Shown: positions 1-12,704 of the stretch, piece by piece
Layout of the letters: every line of letters begins with the position of its first letter
How positions within the stretch are numbered: the first letter of the stretch is position 1
UHGV virus genome: UHGV-0239954
Length of the DNA stretch: 12,704 bases
Reading direction: 5' to 3' (one strand)
Source of the DNA: a virus
Made by a program: the position numbers and the translations under genes
Notes under the pieces: model-generated
Told to the model about the DNA's origin: nothing
Seen by the model: only the letters and a program-made list of their open reading frames with translations
The model's database searches: none

Positions 1-1364
1 TCTTCCTTTCTTGATTCTTTATAAACAATTGCTGCTGATTTTGCATACCATGAGTCAAAAAACCATTCTGCTTCTGTTGATGGAATGAAGCTCTTTTCTC
101 TTTTTGCATGCGAATTTTGATCGGTATCGGTTTTAATATCATTGAACCAAAAATTTGCCGACTGATAATTATCCTTCTCGTATCTTTTTATACCATACGG
201 ACCTGCTAGTTTTTTAACTATTTTTAGAACTTGCTCTTTTCTTCTGGTGTTTATCTTTGAAAGATTTGTAGGATAAATAACATTAAGTAAAGCCGCATCG
301 GCTTCTCTGTAATGTTTATCTTTTTCCAGATAACCTGGGGATTCTCCCCCTAAATCAAGCTGTAACGTTATTCTTTCATAACCTTTATCTATGAGGTGGT
401 TCAACCTCGTTGTTGAAAGAGTTTCATCCAGTTCATTGACTTTAGCTTCGCGTAGTAAATCAGAGACAAAAACAGAGTCTTTCTTCGAGAGTAGGTTTGA
501 CAAACGTTCCAGTCCAGAGGTCACCAGTGCAACGGAAGATGTGTTTAATCGGGCATCTTCTTCCCATGCTCCGGAATCTTCCATAACATAGAAATTGGCT
601 TTATCCAGATAAGCAATCAGCAGCGCAACCGACTTTAATCGGTCACCTTTTTGCCAATCTTCAGCGTTAATAGTACCAGTGTTGATTGCTTGTATAAGGA
701 GATCAAGGTAAAGACCTAACGCATCATTTTGTTTATGGTTCCACAGCTGCGGCTTGCCTTCTTCCTGCACATCTGCCATCACGGGGGAGTTGCTGTCAAA
801 TCGGATATGCACAGCATTCATTTGCACGGGAACTCCATCCAGTCGTTTTGGGTTGCTAATGACGTCCTGCATCCGCTTAATCTGGTCGGGCGTAGACATA
901 TAATCCCACAGGGTGAGCAGAACCTTTTTTGCGGCTACACTATTTCCCTGATCTGATACTAATGCCATATAGCCCCATAAACTATCCCTCAACCAGACAG
1001 CATCATAGTGGGTTTGTGCCGCTGTTTTGTCATCTTCGAAAGTAGAAGCAAGAATAAACGTTCCCCAGGGTTTCTCCGTCAACGTTAACTTTCGTGTGTT
1101 TTCTGTTAATGTTAGCAATCCTTGAATTTCGTCTTTGGTATAGTGGCTCTTTATTTCATTTTGTAATTTGGCTGAGTGAATCAAAAGACGATAATTAGGA
1201 TACTTATCTGGATTTAACGATAAATAACTTTTATCTGTTGCTGCCCCCGTGGAATTAAGAATGTTAAATACAGATTCACTCGTCACTTCTGCCCCTGTCG
1301 CCTGGCATGTGCCGCACGAAAATATACCAGCGAGCAGAAGAGTTAATGCAGATTTCCCTTTCAT
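1..1364 (-). CDS. Secreted glycoside hydrolase family 15-like protein (glucoamylase/trehalase-like); 3' end truncated by window edge
   Basis: Uninterrupted minus-strand frame from ATG at 1364-1362 to position 1, translated by hand with no stop; absent from the ORF track because it has no stop in the window. N-terminus MKGKSALTLLLAGIFSCGTCQA resembles a signal or lipoprotein peptide. Motifs HYDAVWLRDS and DSGAWEED resemble the GH15 W-x-RDS and catalytic WEE motifs. Region is visibly AT-rich compared with the element to its right. An in-frame alternative ATG lies at 1376. Confidence 0.55.
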   Translation of the reverse strand, partial: MKGKSALTLLLAGIFSCGTCQATGAEVTSESVFNILNSTGAATDKSYLSLNPDKYPNYRLLIHSAKLQNEIKSHYTKDEIQGLLTLTENTRKLTLTEKPWGTFILASTFEDDKTAAQTHYDAVWLRDSLWGYMALVSDQGNSVAAKKVLLTLWDYMSTPDQIKRMQDVISNPKRLDGVPVQMNAVHIRFDSNSPVMADVQEEGKPQLWNHKQNDALGLYLDLLIQAINTGTINAEDWQKGDRLKSVALLIAYLDKANFYVMEDSGAWEEDARLNTSSVALVTSGLERLSNLLSKKDSVFVSDLLREAKVNELDETLSTTRLNHLIDKGYERITLQLDLGGESPGYLEKDKHYREADAALLNVIYPTNLSKINTRRKEQVLKIVKKLAGPYGIKRYEKDNYQSANFWFNDIKTDTDQNSHAKREKSFIPSTEAEWFFDSWYAKSAAIVYKESRKE

Positions 1365-1597
1365 AAAATATTCCATCAATCGTTTGTTAAAAGCGTAGAT
1401 AACCACTTATTTAACAACTTGAAAATAAGGTGTTTTACCTGGGTTGTTACAAAAGGATTGCATTGCGTAAACGCTTTTTATTTACAACAAAATGGGGAAG
1501 TATTACGGCGATTGCGAAAAGTCTGAAGCGATTGAATTAAGATAATATAGAAAATCAGATACAGCAAAAATGGCAGATTGATCAGGTGAAGATAAAT

Positions 1598-1625
1598 TGG
1601 AGCGGGCGAAGGGAATCGAACCCTC
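1598..1625 (-). repeat. Partial tRNA-Gly 3' end (T-arm, 3' acceptor strand, CCA) = attachment-site repeat of an integrated element; not an intact tRNA
   Basis: Minus strand reads GAGGGTTCGATTCCCTTCGCCCGCTCCA: canonical T-loop GGTTCGATTCC, 7-nt acceptor 3' strand and CCA. This matches my recollection of the enterobacterial tRNA-Gly(CCC) glyU 3' end. The complementary 5' acceptor strand (GCGGGCG) and D/anticodon arms are absent from the adjacent ~90 nt, so only a ~28-nt fragment is present. An integrase gene starts 88 nt away. Confidence 0.6.
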
Positions 1626-1713
1626 ATAGCTAACCCATTGAATTGTGAACCAAAATAAGTAATCGCGGTACTTATCCCGGTAGTTGGTAGCGGTAGATTA
1701 CAAGGTAATTACC

Positions 1714-2940
1714 ATGCCAATCAAGAAGACTTCTTATCTTTATGCAAACAAAGATGGGATATTCATCTTTCAAATCTTTATCCCGGTGTACATGCGCCAC
1801 TTATGGCACGGGCGGCGCTCACTCAAGAAATCGACAGGCACGCGGGACATCATGCAAGCTCGCATATTCCGTGACCAATACTTATTAGAGTTCCGAAAGC
1901 TCCAGCTCATGATGAAACCGGATAACCCTATAAACCGGATTCATTCTGCTATTTCAGATCTTCACTTACTGGCGGGAATATCCAGCGACATTACCGCGCC
2001 CGTAACTACTCCAGCAGAACGAGGGAAACCAGCGTCGCCAAAATTGACAGATGTCAGTAAAGAATATGCAGAGCAATACAAAGATCGGCGCTCTTATTCC
2101 ACATTGAGTAAATCCGCTCGCGCTGTATCAGCATTCACTAAATCAACTAAGCGCCCAACAATTACAATAAACGGAATCGGGCGGCGGCTCGTCTCTGACT
2201 TTCTGAAAGCGAACCAAGATAAGTTTTCCCGGCAGACGCTGCAAAACTGGTTAACTTGCTTAGGTACGCTGTACGACTTCGCCCGGCGTAAATATGACAA
2301 TATCGCCCCTGATAATCCCTTTCACGGCCACAATCTGGAAGCCCGTCAGACAAACGAAAGTTACCAGCCGTTTGAACCGCACCAGCTACAGACATTAACA
2401 AAAAAGGCAGGTGACGAAATAAGGGATGTAATAATAATCGGGCTGTATTCCGGGATGCGTCTTGATGAAATAGCCAGCATTAAACGGGATGAGGTTGTCA
2501 CCATCGACGGCGTGCGGTGTTTCTATGTCAGTAAATCAAAAACAAAGGCGGGTATAAGGCATGTCCCTGTACACTCGCTGTTATTTGACATTGTTGATAA
2601 ATACCTCGCGCAAAACAGCGGGGAGTACCTGCTCCCCCAATCCAACAAAATTAAACGCGCGGATGGTAAACGTGGGCCGTGGTATTCTCAGACATTTACC
2701 CGCTTACGTCGCCGGGTACTACCAACAGCCACAGAGCGCCAGTGTTTCCACTCCCTGCGTGGTCACTTCATCACCTGCTTAGACCGGGCAGGTGTACCAG
2801 AACAGCGCATAGGAGCTATTACCGGGCATACAGAGAAAAAGGCAAAGACGGAAGCATTTAAAACGTACAGCCAAGGGGCTGGGATGAAAGAACTATCTGA
2901 ATACGTAGAGCTGGTAAGTTATCCAGAACTTGAATCATAA
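1714..2940 (+). CDS. int: Tyrosine recombinase / phage-type integrase
   Basis: ORF 1684-2940 in the track begins with TTG; first ATG is at 1714, preceded by AAGG 8 nt upstream. The C-terminal half has tyrosine recombinase hallmarks: conserved Arg in GMRLDE, H-x-x-R in FHSLRGH, and C-terminal Tyr candidates in KTY/SEYVEL. Position beside a tRNA-derived att site fits. Confidence 0.88.
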   Translation: MPIKKTSYLYANKDGIFIFQIFIPVYMRHLWHGRRSLKKSTGTRDIMQARIFRDQYLLEFRKLQLMMKPDNPINRIHSAISDLHLLAGISSDITAPVTTPAERGKPASPKLTDVSKEYAEQYKDRRSYSTLSKSARAVSAFTKSTKRPTITINGIGRRLVSDFLKANQDKFSRQTLQNWLTCLGTLYDFARRKYDNIAPDNPFHGHNLEARQTNESYQPFEPHQLQTLTKKAGDEIRDVIIIGLYSGMRLDEIASIKRDEVVTIDGVRCFYVSKSKTKAGIRHVPVHSLLFDIVDKYLAQNSGEYLLPQSNKIKRADGKRGPWYSQTFTRLRRRVLPTATERQCFHSLRGHFITCLDRAGVPEQRIGAITGHTEKKAKTEAFKTYSQGAGMKELSEYVELVSYPELES

Positions 2941-2942
2941 TT

Positions 2943-3371
2943 TCAGGCAGGGTAAATAATCCCCAGCCCGCGATACTGGCGGCGGTATTCTCTGACCAGA
3001 GCATCCGCCGTCGCCCTCGGCAGCTTCGCCATATGCCCGGTACGATAGCCACCCTCGGCAGAATTCGCTGCACGATGTACAACAGCCCGCACGCGCCCGG
3101 TTCTGTGGTCGTGGTCGAGGGTCGTGCTGCTGAACGCAACAGCCCGCCCGGTAACGGCACACCGTCGATACTGATAATTCCACAGAAAGCAACGCACCGC
3201 AGCCACGTCAGCACGGCGCAACTCCAGTCGCCCTGAACCATTCAACAGGAGGCGATACACATCGTCGAATGCAGCAGCGTTTCTAACGCGCTCAGCCAGC
3301 GGCATATTGCCAAGGAACTCCAGATAATCCCGCATTGCTTTTCTTAAAAGTTGGTCTGTCCGTGTAACCAT
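2943..3371 (-). CDS. Recombination endonuclease VII-like nuclease with degenerate zinc-binding site
   Basis: ATG at 3371 with GGAGA 9 nt upstream. Segment CAVTGRAVAFSSTTLDHDHRTGRVRAVVHRAAN matches the EndoVII signature C-x-x-C...DHDH-x-TG-x-VRG-LLC-x-x-CN as I recall it, but three of the four zinc-ligand cysteines are replaced (T, H, A). The catalytic DHDH and Asn are retained. Its stop lies 2 nt from the integrase stop, convergent. Confidence 0.6.
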   Translation of the reverse strand: MVTRTDQLLRKAMRDYLEFLGNMPLAERVRNAAAFDDVYRLLLNGSGRLELRRADVAAVRCFLWNYQYRRCAVTGRAVAFSSTTLDHDHRTGRVRAVVHRAANSAEGGYRTGHMAKLPRATADALVREYRRQYRGLGIIYPA

Positions 3372-3643
3372 GATTCAAAGTCTCCATTGTCAGACACAGC
3401 CCGCTTGCAGGCTTCGTATTCTTCGCGCTGGCGTTGGCATACCAGAGCATAAAGCTCATCAGCCACCGCATTTACGCGCCTATCACTGATACCGTTGCGA
3501 CGCATCTGCCCCAGCAGCTTACGAAATTCAGCCTCAAGCTCAGGCTCTCCTGTATCCATTACCCACTGTTTCAAGTCAGCGAGTGCGCCAGTCATTGGCG
3601 GCGGCTCGATGTACCGCCACCTTAATTTAATCGTCAAAGCCAT
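3344..3643 (-). CDS. Hypothetical small protein (99 aa)
   Basis: ORF 3344-3649; the second ATG at 3643 has GAGGA at about 6-nt spacing, so it is the preferred start. Overlaps neighbours on both sides (operon packing). No recognisable motif. Confidence 0.5.
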   Translation of the reverse strand: MALTIKLRWRYIEPPPMTGALADLKQWVMDTGEPELEAEFRKLLGQMRRNGISDRRVNAVADELYALVCQRQREEYEACKRAVSDNGDFESWLHGQTNF

Positions 3644-4052
3644 AAGCATTCCTCTTTATATCGTTTGCTCTCGCTTCACTGGCTTGTTTAAGCGTCATTC
3701 CTTCGATAGCTATATCCAGCAGTTCCTTTTGCTTACCAGCCAATCGCAAGGCGCTGTCTCTCCAGCAAAGCAGAAAGAAGATTGTCAGCACCTGTTTACT
3801 CAATCCATCCAGAAGATCGCCAAGTCCTTGATCCAGCAGACAGGCACGCCATGCAGCAGCGTGCTGCGTCATAGCACCGACTATCGGGATAGGTGCGCCA
3901 AGCATCGTCGCAAGCTGACTCATAACACTATTAGCATCGCCCGGATGCAGCCGGGGAATAGTCATGCGGCCAGCCTGCGCCAACAGCTCGGCGTACCTCT
4001 GGCGACGTGGGTCATCACATGCCAGCGGTTTAATTGGCTTTTCATCAGCCAT
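3627..4052 (-). CDS. Hypothetical protein (141 aa)
   Basis: ATG at 4052 preceded by GGAGG 9 nt upstream; 17-nt overlap with the downstream gene. No confident family assignment. Confidence 0.55.
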   Translation of the reverse strand: MADEKPIKPLACDDPRRQRYAELLAQAGRMTIPRLHPGDANSVMSQLATMLGAPIPIVGAMTQHAAAWRACLLDQGLGDLLDGLSKQVLTIFFLLCWRDSALRLAGKQKELLDIAIEGMTLKQASEARANDIKRNAYGFDD

Positions 4053-4070
4053 ATATGGAACCTCCGAGGA

Positions 4071-4598
4071 TTAGGCAGCCTGCAACAAATCGGCTGGCGT
4101 TGAGGGATGGTATCTGGCTTTAGCTTTTAGATAGGCAGCACGCGCCGCCGCTTCGGTTGTGAACAAGCCAAGGTGATGGCGTACACCATTAACGCGAATG
4201 TAAGCCTCCCATTTACCAGAACAAGAATGACGGCTATATCCCTTCGCTTTGCGGTAGTTGTGCTGATTCTCCTGCGGTGTAACAGCGCGGAGGTTGCCCG
4301 GTCGATTATCGGCACGTACAGCGTTAATGTGGTCGATTTGCAGACCGTCAGGGATACCACCATTAGCAATGATGAAGGCCACGCGATGCGCATAAATCGA
4401 GTGCGTCCTGCCGTCGATGCGGACAGACACGCGCCGATACCCGGCGCTGTCCGTTGCGGTGTCAGCCAGTTCCCCGGCCTCAGCATAAATCCGCTTGTTG
4501 ATTCCAATTCGGTCTACTGCATGGAACAGGCGGCCAGTCTCCGCATCGTATCGAAATAAAGAGCGTAGCAGCTCAGGGGCGTAAGCATCATTAACCAT
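4071..4598 (-). CDS. HNH endonuclease with AP2 DNA-binding domain (phage homing-endonuclease-like)
   Basis: ATG at 4598 with GGAGGGG upstream. N-terminal YDAETGRLFH, HNH core IDHINAVRADNRPGNLRAVTPQENQHN and C-terminal AP2-like SGKWEAYIRVNGVRHHLGLFTTEAAARAAY match the HNH_3 + AP2 architecture common in phages. Confidence 0.85.
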   Translation of the reverse strand: MVNDAYAPELLRSLFRYDAETGRLFHAVDRIGINKRIYAEAGELADTATDSAGYRRVSVRIDGRTHSIYAHRVAFIIANGGIPDGLQIDHINAVRADNRPGNLRAVTPQENQHNYRKAKGYSRHSCSGKWEAYIRVNGVRHHLGLFTTEAAARAAYLKAKARYHPSTPADLLQAA

Positions 4599-4614
4599 GA
4601 CTCAGCCCCTCCAG

Positions 4615-5610
4615 TTACACAGCTTGTCGGAAATTGATAACGCAGTCAGGGCGGCGCAGTCCAACATTGAACAGGCGATATGAGTCCATCACCATCGTCA
4701 TTTCGCGCTCATCATCCCACTGGCGATTGATAACGCTCTGCGCTTCGACTGTCACAAGTACAGACGCAGGCCGGAACAGCGTCGCCCGCGTCAGCGCTTC
4801 CTCTGAGGTAACGTCATAATCAGCGCCCAGTTCATGCCCGGTAATAGCTTCCTGCGGGTAACTGTTCAGCTCAATGACTCGTACCCCAGCGACATAGCCA
4901 ACTCGACGCCATGCGTAATCGTTGCCACTATCCCGGCTGTAACGGACGTTCATCAGCTTCTTATGTTCCATCAGGATGCTGAACCAAGCCGGGTCGATAA
5001 GCAGTACCAGCTCGGCCACCGGAATATCTTTCTCAGTGAGAAAGCGATTAGCAGCCGCTTTTACGACGTGAGCCAATTCGTTTGCGGCGTCCTCTTCGCT
5101 CCCCGCTGTCAGGTCGAGCGATACAACGTTATCCGTTAGTGGGTTAAACGTTGGTTGCAGTGTCGGCGGCGGTACAAAGTCAGTCGCTTTGATTAGCTGG
5201 ATGGTGTGCGCTTCGTCGTAGAATTTAGCGTGAGCAGTACCCATATTGCGGCTCAGCTCTGCGCGAAAGGTGGGCGCTGTCCAGTCGTCCTGATAGTCAA
5301 TCGGAATGCGGATATAGCTCAGCGTATCCACAGAGATAATCAGCTTATCCGACTTAACAGCGGTAGGCTCCAGCGATTGCCCTGCGGTTCTGCCCTTCAC
5401 CTCCAGATCACCACTCAGGCGATCAATGCGGTATTGGTTGCTGGCTTTCAGCGGCCTGTATGTAGACAGCCCCTCTGCCAGAAATACGGATTTGGACTCT
5501 AAACGGGTCTGGACATCCCGGTCATAAGCCTCGATGTGAATATCATTGTCGGATTCCACCCCGCCATAATGTGGGCGAAACAGATCGGGACTGTACGAAG
5601 TATCAGTCAT
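4615..5610 (-). CDS. Major capsid protein-like (T7 gp10-like, HK97-fold family), 331 aa
   Basis: ORF 4615-5655; preferred start is ATG at 5610 with TAGGAG 8 nt upstream (the two upstream ATGs lack a well-spaced SD). Segments KLIISVDTLSYIRIPIDYQD, LTEKDIPVAELVLLIDPAWFSILME and RPASVLVTVEAQSVINRQWDDE align in order and spacing with T7 gp10A segments KVITIDGLLTADVLIYDIED, LTKNYVPAADRVFYCDPDSYSAILAA and HRSAVGTVKLRDLALERARRANFQ as I recall them. Length is similar to gp10A. Confidence 0.6.
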   Translation of the reverse strand: MTDTSYSPDLFRPHYGGVESDNDIHIEAYDRDVQTRLESKSVFLAEGLSTYRPLKASNQYRIDRLSGDLEVKGRTAGQSLEPTAVKSDKLIISVDTLSYIRIPIDYQDDWTAPTFRAELSRNMGTAHAKFYDEAHTIQLIKATDFVPPPTLQPTFNPLTDNVVSLDLTAGSEEDAANELAHVVKAAANRFLTEKDIPVAELVLLIDPAWFSILMEHKKLMNVRYSRDSGNDYAWRRVGYVAGVRVIELNSYPQEAITGHELGADYDVTSEEALTRATLFRPASVLVTVEAQSVINRQWDDEREMTMVMDSYRLFNVGLRRPDCVINFRQAV

Positions 5611-5669
5611 AAACAAAACTCCTACGTAGGTTGATGAAGCCCGCGCCATCGTCATGGCACAGACGTGCG

Positions 5670-5694
5670 GAATCCTCCCGCCGAGGCAGGATTC
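5670..5694 (-). promoter_or_regulatory. Stable stem-loop in the leader of the capsid gene (possible RNA processing or stabilising element)
   Basis: GAATCCTGCC...GGGAGGATTC inverted repeat (9 bp with one mismatch, 5-nt loop), about 60 nt upstream of the capsid start inside the only sizeable intergenic gap (5611-5808) of the operon. No U-tract follows, so it is not a typical intrinsic terminator. Confidence 0.35.
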
Positions 5695-5808
5695 AGAACG
5701 GTATCGATTAAAGGGATGAGGTGCCCCGAAATGGGCGTTTTGAGGCCAGAGCTGGCGCGGTTCTCAGAGGTTAGTGCGCGTGAAGTAAGGCGAACGTATT
5801 ACCTTGCA

Positions 5809-6222
5809 TTAGTGCGCACTCATACGCGCCATGTTCAACACCTTCCGCACAGAGGTTTCAGACACGCCAACCTTACTTGCAATGTAACGATTCTTCTGGC
5901 CTTTTGCAGAGCGCTCGATAATGTCAGCGCGTACTGCCTCAGTGATCACCTTGCGGGGTCTGGCTCGATTCTTCTCGTGCCGTTCACGTTCGCGCATCCG
6001 CTCGGCCATCTTCGGCGGCAGCACAGGGGAAAGCCCACGGCTAACGCCAGAGGTGCGGGTGTCGGACGTGGCAGCTCGGGCAACGATATAAACCACTTCG
6101 TCTGGATTGAAAACGTGCTGCACACGCTCAGGGTAAATGTGGTCGCATCTACCCAGCGGCAAGGCGAAATCCGGGCGCACGTCAGCGACACGCTCCACGG
6201 CATGGAAATTACAGGTACTCAT
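5809..6222 (-). CDS. Small DNA-binding protein with C-terminal Hin/resolvase-type HTH; possible small-terminase-like or regulatory protein
   Basis: ATG at 6222 with GAGG 6 nt upstream. C-terminus RARPRKVITEAVRADIIERSAKGQKNRYIASKVGVSETSVRKVL fits the GRPRK...IA...GVS..TV.R.L pattern of Hin/resolvase HTH domains. No resolvase catalytic domain is present. Confidence 0.6.
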   Translation of the reverse strand: MSTCNFHAVERVADVRPDFALPLGRCDHIYPERVQHVFNPDEVVYIVARAATSDTRTSGVSRGLSPVLPPKMAERMRERERHEKNRARPRKVITEAVRADIIERSAKGQKNRYIASKVGVSETSVRKVLNMARMSAH

Positions 6223-6361
6223 TAGGAACCTCGGTTAATTAAAAACAGGCTTTTAGATGCCGCGCAGAATGCAGCTTGCGGGGACTCATGCGCTTAGATT
6301 GGTGTGGTAGTACCGGGTTGGAGCGCACTCAGTCTTGCAGGGCGCATTCCACCGTTGGGCG

Positions 6362-7048
6362 TTAGCGACCAGCACGTTTGCCAGCGGAGCGCTGCGCAAC
6401 CAGAGCGCGGTATTGAATGTCGTACTGGCGATGGCCGGGGCCATACCCTGATTGCTGCGCCCACTGCGAAAGCTGATCATACGCTGCAATAAACTCAGCA
6501 TGAGACATACCAACAGGTTGCGAGGCAGGCTGGCCGTATGGGTTCCCCTGTGATGGGACATAACCAGTCGCAGTGCCTGCGGCCATACGCTCTTGCAGAT
6601 AATGAACCGCCCGCTGCATCTGCGCAGGGTCGCCAGACATAACCATCCGTTCAAGGGTTGATTGCGTCCCGGCGTCGAGCGTGCCAGCGTACTGCAACAT
6701 CGCGTCAACTGTACCCTGCCCTAGCTGGCTTTCGACAGACTGGTGAAACTGCCCCATCAGCCCATGAAGTTCAGGAGTCAACTCAACAGTAGTGCCATCC
6801 TGTAATTGCAGTGTGTCGCCCACTTGTGCAGCAACATCAATCTGCTGGTCTTGCTGGTTGGCAAAGTTACTTTCGCTCCAGCTTTGATTAATGTTCGCTG
6901 GCTGCGTTTTCAGGAAATCAGCATCAGGTGTTGTCTGGTCGAATCGGCTAGCGCCGTTGTCAGCACCTACAGGTGCGGCCATGTACGGCGATTGCTGCGG
7001 CGCAGTATCAGCGCCCGAAAGATATGGATTAACATTCTGGTCAGCCAT
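6362..7048 (-). CDS. Acidic Gln-rich low-complexity protein; candidate capsid scaffolding protein
   Basis: ATG at 7048 with AGAGG 7 nt upstream; start overlaps the upstream stop (TAATG). Composition is Q/D/E/A/G-rich with no hydrophobic core pattern, and it sits upstream of the capsid gene, analogous to T7 gp9 upstream of gp10. Function is inference only. Confidence 0.6.
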   Translation of the reverse strand: MADQNVNPYLSGADTAPQQSPYMAAPVGADNGASRFDQTTPDADFLKTQPANINQSWSESNFANQQDQQIDVAAQVGDTLQLQDGTTVELTPELHGLMGQFHQSVESQLGQGTVDAMLQYAGTLDAGTQSTLERMVMSGDPAQMQRAVHYLQERMAAGTATGYVPSQGNPYGQPASQPVGMSHAEFIAAYDQLSQWAQQSGYGPGHRQYDIQYRALVAQRSAGKRAGR

Positions 7049-7050
7049 GA

Positions 7051-7290
7051 TTATGCAACCTCTTGTGATGTAACTCGGCGATGTGCCAGTTCAAGTAAAA
7101 GCATGTGTGCGTGTACGCAGCGTGGGGGAATCATCTTCTGACCGTGGTACGCCTTGCAGAGATCTTGTCTGTCAATTTGATACACACGAGCCAGATCGAT
7201 TTGGCGTAGATTCAAGGCATCAGCAATGAATTTCAGTTGTTGCCCGCACTCCACCGCGCGGCGCGGCTCCATTAAAATGATGGTGCTCAT
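7051..7290 (-). CDS. Small HTH DNA-binding protein (Cro/XRE-like), 79 aa
   Basis: ORF 7051-7332; preferred start is ATG at 7290 with GAGGA 8 nt upstream. Segment QQLKFIADALNLRQIDLARVYQIDRQDLCKAYHG has helix-turn-helix character. Confidence 0.55.
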   Translation of the reverse strand: MSTIILMEPRRAVECGQQLKFIADALNLRQIDLARVYQIDRQDLCKAYHGQKMIPPRCVHAHMLLLELAHRRVTSQEVA

Positions 7291-7304
7291 GAAATAATCC
7301 TCAG

Positions 7305-7538
7305 TTAGATAAGGCCATGACGACGCAACCAACGTCGCTCGCCAACGGAGCCACGCGGTCGCTGCCTTGGGTTCTGGTTTGGTGCTTGGCCGGGATCAGT
7401 TCGTCCTTCCCCGGACAGGTTCTGTGTCAGCACATCCCAGCCGCGTGATTCAAACGGGGCGTATCCCTCGCGCTGTTCGTCAAGGTTCACATAGAGATCA
7501 GGGTTAACGGCAGGGTGCAGCGGTTCGTTCTCTGCCAT
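7305..7538 (-). CDS. Hypothetical small protein (77 aa)
   Basis: ATG at 7538 overlaps the upstream stop (TGATG); the track start at 7541 is a GTG. Pro/Gly/Arg-rich, no recognisable motif. Confidence 0.4.
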   Translation of the reverse strand: MAENEPLHPAVNPDLYVNLDEQREGYAPFESRGWDVLTQNLSGEGRTDPGQAPNQNPRQRPRGSVGERRWLRRHGLI

Positions 7539-8098
7539 CACTTAGCCCCGAATCGCGTGTTAACATCTTCCAAAATATCGGGGTAGCTCCAGCGGTTACG
7601 CATCAGGCGCAGGACATGAGCAACAGCCTCAACAGAGATCCCAAGCTCTCCAGCGATCTCGGTTTGTTTCCAGCCGAAGCGCTCCAGCTTGTGCATCTGA
7701 TCGAGGTCGGCGCTCAACAGGCGGCGCATCGTCTGAGGTTTCTCAGGCTTCGCTTTAACAGCTTTCGGCATCGGGTGGGTGTGGGCGTTGCTAAAGCGGG
7801 AATGTGCGATAGCCAGCACAGTCTCAGGGCGAATCAGCATATCGCGGGCAATCATAAACTCTGTATCGCGGTGCAGCTTGCCGGGCTTATAGCGGCTGCG
7901 GATGGCGTTGTACTCCGCCAGAGTGATATCAGCATCGTCTTTCCAATTTTCGGCCAAGTCATCGACATAGACGCCACGGATTACAGCATCAATATCGGTC
8001 AGGGTATGACCTGTCTCCGCTGCAATCTCTTCATTGTTCTTTAGGTGCTTATGAGCCAGCGTGTTAATGCGCTGGATATCGGTAATGCTCAAAGTCAT
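7538..8098 (-). CDS. DNA-binding protein with C-terminal sigma-70 region 4 / LuxR-like HTH (regulator or small-terminase-like)
   Basis: ATG at 8098 in an ATGA overlap with the upstream gene. C-terminal RRLLSADLDQMHKLERFGWKQTEIAGELGISVEAVAHVLRL resembles sigma region 4 / GerE-type HTH. Confidence 0.6.
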   Translation of the reverse strand: MTLSITDIQRINTLAHKHLKNNEEIAAETGHTLTDIDAVIRGVYVDDLAENWKDDADITLAEYNAIRSRYKPGKLHRDTEFMIARDMLIRPETVLAIAHSRFSNAHTHPMPKAVKAKPEKPQTMRRLLSADLDQMHKLERFGWKQTEIAGELGISVEAVAHVLRLMRNRWSYPDILEDVNTRFGAK

Positions 8099-8271
8099 AC
8101 ATTAAACTCCGAATCAAAATTGATCTGGTCAGTAACCAGCGAATGAATCAGCGCAAGGCTGGATGCGGTATGTGTGCCCGACTTGCGGGCGTTGTCGTAC
8201 ATGAAGCGGGCTACACGTTGATATTTCTCCGGCAGCGTGGCGAACCATTGCCGGAACTGTTCGGGGGTCAT
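8095..8271 (-). CDS. Hypothetical small protein (58 aa), translationally coupled
   Basis: Not in the ORF track (under 60 aa). ATG at 8271 overlaps the stop of the upstream gene as ATGA, and its own stop overlaps the next start as ATGA. Sequence MTPEQFRQWFATLPEKYQRVARFMYDNARKSGTHTASSLALIHSLVTDQINFDSEFNV. Confidence 0.45.
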   Translation of the reverse strand: MTPEQFRQWFATLPEKYQRVARFMYDNARKSGTHTASSLALIHSLVTDQINFDSEFNV

Positions 8272-8477
8272 TGGTCGTCATCCTCCGGGAACACGTTGTT
8301 AAAGGTTGTATCAGGCGAGTCGGCGGCGTTCTGCTTGAGGAAGTTCACGCAGGATGACAACTCGGCAGCAGCCATGCGTGACTCTCCCGCCTCGTCCTCC
8401 TTAAGCCTGCGCGTCAACGCACCCAGCAGCAGGGTTTTTAGTTCCCATGCTCCGGCTTCAAATTCAGATTTCGTCAT
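8268..8477 (-). CDS. Hypothetical small acidic protein (69 aa)
   Basis: ATG at 8477 in an ATGA overlap with the upstream stop. Acidic C-terminus PEDDDQ. Confidence 0.5.
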   Translation of the reverse strand: MTKSEFEAGAWELKTLLLGALTRRLKEDEAGESRMAAAELSSCVNFLKQNAADSPDTTFNNVFPEDDDQ

Positions 8478-8905
8478 TGGTGGTTATCTCCAGTTAGTCC
8501 CATTGCACGCAAGTGTTGAATGACCTCGGCATGTACTGGTTTTGGTAAAAACAGGCGACGCTGCACGGATTGAAGTATCTCGTCGCGCGTCTTGTCGGCA
8601 GGGTGAACAGTCCCATTAAAGACCTCACGAGCCATGCGATAGGTCGGCCAAAGGCGAGCGCCATCCTCCCTGCGACGGAATCTATTCAGCACAGCGGCCA
8701 GACACTCCCACGGCTCACAGTTATTGAGCAGGCAATACCGCTGTAGCGGTGTCGTTGCCCGGCGCATGATGGCTTCACGATTAAGGGTCTGAATATGACG
8801 TTCGGCCAGTCCGTCGAATGAATAGCCGTTCAAAGCAAAGGCGAGCTGCGCATTAAGCAGGGCGTCAGAACGCCCCGCACGATGCAGTGCGGTTTCATCA
8901 GGCAT
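8474..8905 (-). CDS. Hypothetical protein (143 aa)
   Basis: ATG at 8905 with GGAG 9 nt upstream. Contains a Cys cluster CLLNNCEPWEC. No confident family. Confidence 0.55.
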   Translation of the reverse strand: MPDETALHRAGRSDALLNAQLAFALNGYSFDGLAERHIQTLNREAIMRRATTPLQRYCLLNNCEPWECLAAVLNRFRRREDGARLWPTYRMAREVFNGTVHPADKTRDEILQSVQRRLFLPKPVHAEVIQHLRAMGLTGDNHQ

Positions 8906-8948
8906 AAGGATTCTCCAGAAAGGAATTTAAACAGGCGAGCTGGTCAGC

Positions 8949-10838
8949 TCAGAGGAAGCGGGAGATGTAACCCCAATTGCAGTTTTCAGGGCGGTACAAC
9001 GCTGCCAGCTCATCAGGTACACCGGACGGCACCGGGGCAGAGTCGGCGTCATAGGTGATGGGGTCGCCATACAGAGCCAACGATGACCACAGCAGAAAAG
9101 CACGGGCAGGTTGACCGTCACGCCCGGCACGTCCGATCATCTGAACTAAATCGGGCAGGTCTTCGGGAACATAAGTGACAATTACGTTACGCACGCCAGA
9201 GATATCAGCCCCCAGCCCGAAGGCTTTAGTAGCAATCAGAACCGCGCCGGGCGTGCTGGCAAACCACGCAGCGTTAGCGTGACGCTGGTCGCGGCTCAGT
9301 CGCTCAACGTCAGAATGGTAAGGCCGGGCGCGGTCTCCCAGTTCGTTGAGATACGCATACAGCATCTTGATACTGTCCACCATCACCAGCGTCTTCTCAT
9401 CCAGCGGGAGGGCATCGACCAGACCAACGGCAGCCCGGCGCGTAGTTGCGCACTGCTGAACAGGAATAAGCTGGATGTTTTCACGGGCAGCACTGGCGCG
9501 GTAGGTGAGGAACTCGCCACGACAGCCAAGCTCTTTCATCAAGCCAGACTCATCACCTTTTCGCAGGGTCGCAGTAAACGCGCACCGCTGAGCATCCGGG
9601 AAGGCATTTTTCAGGGTGTGTTTCATTGCAGGGAAAGCGTCCCGGAACTCCCATTCATCAACGGTATGAACCTCGTCAATGATAAATCTGTCCACACCAG
9701 CGGCCATCAGCGCAGCCAGCACCTGATTGCCCGGCACCAGATGCTCAGGTGAAACTACGGCAACGTGGAAAGCGCCAGCAGCCAACCCCGCAAGCTGTTG
9801 CGCATTGCGTCGCCTCGGCAGCTTGTCGCCAAAGGCAACAGCGTGAACGCCAGTTTCTAGCAACTGCTGTAACACCTGCTGCTTGATGGTGTTTGTAGGC
9901 ACAACAATAACGGTCAGACCGTCATCAGAATCAGATTCAAATTGCAGGGCATAGGTGAATGCAGCCGTCTTTCCGTACCCGGTTGGCAGTACGGCCAATA
10001 CATCGCGGTCACGGGCAAATACGGCGGCAGCTACGTCCTGCTGGCCGGGTCTCCAGTCTCTGCCATCTAGCGGTGGTAACGGTACGAATGCCGGGCGGTC
10101 GCATTGCTCCAGCTCGCGGAACCTGTACGGCGCGGTAACCAGCGGCGGGATGGACGGCGGCAGGCCAGCACCCCCAACGTCACAATGCAGATTCAGCGTA
10201 TTGAATTTATCATCCGTGGGTTTCAGCTCACCGCACCACAACTGACGGAAAGCCGGGCAGTCACCCAGTCGCGTAAAGTCAGCATGGCGCATAGCTTCCA
10301 GCTTGCTCATGCCGCGACTGATACGACGCACGATCTTCTCATCGCAAATCAGAAACTCACGGCAGGCTTTGAGGAAGGCATTCTGCCCGGTTGTCGCTTC
10401 CGGGATGGAGTGCTCGCGCGGTTTAAGCGCAGCGTCATCAACGCGAACGCCGGGGAAATCTGGCGGCAGCGGCTCGGCGTACCGGGCAGGCTTTTTGTTT
10501 AGCCACATCTCCAGCTCAGCGCGGCGGCAGTGGATTGCATCGCCCGGCTGGATAATCTGGCGCAACCCGGCATCAGCGCGGCGGGAATGTCGCTTGCGGC
10601 CAATTCCATTCGCCTCTTTCCATTCACGGAACGACATAACTGAACCATCTGCATTGTAGAAATACTGCCCGGAAACGGTGTTAAGCGCTGCCTTCACTGG
10701 TCGCTGTTTAACAGGGCATAACTTGGAATGAGGTATAACGATCTTATCCGCAACCAGTTGCTGAGCATCCGCAGGCTCGGTGTTCAGCGGTTCGGCGTCA
10801 GCGGCCAGCGTAAGCAAGCGGTTTAAATTGGTTGGCAT
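8949..10838 (-). CDS. RecQ-family SF2 DNA helicase with ~275-aa N-terminal extension; putative replication protein of the element
   Basis: ATG at 10838 with GGAG upstream. Ordered helicase motifs match RecQ: RPGQQ...LPTGYGKTAAF (motifs 0/I), TVIVVPTNTIKQQV (Ia), FIIDEVH (II), FTATL (III), IATKAFGLGADISGVRNVIVTYVPEDLPDLVQMIGRAGRDG (V/VI). No RQC/HRDC region follows. The N-terminal part has no clear match apart from an excisionase-like AIHCRRAELEMWL segment. Confidence 0.88.
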   Translation of the reverse strand: MPTNLNRLLTLAADAEPLNTEPADAQQLVADKIVIPHSKLCPVKQRPVKAALNTVSGQYFYNADGSVMSFREWKEANGIGRKRHSRRADAGLRQIIQPGDAIHCRRAELEMWLNKKPARYAEPLPPDFPGVRVDDAALKPREHSIPEATTGQNAFLKACREFLICDEKIVRRISRGMSKLEAMRHADFTRLGDCPAFRQLWCGELKPTDDKFNTLNLHCDVGGAGLPPSIPPLVTAPYRFRELEQCDRPAFVPLPPLDGRDWRPGQQDVAAAVFARDRDVLAVLPTGYGKTAAFTYALQFESDSDDGLTVIVVPTNTIKQQVLQQLLETGVHAVAFGDKLPRRRNAQQLAGLAAGAFHVAVVSPEHLVPGNQVLAALMAAGVDRFIIDEVHTVDEWEFRDAFPAMKHTLKNAFPDAQRCAFTATLRKGDESGLMKELGCRGEFLTYRASAARENIQLIPVQQCATTRRAAVGLVDALPLDEKTLVMVDSIKMLYAYLNELGDRARPYHSDVERLSRDQRHANAAWFASTPGAVLIATKAFGLGADISGVRNVIVTYVPEDLPDLVQMIGRAGRDGQPARAFLLWSSLALYGDPITYDADSAPVPSGVPDELAALYRPENCNWGYISRFL

Positions 10839-10859
10839 GGTGCAAACTCCAGAGAAGGA

Positions 10860-11297
10860 TTAAATACTACGCGCCCAAGCTAAATCTTCGGGTGTCCGAC
10901 TTTCGATTAACGCTAACTGCCAGCGTAAGTAATCCTCATGTTCTTTGGTGTATCGGGGAATACCTATAGGATTTTTCACAGCGTCCGGGTTAGTCCTCGC
11001 GACTTCCCTGCAATCTCGGTCGAAAGCCCAGCGGGCAACTTCCACCGATTCGTAATCCGTAAATCGGTACGGCCTTGTGCGGGAACGTACACGCCAGACA
11101 ACTTGCCCTAATTCGTGGATGTATATGCCGCAAAGTTCATCCGGGCTTGGGTGATACAATGGCTCCCCATAATTCTGGCGCATGAACTTCACAAACTTTT
11201 GATTGCGGCGGGCACGCCGTGCTTTTTCGCGTCGCTCCTCGGCTTCATACTCTTTTTGAATGGCGGCACGGTCTACCGGGATAAGTGTTTTGCTCAT
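10860..11297 (-). CDS. Hypothetical protein (145 aa), first gene of the leftward operon
   Basis: ORF 10860-11474; preferred start is ATG at 11297 with GGAGA 9 nt upstream. The longer N-terminal extension would run through the iteron-like repeats. Basic N-terminal region (EERREKARRARRNQK); no family recognised. Confidence 0.55.
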   Translation of the reverse strand: MSKTLIPVDRAAIQKEYEAEERREKARRARRNQKFVKFMRQNYGEPLYHPSPDELCGIYIHELGQVVWRVRSRTRPYRFTDYESVEVARWAFDRDCREVARTNPDAVKNPIGIPRYTKEHEDYLRWQLALIESRTPEDLAWARSI

Positions 11298-11366
11298 ACA
11301 GTGATCTCCAGAAATTAATGTGAGTTTGGAACGGGGCGCAGGACGGAAGCGCCGGGAGTGTGGCAG

Positions 11367-11719
11367 TCTGTCCTCCTTAGTAGTTACCATCATTGCAATG
11401 GCGTCGGAGTTCTGTCTCTCTTTAGTAGTGATCTTCATCCAGTAATTTGGATTAAATGCAGACACGGCGGGCATTGCAGCGAGATGGAGAGTAGGCGGGC
11501 TTGCGGTTTCAGTCTGCCTTAGTACAAGTTTCTAGTGGTCGGTAGCCTTTCCCTTATTAGTAGCTCTCATTTATCCGGGGCTTGTCTTCCCACACAGTAG
11601 CCGTCTTCTAAAGCAACCACACCACAATCCACTACTGGCAAGGAGTTAGCAGACACGGTGATGTAGGCTACTCAAGTGTGGATTTGTAGGCGTTTTATAG
11701 TATCTGTCCTTCTTATTAG
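11367..11719. repeat. Iteron-like direct repeats (consensus about TCTGTCCTYCTTAGTAG), candidate origin or operator array
   Basis: Copies at 11367-11383, 11411-11428 and 11703-11719, with diverged copies at 11513-11525, 11546-11563 and 11581-11600. All are in the same orientation with irregular spacing, immediately upstream of the operon and next to an AT-rich tract (about 11725-11830). Confidence 0.5.
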
Positions 11720-11831
11720 ACACCTTTAAATTTCATTAATAAATACAGTTAGTTAAACGGTTATCTTTATTACTTATAAATTTCACAGATCAATAAATTA
11801 AAATTGATCGGAATTATCAGCTTTAATTTTC

Positions 11832-11851
11832 TTGACAGCTATTTGTATAAT
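11832..11851 (+). promoter_or_regulatory. Promoter-like hexamers TTGACA / TATAAT (non-canonical 8-bp spacing)
   Basis: TTGACA at 11832-11837 and TATAAT at 11846-11851 are perfect consensus hexamers but too close to act as one sigma70 promoter. Each could pair with a weaker partner. No plus-strand ORF follows. Confidence 0.2.
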
Positions 11852-12029
11852 GGTTTTAAGAAGTTGTATCGGAGTGAGCGACTGGCAGTGAGCGTAGCGA
11901 ACGATAAGCCAGTCGGCGAAGAACGAAGAGTATGAGATGACTTGTCATCGAATACGATGAGTGATTGAGCGGTACGAACGGAGATACGCTGTATAACAGT
12001 TAGAACAGTTAACAAGCTGATTAATGCTT

Positions 12030-12194
12030 TCAATGATTATCTGAATCAGTGTTATCAATTCCGAAATAACTCTTCCTCTCCTGTATTGATTCAATCATTT
12101 CTTTCATTTCAAGAATCACTACCAGCTCAGCTAATAACCGTCTCAGTTCAACATTTGAATCATTAGCACGACACTTATTTTCTGAGTATTCCAT
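12030..12194 (-). CDS. Hypothetical small protein (54 aa)
   Basis: Not in the ORF track (under 60 aa). ATG at 12194 preceded by GGGAG 8 nt upstream. Sequence MEYSENKCRANDSNVELRRLLAELVVILEMKEMIESIQERKSYFGIDNTDSDNH. Lies between the GC-rich structured region and the iteron region. Confidence 0.3.
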   Translation of the reverse strand: MEYSENKCRANDSNVELRRLLAELVVILEMKEMIESIQERKSYFGIDNTDSDNH

Positions 12195-12299
12195 ACGGTC
12201 AACTCCCTACGGTATAAGTCCATTCCAATCCGTTCACAGATTACATTGCTGAATGATCATCAGACAAGTGGCAGTCATCATCACCAAGTTAGAGTCGTC

Positions 12300-12600
12300 T
12301 CGCTACATATCCCCGCCGGATTGCCAGCGCGGCTAACACGGTTGTGAGGAGCGCCGAGCATCACAGCGGACGCAGGCCGATGAACGAGCCGTAGGTGAGT
12401 GAAAGCGGACTCGCGGACGCGAGAAGCGCAGCAGCAGGCGGCGACTGATAAACGAGCCAGACAGGTGAGTGCAAGCAGGCGTAAGCACTGCACCGTTGAG
12501 AGGTGTGGAGACGGCGGAACGTCTCCGCGTTAGGGAGGTGGATTTGGGGAGGATGTGCAAGGCACACCTCGCTCCACCCACGGGGTGTCGGTGGGTAGGG
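12300..12600. ncRNA. GC-rich structured non-coding region with paired direct repeats and hairpins (candidate regulatory RNA or leader)
   Basis: All three plus-strand frames contain stops; the minus-strand ORFs overlap in multiple frames and have R/S/P-rich translations. Two ~28-nt direct repeats (12369-12396 GATGAACGAGCCGTAGGTGAGTGAAAGC; 12437-12466 GATAAACGAGCCAGACAGGTGAGTGCAAGC). Perfect hairpin GGAGACG-GCGGAA-CGTCTCC at 12498-12517. Further stems at 12453-12483 and 12563-12587. Confidence 0.25.
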
Positions 12601-12704
12601 GTATAACGCTAATTGGTTAAGTGTACACATGTACGCTGAAATCATTAAAAGCCTATAGAAACAGCATGTAACCCAGCACCACGACATAACCAATTATCGT
12701 TGAA

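Follow-up and report, generated by a model that had tools for sequence, protein, structure and literature searches.

Genetic organization of the island

The window, which is the whole 12,704-nt stretch of the virus genome UHGV-0239954 that was analyzed, holds part of a mobile island in an E. coli glycine tRNA gene. Family loci are numbered with L, and L001 is the near-identical copy in the complete genome NZ_CP154887. The following features were found in the window.

1598..1625, minus strand: att core of 28 nt, an orphan duplicate of the 3'-terminal part of the tRNA-Gly(CCC) gene glyU (TGGAGCGGGCGAAGGGAATCGAACCCTC), left element boundary
1714..2940, plus strand: tyrosine integrase, transcribed towards the operon (alternative TTG start at 1684)
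2943..3371, minus strand: endonuclease VII-like nuclease, last operon gene (PF02945, 5e-6; phrog_423, 1e-13), all lineages
3344..3649, minus strand: orf101, all lineages
3627..4052, minus strand: orf141, main clade, no match in the divergent L005
4071..4598, minus strand: HNH endonuclease, also with a weak DNA-binding domain of the AP2 type (PF13392, 2e-17; AP2, 1e-3; phrog_99, 1e-50)
4615..5610, minus strand: major capsid protein of the Autographiviridae type, 331 aa, true start at ORF M16
5672..5692, minus strand: GC-rich hairpin (ATCCTGCCTCGGCGGGAGGAT) in the intergenic space that precedes the capsid gene, kept in L002, L003 and L009
5809..6222, minus strand: orf137, accessory weak HTH protein (HTH_23, 7e-4; phrog_836, 2e-3)
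6362..7048, minus strand: short acidic scaffolding protein, 228 aa, pI 4.6 (phrog_1018, 5e-6)
7051..7541, minus strand: two small genes, orf93 and orf78, all lineages, no family match
7538..8098, minus strand: orf186, conserved, HTH motif(s) (HTH_ParB, 7e-4; HTH_23, 9e-4), 41% identical in L005
8095..8271, minus strand: orf58, conserved small gene, no family match
8268..8477, minus strand: orf69, 69 aa, probable homolog of the N-terminal part of T7-type small terminase (PF11123, 2.6e-3)
8474..8905, minus strand: orf143, family-specific conserved gene with 94 homologs, all of them from Enterobacteriaceae and each named 'hypothetical'
8949..10838, minus strand: SF2 helicase, RecQ-like core at aa 261-586 after a 260-aa N-terminal region without assigned function
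10860..11298, minus strand: variable first operon ORF, 145 aa per RefSeq, absent from most loci
11367..11860, minus strand: probable replication origin, five same-orientation repeats (consensus CTACTAAGGAGGACAGA), then an AT-rich stretch (23% GC)
12030..12194, minus strand: orf54, small acidic ORF common to some elements, 98% identical in L012, no family match
12280..12620, no strand: GC-rich and non-coding, includes a direct repeat of 68-70 nt (AACGAGCC..AGGTGAGTGnAAGC), conserved in part
12699..12704, minus strand: start of a ~270-nt ultra-conserved block continuing past the window (L001 29076-29345)

The initial annotation placed the start of the element at a tRNA-Gly-derived att fragment, and positions 1598-1625 are indeed the 3' end of an intact tRNA-Gly(CCC) gene in NZ_CP154887 (L001 36987-37014); ARAGORN found no tRNA gene in the window itself. 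The second att copy and the total size, both sought at that stage, were read from this 99.9%-identical genome, in which the att copies delimit a complete island of 14,559 bp. Four other copies with both att sites measure 14,471, 14,951, 15,158 and ~15,160 bp. The estimate of ~11 kb is right for the part within the window, and the true end lies ~3.45 kb past 12704, beyond a stretch that holds a serine recombinase and otherwise small ORFs only. As to presence or absence at the tRNA, the left flank runs into an intact tRNA in 5,256 of 5,426 E. coli genomes, the match ending at window position 1628; most E. coli have an unoccupied glyU site. All public contigs examined carry integrated copies, with no circular or attP form among them. 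In strain 5735 the same tRNA also carries a PD-T7-4 anti-T7 island, arranged in tandem with the element.

The integrase (PF00589, 8e-10; phrog_1, 1e-32; RefSeq name 'site-specific integrase') faces an operon of ~8.4 kb, as first described. The HNH-AP2 nuclease and the HTH regulators of that description were also recovered, the AP2 domain and the HTH matches of orf137 and orf186 being weak. The HNH_3 endonuclease gene is present in every lineage and is moved elsewhere in L005; orf137 is missing from L005, L007, L011 and L012. We regard orf186 as a candidate regulator, or else as a candidate protein for DNA recognition. Searches of Pfam, PHROG and PADLOC gave no match for orf101 or orf141, and the variable first operon ORF has no full-length homolog elsewhere, with short partial matches in L011 and L012. 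The AF2 model of orf143 (pLDDT 70) is all-helical and matches no PDB fold.

In the complete element the three largest ORFs encode the helicase (629 aa), the integrase (418 aa) and the capsid protein; all remaining ORFs are at most 242 aa stop-to-stop, and no unassigned ORF is longer than ~240 aa. The reported lack of large terminase, portal, protease and tail genes holds across the complete 14.5-15.2 kb element, in which internal core genes were not found either, and the flanks contain no large terminase, portal or tail genes.

A family with a common gene order

Members of the family occur in 59 of 5,426 complete E. coli genomes, EPEC E2348/69 among them, and in eight other enterobacterial genera. 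They occupy glyU or leuX, each target having a separate integrase (38% identity between the two). The same 13-14 core genes keep their order across the nine genera and both tRNA sites, and they are collinear even in a lineage with 41-58% protein identity. The elements are mosaics; for example, orf69 can be 100% identical where the helicase is 69% identical. Variable slots hold type II restriction-modification systems and other defence cargo, including one PADLOC candidate, and the size stays at 14.5-15.2 kb whatever the cargo. We found no paper that describes such elements.

Head and probable packaging genes related to Autographiviridae

The capsid assignment was upheld in profile searches (phrog_267, 7e-70), and the protein matches four solved capsid structures (1e-55 to 1e-79). 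The initial annotation called it T7 gp10-like, which is right only as far as the Autographiviridae capsid family is concerned. T7 gp10 itself is only a remote relative: BLASTP against it gave nothing significant, and profile comparison gave a collinear alignment with 19% identity (E 3e-4). The nearest phage relatives are those of Bonnellvirus podophages (~42 kb; 56% identity), and all capsid relatives outside the family lie in 40-45-kb Autographiviridae genomes. The capsids of the family are at least 87% identical to one another (92-97% across Escherichia, Enterobacter, Kluyvera, Kosakonia and Trabulsiella), whereas any known phage capsid is only 51-58% identical to them. With a dN/dS of 0.06-0.17, the capsid gene is under purifying selection.

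An acidic scaffold-like gene upstream of the capsid gene had been proposed and is present. The C-terminal ~100 aa of its product match the capsid-binding end of podophage scaffolds: aa 124-228 align with aa 310-410 of the 411-aa scaffold of Lidtsur (hhalign, E 1.5e-5), which ranks first among 605 satellite-versus-Lidtsur profile comparisons. The AF2 model is of low confidence with a C-terminal helix-loop-helix, and its best BFVD matches are podophage scaffolds. The C-terminus is all that the element scaffold has in common with the phage scaffold.

The initial gene inventory, of which every entry was in place, did not list orf69. Four of five orf69 orthologs match PF11123, and orf69 is 47% identical to Lidtsur TerS over 45 aa. 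The profile alignment with the small terminase (hhalign, E 1e-4) ranks second among the 605 comparisons; tblastn against the whole phage collection gave no hit. This moderate evidence (E 1e-3 to 1e-4) makes orf69 a probable homolog of the N-terminal part of T7-type small terminase.

Bonnellvirus and related Autographiviridae (Lidtsur, glasur, J8-65, LIMEzero) have the capsid at 56% identity, the scaffold C-terminus and the small-terminase N-terminus in common with the element, and they are the source group or a co-evolving partner of these three modules. In contrast to the element, they are complete virulent phages of ~42 kb that encode both an RNA and a DNA polymerase as well as portal, core, tail and large terminase, but no integrase. 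Core GC is 54.9% in the element and 54.6% in Lidtsur. Outside the capsid gene no DNA is common to the element and Lidtsur, and no shared motif was found. T7-type promoters are absent from the window, and no promoter consensus could be derived for Lidtsur.

The element might instead be a satellite or a defective element with a helper outside the Autographiviridae, or one in which small genes that escape recognition supply portal and terminase functions. About nine core ORFs have no detectable homolog or fold match, which leaves room for such genes, and both the distance of the capsid from every sequenced phage capsid and the lack of a DNA motif in common with Lidtsur would fit another helper. 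However, the capsid relatives outside the family, the scaffold and the small-terminase similarity all indicate the same phage group, and the unassigned ORFs, at most 204 aa, compare poorly with the Lidtsur portal (521 aa) and large terminase (580 aa). We give this explanation little credence.

A temperate T7-like prophage in decay, with most of its genome lost, would combine an integrase at a tRNA with few phage-type genes, and two copies are indeed listed in IMG/VR as viral contigs. Such decay does not explain why one gene set, order and size recurs in 59 E. coli genomes and eight further genera at two sites, nor a capsid dN/dS of ~0.1. No copy retains relics of RNA polymerase, DNA polymerase, portal or tail, the core genes carry no pseudogene annotation in the near-identical RefSeq twin of the window copy, and the helicase, orf143 and scaffold families are element-specific and were not found in phages. 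The element is not a decaying one-off: nine genera share its gene order, its capsid gene has a dN/dS of 0.06-0.17 and it carries two further helper-like modules, the scaffold C-terminus and the small-terminase N-terminus. A prophage remnant is therefore disfavoured, with a very slight chance of being correct. The earlier preference for a satellite over a prophage is supported, as no terminase, portal or tail genes are contiguous beyond the window.

Replication region and non-coding blocks

The helicase call also stood in profile searches (DEAD, 1.5e-19; Helicase_C, 5e-14). Its assignment to the RecQ family needs restriction: RecQ/recQ_fam gives the best NCBIfam match (1e-38 to 1e-39; elsewhere recQ_fam, 3e-38), and this match covers the core only and falls below the family cut-offs, so that the protein is better termed RecQ-like than a certified RecQ. 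It is presumably a replication protein. The PADLOC model PDLC02858 would name it DpdF (1053 bits), yet no other dpd genes are present.

Repeats with the consensus CTACTAAGGAGGACAGA lie at 11367-11383, ~11412-11428, 11509-11525, ~11547-11563 and 11703-11719. L002 and L003 have two copies, and the divergent L005 has eight of TACTAAGGnGAGTATAAC; TACTAA occurs only three times in the 42-kb Lidtsur genome. Iteron-like repeats and an AT-rich region upstream of the helicase were found in two lineages, and 11367..11860 is probably a replication origin.

RNA folding of 12280..12620 was not significant, and this stretch has no Rfam match. The ultra-conserved block is restricted to the present family (58 genomes), and ~130 nt of it are invariant in nine elements. 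Its folding z is -5.0 on the operon strand versus -1.9 on the other, 97% of pair cells are paired, and three pairs show compensatory changes, which suggests a candidate structured RNA. A search of 50,697 phage records gave no match to this block, the most conserved non-coding one of the element; therefore, mimicry of a helper packaging site is not visible.

Proposed life cycle of the element

We believe, with a probability of roughly 0.6, that the element is a helper-dependent satellite of an undescribed family specialized in virulent podophages of the T7 supergroup (Autographiviridae). Its hosts overlap with the genera infected by Bonnellvirus-type phages (Escherichia, Enterobacter, Kosakonia, Cronobacter, Pantoea), and the element/phage genome ratio is 0.34-0.36 (Bonnellvirus, 41-42.5 kb), the same satellite/helper ratio as in P4/P2 and SaPI1/80alpha. 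Helper dependence, excision and packaging are what we infer. Infection by the helper would excise the element, which might then replicate from its own origin with its own helicase and a borrowed polymerase and primase. The element capsid protein would assemble on the helper portal around the half-length scaffold, in which the capsid-binding C-terminus alone is retained; since this capsid is just 51-58% identical to any known phage capsid, its match to a known portal is an assumption. The heads would be small, with room for ~15 kb and not for the ~42-kb helper genome; size ratios alone suggest T=4. The small-terminase-like protein might steer the helper large terminase to satellite DNA, and helper tails would complete the particles. 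The nucleases of the element might process satellite concatemers or attack helper DNA. If this is true, the family represents own-capsid satellites of virulent T7-related phages, which supply the missing parts.

The same genes could also serve a chromosomal anti-podophage interference island that is itself unpackaged. The capsid and the truncated scaffold and small-terminase homologs would then be dominant-negative decoys against Autographiviridae head assembly and packaging, the nucleases would cut phage DNA, and spread would be by integrase-mediated or generalized transfer only. The truncation of these two phage proteins agrees with this, as do the restriction-modification systems and the PADLOC candidate, the shared tRNA with the PD-T7-4 island in strain 5735, and the absence of an excised or packaged copy from assemblies. 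It leaves unexplained, however, the constant size regardless of cargo, the origin-like repeats and helicase, the strong purifying selection on a full-length capsid gene, and near-identical modules across five genera. We consider it unlikely, and interference and satellite transfer are not mutually exclusive: SaPI, P4 and PLE do both.

Comparison with known satellites

The layout had been set apart from P4-like elements, PICIs and cf-PICIs, and the defining features of these groups, and likewise of PLEs, are indeed lacking here. A preprint describes cf-PICIs as taking only tails from the helper (bioRxiv 10.1101/2022.09.08.507074). The cf-PICIs of Enterobacteria resemble the element in being integrative, ~10-15 kb long and equipped with their own major capsid protein, forming their own heads without remodelling helper capsids. 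Their head and packaging module is near-complete, with HK97-type capsid, prohead protease, portal, head-tail connectors and terminase. The element, in contrast, has just an Autographiviridae-type capsid, a short scaffold and a small-terminase-like gene, and lacks portal, protease, connector and large terminase; for T7-type heads, the absence of a protease is expected.

SaPI1 (~15 kb; helper 80alpha, ~43 kb) encodes CpmB, an alternative internal scaffold sharing the capsid-binding C-terminus of the helper scaffold, and a small terminase that redirects the helper large terminase. These parallel the scaffold C-terminus and orf69. Classical PICIs and the element are also alike in a replication module of helicase and iterons beside an AT-rich region. 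Classical PICIs have temperate siphovirus helpers and typically an int-stl/str (or alpA)-pri-rep layout in one direction, and to our knowledge no capsid gene; in the element, AlpA, an Stl-like repressor and a primase were not detected, and the operon is convergent with int.

PLEs (Vibrio cholerae) and PICMIs (Vibrionaceae) are satellites of virulent phages, as proposed for the element, and PLE turns a nuclease on its helper and makes small heads with a scaffold of its own. No sequence relationship to the element was detected; neither is known to encode a major capsid protein, and their hosts and helper families differ from those of the element.

P4-like satellites share with the element enterobacterial hosts, tRNA integration and a satellite/helper ratio of ~0.35. 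As in the present family, P4 and PICIs carry defence cargo in variable slots, and such cargo hotspots are a further trait that P4-like satellites share with the element. Sid, Psu, Delta, Epsilon and the alpha primase-helicase were not found in the element; we know of no capsid gene in P4, whose external scaffold acts on the P2 capsid protein. Many members of the family are integrated at leuX, which is also the classical site of P4, and P4 immunity depends on a small structured RNA, to which the conserved structured block of the element may be a parallel.

Boundaries of the complete element

The window is a piece of E. coli chromosome from the glyU (tRNA-Gly CCC) end of the ETT2 type III secretion island, of which ygeQ and one adjacent gene occupy the left 1.4 kb. 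This flank (1-1370), the ygeQ end of the degenerate island, is low in GC (35-46%). The ygeQ-flank gene is called a 'glycoside hydrolase family 15 protein' in other strains, and in strain NCTC11023 an IS421 is inserted in the flank. The tRNA-Gly-derived att fragment that the initial annotation placed at 1598 proved to be a perfect copy (1598-1625, 28 nt) of the 3' end of an intact tRNA-Gly. No tRNA was found in the window by ARAGORN or Rfam; the intact gene lies further right in E. coli strain 5735 (NZ_CP154887, here L001). This complete genome matches the window at 99.9%, and it differs by an additional 4,454-bp element at window position ~1598. Window position x corresponds to L001 x+16,376 or x+16,377, owing to a few 1-nt indels.

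Among complete E. coli genomes, the ygeQ flank is continuous with the tRNA in 5,256 of 5,426, and the alignment with the window stops at 1628. This shows glyU to be an unoccupied site in most of these genomes, and it defines the left junction exactly. The second att copy and the total size were found in L001, where the tRNA 3'-end sequence occurs four times and bounds three insertions ahead of the intact tRNA: from left to right, the 4,454-bp element A, the capsid element and A again. The complete capsid element spans L001 17974-32532 (14,559 bp). Across the family, an att duplication of 28-31 nt at glyU or leuX, together with an integrase, identifies these copies as integrated mobile elements.

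Gene content

Features of the window.
1714-2940, plus strand: tyrosine integrase, on which the operon converges
~11298 down to 2943, minus strand: gene block, ending facing the integrase
Gene order of the block from the integrase side, first half: endonuclease VII; two ORFs of no assigned function; HNH_3 protein with a weak AP2 match; capsid; accessory HTH protein
Gene order, second half: 228-aa acidic scaffold-like protein (pI 4.6); two small ORFs of no assigned function; 186-aa HTH protein (7538-8098); 58-aa ORF; 69-aa ORF (orf69, 8268-8477); 143-aa ORF of no assigned function (orf143, 8474-8905); 629-aa DEAD/Helicase_C helicase (8949-10838); variable first ORF

Profile searches recovered the integrase, the HTH proteins, the HNH-AP2 nuclease and the acidic scaffold-like gene upstream of the capsid that had been called from the sequence, and the single operon convergent with the integrase stands as described. 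About nine core ORFs have no family assignment, and the AF2 model of orf143 (pLDDT 70) gave no PDB fold match. The cargo slot between the integrase and endonuclease VII is empty in the window, where the two stop codons are 2 nt apart. Elsewhere, the same slot holds type II restriction-modification genes of the Eco47II or NmeDI type (variable-slot cargo at 12693-14725 in copy L007 and 11528-13679 in copy L014). A second slot, between the recombinase and the tRNA, carries a DUF3800 protein matching the PADLOC candidate PDC-M04A (19634-20404 in copy L002), Rap1a or other genes.

Past the window, the remaining 3.45 kb encode a 207-aa serine recombinase (phrog_125, 2e-41) and two small acidic ORFs, the rest being non-coding. 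A small serine recombinase of the resolvase/invertase type occupies this position in every element (L001 29514-30137). Two types, only 28% identical to each other, are found in L001, L002 and L011 and in L003, L007, L009 and L012; the recombinases of L010 and of the divergent lineage L005 are ~34% identical to the L001 type. Multimer resolution is one possible role.

The helicase had been assigned to the RecQ family. Its core is indeed nearest to RecQ (1e-38 to 1e-39), but the protein scores below the curated thresholds. The NCBIfam recQ_fam match reaches 131.7 bits against a cut-off of 219.8, and is confined to the helicase core (model positions 11-331 of 470), whereas a RecQ protein would also have RQC and HRDC domains. 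Judged from its sequence, we class it as an SF2 RecQ-like helicase that is neither a certified RecQ nor a P4 alpha protein. The PADLOC 'DpdF' model PDLC02858 matches it end to end (1053 bits). A Dpd (7-deazaguanine) defence system was considered and rejected, because the dpdA-K neighbours are absent: none of 11 other element proteins matches a Dpd model in PADLOC, and the remaining ORFs have no Dpd-type Pfam or PHROG match. PDLC02858 appears to have been built from the helicases of this satellite family and not from true Dpd systems, and is a possible source of misannotation.

The absence of large terminase, portal and tail genes, first noted in the window, extends to the 3.45 kb beyond it. 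By Pfam, PHROG and ORF lengths, no large terminase, portal, core or tail gene lies within or beside the complete 14.6-kb element, which thus has no full set of virion and packaging genes. The longest stop-to-stop frames of the whole element are 636, 418 and 382 codons (helicase, integrase and capsid), and all the others are at most 242 codons. In Lidtsur, a 42-kb Bonnellvirus phage of the Autographiviridae, the portal has 521 aa and the large terminase 580 aa. Such genes just past the window would have made this an ordinary prophage; they do not occur in the 14,559 bp.

Capsid, scaffold and small-terminase modules

The capsid protein matched phrog_267 (7e-70) and four solved capsid structures (1e-55 to 1e-79). 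It also matched 761 phage records, 755 of them over at least 80% of its length, all with Autographiviridae-type genomes. By this full-length homology it is assigned to the Autographiviridae major capsid protein family. The earlier call of a T7 gp10-like capsid was right as to the family but wrong as to the near relatives. Between T7 gp10 and the element capsid there is no BLASTP similarity; at the profile level the two are collinear, with 19% identity (E 3e-4). The nearest phage capsids are those of Bonnellvirus (Lidtsur, glasur, forsur and J8-65; 54-56% identity), followed by relatives on Enterobacter, Kosakonia, Cronobacter and Pantoea, then LIMEzero, and further off KP34-, phiKMV- and Friunavirus-type phages (43-45%); the genomes of all these relatives are ~40-45 kb. 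Satellite capsids are at least 87% identical within the main clade, and the L005 lineage is 58% identical to that clade. A gap separates them from the phage capsids, which are at most 58% identical. The element and Lidtsur have DNA in common only within the capsid gene.

Two further modules resemble those of a helper: when the profiles of 11 satellite families were compared with all 55 Lidtsur proteins, the scaffold pair and the pair of orf69 with the small terminase ranked first and second. In the scaffold family (228 aa), the last ~100 residues can be aligned with the very end of the Lidtsur scaffold, a protein of 411 aa (hhalign E 1.5e-5), with the motifs SGDPxQ and QYxxxYxxLVxQR common to both, and the PHROG match agrees. 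An AF2 model of low confidence (pLDDT 53), used solely for its secondary-structure pattern and for the annotation trend of weak BFVD matches, is disordered at its N-terminus and helical in the middle, and it ends in a helix-loop-helix; its best BFVD matches, all weak, are nearly all podophage scaffolds.

The 69-aa product of orf69 can be aligned, at 47-53% identity, with positions 11-57 of the Lidtsur small terminase, a 101-aa protein (tblastn E 1e-3, hhalign E 1e-4). Like four of five satellite orthologues, it gives a match to PF11123, the T7-type DNA packaging protein family, and it has no tblastn match in the whole phage collection. From these alignments we hold with moderate confidence that orf69 is homologous to the small terminase.

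Family, hosts and mobility

The core of the element (window 2943-11474) is present in 59 of 5,426 complete E. coli genomes, at one copy per genome, and the carriers include EPEC E2348/69, O127:H6 strains and ST69 strains. It was never found on plasmids or in the phage collection. Of the further copies, L003 is integrated at glyU, and L002, L007, L009, L010, L012 and L014 at leuX; between the two classes, integrase identity is only 38%. Copies with both att sequences intact measure 14,471, 14,559, 14,951, 15,158 and ~15,160 bp. Protein searches and a scan of species-representative genomes added Enterobacter, Cronobacter, Citrobacter, Klebsiella, Kluyvera, Kosakonia, Trabulsiella and Phytobacter; the scan used narrow peptide patterns (4 elements), and it is the protein searches that give the wider host range. 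Family proteins outside E. coli are always chromosomal and named 'hypothetical protein' or 'capsid protein'. Two copies appear in IMG/VR, where they are entered only as viral contigs.

The conservation and mosaicism of the family make a decaying prophage very unlikely. The gene set and order are nearly the same in the divergent L005, whose proteins are 37-58% identical. Capsid dN/dS between members is 0.06-0.17, and capsids are 92-97% identical across five genera. The elements are mosaics, as where orf69 is 100% identical and the helicase 69%. Conservation, selection, inter-genus capsids and mosaicism together point to an element that is passed between genera and whose size is tightly limited. 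No excised or circular form was found in public contigs; a 15,229-bp Logan contig and metagenome contigs of 13-15 kb represent integrated copies, ending at att or host DNA.

Replication region and a conserved RNA candidate

The region upstream of the helicase contains CTACTAAGGAGGACAGA five times in one orientation (window 11367-11719), after which comes a stretch of 23% GC. Copies L002 and L003 have two repeats each, and in the divergent L005 TACTAAGGnGAGTATAAC occurs eight times. The TACTAAGG repeats resemble the -5/+6 part of T3/T7 promoters, but they come as 5-8 tandem same-orientation copies and are absent from Lidtsur, so that iterons are the better reading. Together with the AT-rich stretch they have the anatomy of an iteron origin, and we regard the region as a probable origin. 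No T7 promoter was found in the window, and neither the repeats nor the intergenic regions of Lidtsur yielded a promoter consensus for Bonnellvirus.

Further upstream, a block of ~270 nt (L001 29076-29345, from window ~12699 onward) is more conserved than any other part of the element: ~130 nt of it are invariant in nine elements whose genes differ by 20-30%. Its operon-sense (minus) strand folds more stably than shuffled sequences (z = -5.0, 0 of 200 shuffles), against z = -1.9 for the other strand. The consensus structure has 71 pairs, and 97% of cells are paired, compared with 35-43% when the partners are slid. Compensatory changes occur in 3 pairs, and numerous G-U pairs never vary. Rfam gave no match to the block, and all phage records together gave only chance matches; the block is confined to this element family and was never annotated. 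We consider it a candidate structured RNA. The TAATACGA motifs within it were rejected as promoters, being off-register with the T7 consensus, with a second copy that is not conserved.

A probable helper-dependent satellite

T7-type procapsids require a portal, scaffold, capsid protein and core proteins, and no protease, and the heads are filled by a small and large terminase pair. The element brings only the capsid, a scaffold reduced to its capsid-binding end and a small-terminase-like protein, and all other parts must be taken from a helper. In length it amounts to 0.34-0.36 of a Bonnellvirus genome. P4 with P2 and SaPI1 with 80alpha have the same size ratio, and there T=4 heads are made instead of T=7. 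Because the ratio is equal and the element has head parts of its own, a small-head satellite can be proposed.

Given the observed anatomy, homologies, conservation, size constraint and distribution, we consider the element to be a helper-dependent satellite with a probability of about 0.6; the helper's identity, induction, head size and packaging are predictions of this reading. The short internal scaffold, keeping only the capsid-binding end, would be used for head assembly, and small heads would form on a portal stolen from the helper. The helper motor would be redirected by the element's own small terminase. Replication would start from the iteron origin and use the element's helicase, and the HNH protein and endonuclease VII may act on concatemers or helper DNA.

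The main rival is a non-transferring interference island, whose head and packaging proteins would be decoys. A neighbouring island in strain 5735 is compatible with it. Element A (4,454 bp; L001 13520-17973 and 32533-36986) flanks the capsid element on both sides at the same tRNA-Gly, outside the window. The gene for its 544-aa integrase is overlapped by one for a DUF4145 protein, which is a match to PD-T7-4, a defence gene against T7 (E 2e-102). Of PD-T7-4, the preprint by Vassallo et al. records only a frequent overlap with an integrase. Element A also has two near-perfect T7/T3-type promoters (TAATACGACTCACTATAGGGAAAG and TAATACGACTCACTAAAGGGAGAG) directed at two genes of no assigned function (163 and 157 aa), which are therefore predicted to be turned on by the RNA polymerase of an infecting T7-like phage. 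An interference island, however, leaves the size constraint, the origin and the inter-genus spread unexplained, and we judge it unlikely; the two readings are not mutually exclusive.

For the satellite reading, a fuller proposal stands at about even odds: that this is the first satellite family of T7-supergroup virulent podophages, one that would combine its own capsid, a half-length scaffold and a truncated small terminase, build T=4-type heads on a stolen portal with a stolen motor, and carry the conserved ~270-nt structured RNA, while being widespread in Enterobacteriaceae including EPEC E2348/69.

Comparison with known satellites

The layout had been judged unlike that of P4-like elements, PICIs and cf-PICIs, and the element lacks defining features of each, and of PLEs as well. 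By Pfam and PHROGs there is no Sid, Psu, Delta, Epsilon or alpha primase-helicase of the P4-like set and no AlpA, primase or Stl-like match. PICIs and SaPIs have int, an Stl or AlpA regulator and pri-rep without a capsid gene, whereas this element has a capsid. cf-PICIs encode their own portal, prohead protease, head-tail connectors, terminase and HK97-type capsid, whereas Pfam and PHROG searches of all ORFs gave only the capsid, scaffold and small-terminase-like protein. No PHROG or Pfam match to PLE proteins was found, and the family is restricted to Enterobacteriaceae, whereas PLEs belong to Vibrio with ICP1 as helper. The single-subunit RNA polymerase, DNA polymerase, portal, tail tube and large terminase of an Autographiviridae phage or prophage are absent in every copy. 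There are also likenesses: with SaPIs, a short scaffold (functionally like CpmB), a small-terminase-like protein proposed to redirect the motor and a size of ~15 kb; with cf-PICIs, a capsid of its own; and with PLEs, a proposed nuclease role comparable to that of NixI. In the literature searched, subscription-only sources aside, we found no description of this element or of satellites of T7-like or Autographiviridae phages, and we rate it as a probable new family of phage satellite.

No virulent phages have been studied better than the T7-like ones, on which phage therapy and biotechnology rely heavily. If the proposal is right, a capsid and scaffold without portal or motor would bridge the helper-capsid remodelling of classical satellites and the tail-only theft of cf-PICIs, and would provide a minimal system, found in nature, in which to study how head size depends on scaffold length in T7-type capsids. 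Such satellites would also account for some of the gaps in the host range of Autographiviridae within Escherichia, Enterobacter, Cronobacter and Klebsiella, and would be a new vehicle carrying restriction-modification and other defence genes across genera. Collections already contain carriers, such as E2348/69 and NCTC11023, as well as candidate helpers in the form of the 'sur' Bonnellvirus phages from Denmark, which were isolated on K-12; this makes the proposal directly testable.

Other non-coding features

A GC-rich non-coding stretch at window 12280-12620 contains a 68-70-nt direct repeat (AACGAGCC...AGGTGAGTGnAAGC) and is conserved in patches in L002, L003, L007, L012 and L014. Its folding was unconvincing for an RNA (z -2.0 and -1.0), and it has no family match. 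A stretch of Lidtsur close to the presumed end of its genome (40831-41052) is likewise GC-rich and repetitive, but unrelated in sequence. A perfect GC-rich hairpin (ATCCTGCCTCGGCGGGAGGAT; window 5672-5692, minus strand) lies in the 200-nt gap that precedes the capsid gene; it is kept in several elements and could be a processing or attenuation site. A second non-coding block near the right att (L001 32066-32343), with neither an RNA-structure signal nor a preferred reading frame, is ~70% conserved in all main-clade elements, whatever their integrase and tRNA; it may hold attP arm sites or the int promoter.

Follow-up and report, generated by a model that had tools for sequence, protein, structure and literature searches.

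The 28 nucleotides at positions 1598–1625 of the window, by which the whole stretch of 12,704 nucleotides analysed here is meant, are with a probability of about 93% the 3' end of the tRNA-Gly(CCC) gene glyU, displaced by the integration of a 14.5-kb island in E. coli. Taken by itself, such an att fragment is the textbook mechanism and an ordinary scar in a tDNA. It fixes the left boundary of the island to the nucleotide and predicts the place of its other end. The main interest lies in the island delimited in this way, which carries head genes of the type found in virulent podophages together with variable, possibly defence-related genes beside a tRNA gene, and which is nearly unchanged between genera.

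On the plus strand the fragment reads TGGAGCGGGCGAAGGGAATCGAACCCTC; in reverse complement this equals the last 28 nucleotides of E. coli glyU exactly (28 of 28), the intact copy at 36987–37060 of a related genome (L001) serving as the reference. Compared with this gene, the minus strand contains the CCA at 1598–1600, the discriminator at 1601, the 3' strand of the acceptor stem at 1602–1608, the 3' strand of the T-stem at 1609–1613, the T-loop at 1614–1620, and the 5' strand of the T-stem at 1621–1625. The block reaches from the T-stem through the tRNA 3' end, as in attachment sites of the T-stem/T-loop class. It occurs once in the window and in none of 200 dinucleotide-preserving shuffles. 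Identity to the tRNA ends at 1625, and positions 1626–1713 are island DNA in a three-way alignment of the junctions (A1). ARAGORN called no tRNA over the whole window, and the sole match of Rfam at E ≤ 1 was a T-arm-sized one of 15 nucleotides. The preliminary description had seen only a T-arm, a 3' acceptor strand, and a CCA at this place, and this was borne out by the comparison with glyU; the complete tRNA gene at 1598–1690 which would speak against it is not predicted by ARAGORN. It had also described the 3' end of the fragment as pointing away from the integrase gene int, and this is the case: as the sense strand of the tRNA is the minus strand, the CCA faces left, opposite to int, which starts with its ATG at 1714 on the plus strand. 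The D-arm-like stretch CCATTGAA within 1626–1660 was considered as leftover tRNA homology and rejected, since ARAGORN and Rfam see nothing there and the Rosenbergiella copy of the island lacks it; the resemblance is treated as chance. A second copy of the repeat was sought inside the window and none was found. A 14-nt inverted match between 1670–1683 and 11273–11286 was discarded as a repeat, its occurrence being close to chance expectation for 12.7 kb.

The second copy of the repeat lies outside the window, and the link to it depends on a contig which is identical to the window across its full length. This contig (L016; Logan ERR9767979 contig 80, 119.6 kb) was retrieved via a look-up with the helicase protein of the island and matches all 12,704 bases of the window at 100.000% identity with no mismatch or gap. 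It contains an intact tRNA-Gly(CCC) gene at 4610–4683, equivalent to window positions 16156–16229 on the minus strand, 3.45 kb past the right edge. The 28-nt core is present in the contig in exactly two direct copies 14,558 bp apart, the tRNA-distal one being the fragment at window positions 1598–1625 (minus strand) and the other one lying at 4656–4683. The intact gene has the same orientation as the fragment, so that an intact tRNA gene and a co-oriented displaced 3' fragment are found together as in the Islander/TIGER elements, a combination which is the standard signature of an island (PMC4383910). It had been considered that the intact tRNA gene might lie past the right window edge with int at the far end, a reading that stands or falls with a second repeat on the contig; both the gene and the repeat are found to the right in the window-identical contig. 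Uninterrupted sites are available as well. In 2,965 complete E. coli genomes the flank continues to the equivalent of window position 1625/1628 and then runs straight into an intact tRNA-Gly gene, which is the uninterrupted attB of the Islander/TIGER scheme, and one of these empty sites (L023) was included in alignment A1. In this alignment attB consists of the left half of the window junction and the right half of the tRNA-proximal junction of the contig, joined around the 28-nt core. Because an intact glyU is present in the window-identical contig and thousands of uninterrupted sites exist, the fragment is read as the displaced 3' end of the chromosomal glyU.

The DNA to the left of the fragment is the native flank. 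Positions 1–1364 (minus strand) contain the N-terminal 454 codons of ygeQ, a gene for a GH15/glucoamylase-like protein with its start codon at 1364, as seen from the RefSeq annotation of L001, L002, and L023; the called 536-amino-acid ygeQ gene in L016 and L028 gives a faint Glyco_hydro_15 match. Positions 1365–1597 are the native intergenic spacer downstream of glyU, which is continuous with the intact tRNA-Gly gene in the 2,965 E. coli genomes. A stretch of 73 nucleotides in this spacer (about 1512–1584) is present in the window and in L002 and missing from strain 5735 and many K-12-like genomes; this indel adjoining the att site is a strain polymorphism. The G+C content is 34–46% in the flank and 46–60% from 1626 onward. 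The window DNA left of 1625 is ordinary E. coli chromosome, and from 1626 it is foreign. The gene ygeQ is known as the glucoamylase-like terminal gene of the type III secretion island ETT2, which is inserted beside glyU (PMC2808357). The earlier impression that the AT-rich GH15-like gene looks acquired is supported by this membership in a glyU-associated island, but with respect to the island studied here the gene is native flank.

The position of int was followed across the family of related islands. At glyU of other E. coli these are L002 and L003, at thrW of E. coli L004, at tRNA-Leu(CAA) loci in Trabulsiella and Enterobacter (L005, L006, L008, and L009) and an IMG/VR provirus (L011), and at tRNA-Gly(CCC) loci in Enterobacter and Rosenbergiella (L007 and L010), to which eight more contigs with an identical helicase and an intact tRNA-Gly gene are added (L012–L015 and L017–L020). 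At every locus with both ends present, about 18 including strain 5735 and with Gly, Thr, and Leu tRNA genes as targets, int is found at the end distal to the tRNA gene. The order of tRNA gene, cargo, serine recombinase, helicase, capsid, HNH endonuclease, endonuclease VII, inward-directed int, and a repeat of 25–34 nt is constant at Gly(CCC), Thr(CGT), and Leu(CAA) tRNA genes. The repeat comprises the segment from the T-arm to the CCA and lies 14.4–15.1 kb from the intact tRNA gene, immediately outside the start of int. Exceptions are L003, which has lost the distal repeat beside an IS1, the Rosenbergiella locus L010 (4636–11738), in which an internal deletion leaves an island of 7 kb with both att cores intact, and strain 5735 (L001), where the island's own repeat is 19.0 kb away from the tRNA gene because the repeat nearest to this gene belongs to a second element, called element A below. 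In the shortened Rosenbergiella island int directly adjoins the tRNA-proximal part, which extends through the first 177 codons of the helicase.

The integrase identical to that of the window was found in ten places in which an unrelated flank is followed by the 28-nt core, the same 88-nt arm, and int, with at least five different left flanks and no tRNA gene within 5 kb. The same island occurs with one to two mismatches in 11.1 kb in unrelated chromosomal contexts, with homology beginning exactly at 1598, and this implies that it was spread horizontally in recent times. Throughout the family the integrases can be aligned from end to end, and they group by target, with identities to the window integrase of 65–100% for Gly, 37% for Thr, and 38–39% for Leu targets. 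The capsid protein is 93–100% identical throughout the family and does not group by target tRNA. As the integrase tracks the target and the serine recombinase does not, the integrase is the determinant of specificity, and its position is inherited with the int-attP module.

The tRNA-distal int is a trait of this family and not an anomaly or a sign of rearrangement. The preliminary description had set it apart from the common arrangement of tRNA gene and integrase, correctly in that int is far from the tRNA gene, but the layout is constant across the family and its three targets and gives no signal of rearrangement. Its placing of int at the ‘repeat-distal end’ agrees with its own reasoning when the intact tRNA gene is meant, but not for the repeat in the window, from which int is only 88 nt away. 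In enterobacterial islands with P4-type integrases, int follows the intact tRNA gene directly, and it is at the tRNA-proximal end also in two other elements at these hotspots, element A in L001 and a P4-like element in L004. Judged from these, the int-distal layout is the less familiar of the two possible ones. The literature places int genes near one end of an integrative element and is no more specific than this (PMC7192596).

It was also suggested that the fragment could mark a tandem array of islands at a tRNA hotspot. It would then be an internal junction shared by two elements, and int would belong to the ‘next’ element in a tRNA-proximal layout. That glyU is a hotspot is well founded. 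ETT2 including ygeQ is a known island beside this gene (PMC2808357), tandem arrays at tDNAs are documented (PMC4383910, PMC7192596) and form a recognised class in Islander (PMC4383910), and according to the published account either of the restored cores may receive a second element (PMC7192596). Relatives of the window do stack elements on this very fragment. The closest complete genome, that of strain 5735 with 99.96% identity, contains element A, which has a length of 4.46 kb and consists of a gene for a 544-amino-acid tyrosine integrase on the tRNA side, a DUF4145 protein gene, two unknown genes, and a 23-nt glyU core. Its two copies (L001 13520–18001 and 32533–37014) are 100% identical; one is inserted in the intact tRNA gene, in the gap between island and glyU, and the other exactly in the displaced fragment, in the gap between the ygeQ flank and int. 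Back-to-back integrases are seen in L004, where a P4-like satellite follows beyond the thrW fragment, and in L024, where a 664-amino-acid integrase is back-to-back with int. On the window-identical contig, however, the island is single, with nothing between the fragment and the native flank, the same flank which abuts intact glyU in thousands of genomes, and no further glyU fragment is present leftward within the window. Moreover, the island to which int belongs is the one to its right: int moves with this island into at least five unrelated flanks, matches the target tRNA across the family, and faces into the island, which ends at the intact tRNA gene. While the hotspot stands, a tandem array is contradicted as the explanation of the int position, and an internal array junction is an improbable reading of the fragment. 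The displaced fragment nevertheless stays ‘live’, as the second element integrated there in strain 5735 demonstrates, and arrays or hybrid islands can arise from it at glyU beside ETT2.

The product of int (1714–2940, plus strand), which is read from the core into the island, is a tyrosine integrase of 408 amino acids (Pfam Phage_integrase, PF00589, E 7.9e-10; PHROG 1, E 1.6e-32). Its gene starts 88 nt from the core, which puts a tyrosine integrase inside the element near its terminus as in the Islander/TIGER elements. The catalytic set is complete in the translation, with R249, the lysine hairpin KTKAGIRHVPV at 276–286, H346-x-x-R349, H372, and Y385. This integrase is present in just two of 5,426 complete E. 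coli genomes. Relatives were not found in IMG/VR, GenBank phages gave distant matches only (up to about 32% identity over part of the protein), and the sequences of the PDB gave no match.

Between core and int lies the arm of the island at 1626–1713 (plus strand), with clustered GCGGTA/GGTAG repeats at 1664–1697 as candidate arm-type sites for the integrase; it presumably also serves as promoter and leader of int, although no match to a sigma-70 consensus promoter was found in its 88 nt. Escherichia, Enterobacter, and Rosenbergiella all keep this arm beside the core, and the unrelated flanks with which it is found number at least five. Conserved in three genera, the distal arm has the form of core followed by ATAGCTAACCCATTGAATTGTGAACC...CGCGGTAC..CCGGTAG..GGTAGCGGTAG...ATG of int, and the proximal arm, likewise conserved in three genera, that of ...GGGTAARTAGCGGTACTTTGGTCACAT...AAGGCTTTTAAWGGGC followed by the core. 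Repeats of the GCGGTA type are found on both arms, with a GCGGTAC copy in the arm opposite int. In L002, a divergent island of the Gly type, both arms have another 11-mer, GGCTGTACCTG, similarly far from the core. These arm repeats would fit arm-type binding sites for each cognate integrase. In the predicted attP, the right-end arm ...AAGGCTTTTAATGGGC and then ATAGCTAACCC... lie on either side of the 28-nt core. A search of IMG/VR and JGI metagenome contigs for the exact 42-nt pattern of the attP junction gave no match and no excised circle, and no excisionase was identified in the island. We infer current mobility of the island only from its near-identical copies in different genera.

From these features the following course of integration can be proposed. 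The excised circle of the island would carry an attP in which the 28-nt segment from the T-arm to the CCA is present as an identical copy, and the island's own tyrosine integrase would exchange the strands within this block of identity, the crossover likely taking place in the T-loop with the arms of the T-stem as core-type sites. The copy brought by the island would complete a fully functional glyU at the right, far junction, and the chromosomal copy would remain behind at the left junction, with the ygeQ flank on one side and int on the other. There the fragment would have no function as a tRNA; it would serve as att core for excision, and other elements specific for glyU could still use it as a target. 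In this family of islands attP would be situated just upstream of int in divergent orientation, and int would therefore always come to lie next to the displaced fragment after integration, with the tRNA gene at the far end.

The island contains a second recombinase, a serine recombinase of the invertase/resolvase type with 207 amino acids, encoded just past the right window edge, and one could assume that this enzyme inserts the island at glyU and that int is a mere passenger beside the fragment. The Resolvase-family gene is indeed conserved in its position near the tRNA-proximal part. Its identity, however, ignores the target, with 98% in a Leu-type island and 27% in another Gly-type one, where that of the integrase follows it; it is of the small type and not a large serine integrase, and as far as known tDNAs are targeted by tyrosine integrases only (PMC4383910). 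An insertion by the serine recombinase is accordingly very improbable. Least probable, with next to no weight left, is a decayed tRNA pseudogene, that is, a glyU cut by deletion or illegitimate insertion with loss of the tRNA gene, which would agree with the window itself showing a 3' fragment and no intact tRNA gene, but not with the sequence-identical intact glyU 14.5 kb away in L016, its presence at every related locus examined, and the precise 28-nt direct repeat with conserved island ends, which are the signature of site-specific recombination.

Integration of the island into glyU by its own integrase is hence the preferred reading, and by it the gene content of the island can be delimited. 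The island-specific DNA has a length of 14,530 bp and reaches the equivalent of window position 16155. All genes except int are co-oriented with the tRNA gene on the minus strand, and int reads inward from the att core. Starting from the tRNA gene, the order is cargo, serine recombinase, about 1.4 kb of non-coding DNA (11298–12704 in the window), an ORF of 145 amino acids, a RecQ-like DEAD-box helicase (8949–10838, minus strand), several small ORFs including a TerS-like one, a scaffold-like protein (6362–7048, minus strand), and an HTH protein, followed by the major capsid protein (4615–5610, minus strand), an HNH endonuclease (4071–4598, minus strand; PHROG 99, E 1.1e-50), two unknowns, an endonuclease VII-like protein (2943–3371, minus strand), and int. 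The capsid gene is recognised by the major head protein profile PHROG 267 (E 6.9e-70). Its product is about 55% identical to capsid proteins of the Bonnellvirus phages Lidtsur, glasur, and J8-65 (Autographivirales) and matches 761 records of phages of the T7 supergroup. An ORF of 69 amino acids (8268–8477, minus strand) is TerS-like as judged from its alignment to the N-terminus of the small terminase of Lidtsur, with 48% identity over 44 amino acids (pairwise E 4e-6), and gives a sub-threshold match to Pfam DNA_Packaging_2. The scaffold-like protein of 228 amino acids matches the C-terminal part of the PHROG scaffold profile only; this profile is its support, as pairwise comparison with the 411-amino-acid scaffold of Lidtsur is not significant (E 0.69). 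In the 20 island ORFs scanned with Pfam, PHROG, and NCBIfam no portal, protease, large terminase, head-tail connector, or tail gene was detected.

Several further features were observed along the island. Upstream of the long block of co-oriented genes, the non-coding region contains five copies of a motif of about 16–20 nt at 11366–11735 on the minus strand (ACTACTAAGGAGGACAGA, ACTACTAAAGAGAGACAGA, TGTACTAAGGCAGAC, GCTACTAATAAGGGAAAGG, and GTCTAATAAGAAGGACAGA), which superficially resemble T3/T7 promoters. Iterons and promoters are both possibilities for them. A promoter for a T7-like RNA polymerase of a helper phage was considered and found unsupported for the Bonnellvirus Lidtsur, the genome of which does not contain the motif. 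An unannotated G+C-rich block of 284 bp (12421–12704) lies downstream of the gene for the serine recombinase. Its identity is 100% with the thrW-type island L004 and 99.6% with L007, the neighbouring DNA reaching only 83–94%. The block contains an 18-nt inverted repeat (12605–12622 and 12684–12701) and may represent a conserved site acting in cis or else an RNA. The slot between the tRNA gene and the serine recombinase gene has a variable cargo (L016 4684–7078, L004 19398–20537, L002 24193–26358, and L020 5996–6496), and islands which are otherwise similar differ there in having a TIR-domain protein, DUF3800, DUF1643, or small unknown ORFs. This slot may be a hotspot for defence genes. Outside the window, L016 6586–6639 matches Lidtsur (L022) 40900–40953 with 76% identity over 54 G+C-rich nucleotides (E 0.001), on the Lidtsur side close to the presumed genome end, and this could be the mimic of a packaging signal or chance. 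In L018 (13474–20260, GCA_000319555.1) the capsid region is apparently duplicated in tandem, the equivalent of window positions 4006–5967 occurring twice with two ORFs of 314 amino acids.

The presence of capsid, scaffold-like, and TerS-like genes in an element in which none for portal, large terminase, or tail was detected suggests that the island is a satellite which depends on virulent T7-type phages as helpers. As counted by the capsid gene, the family is present in 59 of 5,426 complete E. coli genomes (about 1%) with one chromosomal copy each, and the island has about one third of the size of the 42-kb phage genome of its candidate helper. Rather tentatively, and with the odds against it, one might go further and see here an undescribed family of integrative satellites of about 14.5 kb which live on virulent Bonnellvirus-like Autographivirales in Enterobacteriaceae. 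They would form their own, probably smaller capsids from their own major capsid protein and the shortened scaffold, redirect packaging by the TerS-like protein, and use portal, large terminase, and tail of the helper, with an integrase clade which in diversifying has taken up Gly, Thr, and Leu tRNA genes as targets and keeps int beside the displaced fragment. In the literature searched, the coverage of which was incomplete, no description of the island family or of a glyU integrase island was found. If the island is in fact a helper-dependent satellite of T7-like phages, this would matter for phage therapy that uses such phages and for the diversity of satellites.

Among known systems the island is closest in its integration to the Islander/TIGER tDNA elements such as P4, CP4-57, and many pathogenicity islands. 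It shares with them a tyrosine integrase which targets a tRNA gene in its 3' part, the restoration of this gene, a co-oriented 3' fragment at the far end, a block of identity in the region of the T-stem, and uninterrupted sites in relatives. It differs from the P4-type enterobacterial islands in that int is beside the displaced fragment and diverges from it. With P4 and P4-like satellites it has in common the small size (11–15 kb, about one third of that of the candidate helper), integration at tRNA genes, occurrence in about 1% of genomes, and a variable cargo, and at thrW in L004 a P4-like element stands in tandem with the island. In contrast to P4, no P4-type integrase, alpha primase, Psu, Sid, or Delta is found among the 20 ORFs with Pfam, PHROG, and NCBIfam, the helicase is RecQ/DEAD-like, and the island's own capsid, scaffold-like, and TerS-like genes are related to Autographivirales and not to P2-like phages. 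The cf-PICIs are likewise chromosomal islands with their own major capsid protein and an HNH endonuclease and no tail genes. They possess, however, a full set for head formation and packaging (portal, protease, TerS, TerL, and connectors), whereas the present island has no portal, protease, TerL, or connectors and its capsid is of the T7-supergroup type. The likeness to PLE of Vibrio cholerae, the satellite of the virulent phage ICP1, is conceptual only and lies in an integrated island of about 15–18 kb living, or in the present case possibly living, on a virulent phage which does not itself integrate. The recombinase of PLE is a large serine recombinase, and PLE encodes no major capsid protein of its own.

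What the first reader, a model, noticed from the sequence alone, without database searches (positions are those of the whole stretch)
2943..4598. Nuclease-rich cargo block next to the integrase: EndoVII-like protein missing its zinc-ligand cysteines, two unknown proteins, and an HNH-AP2 endonuclease
In the EndoVII-like protein three of the four expected zinc-ligand cysteines are substituted (CAVTG and VVHRAAN instead of C-x-x-C and LC-x-x-CN), while the catalytic DHDH and Asn are kept. That suggests a structurally divergent but possibly still active nuclease. It sits with an HNH-AP2 endonuclease and two uncharacterised small proteins in the int-proximal position where satellites and prophages often carry accessory or anti-phage cargo. 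It could be a junction-resolving or helper-interference module.
Basis: partly seen in the sequence, partly recalled or inferred. Interest (0 to 1): 0.55.

Follow-up and report, generated by a model that had tools for sequence, protein, structure and literature searches.

The report
Zinc-less EndoVII in satellite core operon
The four genes are real and the DNA-junction nuclease does lack its usual zinc site, but they are a fixed core part of a small, apparently undescribed virus-parasite element of gut bacteria rather than swappable anti-virus cargo, and zinc-less versions of this nuclease also occur in ordinary lytic phages.

Summary
Observation confirmed; interpretation only partly supported. 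Window 2943-4598 (minus strand) holds four tightly packed or overlapping genes: HNH_3/AP2 endonuclease, two family-specific unknowns (141 and 101 aa) and an EndoVII-family protein.

In the EndoVII-like protein the T4 zinc ligands C23/C26/C58/C61 correspond to C71/T74/H99/A102. The catalytic D-H-H-R-N set is intact. Its nearest phage relatives mostly use C-C-H-C, so two ligands are really lost. The same loss pattern recurs in about 25 of 130 distant cluster representatives. It also occurs in lytic Autographiviridae (Vibrio phage BD1, Pseudomonas phage Achelous), in the normal resolvase slot. The gene is under purifying selection (dN/dS 0.22). The AlphaFold model (pLDDT 96) superposes on T4 EndoVII.

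The block is not variable cargo. In all 13 related elements from at least five genera the order capsid-HNH-141-101-EndoVII is invariant, while the integrase swaps. The variable slot lies between EndoVII and int. It carries type II R-M or AbiTii elsewhere and is empty here.

The element (about 10 kb, 59 of 5426 complete E. coli genomes) carries Autographiviridae-type capsid and scaffold genes but no portal, tail or terminase. It is probably a satellite of such phages, and the block is the tail of its late operon. No description was found in the searchable literature.

The parts
2943..3371 (-). EndoVII-family (DHHRN) nuclease, 142 aa. The structural zinc site is reduced to Cys71 + His99 (T74 and A102 replace two Cys). 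It has an extra N-terminal helical region of about 45 aa.
3344..3649 (-). Family-specific small protein (101 aa ORF; RefSeq start gives 99 aa). Unknown function. It overlaps both neighbouring genes, which suggests translational coupling.
   Evidence: No Pfam, PHROG, PADLOC or NCBIfam hit. No phage tblastn match. All 60 homologues found lie at 63% identity or more; the named ones are all Enterobacteriaceae. 40 invariant columns. dN/dS 0.27.
3627..4052 (-). Family-specific 141-aa protein, predicted all-helical, with a variable acidic C-terminal tail. Unknown function.
   Evidence: No family hit. No phage match. Homologues only in this element family. AF2 model has low confidence, pLDDT 62. No fold match in BFVD. 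No similarity to the Lidtsur small terminase. dN/dS 0.16.
4071..4598 (-). HNH_3 endonuclease with a C-terminal AP2-like DNA-binding region. It is of homing-endonuclease type but has a fixed position in this element family.
   Evidence: HNH_3 at 2.2e-17, AP2 below its cut-off. PHROG 99 at 1e-50. PADLOC 'HEase' models. Phage relatives are free-standing HNH genes scattered in Autographiviridae genomes. Present in 13 of 13 elements. dN/dS 0.21.
4615..5655 (-). Context: major capsid protein of Autographiviridae type. It lies immediately upstream in the same gene string (16-nt gap to the HNH gene).
   Evidence: PHROG 267 at 7e-70. 54-56% identity to capsids of Bonnellvirus and related coliphages; 761 phage records matched.
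6362..7048 (-). Context: short scaffolding-like protein (228 aa, against 411 aa in phage Lidtsur). Similarity is confined to the C-terminal part.
   Evidence: PHROG 1018 at 5e-6, matching profile positions 168-279 of 280. Only a weak pairwise match to the Lidtsur scaffold C-terminus.
1684..2940 (+). Context: tyrosine integrase, convergent with the block. The cargo slot between it and the EndoVII gene is empty in this element.
   Evidence: Pfam Phage_integrase, PHROG 1. The integrase is exchanged among related elements. The slot is filled with R-M, AbiTii or unknowns elsewhere.

Best explanation
The four genes are the distal end of the conserved late (capsid/DNA-processing) gene string of an integrative element of about 10 kb. 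The element family is found in Enterobacteriaceae.

**The element.** It carries Autographiviridae-type capsid, scaffold, EndoVII and HNH genes but no portal, tail or terminase. It is most likely a satellite of lytic Autographiviridae such as Bonnellvirus-like coliphages (inferred).

**The EndoVII-like protein.** It belongs to a recurrent zinc-less subclass of the podoviral EndoVII resolvases.
- It keeps the whole catalytic D-H-H-R-N set and the beta-beta-alpha-metal core (shown).
- It has replaced the Cys4/Cys3His zinc knuckle with a Cys/Thr/His/Ala packing (shown at sequence level; the absence of metal is inferred).
- Its most likely job is the one EndoVII has in phages that lack T7 endonuclease I. 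That job is cutting branched replication and recombination intermediates, here so that satellite concatemers can be packaged into satellite-built capsids (inferred).

**The HNH-AP2 protein.** It is a domesticated homing-type endonuclease, probably acquired with the phage-derived genes. It may make sequence-specific cuts in satellite or helper DNA (inferred).

**The two small proteins.** They are element-specific partners, co-translated with the nucleases. Their role cannot yet be named; regulators or specificity factors for the nucleases or for packaging are the leading guesses.
For: **Gene structure and identity.**

**Fixed synteny.** The block is in the same order in 13 elements from at least five genera, despite integrase exchange and variable neighbours.

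**Selection.** All four genes are under purifying selection at levels like the other core genes: 0.16-0.27 against 0.11-0.21.

**Operon-like layout.** Gaps are 16-18 nt or the genes overlap. There are no sigma-70-like promoter matches in 2700-7600 (0 found, 3.4 expected).

**Shared phage origin.**
- The capsid is 54-56% identical to Autographiviridae capsids.
- EndoVII and capsid hits have a near-identical host distribution. Klebsiella, Acinetobacter and Pseudomonas phages top both lists.
- HNH relatives are in the same phage family.

**Missing virion genes.** No portal, terminase or tail gene was recognised in any ORF of the element.

**Catalytic residues and fold.**

**Zinc-less EndoVII in working phages.** It occupies the canonical slot after the exonuclease gene in the lytic phages BD1 and Achelous.

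**Published background.** Podoviruses lacking endonuclease I are proposed to use EndoVII as their resolvase, and the DHHRN residues are essential (PMC6083498).
Against: - No experiment links the element to any helper. No att sites were found within the window, and no phage promoter or pac-like sequence shared with phage Lidtsur was found.
- In T4, C23S and C61S mutants are inactive and do not bind DNA (PMC6083498). The C61 equivalent here is Ala, so activity depends on an unproven structural compensation.
- A helper Autographiviridae phage already brings its own EndoVII (Lidtsur has a C-C-C-C one). The need for a satellite copy is therefore unexplained.
- EndoVII-motif proteins can also be homing or restriction endonucleases (PMC6083498), so junction specificity is not guaranteed.
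- The two unknown proteins gave no functional clue.
Confidence: 0.55

Rival explanations
1. Helper-interference module. The two nucleases act mainly on the helper phage's DNA. EndoVII would cut its branched replication intermediates. HNH-AP2 would cut a specific helper site, for example near the helper capsid locus. This would shut the helper down and free its packaging machinery for the satellite. The two small proteins would serve as inhibitors or immunity factors that protect satellite and host DNA.
For: - Satellite-encoded nucleases that attack the helper are known. The abstract of PMC9410903, listed, describes a PLE nicking nuclease effector.
- HNH-AP2 relatives are site-specific homing endonucleases of exactly the candidate helper family.
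- The HNH sits next to a capsid gene that is only about 56% identical to the phage copy. That would allow self/non-self discrimination.
- The small genes overlap the nuclease genes, as immunity genes often do.
Against: - There is no target-site evidence.
- The small proteins are not markedly acidic or DNA-mimic-like (pI 5.4 and 6.7).
- No match to any PADLOC defence model beyond 'homing endonuclease'.
- The EndoVII clade is that of phage resolvases.
Confidence: 0.2
2. One reading: the block is exchangeable int-proximal accessory or anti-phage cargo of a satellite or prophage.
For: It lies next to the integrase. The same end of related elements does carry defence genes.
Against: - The block is invariant in order and content in 13 of 13 elements, while the integrase and the adjacent slot vary.
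- It is contiguous with, and co-oriented with, the capsid gene.
- It has no defence-model hits.
- The true hotspot is the EndoVII-int gap, which is empty here.
Confidence: 0.05
3. The EndoVII-like protein is a pseudo-enzyme or a purely DNA-binding or structural factor. Losing the zinc knuckle would have abolished cleavage, and the HNH is a selfish homing-endonuclease passenger that contributes nothing to the element.
For: - T4 C61S and the C26S/C58S double mutant are inactive and fail to bind DNA (PMC6083498).
- HNH-AP2 genes are classic selfish passengers in phages.
- The HNH is the most divergent gene of the block, at 57-87% identity.
Against: - All catalytic residues are invariant across a family with dS of about 0.5 and dN/dS of 0.22. 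A pseudo-enzyme would be expected to lose them.
- Zinc-less variants are the EndoVII homologue found in the resolvase slot of the lytic phages BD1 and Achelous.
- The HNH is fixed at one position in 13 of 13 elements with dN/dS 0.21, unlike sporadic homing genes.
Confidence: 0.15

Closest known systems
Phage T4 endonuclease VII (gp49; PDB 1en7/1e7d/2qnc) and the podoviral EndoVII resolvases (Pfam PF02945; 'DHHRN' family of PMC6083498)
   Same: - Same family by Pfam and PHROG.
- Same catalytic D, H, H, R, N and E positions.
- Beta-beta-alpha-metal core superposes at 1.4-1.5 A over 61 residues.
- The C-terminal conserved Y...P motif is shared with phage homologues.
   Different: - Zinc ligands 2 and 4 are replaced by Thr and Ala.
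- There is an extra N-terminal helical region of about 45 residues not seen in the phage proteins. Distant hits align only from about residue 50.
- It is encoded on an integrative element at the end of a capsid operon. In phages the gene sits in the DNA-metabolism cluster next to an exonuclease.
Zinc-less EndoVII of lytic Autographiviridae (Vibrio phage BD1, C-T-S-V; Pseudomonas phages Achelous/Alpheus, C-T-P-V)
   Same: Same paired loss: ligand 2 becomes Thr and ligand 4 becomes a small hydrophobic residue. The catalytic residues are kept.
   Different: - Only about 35% identity over the core.
- These keep neither His nor Cys at ligand 3.
- They sit in the canonical exonuclease-EndoVII-phosphoesterase cluster of a complete phage.
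Free-standing HNH(HNH_3)-AP2 homing endonucleases of phiKMV-like and other Autographiviridae
   Same: Domain make-up, with 40-48% identity.
   Different: - In phages they are sporadic, multi-copy and in varied positions.
- Here there is a single copy fixed after the capsid gene in every element.
Capsid-encoding satellites (SaPIbov5 Ccm capsid homologue, PMC8569155; capsid-forming PICIs, bioRxiv 10.1101/2022.09.08.507074)
   Same: A small integrative element that encodes its own homologue of the helper-type major capsid protein and a scaffold-like protein.
   Different: - The capsid and scaffold are of Autographiviridae (lytic podovirus) type.
- No portal, protease, connector, TerS or AlpA was recognised.
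- It has a RecQ/DpdF-like helicase and two nucleases instead.
Satellite-helper nuclease warfare in Vibrio cholerae (PLE nicking nuclease, PMC9410903)
   Same: A satellite carries a nuclease as a core gene.
   Different: The protein family is unrelated. Here no target or inhibitory activity is known.

Membership tests
Endonuclease VII / DHHRN family (Pfam PF02945) | Profile match above the curated threshold | tested here: met
   PF02945 at 26.9 bits against a cut-off of 23.6, residues 63-109. PHROG 423 'endonuclease VII' at 1.4e-13.
Endonuclease VII / DHHRN family (Pfam PF02945) | Catalytic residues D40, H41, H43, R54, N62 (T4 numbering) | tested here: met
   D86, H87, H89, R95 and N103 are present. 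H87, R95 and N103 are invariant and D86 and H89 are at least 90% conserved in an 83-sequence alignment. Essentiality is taken from PMC6083498.
Endonuclease VII / DHHRN family (Pfam PF02945) | Structural zinc site CX2-4C ... CX2C (or C-C-H-C) | tested here: not met
   The four positions are C71, T74, H99 and A102, conserved family-wide. About 25 of 130 distant representatives show the same kind of loss.
Endonuclease VII / DHHRN family (Pfam PF02945) | Beta-beta-alpha-metal core fold as in T4 EndoVII | tested here: met
Endonuclease VII / DHHRN family (Pfam PF02945) | Dimeric, structure-selective cleavage of four-way junctions | not testable with these tools
   Needs biochemistry.
HNH-AP2 homing endonucleases | HNH_3 nuclease domain plus AP2 DNA-binding domain | tested here: inconclusive
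   HNH_3 at 62.9 bits against 24.8, so met. AP2 at 19.6 bits is below its 33.3 cut-off. Full-length match to PHROG 99 at 1e-50.
HNH-AP2 homing endonucleases | Sporadic presence/absence among otherwise similar genomes (mobility of the gene itself) | tested here: not met
   Present at the same position in 13 of 13 related elements. Phage homologues are sporadic and multi-copy.
Packaging-associated HNH proteins of cos phages/satellites (Kala et al. 2014, as cited in PMC9618062) | Small HNH protein encoded next to terminase genes | tested here: not met
   No terminase was recognised anywhere in the element. The domain is HNH_3 + AP2-like, and its neighbours are the capsid gene and an unknown.
Int-proximal variable defence/accessory cargo of satellites and prophages | Gene content differs between otherwise homologous elements | tested here: not met
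   The block is invariant. Variability is confined to the adjacent EndoVII-int gap: type II R-M (two kinds), AbiTii, unknowns.
Int-proximal variable defence/accessory cargo of satellites and prophages | Match to known defence-system models | tested here: not met
   PADLOC gives nothing for EndoVII, the 101-aa or the 141-aa protein. The HNH matches only 'homing endonuclease' models.
Known satellite families (P4-like, PICI, cfPICI, PLE) | Family marker genes (AlpA, Pri-Rep, TerS, Sid/Psu/Delta, portal/protease/connector) | tested here: not met
   None was recognised by Pfam, PHROG or NCBIfam in the element's ORFs. Only integrase, capsid, scaffold-like, HTH, RecQ/DpdF-like helicase and two nucleases were recognised. 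SatelliteFinder itself was not run.

The most novel reading that the evidence does not exclude
The window holds a member of an undescribed family of capsid- and scaffold-encoding satellites that parasitise strictly lytic Autographiviridae in Enterobacteriaceae. EPEC E2348/69 carries a member of the same family. The EndoVII/101/141/HNH block would be its dedicated DNA-maturation and helper-sabotage module. In that reading:
- a zinc-free resolvase clears satellite concatemers;
- a domesticated homing endonuclease cuts the helper genome;
- the two orphan proteins control the nucleases' specificity.
Probability: 0.25. Interest if true: 0.75.

Novelty: new variant of a known kind. Interest (0 to 1): 0.42.

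Why it matters
**For the nuclease.** The structural zinc site of EndoVII-type resolvases appears dispensable. It has been lost with the same paired substitution (ligand 2 to Thr/Ser, ligand 4 to a hydrophobic residue) in satellites and in working lytic phages. That makes these proteins a natural test of what the zinc knuckle does.

**For mobile-element biology.** The block helps define a compact element that borrowed capsid, scaffold, resolvase and an HNH gene from T7-supergroup phages. Satellites of lytic podoviruses in E. coli and its relatives were not found in the literature I could search. A well-studied strain (E2348/69) and available coliphages (the Bonnellvirus group) make the idea directly testable.

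**For annotation practice.**
- The real defence hotspot of these elements is the EndoVII-int gap.
- The element's helicase is picked up as 'DpdF' by a defence-system model.

Tried and rejected
- **Function of the 141-aa protein.** The AF2 model had only pLDDT 62. Foldseek against BFVD gave nothing below E = 2. The afdb50 library was unavailable. hhalign against the Lidtsur small terminase gave probability 0.1%. No function could be assigned.
- **Phage matches for the unknowns.** tblastn of both unknown proteins against 50,697 phage records gave no match even at E = 1.
- **Helper-derived cis signals.** Repeat families in phage Lidtsur and short-word BLAST of the element's intergenic regions against Lidtsur gave only chance-level matches. 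The only DNA similarity is the capsid gene (67% over 683 nt).
- **att sites.** No convincing long-range direct repeat was found within the window. No tRNA and no Rfam family were found.
- **PDB by sequence.** The single protein found nothing relevant. The family profile reached T4 EndoVII only at E = 1.3. That alignment is useful for residue correspondence, not as proof of homology. Homology rests on Pfam, PHROG and the fold.
- **Literature.** Six searches for a described satellite family of this kind found none. Papers on VEIMEs, PICMIs, cfPICIs and YprA-island elements describe different elements. Subscription-only papers are not covered.
- **'Small proteins as acidic nuclease inhibitors'.** Their pI values of 5.4 and 6.7 do not particularly support this.
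Full report
**1. Where the window comes from and what is at the coordinates**

The window is identical to E. coli strain 5735, chromosome NZ_CP154887.1, around 3.636-3.646 Mb. Between about 1684 and 11500 lies a block with G+C of 52-60%, flanked by DNA of 35-40% G+C.

The block starts with a tyrosine integrase on the plus strand (1684-2940). A single string of minus-strand genes follows. Read in the direction of transcription, the string is:
- a 204-aa unknown;
- a 629-aa RecQ/DEAD helicase;
- five small proteins, one with an HTH;
- a scaffold-like protein;
- a 137-aa protein;
- a major capsid protein (4615-5655);
- the four genes of the finding.

The four genes of the finding are:

| Gene | Coordinates | Size |
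|---|---|---|
| HNH | 4071-4598 | 175 aa |
| Unknown | 3627-4052 | 141 aa |
| Unknown | 3344-3649 | 101 aa |
| EndoVII-like | 2943-3371 | 142 aa |

Gaps between them are 16 and 18 nt, and the last three genes overlap. The EndoVII stop codon begins two bases after the integrase stop.

**2.

The 142-aa protein passes Pfam Endonuclease_7 and PHROG 423.

A profile of 17 family members aligns to T4 EndoVII in the PDB. The E-value is weak, so I use this alignment only for residue correspondence. An hmmalign of 135 sequences agrees with it.

| T4 EndoVII | This protein | Role |
|---|---|---|
| C23 | C71 | zinc ligand 1 |
| C26 | T74 | zinc ligand 2 |
| C58 | H99 | zinc ligand 3 |
| C61 | A102 | zinc ligand 4 |
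| D40 / H41 / H43 | D86 / H87 / H89 | catalytic |
| R54 | R95 | conserved, near the metal ion |
| N62 | N103 | catalytic |
| E65 | E106 | conserved |

The substitutions are conserved across the family, so this is not a lesion in one copy.

Two corrections of detail follow.
- Among 130 cluster representatives found in 1.84 billion proteins, the commonest ligand pattern is C-C-H-C (68), not C-C-C-C (27). Klebsiella phage VLC6 and Xanthomonas phage N3, the best phage matches, are C-C-H-C. The His at ligand 3 is therefore ancestral for this clade, and only two ligands have been lost.
- Most family members read DHCH rather than DHDH. That position is non-essential in T4 (PMC6083498).

**3. Zinc-less EndoVII is a recurrent, working variant**

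About 25 of the 130 representatives lack at least two ligands. They show a characteristic pairing: ligand 2 becomes Thr or Ser, and ligand 4 becomes Ala, Val, Ile or Trp.

The same pattern is found in complete lytic Autographiviridae:
- Vibrio phage BD1 is C-T-S-V.
- Pseudomonas phage Achelous is C-T-P-V.

In both phages the gene sits directly after the exonuclease gene, where canonical EndoVII sits in relatives. Related Vectrevirus phages have C-C-C-C.

PMC6083498 reports several relevant facts:
- T4 C23S and C61S are inactive.
- Single C26S or C58S mutants remain active.
- D40, H41, H43, R54 and N62 define the family.
- Podoviruses lacking T7 endonuclease I probably use EndoVII as their resolvase.

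The loss of the C61 equivalent would be fatal in T4. It must therefore be compensated structurally in this subclass.

Several results argue for a folded, functional nuclease:
- The AlphaFold2 model built on 83 sequences is very confident (pLDDT 96.2, pTM 0.90).
- dN/dS across 13 elements is 0.22, at a dS of about 0.5.

**4. The block is core, not cargo**

The block occurs in 59 of 5426 complete E. coli genomes, always on the chromosome. One of these is EPEC E2348/69.

I anchored a search on the capsid gene rather than on the block. This recovered eight further elements in Enterobacter, Kluyvera, Kosakonia and Trabulsiella. With the three E. coli loci, the E2348/69 locus and a Logan contig, that gives 13 elements.

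All 13 have capsid-HNH-141-101-EndoVII in the same order and contiguous. Identities are:

| Gene | Identity range |
|---|---|
| Capsid | 93-97% |
| The two unknowns | 76-91% |
| EndoVII | 70-79% |
| HNH | 57-87% |
| Integrase | about 90% or about 38% (exchanged) |

The distance between the EndoVII gene and the integrase varies from 0 to about 2.4 kb. That gap holds the following:

| Locus | Content of the EndoVII-int gap |
|---|---|
| L010 | C5 methyltransferase + Eco47II-type restriction enzyme |
| L013, L014 | a different type II methyltransferase/restriction pair |
| L009, L011 | AbiTii |
| L002, L012, L015, L017, L018 | unknown proteins |
| This window | empty |

But the hotspot lies one step closer to the integrase than the block. 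All four block genes evolve under purifying selection comparable to the other core genes.

**5. What the element is**

The capsid protein is 54-56% identical to the major capsid proteins of Bonnellvirus and related Autographiviridae. These phages infect Escherichia, Enterobacter, Kosakonia, Cronobacter and Pantoea. The element is found in several of the same genera.

The scaffold-like protein matches only the C-terminal part of a phage scaffold family and is half the phage length. The best phage relatives of the EndoVII and the HNH also lie in Autographiviridae.

Nothing resembling a portal, tail or terminase was recognised. No marker gene of P4-like, PICI, cfPICI or PLE satellites was recognised either.

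The simplest reading is a satellite that builds, or redirects, capsids with its own coat and scaffold proteins and takes portal, tail and terminase from an Autographiviridae helper. This is an inference; nothing here shows mobilisation. I found no description of such a family in the searchable literature.

**6. Mechanism proposed for the block**

*Shown:*
- the genes are co-oriented with the capsid gene and packed against it;
- the block is invariant;
- the EndoVII is of the phage-resolvase clade with a complete catalytic set.

*Inferred:*
- the block is expressed late with the capsid genes;
- the EndoVII removes branches from replicated satellite DNA so that it can be packaged. This is the role of gp49 in T4 and of the podoviral EndoVII.

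The HNH-AP2 protein is of homing-endonuclease type. Its fixed position and purifying selection suggest domestication. It could cut satellite DNA for maturation, or cut helper DNA.

The two orphan proteins could not be assigned. Their overlap with the nuclease genes suggests they work with them.

The main rival is that the nucleases are aimed at the helper (interference). The two roles are not exclusive.

**7. Verdict**

The sequence observation is correct and well above chance, being family-wide and conserved. The 'possibly still active divergent nuclease' reading is supported. The 'accessory or anti-phage cargo' reading is not.

The zinc-less EndoVII is a new variant of a known enzyme kind, but it is not unique to this element. 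The more interesting object is the element family itself, of which this block is a fixed part.

Noticed in passing
Related loci: L010 12738-14770; L013 12717-14868; L014 12726-14877; L009 12734-13657; L011 12734-13636; L012 12687-13292; L015 12710-13354; L017 11167-11811; L002 4235-4815; L018 9955-10857. In the window: the 2-nt gap at 2941-2942.: The gap between the EndoVII gene and the integrase is a cargo hotspot in this element family. It holds two different type II R-M systems (one Eco47II-like), AbiTii, and several unknown proteins of 124-300 aa that are candidate new defence genes. It is empty in the window's element.
   Followed up: partly
window 8949-10838 (-): The element's RecQ/DEAD helicase matches PADLOC model PDLC02858 'DpdF' at 1053 bits over the whole 504-position profile, although no other Dpd gene is present. 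That PADLOC sub-model appears to represent this satellite helicase family, so defence annotators may mislabel these elements as Dpd fragments.
   Followed up: no
window 4615-5655 and 6362-7048 (-): An integrated element carries an Autographiviridae-type major capsid gene (54-56% identity to Bonnellvirus capsids) and a half-length scaffold-like gene, but no portal, tail or terminase. It looks like an undescribed satellite family of lytic podoviruses. It is present in 59 of 5426 complete E. coli genomes, including EPEC E2348/69 (NC_011601, about 4.850-4.862 Mb).
   Followed up: partly
window 1-1463 (-), and L001 14541-15164 (beyond the window's right end): A second, larger integrase (WP_023352893.1) plus a DUF4145 gene lie directly left of the element. 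A serine recombinase lies 1-2 kb beyond the helicase end in every locus examined where that flank was inspected (L001, L002, L003, L017, L018). Neighbours elsewhere include SIR2, TIR, type I R-M and McrB genes. The elements therefore sit in defence-island or integration hotspots, and the serine recombinase may belong to the element.
   Followed up: no
window 5809-6222 (-): The gene between the scaffold and capsid genes is a second variable slot. Here it encodes a 137-aa basic protein with a weak LuxR/NarL-type HTH match. It is missing or replaced by unrelated ORFs in L002, L012-L015, and differs in size in L003 and L008.
   Followed up: no
window 2700-7600: There are no sigma-70-like promoter matches on either strand (0 found, 3.4 expected from shuffles). 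This is compatible with one long late transcript, or with transcription by a non-host (phage) RNA polymerase. No shared promoter motif with phage Lidtsur was found.
   Followed up: partly
window 3107-3109 (codon for D88 of the EndoVII-like protein): The second Asp of the 'DHDH' motif is Cys ('DHCH') in most family members and in many distant EndoVII representatives. The window's copy and a few others have Asp.
   Followed up: no
P0106, P0107, P0108 (representative search): Three full-length relatives at below 50% identity keep the N-terminal extension and have other zinc-less patterns (C-S-S-W, C-T-S-A, C-S-D-W). This hints at more distant sister families of the element. Their genomic context could not be looked up.
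   Followed up: no

Follow-up and report, generated by a model that had tools for sequence, protein, structure and literature searches.

A chromosomal island of Enterobacteriaceae with its own phiKMV-type capsid gene, a candidate satellite of virulent podophages

Organization and distribution of the island

The window analyzed here (12,704 nt, from UHGV-0239954) holds most of a 14.56-kb integrative island located at the 3' end of a tRNA-Gly gene. One island end lies at 1597..1620 on the plus strand, where the att core TTGGAGCGGGCGAAGGGAATCGAA is a copy of the tRNA-Gly 3' end. In strain 5735 this 23-24 nt core is found on both flanks of the island, 14,559 bp apart. In O103:H2 12009 the annotated tRNA-Gly feature begins with 23 nt equal to this core; since that feature is on the minus strand, the core is the 3' end of the tRNA. 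Across the islands the att repeats measure 23-34 nt and derive from tRNA-Gly or tRNA-Leu. Seven islands span 14,471-15,158 bp from att to att, and their integrases and cargo differ. An ORF-poor, partly AT-rich region (11475..12704; GC 0.40-0.48) with only short and scattered repeats lies upstream of the operon. Past the window end the island runs on for about 3.45 kb, with a serine recombinase and cargo ahead of the second att; in strain 5735 the resolvase, a pair of small ORFs and this att were identified there. Near-perfect T7 promoters were seen on an element neighbouring the island.

The island is carried by 59 of 5426 complete E. coli genomes, EPEC E2348/69 among them, and is also present in Kluyvera, Enterobacter, Kosakonia and Trabulsiella; one of its protein families, the small-terminase (TerS)-like family described below, was found in Cronobacter, Citrobacter, Salmonella and Phytobacter as well. 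Across genera the capsid proteins are 93-97% identical, with a capsid dS of only 0.14-0.40. A survey of 100,044 species-representative genomes gave four sizeable capsid matches, all of them in islands of this type, and a fifth match that is a 452-bp contig fragment. Two IMG/VR contigs of the island type are computational predictions, and a 15.2-kb SRA contig is an integrated copy with att sites at both ends.

The tyrosine integrase (1684..2940, plus strand; DUF6538 N-terminus and Phage_integrase domain; PF00589 E=8e-10, phrog_1 E=1e-32), whose start in RefSeq is at about 1714, is 53% identical to that of the divergent island L007 but only 38% identical to the integrases of relatives that integrate at leuX. 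All other genes described here are on the minus strand. An endonuclease VII-type junction resolvase (2943..3371; phrog_423 E=1.4e-13; PF02945 26.9 bits, above cut-off) matches endonucleases of phage Lidtsur and many phiKMV-like phages and is kept in all island lineages. Two conserved ORFs of 101 aa (3344..3649; 88-91% identical in relatives, 42% in L007) and 141 aa (3627..4052; 86-90% identical in relatives) have no family match. Directly downstream of the capsid gene is an HNH homing-type endonuclease gene (4071..4598; HNH_3 and AP2-like; PF13392 E=2e-17, phrog_99 E=1e-50). Its homologues (43-45% identity) adjoin the capsid genes of KP34-like Klebsiella phages; among the islands the identity is only 63-65%, and in L007 and L018 the capsid gene has no HNH gene after it, that of L007 being located elsewhere.

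On the far side of the structural genes lies a small protein, HTH-like by eye (7051..7332), whose likely true start gives 79 aa (7051-7290), as in RefSeq; its position is kept in all lineages and it has no family match. It is accompanied by a conserved 78-aa ORF with a GTG start (7305..7541; annotated in E2348/69; 85-96% identical in relatives, 42% in L007) and a 186-aa protein (7538..8098; phrog_3855 E=5e-4; 42% identical in L007) with a C-terminal HTH of ParB/sigma-r4-like type that is sub-threshold (HTH_ParB at 20.1 bits, HTH_23 at 19.5 bits, each under its cut-off). Conserved ORFs of 58 aa (8095..8271) and 143 aa (8474..8905) flank the TerS-like gene. A 629-aa RecQ-family DEAD/DEAH helicase (8949..10838; PF00270 E=1.5e-19, PF00271 E=5e-14; recQ_fam 131.7 bits, below cut-off; dN/dS about 0.15) probably serves replication. 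It matches the PADLOC 'DpdF' model PDLC02858 with 1053 bits, and no other Dpd genes are present. The last ORF (10860..11474, 204 aa; 145 aa in its shorter RefSeq form) is poorly conserved among the islands.

Capsid, scaffolding and small-terminase-like proteins

The sequence-only reading had singled out three minus-strand genes, and all three are present as ORFs (4615-5610, 5809-6222 and 6362-7048). The first (4615..5610) certainly encodes an HK97-fold major capsid protein, as that reading had claimed. With the ATG at 5610 it is 331 aa long; a start at 5655 would give 346 aa, but the alignments with phage capsids begin at M1 of the 331-aa form, which is also the RefSeq call. The protein matches phrog_267 'major head protein' (E=7e-70) and the solved capsids 23sf (gp17, E=1.6e-79) and 8eld (HRP29, E=2.8e-75). 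Its identity is 56% with the Lidtsur capsid (E=1e-131) and, over its full length, 55-56% with the capsids of Bonnellvirus coliphages, which are phiKMV-like Autographiviridae. A structure prediction had been proposed as a check of the fold, and the best Foldseek matches of the model (mean pLDDT 58) are indeed the HRP29 and PhiM1 capsids. The alignment with T7 gp10A did not hold up at the sequence level: the best segment in pairwise BLASTP is 24 aa long and falls short of significance (E=0.043), T7 gp10 is not among the PDB sequence matches at E<1, and the likeness to T7 (3j7w) is confined to the fold (Foldseek E=1.7e-4, TM 0.40, rank 15). The capsid belongs to the T7 supergroup (Autographiviridae), and within it to the phiKMV/Bonnellvirus type, not to that of T7 gp10. 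Island capsids are only 48-56% identical to the nearest phage capsids and form their own clade apart from them with a bootstrap of 100/100. In three island lineages that share one common architecture they are only 58-61% identical to each other, and their dN/dS is 0.07-0.2. This is an old clade, sister to the capsids of the virulent Bonnellvirus podophages.

Upstream of the capsid gene is a conserved non-coding gap of exactly 198 bp (5611..5808), with a strong TAGGAG Shine-Dalgarno sequence (5618-5623) 8 nt upstream of the capsid ATG; both had been noticed from the sequence. The stable stem-loop ascribed to the gap holds locally: a hairpin at 5670-5694 on the minus strand (GAATCCTGCCTCGGCGGGAGGATTC, -12.6 kcal/mol) is the best 25-nt fold and is matched by only 2 of 200 shuffles, but folding of the entire gap is no better than that of its shuffles (z=-0.47). 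Because the hairpin is invariant in the relatives, it shows no covariation. In three of four comparisons the gap is more conserved than synonymous sites (divergence 0.010-0.026, against a dS of 0.10-0.25 in the flanking genes), the exception being E2348/69 (divergence 0.091). No sigma-70 consensus site was found on its capsid-gene strand. A search for helper-type promoters gave no T7-, T3-, SP6-, K11- or K1F-like one with at most 6 mismatches of 23; a motif conserved after the Bonnellvirus RNA polymerase gene is not enriched in the window. It is plausible from its conservation that the gap is linked to high-level or separately regulated expression of the capsid.

Between the gap and the scaffold gene lies a gene for a basic protein of 137 aa (5809..6222; pI 10.3) with a C-terminal three-helix HTH. 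The 'Hin-type' assignment of the HTH stands only in a generic sense, as HTH_23 scores 19.8 bits, under the cut-off of 24.6, and HTH_7 gives no match. The family comprises 12 clusters, all from Enterobacteriaceae islands. The AF2 model is confident only at residues 95-136, and Foldseek finds a weak likeness to LuxR, NarL and resolvase DNA-binding domains (best E=0.046). In the variable slot between scaffold and capsid, L018 has a related protein of 173 aa, whereas the occupants in L014 (115 aa) and L007 (160 aa) are different proteins. The product is an island-specific DNA-binding protein. Its suggested role as a small-terminase analogue found no support, the family being confined to islands and no terminase appearing among the top 50 Foldseek matches.

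The third gene (6362..7048) encodes the acidic, Gln-rich protein of 228 aa (pI 4.6, 14% Gln) that had been called scaffold-like, and by profile comparison it is a shortened scaffold homologue. Residues 115-227 match positions 168-279 of the 280-position profile phrog_1018 'head scaffolding protein' (E=5e-6), and hhalign aligns residues 120-227 of the island family with 307-410 of the 411 in Bonnellvirus scaffolds (E=2e-5, probability 77%). The likeness thus covers only the C-terminal ~100 residues and is seen only with profiles; pairwise BLASTP against phage scaffolds is not significant, and an exhaustive phmmer search recovered only island-type relatives. No similarity to phage scaffolds is detectable in the N-terminal half, which leaves compatibility with the portal unsupported. 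The gene has a dN/dS of about 0.2.

A better terminase candidate than the HTH protein lies outside the span of the sequence-only reading. It is a 69-aa protein (8268..8477) resembling T7 gp18-type small terminases, with 48% identity to the Lidtsur TerS over 44 aa (BLASTP E=4e-6). The copy in the window matches PF11123 at E=0.0026, below the Pfam cut-off, and phrog_891 at E=0.02; 14 of 25 family members match PF11123 at E<=0.01 (best 2e-8), and hhalign of the family to phage TerS gives E=9e-6 (probability 83%). Only ~33-44 residues match, the phage protein being 101 aa long. The gene exists in two allelic types of ~75% identity and has a dN/dS of 0.11-0.15.

A putative satellite of podophages

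The island has no gene for a portal, large terminase (TerL), tail, internal virion protein, RNA polymerase or DNA polymerase. When 17 Lidtsur proteins were compared with 12 island sequences (11 loci and the window), only the capsid, TerS and endonuclease VII found matches; the portal, TerL, tube, nozzle, internal proteins and tailspike did not, nor did the RNA polymerase, DNA polymerase, primase and helicase. Every copy examined has intact capsid, scaffold and TerS-like genes, and purifying selection acts on all three. Because these selected genes are kept and the portal, packaging motor and tail are absent, the island is most likely a podophage satellite, and the satellite context proposed by the sequence-only reading agrees with the integrase, the tRNA-derived att, the narrow size range and the selected capsid clade. 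We consider it reasonably probable that it represents an undescribed family of satellites of virulent phiKMV-like podophages and builds its own capsid shell; no published description of such an island was found. Bonnellvirus genomes measure 40.8-42.5 kb and known satellites have roughly a third of their helpers' size (PMC9618062).

In the proposed life cycle, infection by the helper would lead the island to excise via its own integrase and replicate with its own helicase. Host shut-off and breakdown of host DNA are quick in T7-type phages, and a chromosomal satellite would have to outrun them. The island would express its own capsid protein together with the short scaffold, which keeps the capsid-binding C-terminal domain but has no counterpart of the phage scaffold's long N-terminal half; the HTH protein and the conserved gap would most likely control capsid-gene expression. 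Capsid and scaffold may then assemble on the helper portal into shells sized for ~15 kb, so that the island's own shell would probably be smaller than the helper's. This length is ~0.35 of a 41-42.5 kb helper genome, a ratio as in T=4 versus T=7 satellite-helper pairs, and the genome ratios of P4/P2 and SaPI1/80alpha match it. The TerS-like protein would steer the helper's large terminase onto island DNA, endonuclease VII would resolve branched DNA and helper tails would finish the particle. By taking portal and terminase away from the helper, the island would interfere with it too.

Interference could also be the sole function. The capsid, short scaffold and TerS-like protein would then be dominant-negative decoys that co-assemble with or titrate the invader's capsid, portal and terminase and so abort podophage morphogenesis, protecting the population while the island is not packaged and spreads by other means. 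Defence-type cargo in the variable slot of L100 (an NmeDI-like restriction enzyme and a methylase), the two nucleases aboard (HNH and endonuclease VII) and the truncation of scaffold and TerS-like protein relative to their phage counterparts, a trait that poison subunits should have, fit such a role, and neither a helper promoter nor a packaging signal was found. However, a length of 14.5-15.2 kb in seven islands with differing cargo is difficult to account for unless packaging sets a limit, a complete capsid gene (93-97% identity, dN/dS ~0.1) with scaffold, TerS-like, resolvase and helicase genes exceeds what decoys need, and the recent spread across genera requires a transfer route. We regard this explanation as unlikely, though interference and satellite transfer are not mutually exclusive.

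Less likely still is the decaying remnant of a temperate phiKMV-like prophage, or a piece of phage picked up by an integrative element, with structural genes that are non-functional or hitch-hiking. The integrase and structural genes are laid out as in a deleted prophage, the HNH gene beside the capsid gene looks phage-inherited, and T7-like phages with an integrase do exist according to reference 30 as cited in PMC9618062. Yet the frames are intact in all copies, purifying selection extends to the helicase, the same reduced architecture recurs in three lineages whose capsids share only 58-61% identity, the island capsids are monophyletic, and no full prophage with a related capsid was found in the 100,044 species genomes or the E. 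coli set. That the element makes DNA-filled heads alone and steals only tails, possibly from unrelated phages, is highly improbable: it has its own capsid protein and scaffold, and capsids set apart from those of phages as in capsid-forming PICIs (cf-PICIs; PMC13230959; bioRxiv 10.1101/2022.09.08.507074), but with neither portal nor TerL it is unable to package DNA alone, it also has no head-tail adaptor or connector and no prohead protease, and its largest unassigned ORF, of 204 aa, makes a portal or TerL hidden in the small ORFs implausible by size.

Comparison with known systems

The presumed helpers, Bonnellvirus and other phiKMV-like phages (Lidtsur, forsur, J8-65), share with the island a full-length capsid homologue, the scaffold C-terminal domain, a gp18-type TerS and endonuclease VII, and in both the scaffold gene is upstream of the capsid gene. 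The island differs in its lack of portal, TerL, tail tube and nozzle, internal proteins, tailspike and both polymerases, in the lengths of its scaffold (228 versus 411 aa) and TerS-like protein (69 versus 101 aa), and in having the HTH gene and the 198-bp gap between scaffold and capsid, where the phages have 20 bp. It is integrated via a tyrosine integrase, whereas the phages have no annotated integrase gene.

cf-PICIs parasitise temperate phages. As exemplified by EcCIEDL933, they are likewise ~15-kb chromosomal islands in Enterobacteriaceae with an integrase at one end and their own major capsid protein in a clade distinct from phage capsids (bioRxiv 10.1101/2022.09.08.507074; PMC10085698), although that capsid belongs to PF05065 (PMC13230959). 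Their genes also cover TerL, TerS, portal, protease, HNH and head-tail connectors, and tails are all that they steal; our candidate satellite would need to steal portal, motor and tail, because only the T7-supergroup capsid, scaffold and TerS-like protein are present. Other satellites are the proteobacterial PICIs with a 'capsid morphogenesis' gene (CapsidPE, PF03864) and their plasmid version PISP, which combine a helper-type capsid homologue with a small terminase and also have no portal, TerL or tail (PMC10085698; PMC13230959). In those elements a protease accompanies the capsid homologue, which is lambda gpE-like, and AlpA-type regulators and a primase-replicase belong to the core; the island has instead a T7-supergroup capsid, a scaffold in place of the protease and a RecQ-like helicase. 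No SatelliteFinder core genes were found in it by Pfam, PHROG and NCBIfam scans.

PLE of Vibrio cholerae and PICMI of Vibrionaceae are chromosomal satellites of strictly lytic phages (PMC10002752; PMC10803314), the way of life proposed for the island, but their helpers are not Autographiviridae, a family that PMC10803314 does not mention. PLE encodes no major capsid protein and remodels the ICP1 coat protein with TcaP, and PICMI has no capsid genes at all. By analogy, the closest functional counterpart of the short island scaffold is SaPI1 CpmB, an alternative scaffold of a satellite that carries the capsid-binding C-terminus of the helper scaffold (PMC5644958). CpmB and P4 Sid remodel a capsid protein encoded by the helper, whereas the island brings its own capsid protein too, and its small capsid is putative.

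Capsid, scaffold and the region between their genes

The major capsid gene of the island, the 14.56-kb integrative element that lies mostly inside the window and continues about 3.45 kb beyond its end, occupies positions 4615-5610 on the minus strand. It is predicted to encode 331 amino acids from an ATG at 5610, with a TAGGAG 8 nt upstream of this start codon. The product matches PHROG 267 ("major head protein", E=7e-70) and, in sequence searches of the PDB, gp17 of entry 23sf over residues 1-324 (E=1.6e-79), the capsid of Shigella phage HRP29 (8eld, E=2.8e-75) and that of Pectobacterium phage PhiM1 (8vb0, E=8e-61). Homology to solved HK97-fold capsids spans the whole protein; no current Pfam model matches it significantly. 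The best matches among 50,697 phage records are the capsids of the Bonnellvirus coliphages forsur, glasur, Lidtsur and J8-65, which are phiKMV-like Autographiviridae, with 55-56% identity, followed by KP34-like, Friunavirus-like and phiKMV-like phages with about 45%. In an NJ tree, the island capsids form one clade (bootstrap 100/100) that is sister to the Bonnellvirus-like phage capsids. The AF2 model (mean pLDDT 58) is confident for the spine helix and A-domain and poor for the N-arm, E-loop and P-domain; its best 35 Foldseek matches in the PDB are all phage capsids, followed by encapsulins. Judged by its homologues, the protein is an HK97-fold major capsid protein of the phiKMV-like Autographiviridae type. 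The sequence homology carries the fold assignment, for which the AF2 model alone would be weak.

The sequence-only reading had rightly taken this product for a major capsid protein of the T7 supergroup, as the matches to PHROG 267 and solved phage capsids indicate. Its alignment with T7 gp10A could not be reproduced: BLASTP returns one 24-aa segment (E=0.043), and the sequence search of the PDB brings up no T7 gp10 entry at E<1. The likeness to T7 gp10 holds at the level of the fold (Foldseek match to 3j7w, E=1.7e-4, TM 0.40, rank 15) and not at that of the sequence. The gp10A identity was dropped because the pairwise BLASTP was not significant, and the protein was placed with the phiKMV-like capsids.

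Upstream of the capsid gene and on the same strand, with an HTH gene and a gap in between, lies a gene (6362-7048, minus) for an acidic protein of 228 amino acids (pI 4.6, 14% glutamine). Residues 115-227 match the C-terminal end of PHROG 1018 ("head scaffolding protein", E=5e-6), and in an hhalign comparison of seven island with four Bonnellvirus scaffolds the last 100 or so residues align up to both C-termini (E=2e-5, probability 77%). This homology bears out, for the C-terminal domain only, the earlier suggestion that the acidic, Gln-rich upstream protein is scaffold-like. Full-length correspondence with a helper-type scaffold is absent (228 aa vs 411 aa in Lidtsur): the pairwise comparison with the Lidtsur protein is not significant, and the N-terminal 115-120 residues have no match in the scaffold comparisons. 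An exhaustive phmmer search over 1.84 billion representatives recovered only nine relatives, all island-type, and no solved structure was found for the island's scaffold profile or for that of its small-terminase (TerS)-like protein. We read the 228-aa protein as a short scaffolding protein that appears to have kept its C-terminal domain, with the long N-terminal half lost or replaced. By analogy with other scaffolds, the C-terminal domain would bind the capsid.

The intervening gene (5809-6222, minus) encodes a basic 137-aa protein with a DNA-binding-type HTH that was recognized from sub-threshold matches (HTH_23, 19.8 bits, under the 24.6 cut-off). Only a C-terminal three-helix HTH is modelled with confidence, and for it Foldseek gives a weak mixture of LuxR/NarL and resolvase DNA-binding domains (best E=0.046). 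It had been described as a Hin-type HTH, but Pfam yields no match to HTH_7 (Hin/resolvase type) and no fold match is specific to recombinase domains; the model suggests only a generic three-helix HTH and not a recombinase-specific one. Homologues form 12 clusters confined to this island family. The role of small-terminase analogue once proposed for this protein was rejected, as neither its homologues, its structure model nor the fold search shows a link to terminases; the protein is probably regulatory. The slot between the scaffold and capsid genes is variable: the divergent lineage L018 has a related 173-aa protein there, and in L007, another such lineage, and the island copy L014 an unrelated N-terminal domain is found, with and without the HTH, respectively.

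The gap between the capsid and HTH genes is exactly 198 bp long (5611-5808), the length first reported. The stable stem-loop described in it survives as a local hairpin at 5670-5694 (-12.6 kcal/mol), the best local fold in the gap being matched by 2 of 200 shuffles; over its full length, the gap folds no better than shuffled sequence (z=-0.47). The hairpin shows no covariation, which is uninformative because it is invariant in the relatives. A structured RNA across the whole gap was rejected, given folding at shuffle level and the absence of any Rfam family within the window. Divergence of the gap is 0.010-0.026 in three of four relatives, 4-10 times below the 0.10-0.25 at synonymous sites of the two flanking genes (alignment A7). 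The gap of EPEC E2348/69 has no such excess of conservation (0.091) and carries a 20-bp insertion just before the SD. The low divergence points to a constrained non-coding element. No sigma-70 consensus promoter was found on the coding strand, and terminator-like sites occur at chance level.

Element structure and distribution

Apart from one 4.4-kb element that it does not contain, the window matches the E. coli 5735 chromosome with 99.9% identity. An att core of 23-24 nt at 1597-1620 adjoins the integrase gene, is identical to the 3' end of tRNA-Gly and recurs 14,559 bp away in strain 5735. Relatives with another integrase (38% identity), for example that of E2348/69, which measures 15,061 bp, use the 3' end of tRNA-Leu (leuX). 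Seven att-to-att lengths were obtained (14,471, 14,559, 14,585, 14,803, 15,061, 15,157 and 15,158 bp), a narrow range despite different integrases and cargo. No excised or circular form was recovered: a 15.2-kb SRA contig is an integrated copy bounded by att repeats, and the IMG/VR hits are predictions.

Cargo is carried in the slot between the endonuclease VII and integrase genes. In the window this slot contains no gene (2940/2943); one island copy (L100:11528-13679) has a C5 methylase and a restriction enzyme of NmeDI-like type there, and other copies have unrelated hypothetical genes (L003:6401-7303; L004:6640-7284). The total length is still 14.5-15.2 kb.

The capsid-scaffold block is present in 59 of 5426 complete E. 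coli genomes. Island copies were also recovered from Kluyvera, Enterobacter, Kosakonia and Trabulsiella, and the TerS-like family extends to Cronobacter, Citrobacter, Salmonella and Phytobacter. Modules are mosaic among near copies, with capsids 93-97%, helicases 67-86% and HNH proteins 63-65% identical. Two further lineages, L007 from Enterobacter hormaechei and L018, keep the same gene order with capsids only 58-61% identical. Reading frames are intact in all copies examined.

At the tRNA-Gly site of strain 5735 (L001:7520-29081), a 4.4-kb element, the 14.56-kb capsid island and an identical second 4.4-kb element stand in tandem, all separated by the same att core; the source of the window lacks the first 4.4-kb copy. 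The 4.4-kb element encodes a 544-aa integrase and a DUF4145 protein. Outside the window, it carries a tandem pair of T7 RNA polymerase promoter matches (22/23 each) in front of two genes of unknown function (L001:9435-9566; second copy near 28470-28579). A related element at the corresponding tRNA-Gly att site of E. coli O103:H2 12009 (L102:3559-3690), likewise with an integrase of about 540 aa and a DUF4145 protein, has a perfect 23/23 match and one of 21/23, with a KilA-N gene downstream. The promoter regions of the two elements are only 82% identical, yet the promoters are kept, and 44 of 5426 E. coli genomes carry such a region. These matches suggest a family of chromosomal cassettes that T7 RNA polymerase would switch on, and the tRNA-Gly elements may be defence or satellite cassettes triggered by that enzyme; we found no paper on them. 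At window positions 1-1364 (minus), a ygeQ-like frame runs past the stop of the strain 5735 gene toward the window start, as it does in strains where a longer GH15 glycoside hydrolase is annotated.

Other genes of the island

A 69-aa protein encoded at 8268-8477, outside the span 4615-7048, resembles small terminases of the T7 gp18 type by BLASTP, PF11123 and PHROG 891. It is 48% identical to the Lidtsur small terminase over 44 residues (BLASTP E=4e-6). PF11123 (DNA_Packaging_2) scores 18.2 bits on the window's copy (E=0.0026), under its 27.5-bit cut-off, and PHROG 891 is weak too; among 25 members of the family, 14 reach E<=0.01 with PF11123 (best 2e-8). The family profile aligns with phage TerS by hhalign (E=9e-6). 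Across these comparisons only about 33-44 residues align, and the protein is without the C-terminal third of phage TerS. The candidate terminase subunit would be this protein, elsewhere than the HTH gene. Its gene occurs as two allelic types, one 100% identical to that of the window and the other about 75%, which are shuffled relative to near-identical capsids (island copies L003, L004 and L012-L015), and the adjacent 143-aa ORF (8474-8905) varies from 66% to 94% identity among island copies. The two alleles together with the variable ORF may represent alternative packaging specificities.

Endonuclease VII is encoded at 2943-3371, as in phiKMV-like phages, and an HNH/AP2 homing-type endonuclease at 4071-4598. 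In KP34-like Klebsiella phages, homologues of the latter, 43-45% identical, directly precede or follow the major capsid gene (L074:9575-9985; L046:2545-2955 and 4377-4727; L084/L096:9586-9984); the nearest coliphages, Lidtsur and forsur, have no HNH gene beside the capsid gene. By these positions, the island HNH has the behaviour of a homing endonuclease linked to the capsid gene, and it could putatively cut HNH-less helper genomes near the capsid gene.

Profile matches identify a RecQ-family helicase at 8949-10838. The PADLOC model PDLC02858 ("DpdF") matches it end to end with 1053 bits and so seems to derive from the helicase family of this island; with NCBIfam DpdF the score is 108 bits vs a cut-off of 550. 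A Dpd (7-deazaguanine) defence system was rejected, as the helicase alone matches and no DpdA/B/C or other dpd gene is present in the island, where PADLOC marks only the helicase and the HNH protein (the latter as a homing endonuclease). Automated defence finders may mislabel this satellite-like island.

The 1.2 kb or so upstream of the island operon (11475-12704) is ORF-poor and partly AT-rich (GC 0.40), with short scattered repeats only, and relatives have a similar 1.2-kb gap between helicase and resolvase. The region may serve as an origin, in regulation or as a packaging site; no specific element was found within it.

When 17 Lidtsur proteins were compared by tblastn with 12 island sequences (11 fetched loci and the window), only capsid, TerS and endonuclease VII matched. 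The portal, large terminase (TerL), tube, nozzle, internal proteins, tailspike, RNA polymerase, DNA polymerase, primase and helicase of Lidtsur had no match in these sequences. Outside the capsid gene there is no nucleotide similarity between the island and the Bonnellvirus phages.

A satellite reading and its place among known systems

In keeping with the definition of a satellite, the island has its own integrase and att sites and lacks a complete virion gene set. Its size (14.5-15.2 kb) is 0.34-0.37 of that of the nearest phages (40.8-42.5 kb), with these assumed to be the helpers. A ratio of about 0.35 is typical of satellites with T=4 instead of T=7 shells. Satellites have been described as "about one-third" of the helper genome (PMC9618062). 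Among island copies, dN/dS is 0.07-0.2 for the capsid and 0.11-0.15 for the TerS-like gene; scaffold and helicase have values of about 0.2 and about 0.15, respectively. Since its subset of morphogenetic genes is under selection yet incomplete for a particle, and its size is narrowly held at about 0.35 of the source phages, the element is most likely a phage satellite, a new family of a known kind of element. The satellite context first suggested fits the comparative gene content, att sites, size and selection; what changes is the capsid type, which is that of phiKMV and not of T7 gp10.

Beside the observed gene identities, element structure, distribution and selection stands a whole mechanism, covering induction, assembly, shell size, packaging and transfer, that we favour with some reserve: a phiKMV-like helper would supply portal, terminase and tails to an island with its own capsid and short scaffold. 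A phiKMV-like virulent podophage would infect an island carrier, and the island would excise and replicate after infection. Its capsid protein and short scaffold would assemble on the helper portal into smaller shells, the TerS-like protein would recruit the helper's large terminase to island DNA, endonuclease VII would clear branched DNA and helper tails would complete the particle. For a link to the helper's polymerase, no promoter motif emerged from k-mer repeats of two Bonnellvirus genomes, scans with the T7, T3, SP6, K11, gh-1, K1-5 and K1F promoter consensus found nothing in the island or eight relatives, and a motif conserved after the Bonnellvirus RNA polymerase gene is at chance level in the window.

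Among the alternatives, a decoy island that acts by interference only is unlikely, though the best placed of them. A prophage remnant is very improbable, being contradicted by the selection on the genes and by the old, monophyletic capsid clade. A self-sufficient head maker like the cf-PICIs is contradicted by the gene content and is hardly credible.

As a satellite, the island might tentatively be placed as the first such family of virulent T7-supergroup podophages, in which the own capsid and a shortened scaffold would build T=4-sized shells on a stolen helper portal, a truncated gp18-type TerS would redirect the helper's large terminase, the helper tail would be borrowed, and the variable HTH protein and conserved gap would form a helper-sensing switch. 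Podophages of the T7-like and phiKMV-like types serve as standard models and are often considered for phage therapy against E. coli, Klebsiella, Enterobacter and Cronobacter. If the island is a satellite of such phages, even fast, strictly lytic phages with their own RNA polymerase have dedicated molecular parasites, and besides the remodelling of capsids (P4, SaPI, PLE) and the formation of full heads (cf-PICI) there is a third, intermediate way of morphogenesis, in which the shell is the satellite's own and portal, motor and tail are stolen. It would also offer a natural system in which to study how the T number of the T7 capsid lineage depends on scaffold length and capsid sequence. The island's defence cargo and movement between genera make it relevant to gene flow among clinical Enterobacteriaceae and to their phage resistance, and its presence in the widely used EPEC E2348/69 makes the satellite hypothesis directly testable.

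We found no description of this island family or of any Autographiviridae satellite in a literature search of incomplete coverage, so an earlier description is possible. The closest relatives of the island's structural genes by descent are those of Bonnellvirus phages. Known satellites differ in gene content. P4-like satellites have Psu, Delta, Sid, AlpA, Epsilon and the alpha primase, none of which is matched by an island ORF (PHROGs, Pfam, NCBIfam). The PICI core of SatelliteFinder comprises an AlpA/Stl/MerR regulator, a primase-replicase and a PICI-type TerS, and the island falls outside it: Pfam, PHROGs and NCBIfam give no match to AlpA, MerR or a primase, a RecQ-like helicase stands in place of the primase-replicase, and the TerS-like protein belongs to the T7 gp18 type. 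Major capsid genes are absent from VEIMEs. The short scaffold recalls CpmB of SaPI1 (PMC5644958), and the inferred virulent helper recalls PLE and PICMI (PMC10002752, PMC10803314). Proteobacterial PICIs and PISPs carry a lambda-type capsid homologue and a small terminase (PMC10085698, PMC13230959), and cf-PICIs a full head and packaging module, stealing tails only (bioRxiv 10.1101/2022.09.08.507074); of the latter's own TerL, portal, head-tail adaptor/connector and prohead protease the island has none (Pfam and PHROGs; tblastn with Lidtsur portal and TerL). Its way of working lies between that of the proteobacterial PICIs and PISPs and that of the cf-PICIs.

Follow-up and report, generated by a model that had tools for sequence, protein, structure and literature searches.

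Five small genes on the minus strand of the window, by which we mean the whole 12,704-nucleotide stretch of UHGV virus genome UHGV-0239954, are linked by overlapping starts and stops. This raises the question of whether they form a functional unit and what such a unit would do. The first gene, g143 (8474..8905), encodes a basic protein of 143 aa (pI 9.3) and is followed by g69 (69 aa, 8268..8477), g58 (58 aa, 8095..8271), g186 (186 aa, 7538..8098) and g77 (7305..7541), all on the minus strand. The four consecutive overlaps reported by a first-pass annotation were all seen when the minus strand was read directly. The g143/g69 junction reads ccaATGAcg, with ATGA at 8477-8474 and the g69 start at 8477. 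The g69/g58 junction reads ccaATGAcc (ATGA at 8271-8268) and the g58/g186 junction gtATGAct (ATGA at 8098-8095). At the g186/g77 junction, TGATG at 7540-7536, the g186 stop codon TGA (7540-7538) shares one nucleotide with the g77 ATG at 7538, so that the spacings at the four junctions are -4, -4, -4, and -1. An in-frame GTG at 7541 is an alternative g77 start; it would give a GTGA overlap of 4 nt and a protein of 78 aa rather than 77 aa. Shine-Dalgarno-like GGAG/GAGG sequences were found 8-10 nt 5' of three of the four overlapping starts, within the preceding gene.

The cassette sits in a long leftward operon between a helicase gene and morphogenesis genes. The 629-aa DEAD/DEAH-box helicase (8949..10838, minus strand; Pfam DEAD, Helicase_C, and ResIII; phrog_16 DNA helicase) lies 43 nt upstream of the cassette and is presumed to serve replication. 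On the other side, after 14 nt and with its own GAGGA Shine-Dalgarno sequence, comes g79 (7051..7290, minus strand). This gene is syntenic with the cassette and does not overlap it; it encodes a 79-aa basic protein with a dN/dS of 0.07 and two allelic types that are about 50% identical. Next is g228 (6362..7048, minus strand), which encodes a scaffold-like protein (phrog_1018 head scaffolding protein, E 5.1e-6) with a C-terminal 100 aa that align weakly to the C-terminus of the scaffolding protein of Escherichia phage forsur (Bonnellvirus). The major capsid protein (4615..5610, minus strand; phrog_267, E 5e-69) is of the Autographiviridae type and 56% identical to the forsur capsid. It was matched by 780 phage records, mostly podophages of Klebsiella, Acinetobacter, and Pseudomonas, and every match for which the taxonomy was fetched belonged to the Autographiviridae. 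Directly upstream of the capsid gene is a gene for a 137-aa HTH protein (phrog_836 "late transcriptional activator," E 0.0018). A tyrosine integrase (1684..2940, plus strand; Pfam Phage_integrase, phrog_1), an HNH gene, and an endonuclease VII gene similar to forsur_55 are also present.

These genes belong to an integrative island of about 13-15 kb that was found to be carried by about 1% of complete E. coli genomes; several other Enterobacteriaceae have it as well. Related islands are located at tRNA-Leu and tRNA-Thr with the integrase at one end, and the complete copy in strain E2348/69 lies between the integrase and tRNA-Leu. Portal, large terminase (TerL), and tail genes were found neither in the window nor in the complete E2348/69 copy. 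The island has no lysis, polymerase, or RNA polymerase genes, and no Pfam or PHROG match to AlpA, Pri-Rep primase-helicase, or Sid/Psu/Delta. Judged by its gene content, the island looks like a satellite of T7-like podophages (Autographiviridae, with Bonnellvirus closest), and from the capsid type we infer that the Autographiviridae are the likely helper family. A literature search gave no description of this island type, nor of helper-dependent induction or transfer for it. A YprA-helicase preprint in which satellite-like defense islands at tRNA-Leu are mentioned gives no account of this element, and a single IMG/VR match was an ordinary chromosomal-type island copy and hence no evidence of encapsidation.

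At the nucleotide level the island offered few signals. Neither tRNA genes nor Rfam matches were found in the window, and a scan for sigma-70 promoters and terminators gave nothing beyond chance on the minus strand. No repeated promoter-like k-mer was found in forsur. Neither pac-like or helper-like DNA nor mimicry of terminal repeats was found in the island, and it has no non-coding similarity to forsur. Scans of the whole window for repeats and tandem repeats gave nothing convincing, the only repeated motif seen being a short one upstream of g145. Iteron-like repeats lie upstream of the operon, at 11350-11720.

All five cassette ORFs are genuine protein-coding genes under purifying selection. 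Their variation falls strongly on third codon positions and the median dN/dS is low throughout (g143, 0.15; g69, 0.09; g58, 0.17; g186, 0.20; g77, 0.12). The third-position bias was also seen among the variable sites of g58, which is kept down to 37% identity in the divergent locus L024 and is recognizable in loci L032 and L033. The variable sites of g77 were distributed 30/22/64 over the three codon positions, and its ORF was intact in all relatives and recognizable in L024, L032, and L033. The least conserved member is g143, which has an in-frame stop in L032; it is annotated by PGAP in all relatives, and its family comprises 94 clusters, all from Enterobacteriaceae where the source names the organism. 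Only g58 falls below 60 aa, not two members as first described. Both g58 and g69 carry a PGAP annotation in every genome inspected. The gene that is missed is g77, a conserved 77-aa gene systematically overlooked by PGAP, which left it unannotated in five E. coli genomes (L001, L002, L006, L007, and L008).

The arrangement was highly conserved between relatives. In 20 of 22 related loci, spread over five genera (E. coli, Enterobacter, Kluyvera, Kosakonia, and Trabulsiella), every one of the four junctions has an overlap, and the overlaps are kept across 40-100% amino-acid identity, their form shifting among -1, -4, -8, and -17. Locus L024 retains order and overlaps at about 40-47% identity, with spacings of -14, -11, -4, and -4. 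Exceptions to the conserved overlaps are L022/L023, L032, and L033. An HNH_3 homing-endonuclease gene is inserted between g58 and g186 in Citrobacter and another homing-endonuclease gene between g186 and g77 in L032, while gaps of +1 and +3 replace the overlaps at two junctions of L033. The order g69-g58-g186-g77 is nevertheless retained in L032 and L033 and did not change in any relative that was found, even at identities of about 40%. The capsid gene, g137, the HNH gene, g79, and g143 are, unlike this core, variably present; L024 and L033 have no capsid gene yet keep the core. The core, with g143 in front of it in close relatives, is less variable than the capsid gene. A mosaic pattern shows that neighboring genes have recombined.

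Such overlaps could also be nothing special, i.e., a by-product of compaction in a phage-derived operon, with the five genes being unrelated accessory genes (replication helpers or moron-like genes). Phage forsur has overlaps at 20 of 54 junctions (0.37), including a run of four of its own, and at this rate a run of at least four among the 14 junctions of the island is expected with P ~0.13. The far end of the island operon has overlaps too (-17 and -28). The run of four is therefore no more than chance for phage-like DNA. The homing-endonuclease insertions at two junctions, which did not lead to loss of the flanking genes, and the mosaic recombination between neighboring genes fit compaction as well. 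What goes beyond chance is the conservation: the order of the four core genes stays fixed while other genes come and go, which argues for a functional unit. We therefore regard mere compaction as improbable. Overlapping starts and stops are ordinary when taken alone; the island in which these are found is not.

The overlaps are of the same 4-nt and 1-nt types as those of ATGA/TGATG-coupled genes in other bacterial and phage operons, here with Shine-Dalgarno sequences within the upstream gene. In this respect the cassette has nothing distinctive, forsur having an equal density. The tight translational coupling proposed by the first-pass annotation is plausible, given the internal Shine-Dalgarno sequences and the persistence of the overlaps in distant relatives, but it is not obligatory because homing-endonuclease genes interrupt two junctions and L033 has gaps. 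A fixed stoichiometry, which had been proposed along with it, does not follow from overlaps.

The clearest lead to a function came from g69, an acidic protein (pI 4.3). The only Pfam family that it matched was PF11123 DNA_Packaging_2, the T7 gp18-type small terminase (TerS). The match was found in 15 of 16 family members with a best E of 1.8e-4, although its score of 18.2 bits is below the gathering cut-off of 27.5. It extends over positions 8-43 of the 79 in the profile, or residues 13-58 of the 101 in TerS, and so falls short of full-length coverage (~80-100 aa). Comparison by hhalign with an alignment of Autographiviridae TerS gave a probability of 82.5%, an E of 9.8e-6, and 45% identity over 40 columns, with the g69 motif RMAAAELSSCVNFLKQN aligned to PMAAAELSVLRQFLKDN of TerS. 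When the ORFs of forsur were searched with the g69 family (hmmsearch), the sole match was TerS (E 2.5e-5), and nine other island families used as controls did not match TerS. The most divergent g69-like protein, 108 aa long and from L033, had no PF11123 match.

The N-terminal helix and the AAELS-x4-FLK-x-N motif are thus common to g69 and T7 gp18-type small terminases. These are about 100 aa long, whereas g69 has 69 aa and lacks the C-terminal half, and neither the window nor the complete E2348/69 copy has a TerL gene beside it. We conclude that g69 is related to the Autographiviridae small terminase, as a homologue cut down to the N-terminal half, through a similarity that is short (about 40 residues) and sub-threshold. 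No function or structure was found on record for the N-terminal part of T7-type TerS. Two further ideas about TerS-like sequence were dismissed: a second TerS-like gene in g99 (3344-3643; weak hmmsearch match at E 0.014, hhalign probability 0.3%), and a C-terminal half of TerS supplied by g58 or g77, for which hhalign was negative.

A second lead was given by g186. Its AlphaFold2 model (pLDDT 81.5) consists of three tandem tri-helical HTH-like units (helices 5-41, 60-98, and 129-167). The C-terminal unit (helices 129-140, 145-152, and 156-167; pLDDT ~90) has weak matches to HTH-clan Pfam families. Of the sigma region 4-like HTH described at first, the generic three-helix HTH holds while the sigma label is too specific: Sigma70_r4_2 reaches 16.3 bits against a cut-off of 25.7 and is sub-threshold in 12 of 25 members, and HTH_ParB, HTH_23, and HTH_38 score equal to or above it, HTH_38 at 4e-7. 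There was no profile match to sigma region 2, and the model contains the three HTH units only. Among PDB profiles the tandem-HTH protein 2lvs was matched (E 0.0047). A Foldseek search of the model against PDB and BFVD found nothing at E ≤ 0.001, only local HTH likeness and the multi-HTH tails of homing endonucleases. The g186 family is tiny, with seven clusters at E < 1e-30 among 1.84e9 proteins in an exhaustive HMMER search, apart from unrelated multi-HTH repeat proteins. Phage relatives were found neither in the HMMER profile search nor by tblastn against 50,697 phage records. From its fold g186 is predicted to be a sequence-specific DNA binder.

The remaining three proteins gave no usable match in searches of Pfam, PHROGs, NCBIfam, PADLOC, and PDB sequences. 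The model of g143 is poor (pLDDT 63.7; helices 53-73, hairpin 77-84) and had no meaningful Foldseek match; g143 is possibly a winged-helix protein. In g77 the N-terminal half is acidic (pI 4.1) and the C-terminal half arginine-rich (pI 12.0), with a conserved motif QRPRGSVGERRWLRRHGL.

DNA-binding proteins in this position could also form a regulatory or induction module. In that case g143, g186, and g79 would be transcription factors, and their small partners, as anti-repressors or sensors, would respond to helper infection by turning on the late (scaffold and capsid) genes of the satellite or its excision and replication; the likeness of g69 to TerS would be incidental, or g69 would be a sensor or decoy derived from the helper protein. 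The HTH-clan matches of g186 and the location of the cassette, with the replication helicase on one side and morphogenesis genes on the other, are in agreement with this; HTH proteins beside a replication helicase are as consistent with a regulatory or replication-initiation role as with packaging. Dedicated activators or a phage RNA polymerase may moreover be needed, as no sigma-70-like promoter was detected on the minus strand in the pattern scan, and the iteron-like repeats might serve as operator sites. However, nothing in the cassette matched a regulator at curated threshold, with no signature of AlpA, Cro/CI, Mor/Delta, or sigma region 2. A separate HTH protein, that of 137 aa, is already encoded directly upstream of the capsid gene, and the TerS-like gene is left unexplained. 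A regulatory module is possible, but we hold it to be rather doubtful.

We tentatively prefer to read the cassette as a packaging-specificity or hijack module of the island, at somewhat less than an even chance. Its products would assemble into a complex for DNA recognition and packaging specificity, which would draw the large terminase of the helper to satellite DNA or compete with the helper small terminase, and might do both. Through the start/stop overlaps and internal Shine-Dalgarno sequences, the subunits would be translated together from a single mRNA. In favor of this reading are the TerS likeness of g69, the HTH units of g186, the satellite-like gene content, and the precedent of PLE; the shortness of the TerS match, the failure to find pac-like DNA, and the interrupted junctions count against it. 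The "complex" is a guess from synteny, because an informative homologue exists for only one of the five proteins. In a more specific form, which is possible though we would not expect it to hold in full, the cassette would be the "split small terminase" of an undescribed Enterobacteriaceae satellite family living on virulent Bonnellvirus-type coliphages. Here g69 would be a truncated TerS core, g186 its translationally coupled DNA-recognition subunit with three HTH units, and g58, g77, and g143 adaptors, together retargeting the helper TerL. The suggestion of the first-pass annotation, a regulatory or helper-interference module, points in the right direction because the context is a satellite-like island; the TerS-like member had gone unseen in that annotation.

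Interference on its own would mean that the small proteins inhibit the helper and contribute nothing to packaging of the island. For example, g69 could be a dominant-negative fragment that poisons the TerS ring of the helper, and the arginine-rich g77 could block a step in assembly or one involving nucleic acid. That g69 has no counterpart to the C-terminal half of TerS is what is expected of a decoy, ORFan families evolving as mosaics are typical of arms-race genes, and Gpi of PLE is a precedent. The SaPI protein Ppi is a further precedent for interference of a satellite with its helper. Arms-race interfaces, however, often show elevated dN/dS, which is low here (0.09-0.20). Interference does not account for the strict synteny with a DNA-binding protein, and retention of the module by relatives without a capsid gene fits better to an essential function in the life cycle. 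Pure interference thus seems quite unlikely to us.

If the cassette is a packaging module, it would be a new, genetically tractable example of a satellite that captures a terminase without a classical DNA-binding small subunit. It could then account for resistance of some strains to Autographiviridae therapy phages, and its parts would be of use in building small transducing particles of the T7 type. Model strains such as EPEC E2348/69 carry the island. In the literature that we searched, no satellite of T7-like virulent phages was described for E. coli.

Three known satellite systems invite comparison. In PLE of Vibrio cholerae, three adjacent small genes (Gpi, GpsA, and GpsB; orf3-orf5) inhibit and re-specify the helper TerL (Boyd and Seed, doi 10.1101/2024.04.22.590561). 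PLE is a satellite of a virulent phage, as we propose for the island, and in the island, too, small ORFan proteins are encoded in one operon. There is no sequence similarity between PLE and the cassette, the PLE helper is the myovirus ICP1, and the cassette differs in having a recognizable fragment of a helper-type TerS and a protein with three HTH units.

PICIs redirect the helper terminase by means of a TerS homologue or a TerS-binding protein (SaPI TerS and Ppi; Rpp of E. coli PICIs). The PICI TerS proteins and modifiers represent the same concept as that proposed for g69. They act, however, on terminases of cos or pac siphophages, and PICI TerS is a full-length protein that has a DNA-binding domain of its own, whereas g69 corresponds to no more than the N-terminal half of T7-type TerS. 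AlpA and Pri-Rep, the hallmarks of PICIs, are absent from the island, which has the DEAD/DEAH-box helicase instead.

In cf-PICIs the head and packaging genes are complete, with portal, protease, head-tail connectors, and TerS, to which some elements add TerL (PMC13612085). Like them, the island has its own major capsid protein, an HNH nuclease, and tRNA integration in Enterobacteriaceae. Instead of the complete head module, the island has only the capsid, scaffold-like, and HNH genes together with the TerS fragment; it also differs from the cf-PICIs in its Autographiviridae-type capsid and in the presence of the DEAD/DEAH-box helicase.

The five cassette genes, each named for the predicted length of its product in amino acids, follow one another on the minus strand as g143 (8905-8474), g69 (8477-8268), g58 (8271-8095), g186 (8098-7538) and g77 (from an ATG at 7538 or a GTG at 7541 to 7305). 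Reading the junctions base by base, we found ATGA overlaps at 8477-8474, 8271-8268 and 8098-8095, and a TGATG at 7540-7536 between g186 and g77, which is instead a 4-nt GTGA overlap if g77 starts at the in-frame GTG. The five-gene overlapping arrangement and its coordinates in the first-pass annotation were therefore correct. The starts of g69, g58 and g186 each have GGAG or GAGG 8-10 nt upstream, within the preceding gene, and the g77 start is preceded by a weak GGGG only.

Among phages, Escherichia phage forsur (Bonnellvirus, Autographiviridae) is closest to the island in its capsid and served as the comparison. Overlaps, usually of 1 or 4 nt, occur at 20 of its 54 co-directional junctions, and one run of four was found. 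At this rate, a run of at least four overlaps among the 14 junctions of the island has a probability of about 0.13, and the run as a pattern is not beyond chance. Conservation of the cassette, unlike the overlap pattern, is not due to chance. Of the 5,426 complete E. coli genomes, 59 carry the cassette (72-83% DNA identity), EPEC E2348/69 among them, and it was also found in Kosakonia, Kluyvera, Enterobacter, Trabulsiella and Citrobacter, while protein clusters additionally came from Cronobacter and Klebsiella. All four junctions overlap in 20 of 22 loci, the type varying between -1, -4, -8 and -17. In the divergent contig L024, where protein identity is no more than 37-47%, the gene order is retained and the overlaps are -14, -11, -4 and -4. 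Median pairwise dN/dS was low for all five genes (g143, 0.15; g69, 0.09; g58, 0.17; g186, 0.20; g77, 0.12), and third-position changes were in two- to three-fold excess. Frame disruption, named beforehand as evidence against the small genes, was absent from close relatives, the sole case being the in-frame stop that interrupts g143 in L032, a distant locus. Conservation across loci together with these substitution patterns shows that all five are real genes. Two members had been placed under the 60-aa limit and thought easy to miss. Only one product is shorter than 60 aa, and the gene that pipelines do miss is g77, left unannotated by PGAP in five of the E. coli genomes examined (L001, L002, L006, L007 and L008) despite its low dN/dS. 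Elsewhere it is annotated, in some genomes from the ATG and in others from the GTG.

The conserved overlaps make translational coupling in the cassette plausible, and we favor it. However, an HNH_3 homing-endonuclease gene lies between g58 and g186 in two Citrobacter loci (8465-8989 in L022/L023) and between g186 and g77 in L032 (9561-10079), and the divergent L033 has gaps of +3 and +1 at two junctions. Coupling is thus not indispensable, and the fixed stoichiometry proposed earlier is not implied. In the window, an HNH_3 gene is located after the capsid gene (4071-4598). The differing positions of these genes among relatives (g58/g186, g186/g77, after the capsid gene) suggest active homing inside this element family.

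What the window shows of this integrative island is its left part. Chromosomal flank occupies positions 1-1511; island DNA starts near 1598 and fills the rest of the window to 12704 (in L003 the island spans 1448-16429). The integrase is first and on the plus strand. Next, all on the minus strand, are the genes for endonuclease VII, two unknown proteins, an HNH_3/AP2 nuclease and the major capsid protein, then those for an HTH protein of 137 aa and a scaffold-like protein, g79 and the cassette, and finally those for a DEAD/DEAH-box helicase of 629 aa and a protein of 145 aa. The capsid shares 56% identity with its forsur counterpart. Its matches in 780 phage records were mostly to podophages of Klebsiella, Acinetobacter and Pseudomonas, and taxonomy, where fetched, was always Autographiviridae. 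The scaffold-like protein and endonuclease VII also have counterparts in forsur. In EPEC E2348/69, where the island is complete between its integrase and tRNA-Leu, there are no genes for portal, large terminase (TerL), tail, lysis, DNA polymerase or RNA polymerase. Such a gene content is that of a phage satellite carrying its own integrase and capsid, not a prophage.

The 137-aa HTH_23 protein (5809-6222, minus strand), encoded just upstream of the capsid gene, weakly matches phrog_836 'late transcriptional activator' (E 0.0018) and is a candidate activator of that gene; some relatives (L006, L007) carry a different 115-aa gene in its place. Two divergent relatives (L024, 2630-3780; L033, 10320-11615) retain the scaffold-like gene and the cassette core and lack both the capsid and 137-aa HTH genes, which makes the capsid an accessory part of the island family. 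The helicase (8949-10838, minus strand) matches the whole PADLOC model PDLC02858 'DpdF' with 1053 bits, and no other Dpd genes were found near it. This model, apparently derived from the helicase of the island itself, may be a source of false Dpd calls.

At the left junction (1512-1625) a tRNA-like 3' fragment was found on the minus strand, with the T-arm GGGTTCGATTCCC at 1611-1623, then TTCGCCCGCTCCA; it is probably the att site. Compared to the window, strain 5735 has an additional 4.46-kb element here (L001, 3512-7973) that carries a DUF4145 gene and another integrase; genes from this element recur at the far side of the island. Variable defence-type cargo (AbiTii, Dcm-type methyltransferase, SIR2 and TIR proteins) is located beside the integrase and at the far end (L002, 1-2430 and 15398-16537; L003/L004, 2747-3678; L005, 1738-3889), so that the island may also carry defence hotspots. 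Upstream of the 145-aa gene (about 11350-11720, minus strand) a motif of the type CTACTAAGGAGGACAGA is repeated: two copies have at most 2 mismatches (0.02 expected), and inspection by eye gives about five looser ones. These repeats may be an origin or operator. Because they lie inside the N-terminal extension of a 204-aa ORF, the 145-aa gene probably starts at 11297, as in PGAP.

Only g69 among the cassette proteins has an informative relative. PF11123 (DNA_Packaging_2, the T7 gp18-type small terminase, TerS) was the sole Pfam match for 15 of 16 family members, all under the gathering score. Profile-profile alignment of the family to Autographiviridae TerS gave a probability of 82.5% (E 9.8e-6; 45% identity over 40 columns), the aligned stretch including RMAAAELSSCVNFLKQN versus PMAAAELSVLRQFLKDN. 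When the family HMM was run over the whole forsur genome, TerS was the only ORF found (E 2.5e-5), and nine other island families did not match TerS. g69 spans only TerS residues about 13-58 of 101. The predicted fold of g186 has three tri-helical HTH units with linkers (pLDDT 81.5). The sigma region 4-like HTH noted earlier is an HTH of generic kind. All HTH-clan matches were sub-threshold and non-specific; the model had no significant structural neighbors, and the family is tiny (7 clusters among 1.84 billion representatives). g143 is basic, its structural model is poor, and it may contain a winged helix. Neither g58 nor g77 has relatives beyond the island family; g77 is acidic in its N-terminal half and rich in arginine in its C-terminal half.

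The order g69-g58-g186-g77 was invariant in every relative found, including the two without a capsid gene. This constancy points to a functional unit of greater importance to the element than the capsid it encodes. That unrelated genes were merely compacted together would suit the forsur-like overlap rate, and is improbable beside this order. A packaging-specificity or hijack module, a reading we hold tentatively, best accounts for a TerS fragment whose gene neighbors that of a multi-HTH DNA binder directly upstream of the head genes: the island would have to borrow a large terminase, and the cassette would specify or hijack packaging. A regulatory or induction module would also accommodate the HTH units, with the TerS-like g69 left aside, and is somewhat less likely; a purely interfering module is unlikely. 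The first interpretation is partly supported, and the regulatory or helper-interference role in it pointed in the right direction.

As a gene arrangement the cassette by itself is ordinary; what makes it interesting is the TerS-like g69 and the apparently undescribed satellite island. Full-text literature searches returned no description of this island type. It lacks the AlpA and Pri-Rep hallmarks of PICI, the complete head module of cf-PICI and the Sid, Psu and Delta of P4, and is apparently a variant of phage satellite, so far undescribed, with ties to T7-like phages. By analogy, the proposed packaging module would follow a logic similar to that of Gpi, GpsA and GpsB of the Vibrio cholerae satellite PLE (doi 10.1101/2024.04.22.590561) and of the TerS and Rpp systems of PICI.

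Follow-up and report, generated by a model that had tools for sequence, protein, structure and literature searches.

Repeats resembling T7-family phage promoters precede a RecQ-like helicase operon in a satellite-like Escherichia coli island

Introduction

Phage satellites such as cf-PICIs, P4, PICI/SaPI, PLE, and PICMI elements are small tRNA-integrated islands that carry an integrase and are missing most virion genes; cf-PICIs and other satellites additionally have their own capsid protein and a helper-type packaging site. To our knowledge, all well-studied satellite families exploit temperate or large virulent phages, which they sense via repressors or specific inducer proteins. In the iteron origins known from plasmids and SaPI/PICI elements, a Rep helicase is paired with iterons on either side of an AT-rich region, and an N-terminal binding domain joined to a helicase is a layout typical of initiators, SV40 T antigen and PICI Rep among them. 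We know of no replication initiator that is an SF2 RecQ-like helicase. In phage T7, the primary origin joins the tandem promoters phi1.1A and phi1.1B to an AT-rich tract, with phiOL at the left end serving as a secondary origin.

Here we compare these systems with a locus in which direct repeats and an AT-rich tract lie upstream of a RecQ-like helicase gene and less than 1 kb from it. An earlier note on this DNA had read the locus as a putative replication module with iterons bound by the helicase, or alternatively the repeats as operators of a small basic protein. The island shares with the satellites above its small size, tRNA integration, integrase, lack of most virion genes, own capsid protein, and helper-type packaging site, whereas its inferred helper would be a virulent T7-family podophage.

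Results and Discussion

A tRNA-Integrated Island With an Incomplete Virion Gene Set

The window (the whole 12,704-nt stretch analyzed) belongs to a tRNA-integrated island of ~14.5 kb. Of 5426 complete E. coli genomes, about 59 contain this island, one copy each, and it was likewise seen in Enterobacter, Citrobacter, and Cronobacter. Its capsid gene occurs in 59 E. coli chromosomes, equal to the count for the helicase (59 chromosomes, one per genome). Related islands are inserted at tRNA-Leu or tRNA-Gly; a 14,774-bp contig is flanked by a 25-nt tRNA-Leu 3′ end, and the contig of locus L030 terminates in a 25-nt tRNA repeat, which fits an excised circle and an integrated copy alike. ARAGORN found no tRNA, and an Rfam search of the window plus 5.7 kb upstream gave no relevant match. 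At the integration end the window contains:

1610-1624: tRNA-like att fragment, beside the integrase gene
1684-2940: tyrosine integrase gene (Pfam)

The minus-strand operon runs from the 145-aa gene, where present, through the RecQ-like helicase, small genes, scaffold, capsid, HNH, and endonuclease VII. The nearest relatives of capsid and scaffold are Autographiviridae (Bonnellvirus and LIMEzero), with capsid amino acid identities of 56% to Bonnellvirus (Lidtsur, J8-65) and 51% to LIMEzero. Scaffold, HNH, and EndoVII were matched among the island ORFs with PHROGs, and the virion genes are capsid and scaffold only: Pfam and PHROGs detected no portal, terminase, or tail genes, and no protease, head-tail connector, small terminase, AlpA, or Pri-Rep. 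The island thus differs from cf-PICIs in the absence of portal, protease, connector, and small terminase, and from cf-PICIs and P4 in having no AlpA, Pri-Rep, or P4 alpha-type primase-helicase, its sole helicase being SF2 RecQ-like. Variable cargo includes AbiTii and restriction-modification genes. The satellite nature assumed in the earlier note agrees with an integrase at a tRNA, sub-phage size, an incomplete virion set, and a helper-type packaging signal. Gene content and packaging signal mark the island as satellite-like, its mobilization by a helper being putative. This E. coli satellite appears to be undescribed, and a literature search found no paper on satellites of Autographiviridae.

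A RecQ-Like Helicase With an Orphan N-Terminal Domain

The sole replication-type gene recognized in the element (Pfam, PHROGs) heads the core genes of the long operon:

8949..10838, minus strand: SF2 helicase, 629 aa (ORF, Pfam, PDB)
10059..10838, minus strand: orphan N-terminal domain, aa 1-260 (profile searches)
9081..10058, minus strand: RecQ-like two-lobe core, aa 261-586, followed by a 43-aa tail (Pfam, PDB)

Pfam placed DEAD at aa 264-426 and Helicase_C at aa 480-575, and the best solved relatives, RecQ (1oyw, 4tmu; E about 1e-23) and WRN, aligned with aa 260-586 only; both results agree with the earlier description of the only helicase as SF2 and RecQ-like. The family alignment keeps motifs I (GYGKT), II (DEVH), III (TAT), and VI (GRAGRDG), RecQ motif 0 (RPGQ) is present in the core, and NZ_CP154887.1 annotates the protein as "DEAD/DEAH box helicase." The core is nevertheless not a RecQ family member by thresholds, scoring 131.7 bits against a cut-off of 219.8 for TIGR00614 recQ_fam and 135.8 against 640 for the recQ equivalog. 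Pfam found neither RQC (PF16124, PF09382) nor HRDC (PF00570) in the helicase, and RQC is missing throughout the family, whereas true RecQ matches carry it. The PADLOC "DpdF" model PDLC02858 matched aa 111-629 with 1053 bits, yet NCBIfam DpdF gave 108 bits against a cut-off of 550, and no dpdA/B/C or other dpd genes lie near the helicase, whose neighbors are capsid, scaffold, HNH, EndoVII, integrase, and small genes.

The N-terminal extension is another departure from RecQ. The earlier note had suggested a domain search of this part; the search supports a domain of ~260 aa that is an orphan, with zero matches for aa 1-260 in Pfam, NCBIfam, PHROG, and PDB. Among 1.84 billion representative proteins it had 12 matches, all to its own family or fragments thereof. 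It is mildly basic (pI 8.9), and our guess, plausible but held loosely, is that through it the helicase gains specificity, either for DNA or for a protein of the helper.

Five Dispersed Repeats Upstream of the Operon

Allowing at most three mismatches, TACTAAGGAGGACAGA occurs three times (at 11367, 11509, and 11703), always on the minus strand, compared with 0.08 copies expected by chance; none of 200 shuffles reached three. Two further diverged copies (11412-11428 and 11546-11563) give a total of five repeats of ~17-28 bp, on the same strand and within 11367-11730. The earlier note had counted at least three conserved and three diverged copies; our count is five and not six. Scores in the following list are from a position weight matrix (PWM) built from phage sites only, described below.

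11367..11394, minus strand: repeat e, gcAATGATGGTAACTACTAAGGAGGACAGA; score 23.9, the best promoter-like copy
11412..11439, minus strand: repeat d, GATGAAGATCACTACTAAAGAGAGACAGA; score 15.0, third in the window
11509..11536, minus strand: repeat c, cttgTACTAAGGCAGACTGA; 3′ half conserved, 5′ half diverged; outside the top PWM matches
11546..11571, minus strand: repeat b, AATGAGAGCTACTAATAAGGGAAAGG; score 15.1, second in the window
11703..11730, minus strand: repeat a, TTTAAAGGTGTCTAATAAGAAGGACAGA; score 13.2, fourth; at the edge of the AT-rich tract

Spacings of 155, 39, 96, and 46 nt describe a dispersed set with no regular tandem array, and Tandem Repeats Finder reported nothing. All five copies are directed into the minus-strand operon, and some relatives, as well as the phages, have one inverted copy across the AT tract. 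Absence of the repeats from homologous elements, which the earlier note had named as grounds for refutation, was not what we saw: they are conserved in the loci compared. When the leader was scanned for sigma-70 promoters and terminators, no promoter on the minus strand exceeded the threshold. Because the motif is absent before the capsid gene or other satellite genes, a single promoter cluster would have to serve ~8 kb.

Between the repeats and the helicase lies one further gene:

10860..11297, minus strand: 145-aa basic protein gene (ORF; pI 9.3)

No family was found for its product in Pfam, PHROGs, NCBIfam, or PADLOC. The gene was inserted together with a duplicated ribosome-binding region (TCTGGAG), and most relatives are without it, including L003, L004, L006, L007, L009, L010, L016, and L030; the repeats are retained in these loci at an unchanged distance from the operon start. 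Repeat e lies 70 nt upstream of the 145-aa ATG, or 86 nt upstream of the helicase ATG in elements without this gene.

A Related Motif at Promoter-Typical Places in Podophages

A 14-22-nt motif, (T/A)ATGAA(A/G)G(T/C)A..C..TAAGGA, is found at five syntenic positions of phages LIMEzero and Lidtsur, four of which are shared by J8-65: at the left end on the opposite strand beside the AT tract; behind a hairpin ahead of the replication genes; immediately 3′ of the RNA-polymerase gene; ~240-410 nt beyond this last site; and, in LIMEzero and Lidtsur only, within the internal-virion-protein gene. One phage copy lies ~280 nt from the terminal repeat. GenBank FR751545.1 (LIMEzero) labels two sites, 7294-7313 and 20330-20349, as "putative phage specific promoter," and the phage motif is itself a putative, predicted promoter. 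Both the helicase and its N-domain are missing from all three phages, so the satellite helicase cannot be what reads the motif there.

The phage-only PWM was built from 14 phage sites, two of them GenBank-annotated in LIMEzero, with satellites left out. Applied to the 12.7-kb window, it ranked repeats e, b, d, and a as the top four matches, all on the operon strand. The top score of 23.9 compares with a block-shuffle maximum of 17.6 (0 of 100 shuffles reached 23.9), whereas repeats b, d, and a, at 13-15, are individually inside the shuffle range and take their weight from position and recurrence. Top matches fell in the same upstream region in L004 (26.5), L003, L010, L011, L016, and L002. Repeat e and the L004 copy have 17 of 21 bases in common with LIMEzero 20740, and repeat a has the same 5′ half, TTTAAAGG, as the LIMEzero promoter at 7294. 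A PWM restricted to the three best LIMEzero sites gave no signal above noise when applied to the satellites. In its exact form, the consensus of the satellites, CTACTAAGGAGGACAGA, was found in none of the three phages (LIMEzero, Lidtsur, J8-65), and exact and near-exact consensus searches of IMG/VR gave only unrelated single matches and no phage with matching repeats.

Like the LIMEzero promoters, the repeats form an asymmetric motif of ~20-28 nt oriented with the downstream genes; the phage copies are single and genome-wide, whereas the satellite has five clustered ahead of one operon on a chromosomal island, and promoter activity is putative on both sides. Their core, (C/T)ACTAAGGAG in the 3′ half, is similar to the T7/T3 promoter CACTA(T/A)AGGGAGA, and we take it to resemble the −7 to +4 part of the latter.

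A Probable Satellite Version of the Phage Left End

Beyond the repeats, the non-coding DNA contains three compositionally distinct features:

11713..11862, no strand assigned: AT-rich tract, 22% GC, the lowest 150-nt stretch of the window
11871..12030, minus strand: C-rich non-coding stretch, pyrimidine-rich on the operon strand, preceding the AT tract
12281..12600, minus strand: "block B," G+C-rich conserved non-coding DNA, 60-66% GC, with internal direct repeats

The AT-rich stretch reported earlier next to the repeats is thus the GC minimum of the window, and it extends slightly beyond 11830, the end coordinate given in the earlier note. It holds a 14-nt AT-rich inverted repeat (11795-11808 / 11816-11829), conserved in L010, and two GATC sites. 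On the minus strand the order is G+C-rich block, C-rich stretch, AT-rich tract, and motif copies. The C-rich stretch has a GC skew of +0.30 to +0.37 on the plus strand; in J8-65, positions 351-550 show a skew of −0.26 to −0.36 followed by a tract at 29% GC, so that C-rich stretch and AT tract follow in the same order at the phage left end. Block B is conserved as far as Rosenbergiella, and RNAalifold gave five pairs with compensatory changes and a weak covariation term (−0.72).

The non-coding region had no match among 50,697 phage records (megablast, blastn); homology to phage ends emerged only at word size 7 against two chosen phages, as an 88-nt homolog of the right-end/terminal-repeat junction CCTCCC|TC(G/A)AC (E 1e-6 to 5e-10). 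This cut-site homolog is present in most copies inspected, namely in six of the satellite loci compared (L001, L002, L003, L008, L010, and L011), and lies ~2.5 kb from the repeats in the window's element; the search did not detect it in L004 and L030, which are copies of the E2348/69 type. As judged from composition, order, and motif, the non-coding stretch is a predicted satellite version of the phage left-end control region.

Weighing the Readings of the Repeats

We consider the repeats to be, with some confidence, copies of a helper RNA-polymerase promoter-like element of the LIMEzero/Bonnellvirus type of T7-family podophage, and not iterons; this is the most likely reading because phages without the helicase share the motif and the repeats persist where the 145-aa gene is missing. 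An asymmetric ~20-nt motif at promoter-typical phage sites, oriented toward genes, is what a T7-family promoter would present, and the helicase-to-capsid operon is probably under the helper phage's own RNA polymerase rather than a plasmid-style iteron origin. A compatible extension, possible though on the doubtful side, is a T7-type origin, in which the promoter copies and the 22%-GC tract would be transcription-activated and used by the helper replisome, with the RecQ-like helicase helping to open or extend the origin. As in the T7 primary origin and phiOL, tandem promoter-like copies adjoin an AT tract (here the window's most AT-rich) in a region resembling a phage left end; the phages carry the motif beside their left-end AT tract, with two copies after the RNA-polymerase gene, and the helicase is the element's only replication-type gene. 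However, every copy here is directed away from the AT tract, the opposite of T7, where transcription enters it; the element has no recognizable primase or initiator, and the T7 origin needs no SF2 helicase while the satellite brings its own; the origin role here is thus putative. If repeats and tract do form an origin, a promoter-dependent one of the T7 type fits better than an iteron/Rep origin. The model of the earlier note, in which the helicase N-domain binds iterons, the AT tract unwinds, and the helicase is a self-contained initiator, seems improbable to us. It has in its favor at least three direct repeats above chance by an AT-rich tract, just upstream of a helicase whose basic orphan N-domain recalls the binding-domain-plus-helicase layout of initiators. 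Helically phased tandem spacing and a nearby initiator co-varying with the repeats are what plasmid and SaPI/PICI origins would lead one to expect, and neither was seen: spacing is irregular (155/39/96/46 nt), the motif is common to phages without the helicase, and the type of repeat does not follow the helicase allele (L010 against the window, where the helicase is 70% identical and the repeats are the same; L004). Iterons read by the helicase are thus not supported.

That the motif region mimics the phage left end, that many satellites carry the phage cut site, and that one phage copy is ~280 nt from the terminal repeat could also point to sites for the helper packaging machinery (small terminase), comparable to cosB R sites or pac boxes. 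We regard this as quite unlikely, the other three or four phage copies being far from the ends at promoter-typical places and the window's cut-site homolog ~2.5 kb away from the repeats. Still less likely is that the repeats play no cis-regulatory role and are leftovers of gene starts or of Shine-Dalgarno-like sequence (TAA + GGAGG), or the starts of small peptides (MKITTKE / MMVTTKE). The motif does hold ATG, TAA, and AAGGAGG, copies d and e, separated by 45 nt, share the frame of the 145-aa ORF, and some phage copies coincide with annotated start codons, but no start codon was found at the proper distance past the Shine-Dalgarno-like part, the frame is broken in L006, the two copies of L011 are 49 nt apart, LIMEzero promoter copies occur without ATG, and the left-end phage copy is non-coding, its ORF not being conserved between J8-65 and Lidtsur. 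Small-ORF starts encoding a repeated peptide MK[VI][ST]TKE were ruled out, register and frame not being conserved, and a CsrA-type or Shine-Dalgarno-decoy RNA was dropped since phage motif copies sit on DNA in both orientations. With the motif ATG serving as the annotated start codon at some phage sites, an RNA- or translation-level role of the motif is also possible. Operator sites for the 145-aa protein, the alternative offered in the earlier note, would suit a basic product (pI 9.3) encoded first in the operon of this strain, but the gene is an optional insertion and the repeats stay put in the eight loci listed above that lack it, which refutes this reading.

A Proposed Helper-Driven Cycle

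Under the promoter reading, the ~14.5-kb island would stay silent at its tRNA gene until an infecting helper makes its RNA polymerase, which would start at the repeats and read the whole minus-strand operon. The helicase, as a core gene, would be made first, and most likely it would act on satellite DNA, to unwind or replicate it or to process concatemers. Because T7-type origins are phage promoters plus an AT-rich tract, the repeats may double as replication starts. The satellite's copy of the phage genome-end site would then be cleaved and the DNA packaged in capsids that the satellite builds, with portal, terminase, and tail coming from the helper. Other satellites use a repressor/antirepressor switch, whereas expression here appears wired to helper-polymerase promoters.

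We tentatively extend this to a three-part proposal that, as a whole, we put forward as a minority expectation: that these elements are undescribed capsid-encoding satellites of virulent T7-family phages, copying helper promoters, left-end architecture, and cut site; that they have no repressor switch, the helper RNA polymerase turning on the entire satellite; and that they replicate from a T7-type origin (repeats plus 22%-GC tract) served by the RecQ-like helicase as a new class of satellite replication protein. If true, a satellite of T7-family podophages would represent a simpler, so far undescribed parasitism, with switch-on by promoter mimicry, a self-built small capsid, and a borrowed phage genome-end cut site.

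Such a satellite would also be of practical interest: phages of this kind, among them Bonnellvirus and relatives with E. coli, Enterobacter, Klebsiella, and Pantoea as hosts, serve in phage therapy and biocontrol, the island brings variable cargo such as AbiTii and restriction-modification genes, and defense-finding tools may mislabel its helicase as DpdF. The helicase also makes a clean test of what a RecQ-like SF2 enzyme does in a mobile element when it carries an orphan domain.

Identity and Gene Content of the Island

The window is identical to the chromosome of E. coli strain 5735 (NZ_CP154887.1); coordinates in the wider locus around it (L001) equal the window coordinate plus 5052. Annotated relatives define a conserved island of ~14.5 kb, situated at tRNA-Leu (leuX) in E2348/69, ARS-C101, and N9 and at tRNA-Gly in strain 5735, and a Logan contig of 14,774 bp was exactly one element, edged by the 25-nt 3′ end of tRNA-Leu. 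Every gene except that for the tyrosine integrase is on the same strand, in the order serine recombinase, 1.3–2.3 kb of non-coding DNA, a 145-aa gene (in some copies), helicase, small genes, scaffold-like protein, major capsid protein, HNH, EndoVII, variable cargo, and integrase. Portal, terminase, protease, and tail genes were all absent from the island. The capsid protein is closest to those of the Autographiviridae genus Bonnellvirus (Lidtsur, J8-65, and others; 56% at the amino acid level) and of Pantoea phage LIMEzero (51%). Capsid and helicase genes occurred in one copy each in 59 of 5426 complete E. coli genomes, and the family was further found in Enterobacter, Citrobacter, Cronobacter, Kosakonia, Trabulsiella, and Rosenbergiella.

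An integrated island with its own capsid and scaffold genes, and with no portal, terminase, or tail, bears out the satellite-like nature implied in the earlier note. Gene content, capsid kinship, integration, and a phage genome-end site (described below) combine to identify it as a satellite of T7-family podophages. Our searches of the accessible literature turned up no account of such satellites, and this family is apparently new to it.

Cargo sites vary among the compared loci (L002, 1796–2698; L003, 790–2941; L004, 2981–3883; L030, 576–2431). Between EndoVII and the integrase the cargo is AbiTii or a cytosine methyltransferase, with no cargo gene at this site in strain 5735; near the recombinase end it is a methylase with an Eco29kI-type restriction enzyme. 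In strain 5735, a ~4-kb island occurs in identical copies on either side of the satellite, next to tRNA-Gly (L001 2484–6514 and 21497–25527; window 1–1680), each copy encoding integrase WP_023352893, a DUF4145 protein, and two hypothetical proteins, and a tRNA/tmRNA-like 3′-end fragment adjoins the satellite integrase at window 1610–1624. Judged by this layout, the satellite and the flanking copies are tandem islands at one att site.

The Helicase

The helicase and the non-coding features upstream of it are as follows.

8949–10838, minus strand: helicase ORF, 629 aa
11367–11394, minus strand: repeat e
11412–11439, minus strand: repeat d
11509–11536, minus strand: repeat c
11546–11571, minus strand: repeat b
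11703–11730, minus strand: repeat a
11713–11862: AT-rich tract, directly 5′ of the repeats on the operon strand; at 22% GC the lowest 150 nt of the window

Pfam placed a DEAD/ResIII domain at aa 262–426 and Helicase_C at aa 480–575. The nearest solved structures were bacterial RecQ and human WRN, RECQ1, and BLM, with alignment limited to the two RecA-like lobes (aa 260–586). The NCBIfam RecQ-family model scored 131.7 bits, under its cut-off of 219.8, and neither an RQC nor an HRDC domain was found with Pfam or NCBIfam; on these matches the protein is "RecQ-like" and outside the RecQ family proper. Residues 1 to ~260 had no match in Pfam, NCBIfam, PHROGs, or the PDB. When this N-domain was run exhaustively with phmmer against 1.84 billion representative proteins, the 12 matches were all from its own family or fragments of it, and no phage record searched encoded it; so far as these databases reach, the domain is a true orphan. 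The earlier description of a RecQ-like SF2 core with a novel N-terminal extension was therefore correct, and the domain search that it had called for confirmed the orphan status.

The PADLOC model PDLC02858 (DpdF) matched the helicase with 1053 bits over aa 111–629, covering the full 504-position profile, and the NCBIfam DpdF model was far under threshold. No Dpd genes were annotated in the L001 neighborhood. The PADLOC profile evidently derives from this satellite helicase family, and defense-finder pipelines may call the helicase a Dpd component despite the lack of Dpd neighbors.

The single likeliest function, which we propose tentatively, is a role on satellite DNA, in its unwinding, its replication, or the processing of concatemers; interference with the helper and counter-defense are alternatives. 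The helicase is a core gene that evolves faster than the capsid gene (window 4615–5655): most E. coli copies are 90–95% identical to the latter, and their helicases mostly just 60–80% at the nucleotide level. The helicase allele in the window, uncommon among E. coli copies, matches that of Enterobacter bugandensis (L008) at 100% identity; together with the contrast in identity between the two genes, this suggests a recent transfer between genera as well as an exchange of modules.

Repeats and AT-Rich Tract Upstream of the Operon

The presence of repeats and an AT-rich tract beside the helicase was confirmed. The 16-mer TACTAAGGAGGACAGA occurred three times at ≤3 mismatches (chance expectation 0.08; three reached in 0 of 200 shuffles). 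At least three conserved copies had been claimed, and three stand; the diverged copies number two rather than three, for a total of five, all on the minus strand within 11367–11730. Their spacings (155, 39, 96, and 46 nt) do not form a tandem array. Two GATC sites lie within the tract, as does a short inverted repeat that is itself AT-rich.

Extended 5′, the repeats reveal a longer unit (e.g., gcAATGATGGTAACTACTAAGGAGGACAGA), variants of which are present in the diverged upstream modules of relatives: ...CTACTAATAAGGAGA and AATGAAGGTATCTACTAAGGAG in E2348/69 and L016, and TTATGAAAGTATCTATTACAGAGGCAC, in two copies, in Rosenbergiella. Some relatives carry one additional inverted copy beyond the AT tract.

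Comparison across copies shows the 145-aa gene to be an optional one, inserted with duplication of the ribosome-binding region. Its own ribosome-binding region, CTGGAGATCACTGTATG (window 11300–11322), resembles CTGGATGAAGATCACTACTAAAG (11427–11449), a stretch that straddles the 5′ boundary of repeat d, which suggests a local duplication in the history of the leader.

A Related Motif in T7-Type Phages

J8-65 and Lidtsur carry the repeat unit as TAAATGAAAGTAACTG and LIMEzero as (T/G)ATGAAGGCAAGCACTAAGGA, at five syntenic positions, all of them filled in LIMEzero and Lidtsur and four in J8-65.

Position 1: left end, opposite strand, adjoining an AT tract
Position 2: after a hairpin, upstream of the replication genes
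Position 3: directly after the RNA-polymerase gene
Position 4: ~240–410 nt beyond position 3
Position 5: within the internal-virion-protein gene, in LIMEzero and Lidtsur only

Two LIMEzero sites are labeled "putative phage specific promoter" in the GenBank record. This placement agrees with that in related phages, where promoters were recognized from a brief conserved sequence that recurs in a few intergenic regions, one of them at the extreme left end (PMC3765740). The motif inside the large internal virion protein CDS (Lidtsur, 33127; LIMEzero, 33866) may be an internal promoter or have another role.

A weight matrix built from 14 phage sites only was used to scan both strands of the whole 12.7-kb window, and the four best matches were repeats e (23.9), b (15.1), d (15.0), and a (13.2). 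The block-shuffle maximum was 17.6 and the top score was reached in 0 of 100 shuffles; the other three matches are individually inside the shuffle range and count because of their position and recurrence. The same matrix picked the equivalent region in satellite loci L004 (26.5), L003, L010, L016, and L002, as well as in L011, with three sites including an inverted one. At 17 of 21 positions, LIMEzero site 20740 is identical to repeat e and to the L004 copy. A matrix from three LIMEzero sites alone was not significant in the satellites, and the exact satellite consensus was in no phage searched (Lidtsur, IMG/VR). The 3′ half of the repeat, (C/T)ACTAAGGAG, is similar to positions −7 to +4 of T7/T3 promoters. 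The satellite non-coding stretch and the J8-65 left end also share a compositional order: G+C-rich, C-rich (skew ~−0.3), then an AT-rich tract.

A Homolog of the Phage Genome-End Site

Sensitive BLAST against two Bonnellvirus genomes revealed an 88-nt homolog of the phage right-end/terminal-repeat junction in most copies examined (E down to 5e-10).

L001 (strain 5735): 19252–19339, ~1.5 kb past the right edge of the window
L002: 13537–13624
L003: 13353–13440
L008 (E. bugandensis): 709–796
L010: 1698–1784
L011: 1440–1514

No such homolog turned up in L004 or L030, which are of the E2348/69 type. The J8-65 terminal repeat begins at 40723, at the boundary between CCTCCC and TCGAC, and the satellites retain CCTCCCTCAAC, preceded by AAAAATTG. 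The homolog is probably a terminase cut site.

Interpretation of the Repeats

As far as sequence comparison reaches, the repeats are shown to belong to the same family as a phage cis element located where phage promoters are expected. All five in the window face the operon. Most likely they constitute an array of helper-polymerase promoters in a control region resembling a phage left end, the phage promoters being themselves predicted. The helper's single-subunit RNA polymerase would initiate at the repeats and transcribe the helicase-to-capsid operon, which would tie satellite expression to helper infection; satellite DNA would next be cleaved at the site resembling the phage end and packaged in heads assembled from satellite-encoded capsid and scaffold proteins, with portal, terminase, and tail supplied by the helper. 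Against this, a single promoter cluster would have to serve an operon of ~8 kb. An RNA-level role for the phage motif is possible, as some phage copies overlap annotated start codons.

The earlier note had favored a replication module with iterons, or alternatively operators of the 145-aa protein. The latter is refuted, because eight relatives that lack the gene keep the repeats in place, just as far from the helicase start codon. The helicase and satellite readings hold, and the repeats are unlikely to be iterons; the helicase cannot read the motif in the phages, since they do not encode it. Because T7 origins consist of phage promoters next to AT-rich DNA, the replication module may by analogy survive in altered form, as a T7-type origin: the promoter-like repeats do adjoin the AT-rich tract, but the copies point away from it.

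Other Non-coding Blocks near the Leader

Just beyond the last position of the window, 12704, and before the serine recombinase lies a ~260-nt non-coding block (L001 17759–18016) that is near-invariant in all satellites, even those whose helicase is ~70% identical. Rfam gave no match to it; its features include a TATAAT-like box and a pair of hairpins, CTCGATGT...ACATCGAG and GTGATTCATCAC. A second conserved block (window 12281–12600; 60–66% GC, with internal direct repeats) is kept as far as Rosenbergiella, and RNAalifold predicted a long hairpin in it with five compensatory pairs and a weak covariation term. Two further features lie on either side of it.

12030–12194, minus strand: 54-aa ORF (WP_165689111.1), hypothetical, no family match
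12605–12701: 18-nt inverted repeat, arms 89% complementary and 61 nt apart

The 5′ part of the ORF falls within a ~200-nt insertion seen only in L001 and L006. The inverted repeat sits in a ~110-nt insertion that is present in L001, L002, and L008 and missing from L003, L004, and L010, and looks like a small inserted element.

Follow-up and report, generated by a model that had tools for sequence, protein, structure and literature searches.

Some of the described systems closest to the locus analyzed here belong to phage satellites. The CI RNA of P4 is ∼70–80 nt long, and P4 itself is marked by an α primase-helicase, sid, psu, and delta. The marker set of the PICIs consists of alpA and pri-rep, and that of the cfPICIs consists of a portal, a protease, and terminases. 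In PLE, a satellite found in Vibrio cholerae, the IIR is a non-coding transcript of an ORF-free gap that lies between inverted repeats, and it has antisense homology to the leaders of PLE ORFs (PMC7567579).

The window, which is the whole stretch of 12,704 nucleotides that was analyzed, is identical over its full length to chromosomal DNA of Escherichia coli strain 5735 (NZ_CP154887), where annotation and domain scans reveal an integrated element of ∼14 kb (coordinates in this locus, L001, equal window coordinates plus 2301). The genes placed in the element by annotation and domain scans are as follows.

1684–2940, plus strand: tyrosine integrase
Minus strand: endonuclease VII-like gene, HNH endonuclease, major head protein, and scaffold-like protein
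Minus strand: several small HTH proteins and a 629-aa SF2 DEAD/DEAH helicase
12030–12194, minus strand: 54-aa ORF, the sole annotated gene of a 1.8-kb stretch

The integrase, endonuclease VII, HNH, head, scaffold, SF2 helicase, and HTH genes were set against the marker lists of P4-like elements, PICIs, cfPICIs, and PLE. Domain scans detected no primase, portal, or large terminase in the element, and it has no Rep initiator, only the SF2 helicase. The head protein has ∼55% identity with Autographiviridae major capsid proteins, for example that of Escherichia phage Lidtsur (genus Bonnellvirus). Judged by its predicted gene content, the element is a phage satellite. Full-text literature searches turned up no account of the satellite family, nor of the RNA proposed below.

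The 1.8-kb stretch that contains only the 54-aa ORF is bounded on one side by the first gene of the minus-strand operon and on the other by a gene for a serine recombinase (207 aa, minus strand, Resolvase and HTH_7 domains), which starts ∼430 nt to the right of the window and, according to a terminator scan, has its own strong terminator. To the right of the recombinase gene are variable cargo and then a tRNA gene. The same architecture is common to the relatives of this element, in which the helicase operon is followed by a gap of 1–1.8 kb with at most one annotated small ORF, the recombinase, cargo, and a tRNA gene; these relatives occur in other E. coli strains, Enterobacter, Trabulsiella, Rosenbergiella, Kosakonia, Citrobacter, Cronobacter, and metagenomes. 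The cargo of this satellite family is a defense hotspot, with TIR, DUF3800, an Eco29kI-type restriction-modification system, and DUF2971.

The region under study lies within this gap. It is GC-rich, as a preliminary description made from the sequence had stated (63.7% G+C in 12301–12600), with a GC skew of +0.20 and an AT skew of +0.25, and its plus strand has a strong purine skew and is poor in T (6–16 T per 80 bases in a composition profile). It is also non-coding, as claimed there: the region has no plus-strand ORF of at least 50 aa, and Pfam gave no match for the three ORFs on the minus strand (70, 82, and 110 aa). These minus-strand ORFs are not conserved reading frames, because a 40-nt indel between homologous elements falls inside them. 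The missing domains, the indel, and the fact that a strand rich in pyrimidines is expected to contain open frames led to the rejection of a protein encoded on the minus strand.

The imperfect direct repeats that had been noticed ∼68 nt apart are present as two pairs, one of 27 nt with 74% identity (12364–12390 and 12432–12458, 68 nt apart) and one of 14 nt with 93% identity (12393–12406 and 12463–12476, 70 nt apart), and two small gaps join these pairs into one 45-nt alignment. The direct repeat is only mildly unusual compared with chance; when the same 301 nt were shuffled 1000 times with dinucleotides preserved, 28 shuffles reached the best gapless repeat (p ∼0.03). The perfect 7-bp hairpin in the preliminary description does exist (GGAGACG / CGTCTCC, 12507–12513 with 12520–12526), but it is not above chance, as 149 of 1000 shuffles contained a perfect 7-bp stem (p ∼0.15). 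The fold energy of 12285–12610 (326 nt) corresponds to z = −1.7 on the plus strand and z = −3.1 on the minus strand. When the conserved core defined below was folded in 14 lineages, its energy was not below that of shuffled sequence on either strand (z from −0.8 to +1.6 on the plus strand and from −1.4 to +0.7 on the minus strand). The number and stability of the features are about as expected from GC-rich sequence, the region alone is barely distinguishable from chance, and the evidence for something real comes only from comparison with relatives.

This comparison identified a core of ∼140 nt (window 12291–12432), which a profile search found exactly once in each of the 37 related loci. Among them, the core is kept in three lineages with a helicase of only 46–47% identity (nhmmer E 1e-7 to 1e-9). 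In every relative, the core lies between the main operon and the serine recombinase gene and is antisense to both. These data demonstrate that the core is conserved and single-copy and has a fixed position and orientation. It is present in 56 of the 5,426 complete E. coli genomes, including that of EPEC E2348/69, and is annotated in none of them.

Outside these elements, a BLAST search of a phage collection (50,697 records) gave no similar sequence, and the one BLAST match in a plasmid collection is to a record that is actually an E. coli chromosome. Two pattern scans of IMG/VR returned 0 and ∼120 matches, none of which was confirmed by nhmmer, and all are attributable to chance. A tRNA/tmRNA scan found nothing. 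When the whole window was scanned with all 4227 Rfam 15 models, cmscan reported 0 matches at gathering scores; a permissive cmscan (E up to 10, 11700–12704) reported only two chance matches, to a plant snoRNA and to 5.8S rRNA. The region is absent from Rfam, as no family matched in this covariance-model scan, and no known repeat family was found to account for it, an identity that the preliminary description had allowed for.

Read from 5′ to 3′, the region and its flanks contain the following features, with the basis of each assignment in parentheses.

11846–11985, plus strand: possible distal promoter TATAAT (11846–11851) and remnant of a purine-rich leader (predicted from sequence and composition profile)
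12233–12260, plus strand: proximal sigma-70-like site, TTCACA-16-GATCAT (predicted by promoter scan; L001 14534–14561)
12300–12307, plus strand: CACTAC box, TCGCTACA here, conserved 5′ edge of the core (alignments A2 and A3)
12316–12354, plus strand: 5′ domain of ∼40 nt with three covarying helices (alignment A3)
12316–12318 with 12339–12341, plus strand: helix α (covariation)
12327–12330 with 12351–12354, plus strand: helix β (covariation)
12336–12338 with 12343–12345, plus strand: helix γ (covariation)
12354–12362, plus strand: nearly invariant block CCGAGCATC (invariant alignment columns)
12363–12420, plus strand: module X, first direct-repeat copy, a purine-rich variable insert (alignments)
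12421–12432, plus strand: nearly invariant block GAGAAGCGCAGC (alignments; single occurrence in the window)
12433–12491, plus strand: module Y, second direct-repeat copy, paralogue of X (X/Y alignment)
12492–12604, plus strand: G-run-rich, lineage-specific 3′ domain (sequence and fold)
12605–12622 and 12684–12701, no strand assigned: 18-nt inverted repeat, 89% complementary (repeat search)

The leader at 11846–11985 opens with GTATCG, like the ∼300-nt purine-rich leaders seen by eye in E2348/69-type relatives (L024, L003, and L159–L162); the promoter scan did not report its TATAAT site. With 9 matches in 12 positions, the proximal site is of a kind that is no more frequent in the region than in shuffles. 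From this site, transcription would be predicted to start near 12267, ∼35 nt before the core, and lineage L035 has an analogous promoter-like site directly upstream of the core. The window holds no second copy of the 19-mer at the CACTAC box. The CCGAGCATC block occurs once in the window, and its GAGCAT core is invariant in all lineages.

Modules X and Y correspond to the direct repeat of the preliminary description. E2348/69-like elements and most other lineages have X only; module X is absent from the L002, L006, L008, L023, and L033 lineages, which have Y only. Module Y is lacking in most lineages (an alignment gap in L003, L004, and L005), and in the most distant lineages, both modules are replaced by ∼12 nt. 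Because whole lineages lack X, Y, or both, the alignments indicate that the repeats are paralogous, dispensable internal modules and not target sites, the role that had been suggested for them; the conserved blocks, for their part, are single-copy in the window. Candidate internal helices of module X, found by eye and with RNAfold, contain G-U pairs possible only on the plus strand in the window sequence, L160, L024, and L011, and the 3′ half of module Y forms a strong local hairpin with 12484–12493 in the minimum-energy fold.

The 3′ part exists in at least three unrelated versions among the lineages, and L030 and L034 have minimal versions of the element of 110 nt. In the window, it comprises the 7-bp hairpin and an 8-bp long-range complement (12500–12507 with 12563–12570). 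The 7-bp hairpin is kept in L003, L005, L006, and L033, and L035 and L037 keep a GGAGA/TCTCC stem with a longer apex. In most other lineages, this domain is replaced by a short hairpin followed by AGGGGAAGAACCCTTTTTTG, a T-run, and for the E2348/69 version the terminator scan reports a plus-strand terminator-like site. The inverted repeat at 12605–12701 encloses an AT-rich spacer of 61 nt, within which is the palindrome TGTACACATGTACG. This structure probably functions at the DNA level as the right boundary of the element and does not belong to the RNA. Analogous but different inverted repeats or iterons occupy the same position in L006, L033, L011, L030, and L034.

The three helices of the 5′ domain were first spotted by eye and were assessed for covariation in alignment A3, with the 5′ domain of 23 distinct sequences. 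Standard pairs occupy 92.2% of the cells compared with 25–44% when the partners are slid by 1–3 columns, a control that is inflated, as the helices were derived from the same sequences. The sequences represent only ∼10 independent lineages. The covariation score is 0.381, compared with 0.137 in shuffles, and was reached by none of 500 shuffles. The compensatory changes among homologues that the preliminary description had named as informative are indeed found: 8 of the 13 pairs change on both sides, and there are ∼15 independent compensatory events in 12–13 pairs. Helix β, for example, occurs as GCC/GGC, GCG/CGC, GTA/TAC, GTC/GAC, ACA/TGT, and GCCA/TGGC, and the outer pairs of helix α occur as five and four pair types.

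Helix α crosses helix β and occupies the loop of helix γ. The three helices do not form one simple nested fold, and the 5′ domain would therefore be either a pseudoknot or a pair of alternative conformations. A single nested consensus fold was also considered and was rejected: the RNAalifold solution is weak (−10 kcal/mol), and ribosum scoring gives a different fold with half the covariation. This rival nested model retains helix α, otherwise shows little covariation, and has a score of 0.184. In modules X and Y, two mutually exclusive pairings were found, each with one compensatory change.

The same pairs bear on the question of which strand is active. Canonical pairs occupy 248 of 258 cells of the supported pairs on the plus strand and 226 of 258 on the minus strand. 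Wobble cells specific to one strand number 23 for plus and 1 for minus, of which 19 of the 23 plus-only cells are one invariant G-U that is perhaps not a real pair. Mismatches that would be G-U on the minus strand are found in α of L014, in the block 2 stem of L161, and as C-A at A3 columns 35:50 in the L003 type. In several lineages, T-runs immediately follow the motif on its 3′ side, in a tract with a T content of 5–12% elsewhere, and the terminator hairpin or T-run is lost in L031, L026, and L027. The core of L035 adjoins the AT-rich control region. Consensus scans gave promoter and terminator matches at chance frequency only, and the supplements of the Hfq RIL-seq paper on EPEC E2348/69 contain no coordinate match. 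The motif is not a recombinase 3′ UTR, because the recombinase gene has its own strong terminator. A 28-aa plus-strand ORF after the terminator-like site of the E2348/69 type seemed conserved in four lineages and was rejected when stops were seen in L159, L160, and L162. On balance, the pairing data and the sequence context slightly favor the plus strand as the active one.

Taken together, these comparisons indicate that the GC-rich stretch is probably a conserved element that acts at the RNA level beside the satellite control region. The suggestion in the preliminary description of a structured RNA at the control region holds in that the stretch is non-coding, adjoins the AT-rich control region, is conserved, and covaries, but the specific analogies drawn there are unsupported. 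As a more specific reading, plausible and put forward tentatively, we propose that window ∼12268–12600 encodes a satellite-specific structured non-coding RNA on the plus strand. We infer that this strand is transcribed, that transcription starts in the AT-rich control region and runs away from the main operon (helicase and head genes), and that the RNA has the ends given above. In the genome of EPEC E2348/69 (NC_011601), the plus-orientation RNA would run on the minus strand of the record from ∼4,851,765 or ∼4,851,470 to ∼4,851,243. The RNA would have four parts. Its small conserved 5′ domain would fold as a pseudoknot or as either of two hairpins, and CCGAGCAUC and GAGAAGCGCAGC would be single-stranded blocks with almost no variation. 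The direct repeat would supply one or two purine-rich, dispensable modules, and the 3′ end would be G-rich and specific to the lineage. The depletion of U and C would also protect this long untranslated transcript from Rho.

By analogy, the position of the putative RNA is the one where other satellites and temperate phages keep a maintenance or immunity gene. A regulatory RNA is favored because the position is regulator-like and holds no protein repressor candidate. Strict conservation of the two unpaired blocks, with everything 3′ of them varying freely, suggests recognition by a conserved partner, either a protein or an RNA, from outside the element. Our guess is that the invariant blocks and the 5′ fold would be recognized by a conserved partner, which may be a satellite, host, or helper-phage protein or RNA, and that this interaction would control a switch between quiescence and helper-induced expression or replication.

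Alternatively, the minus-strand transcript may be the active one. This strand is 60–70% pyrimidine, with C in excess of G for 300–700 nt, and resembles a Rho-loading site; the main operon would then have a long untranslated leader, rich in pyrimidines, and the motif, located near its start, would be a cis-acting attenuator or antitermination element. The choice between α and γ/β pairing would decide whether RNA polymerase survives the Rho-sensitive, rut-like C-rich tract, and a surviving polymerase would reach the helicase and head genes after helper infection. Consistent with this proposal, the two covarying sets of pairs are mutually exclusive, as in attenuators, the minus strand of the window stretch has the better fold relative to shuffles (z = −3.1), and, further upstream on the minus strand, the L161 mismatch in the conserved block 2 stem becomes G-U on that strand only. 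However, canonical pairing is lower on the minus strand by the counts given above, and a scan of the minus strand from the recombinase terminator to the motif detected no promoter. The promoter-like AT-rich region is on the operon side of the motif, not upstream of it, and directly abuts the motif in L035 and L037. In the window lineage, the 54-aa minus-strand ORF has a good Shine-Dalgarno sequence and lies just downstream of the motif in the minus direction, but it is not conserved in the sister lineages L002, L033, and L030. We consider a minus-strand leader element unlikely.

A role as replication origin or at the level of DNA was also weighed, and the two taken together seem somewhat unlikely. 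In the first case, a purine- and G-rich transcript or a folded single strand would provide an R-loop or primer beside AT-rich DNA with inverted repeats or iterons, where the PriA/RecQ-like SF2 helicase of the satellite or the helper replisome would load, in a manner likened to ColE1 RNA II and to the T7 promoter and AT-rich primary origin. The element has neither a primase nor a Rep initiator, only an SF2 helicase, and its capsid is related to that of Autographiviridae, whose origins are transcript-primed (T7 origin architecture). Its plus strand is G-rich and T-poor, has G-runs at the 3′ end, and leads into an AT-rich segment between inverted repeats or, in distant relatives, into three iteron-like repeats. 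Against an origin, conservation is lowest in the DNA nearest to the putative origin and highest in the 5′ fold, far from it, and a tract that only forms an R-loop would not be expected to have crossing helices with compensatory changes. An origin on its own is quite unlikely.

The second case, a function of the double-stranded DNA as a platform for the serine recombinase or the satellite HTH proteins or as a packaging site for the helper terminase, would agree with the constant proximity of the core to the recombinase gene, with its unremarkable thermodynamic stability, and with the near invariance of the two blocks whatever the surrounding structure. The invariant blocks are, however, neither palindromic nor repeated, and duplex recognition leaves the compensatory changes in three helices unexplained, which makes a DNA-level role very doubtful. 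Nothing speaks for packaging, and the lack of a similar sequence in the 50,697 phage records argues against a shared pac or cos site.

A far-reaching and improbable version of the RNA proposal is that an RNA with two alternative folds, and not a protein repressor, senses a T7-like (Autographiviridae) helper of a new kind of satellite. The single-subunit RNA polymerase of the helper would possibly transcribe the RNA, which would switch on satellite expression and replication or prime them via an R-loop. Positions −7 to −2 of T7-group promoters are similar to the conserved CACTAC box, and TCACTATAG is present in E2348/69-type elements on the opposite strand, facing the main operon. No repeated phage-type promoter motif was found in the satellite, and inspection by eye of the intergenic regions of phage Lidtsur revealed no motif in common.

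If the plus-strand RNA is functional, it would represent a new RNA family that is absent from Rfam 15 and confined to enterobacterial satellites, and we regard it as a candidate for such a family. The satellites concerned occur in ∼1% of complete E. coli genomes, including that of the model pathogen EPEC E2348/69. An RNA in the position of a master regulator would offer a directly testable handle on the poorly understood ways in which satellites of virulent phages remain silent and sense their helper. Were the region an origin or a leader attenuator instead, it would still mark the control point of the element.

Several known systems were compared with the proposed RNA. The preliminary description had raised a retron-like RNA whose partner would be a reverse transcriptase gene to the right of the window. 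This idea found no support: the gene there encodes the serine recombinase, no reverse transcriptase domain was found in the next 3.7 kb, none of the eight other ORFs of at least 70 aa in L001 15005–18750 has a Pfam match (an ORF at 18746, at the island edge, was left out), no reverse transcriptase is called in any related locus, and no retron RNA model in Rfam matches. A bridge RNA of the IS110 type, which lies in the 5′ UTR of a DEDD/Tnp recombinase gene, was also considered and rejected, as the neighboring enzyme belongs to the small serine Resolvase/invertase family and the motif is 3′ of the recombinase gene in the opposite orientation. The variable parts of the putative RNA do not track the integration site, with four different RNA types all at tRNA-Leu.

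Like the put RNA of HK022 and other cis-acting antitermination RNAs, the region would have a compact conserved fold just downstream of a promoter-like site (in L035 and L037) for which alternative pairings are possible. It differs from put RNA in that the motif of other lineages is ∼330 nt from the nearest conserved promoter-like site, no plus-strand gene lies downstream to antiterminate into, and there is no sequence or Rfam similarity. With ColE1 RNA II and RNA I, it would share a long, untranslated, G-rich folded transcript directed toward an AT-rich region in an element without an initiator protein. Unlike ColE1 RNA II, to which it has no homology, it is conserved at the 5′ fold and not at the 3′ end.

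The preliminary description had likened the region most directly to the P4 CI RNA system with its repeated target sequences, and this analogy fails in its specifics: there is no Rfam match, there are no repeated target sites, and complementarity to gene leaders is lacking. Shared 9–11-mers are scattered in the element and are not located at leaders, and duplex energies against 17 gene leaders of the window and 14 of L024 all fall at z of −1.1 to +1.7 relative to shuffles. The general resemblance to P4 CI and to C4 of P1 and P7 is that a non-coding RNA in the control region would take the place of a protein repressor, with repeated elements nearby. In contrast to those RNAs, the one proposed here would be transcribed away from the operon and not processed from its leader, and the repeats are internal dispensable modules instead of target sites. 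The putative RNA, at ∼150–330 nt, would also be larger than CI. PLE IIR is comparable in that it stems from an ORF-free gap, associated with inverted repeats, in a satellite of a virulent phage. It differs from the present case, in which the inverted repeat is beside the element, leader homology and any sequence relation are lacking, and expression is predicted only. The likeness of the proposed RNA to both P4 CI and PLE IIR is limited to what all three would have in common, a non-coding element of a satellite located at its control region.

Between the conserved non-coding core and the main operon (minus-strand helicase and head genes), the control region carries two small open reading frames:
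Window 12030-12194, minus strand: 54-aa ORF with a good Shine-Dalgarno sequence.
Window 11839-12033, minus strand: 64-aa ORF with a TTG start.
These two ORFs overlap, and the DNA in which they lie is an AT-rich insert that parts a remnant of the purine-rich leader from the core. The RefSeq annotation includes only the 54-aa ORF, and this in E. coli strain 5735 alone. Similar DNA is present in sister lineages, where no frame is intact.

To the right of the core, the following feature was found:
Window 12605-12701: 18-nt inverted repeat, AACGCTAATTGGTTAAGT / ACATAACCAATTATCGTT.
The arms of this repeat are separated by a 61-nt AT-rich spacer containing the palindrome TGTACACATGTACG, and a GTACA..TGTAC palindrome recurs in almost all lineages. 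The equivalent position is occupied by different inverted repeats at loci L006 and L033, and by three iteron-like repeats of ~26 nt each in the distant relatives L030 and L034. The inverted-repeat region could be an origin, an operator, or a site for the recombinase.

A second conserved block is present between the core and the terminator of the serine recombinase gene (L001, the strain 5735 locus, 15005-15200, directly right of the window; L024 9270-9400). This block is C-rich on the plus strand and therefore presents a G-quadruplex-type run, GGGATGGGGCAGGGGAAGGG, on the minus strand. It also contains a 9-bp stem with compensatory changes across lineages (TCTTGATGC/GCATCAAGA versus TCTCGATGT/ACATCGAGA); in the L161 variant of this stem, the mismatch is a G-U pair on the minus strand only.

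In the most distant relatives, a gene for a Rha-family regulator (Phage_pRha, L028/L029 3938-4579) is located with the core on one side and the HNH-helicase operon on the other, on the same strand as the operon. Its product is possibly a protein regulator working beside the RNA-like element.

The slot between the serine recombinase gene and the tRNA holds cargo that differs from lineage to lineage, at these loci:
L002 10358-11497
L004, L026, and L031 (DUF3800)
L035 1171-2010
L038 576-2431
The cargo comprises a protein with a TIR domain, DUF3800 accompanied by a 136-aa partner, DUF2971, and a restriction-modification pair of the Eco29kI type, and the slot appears to be a hotspot for defence genes. 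In strain 5735, a small island adjoining tRNA-Gly is present in two identical copies, one on either side of the satellite (L001 391-3763 and 19404-22776); window 1-1462 spans the end of the left copy. The island encodes an integrase of 545 aa, a DUF4145 protein, and two hypothetical proteins, and the arrangement looks like tandem or nested integration.

The element as a whole (window 1-12704; L163/L164) resembles a member of a satellite family not yet described. Its own major head protein shares ~55% identity with the head proteins of Autographiviridae (Bonnellvirus, phiKMV-like podophages), and it further encodes a scaffold, an HNH protein, an SF2 helicase, and endonuclease VII; neither a portal nor a terminase or primase was detected in window 1-12704. 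The Autographiviridae-like head protein, together with this gene content lacking portal, terminase, and primase, suggests that the helper phage would be virulent and T7-like.

A promoter-like sequence occurs in E2348/69-type elements and is absent from the window:
L024 8655-8680, in the AT-rich control region on the minus strand, directed towards the main operon: TTATCACTATAGAC.
This sequence is kept in L003, L024, and L159-L162, and could be either a helper-polymerase promoter or a coincidence. Within it, TCACTATAG is identical to positions -8 to +1 of the promoters of T7-group RNA polymerases.
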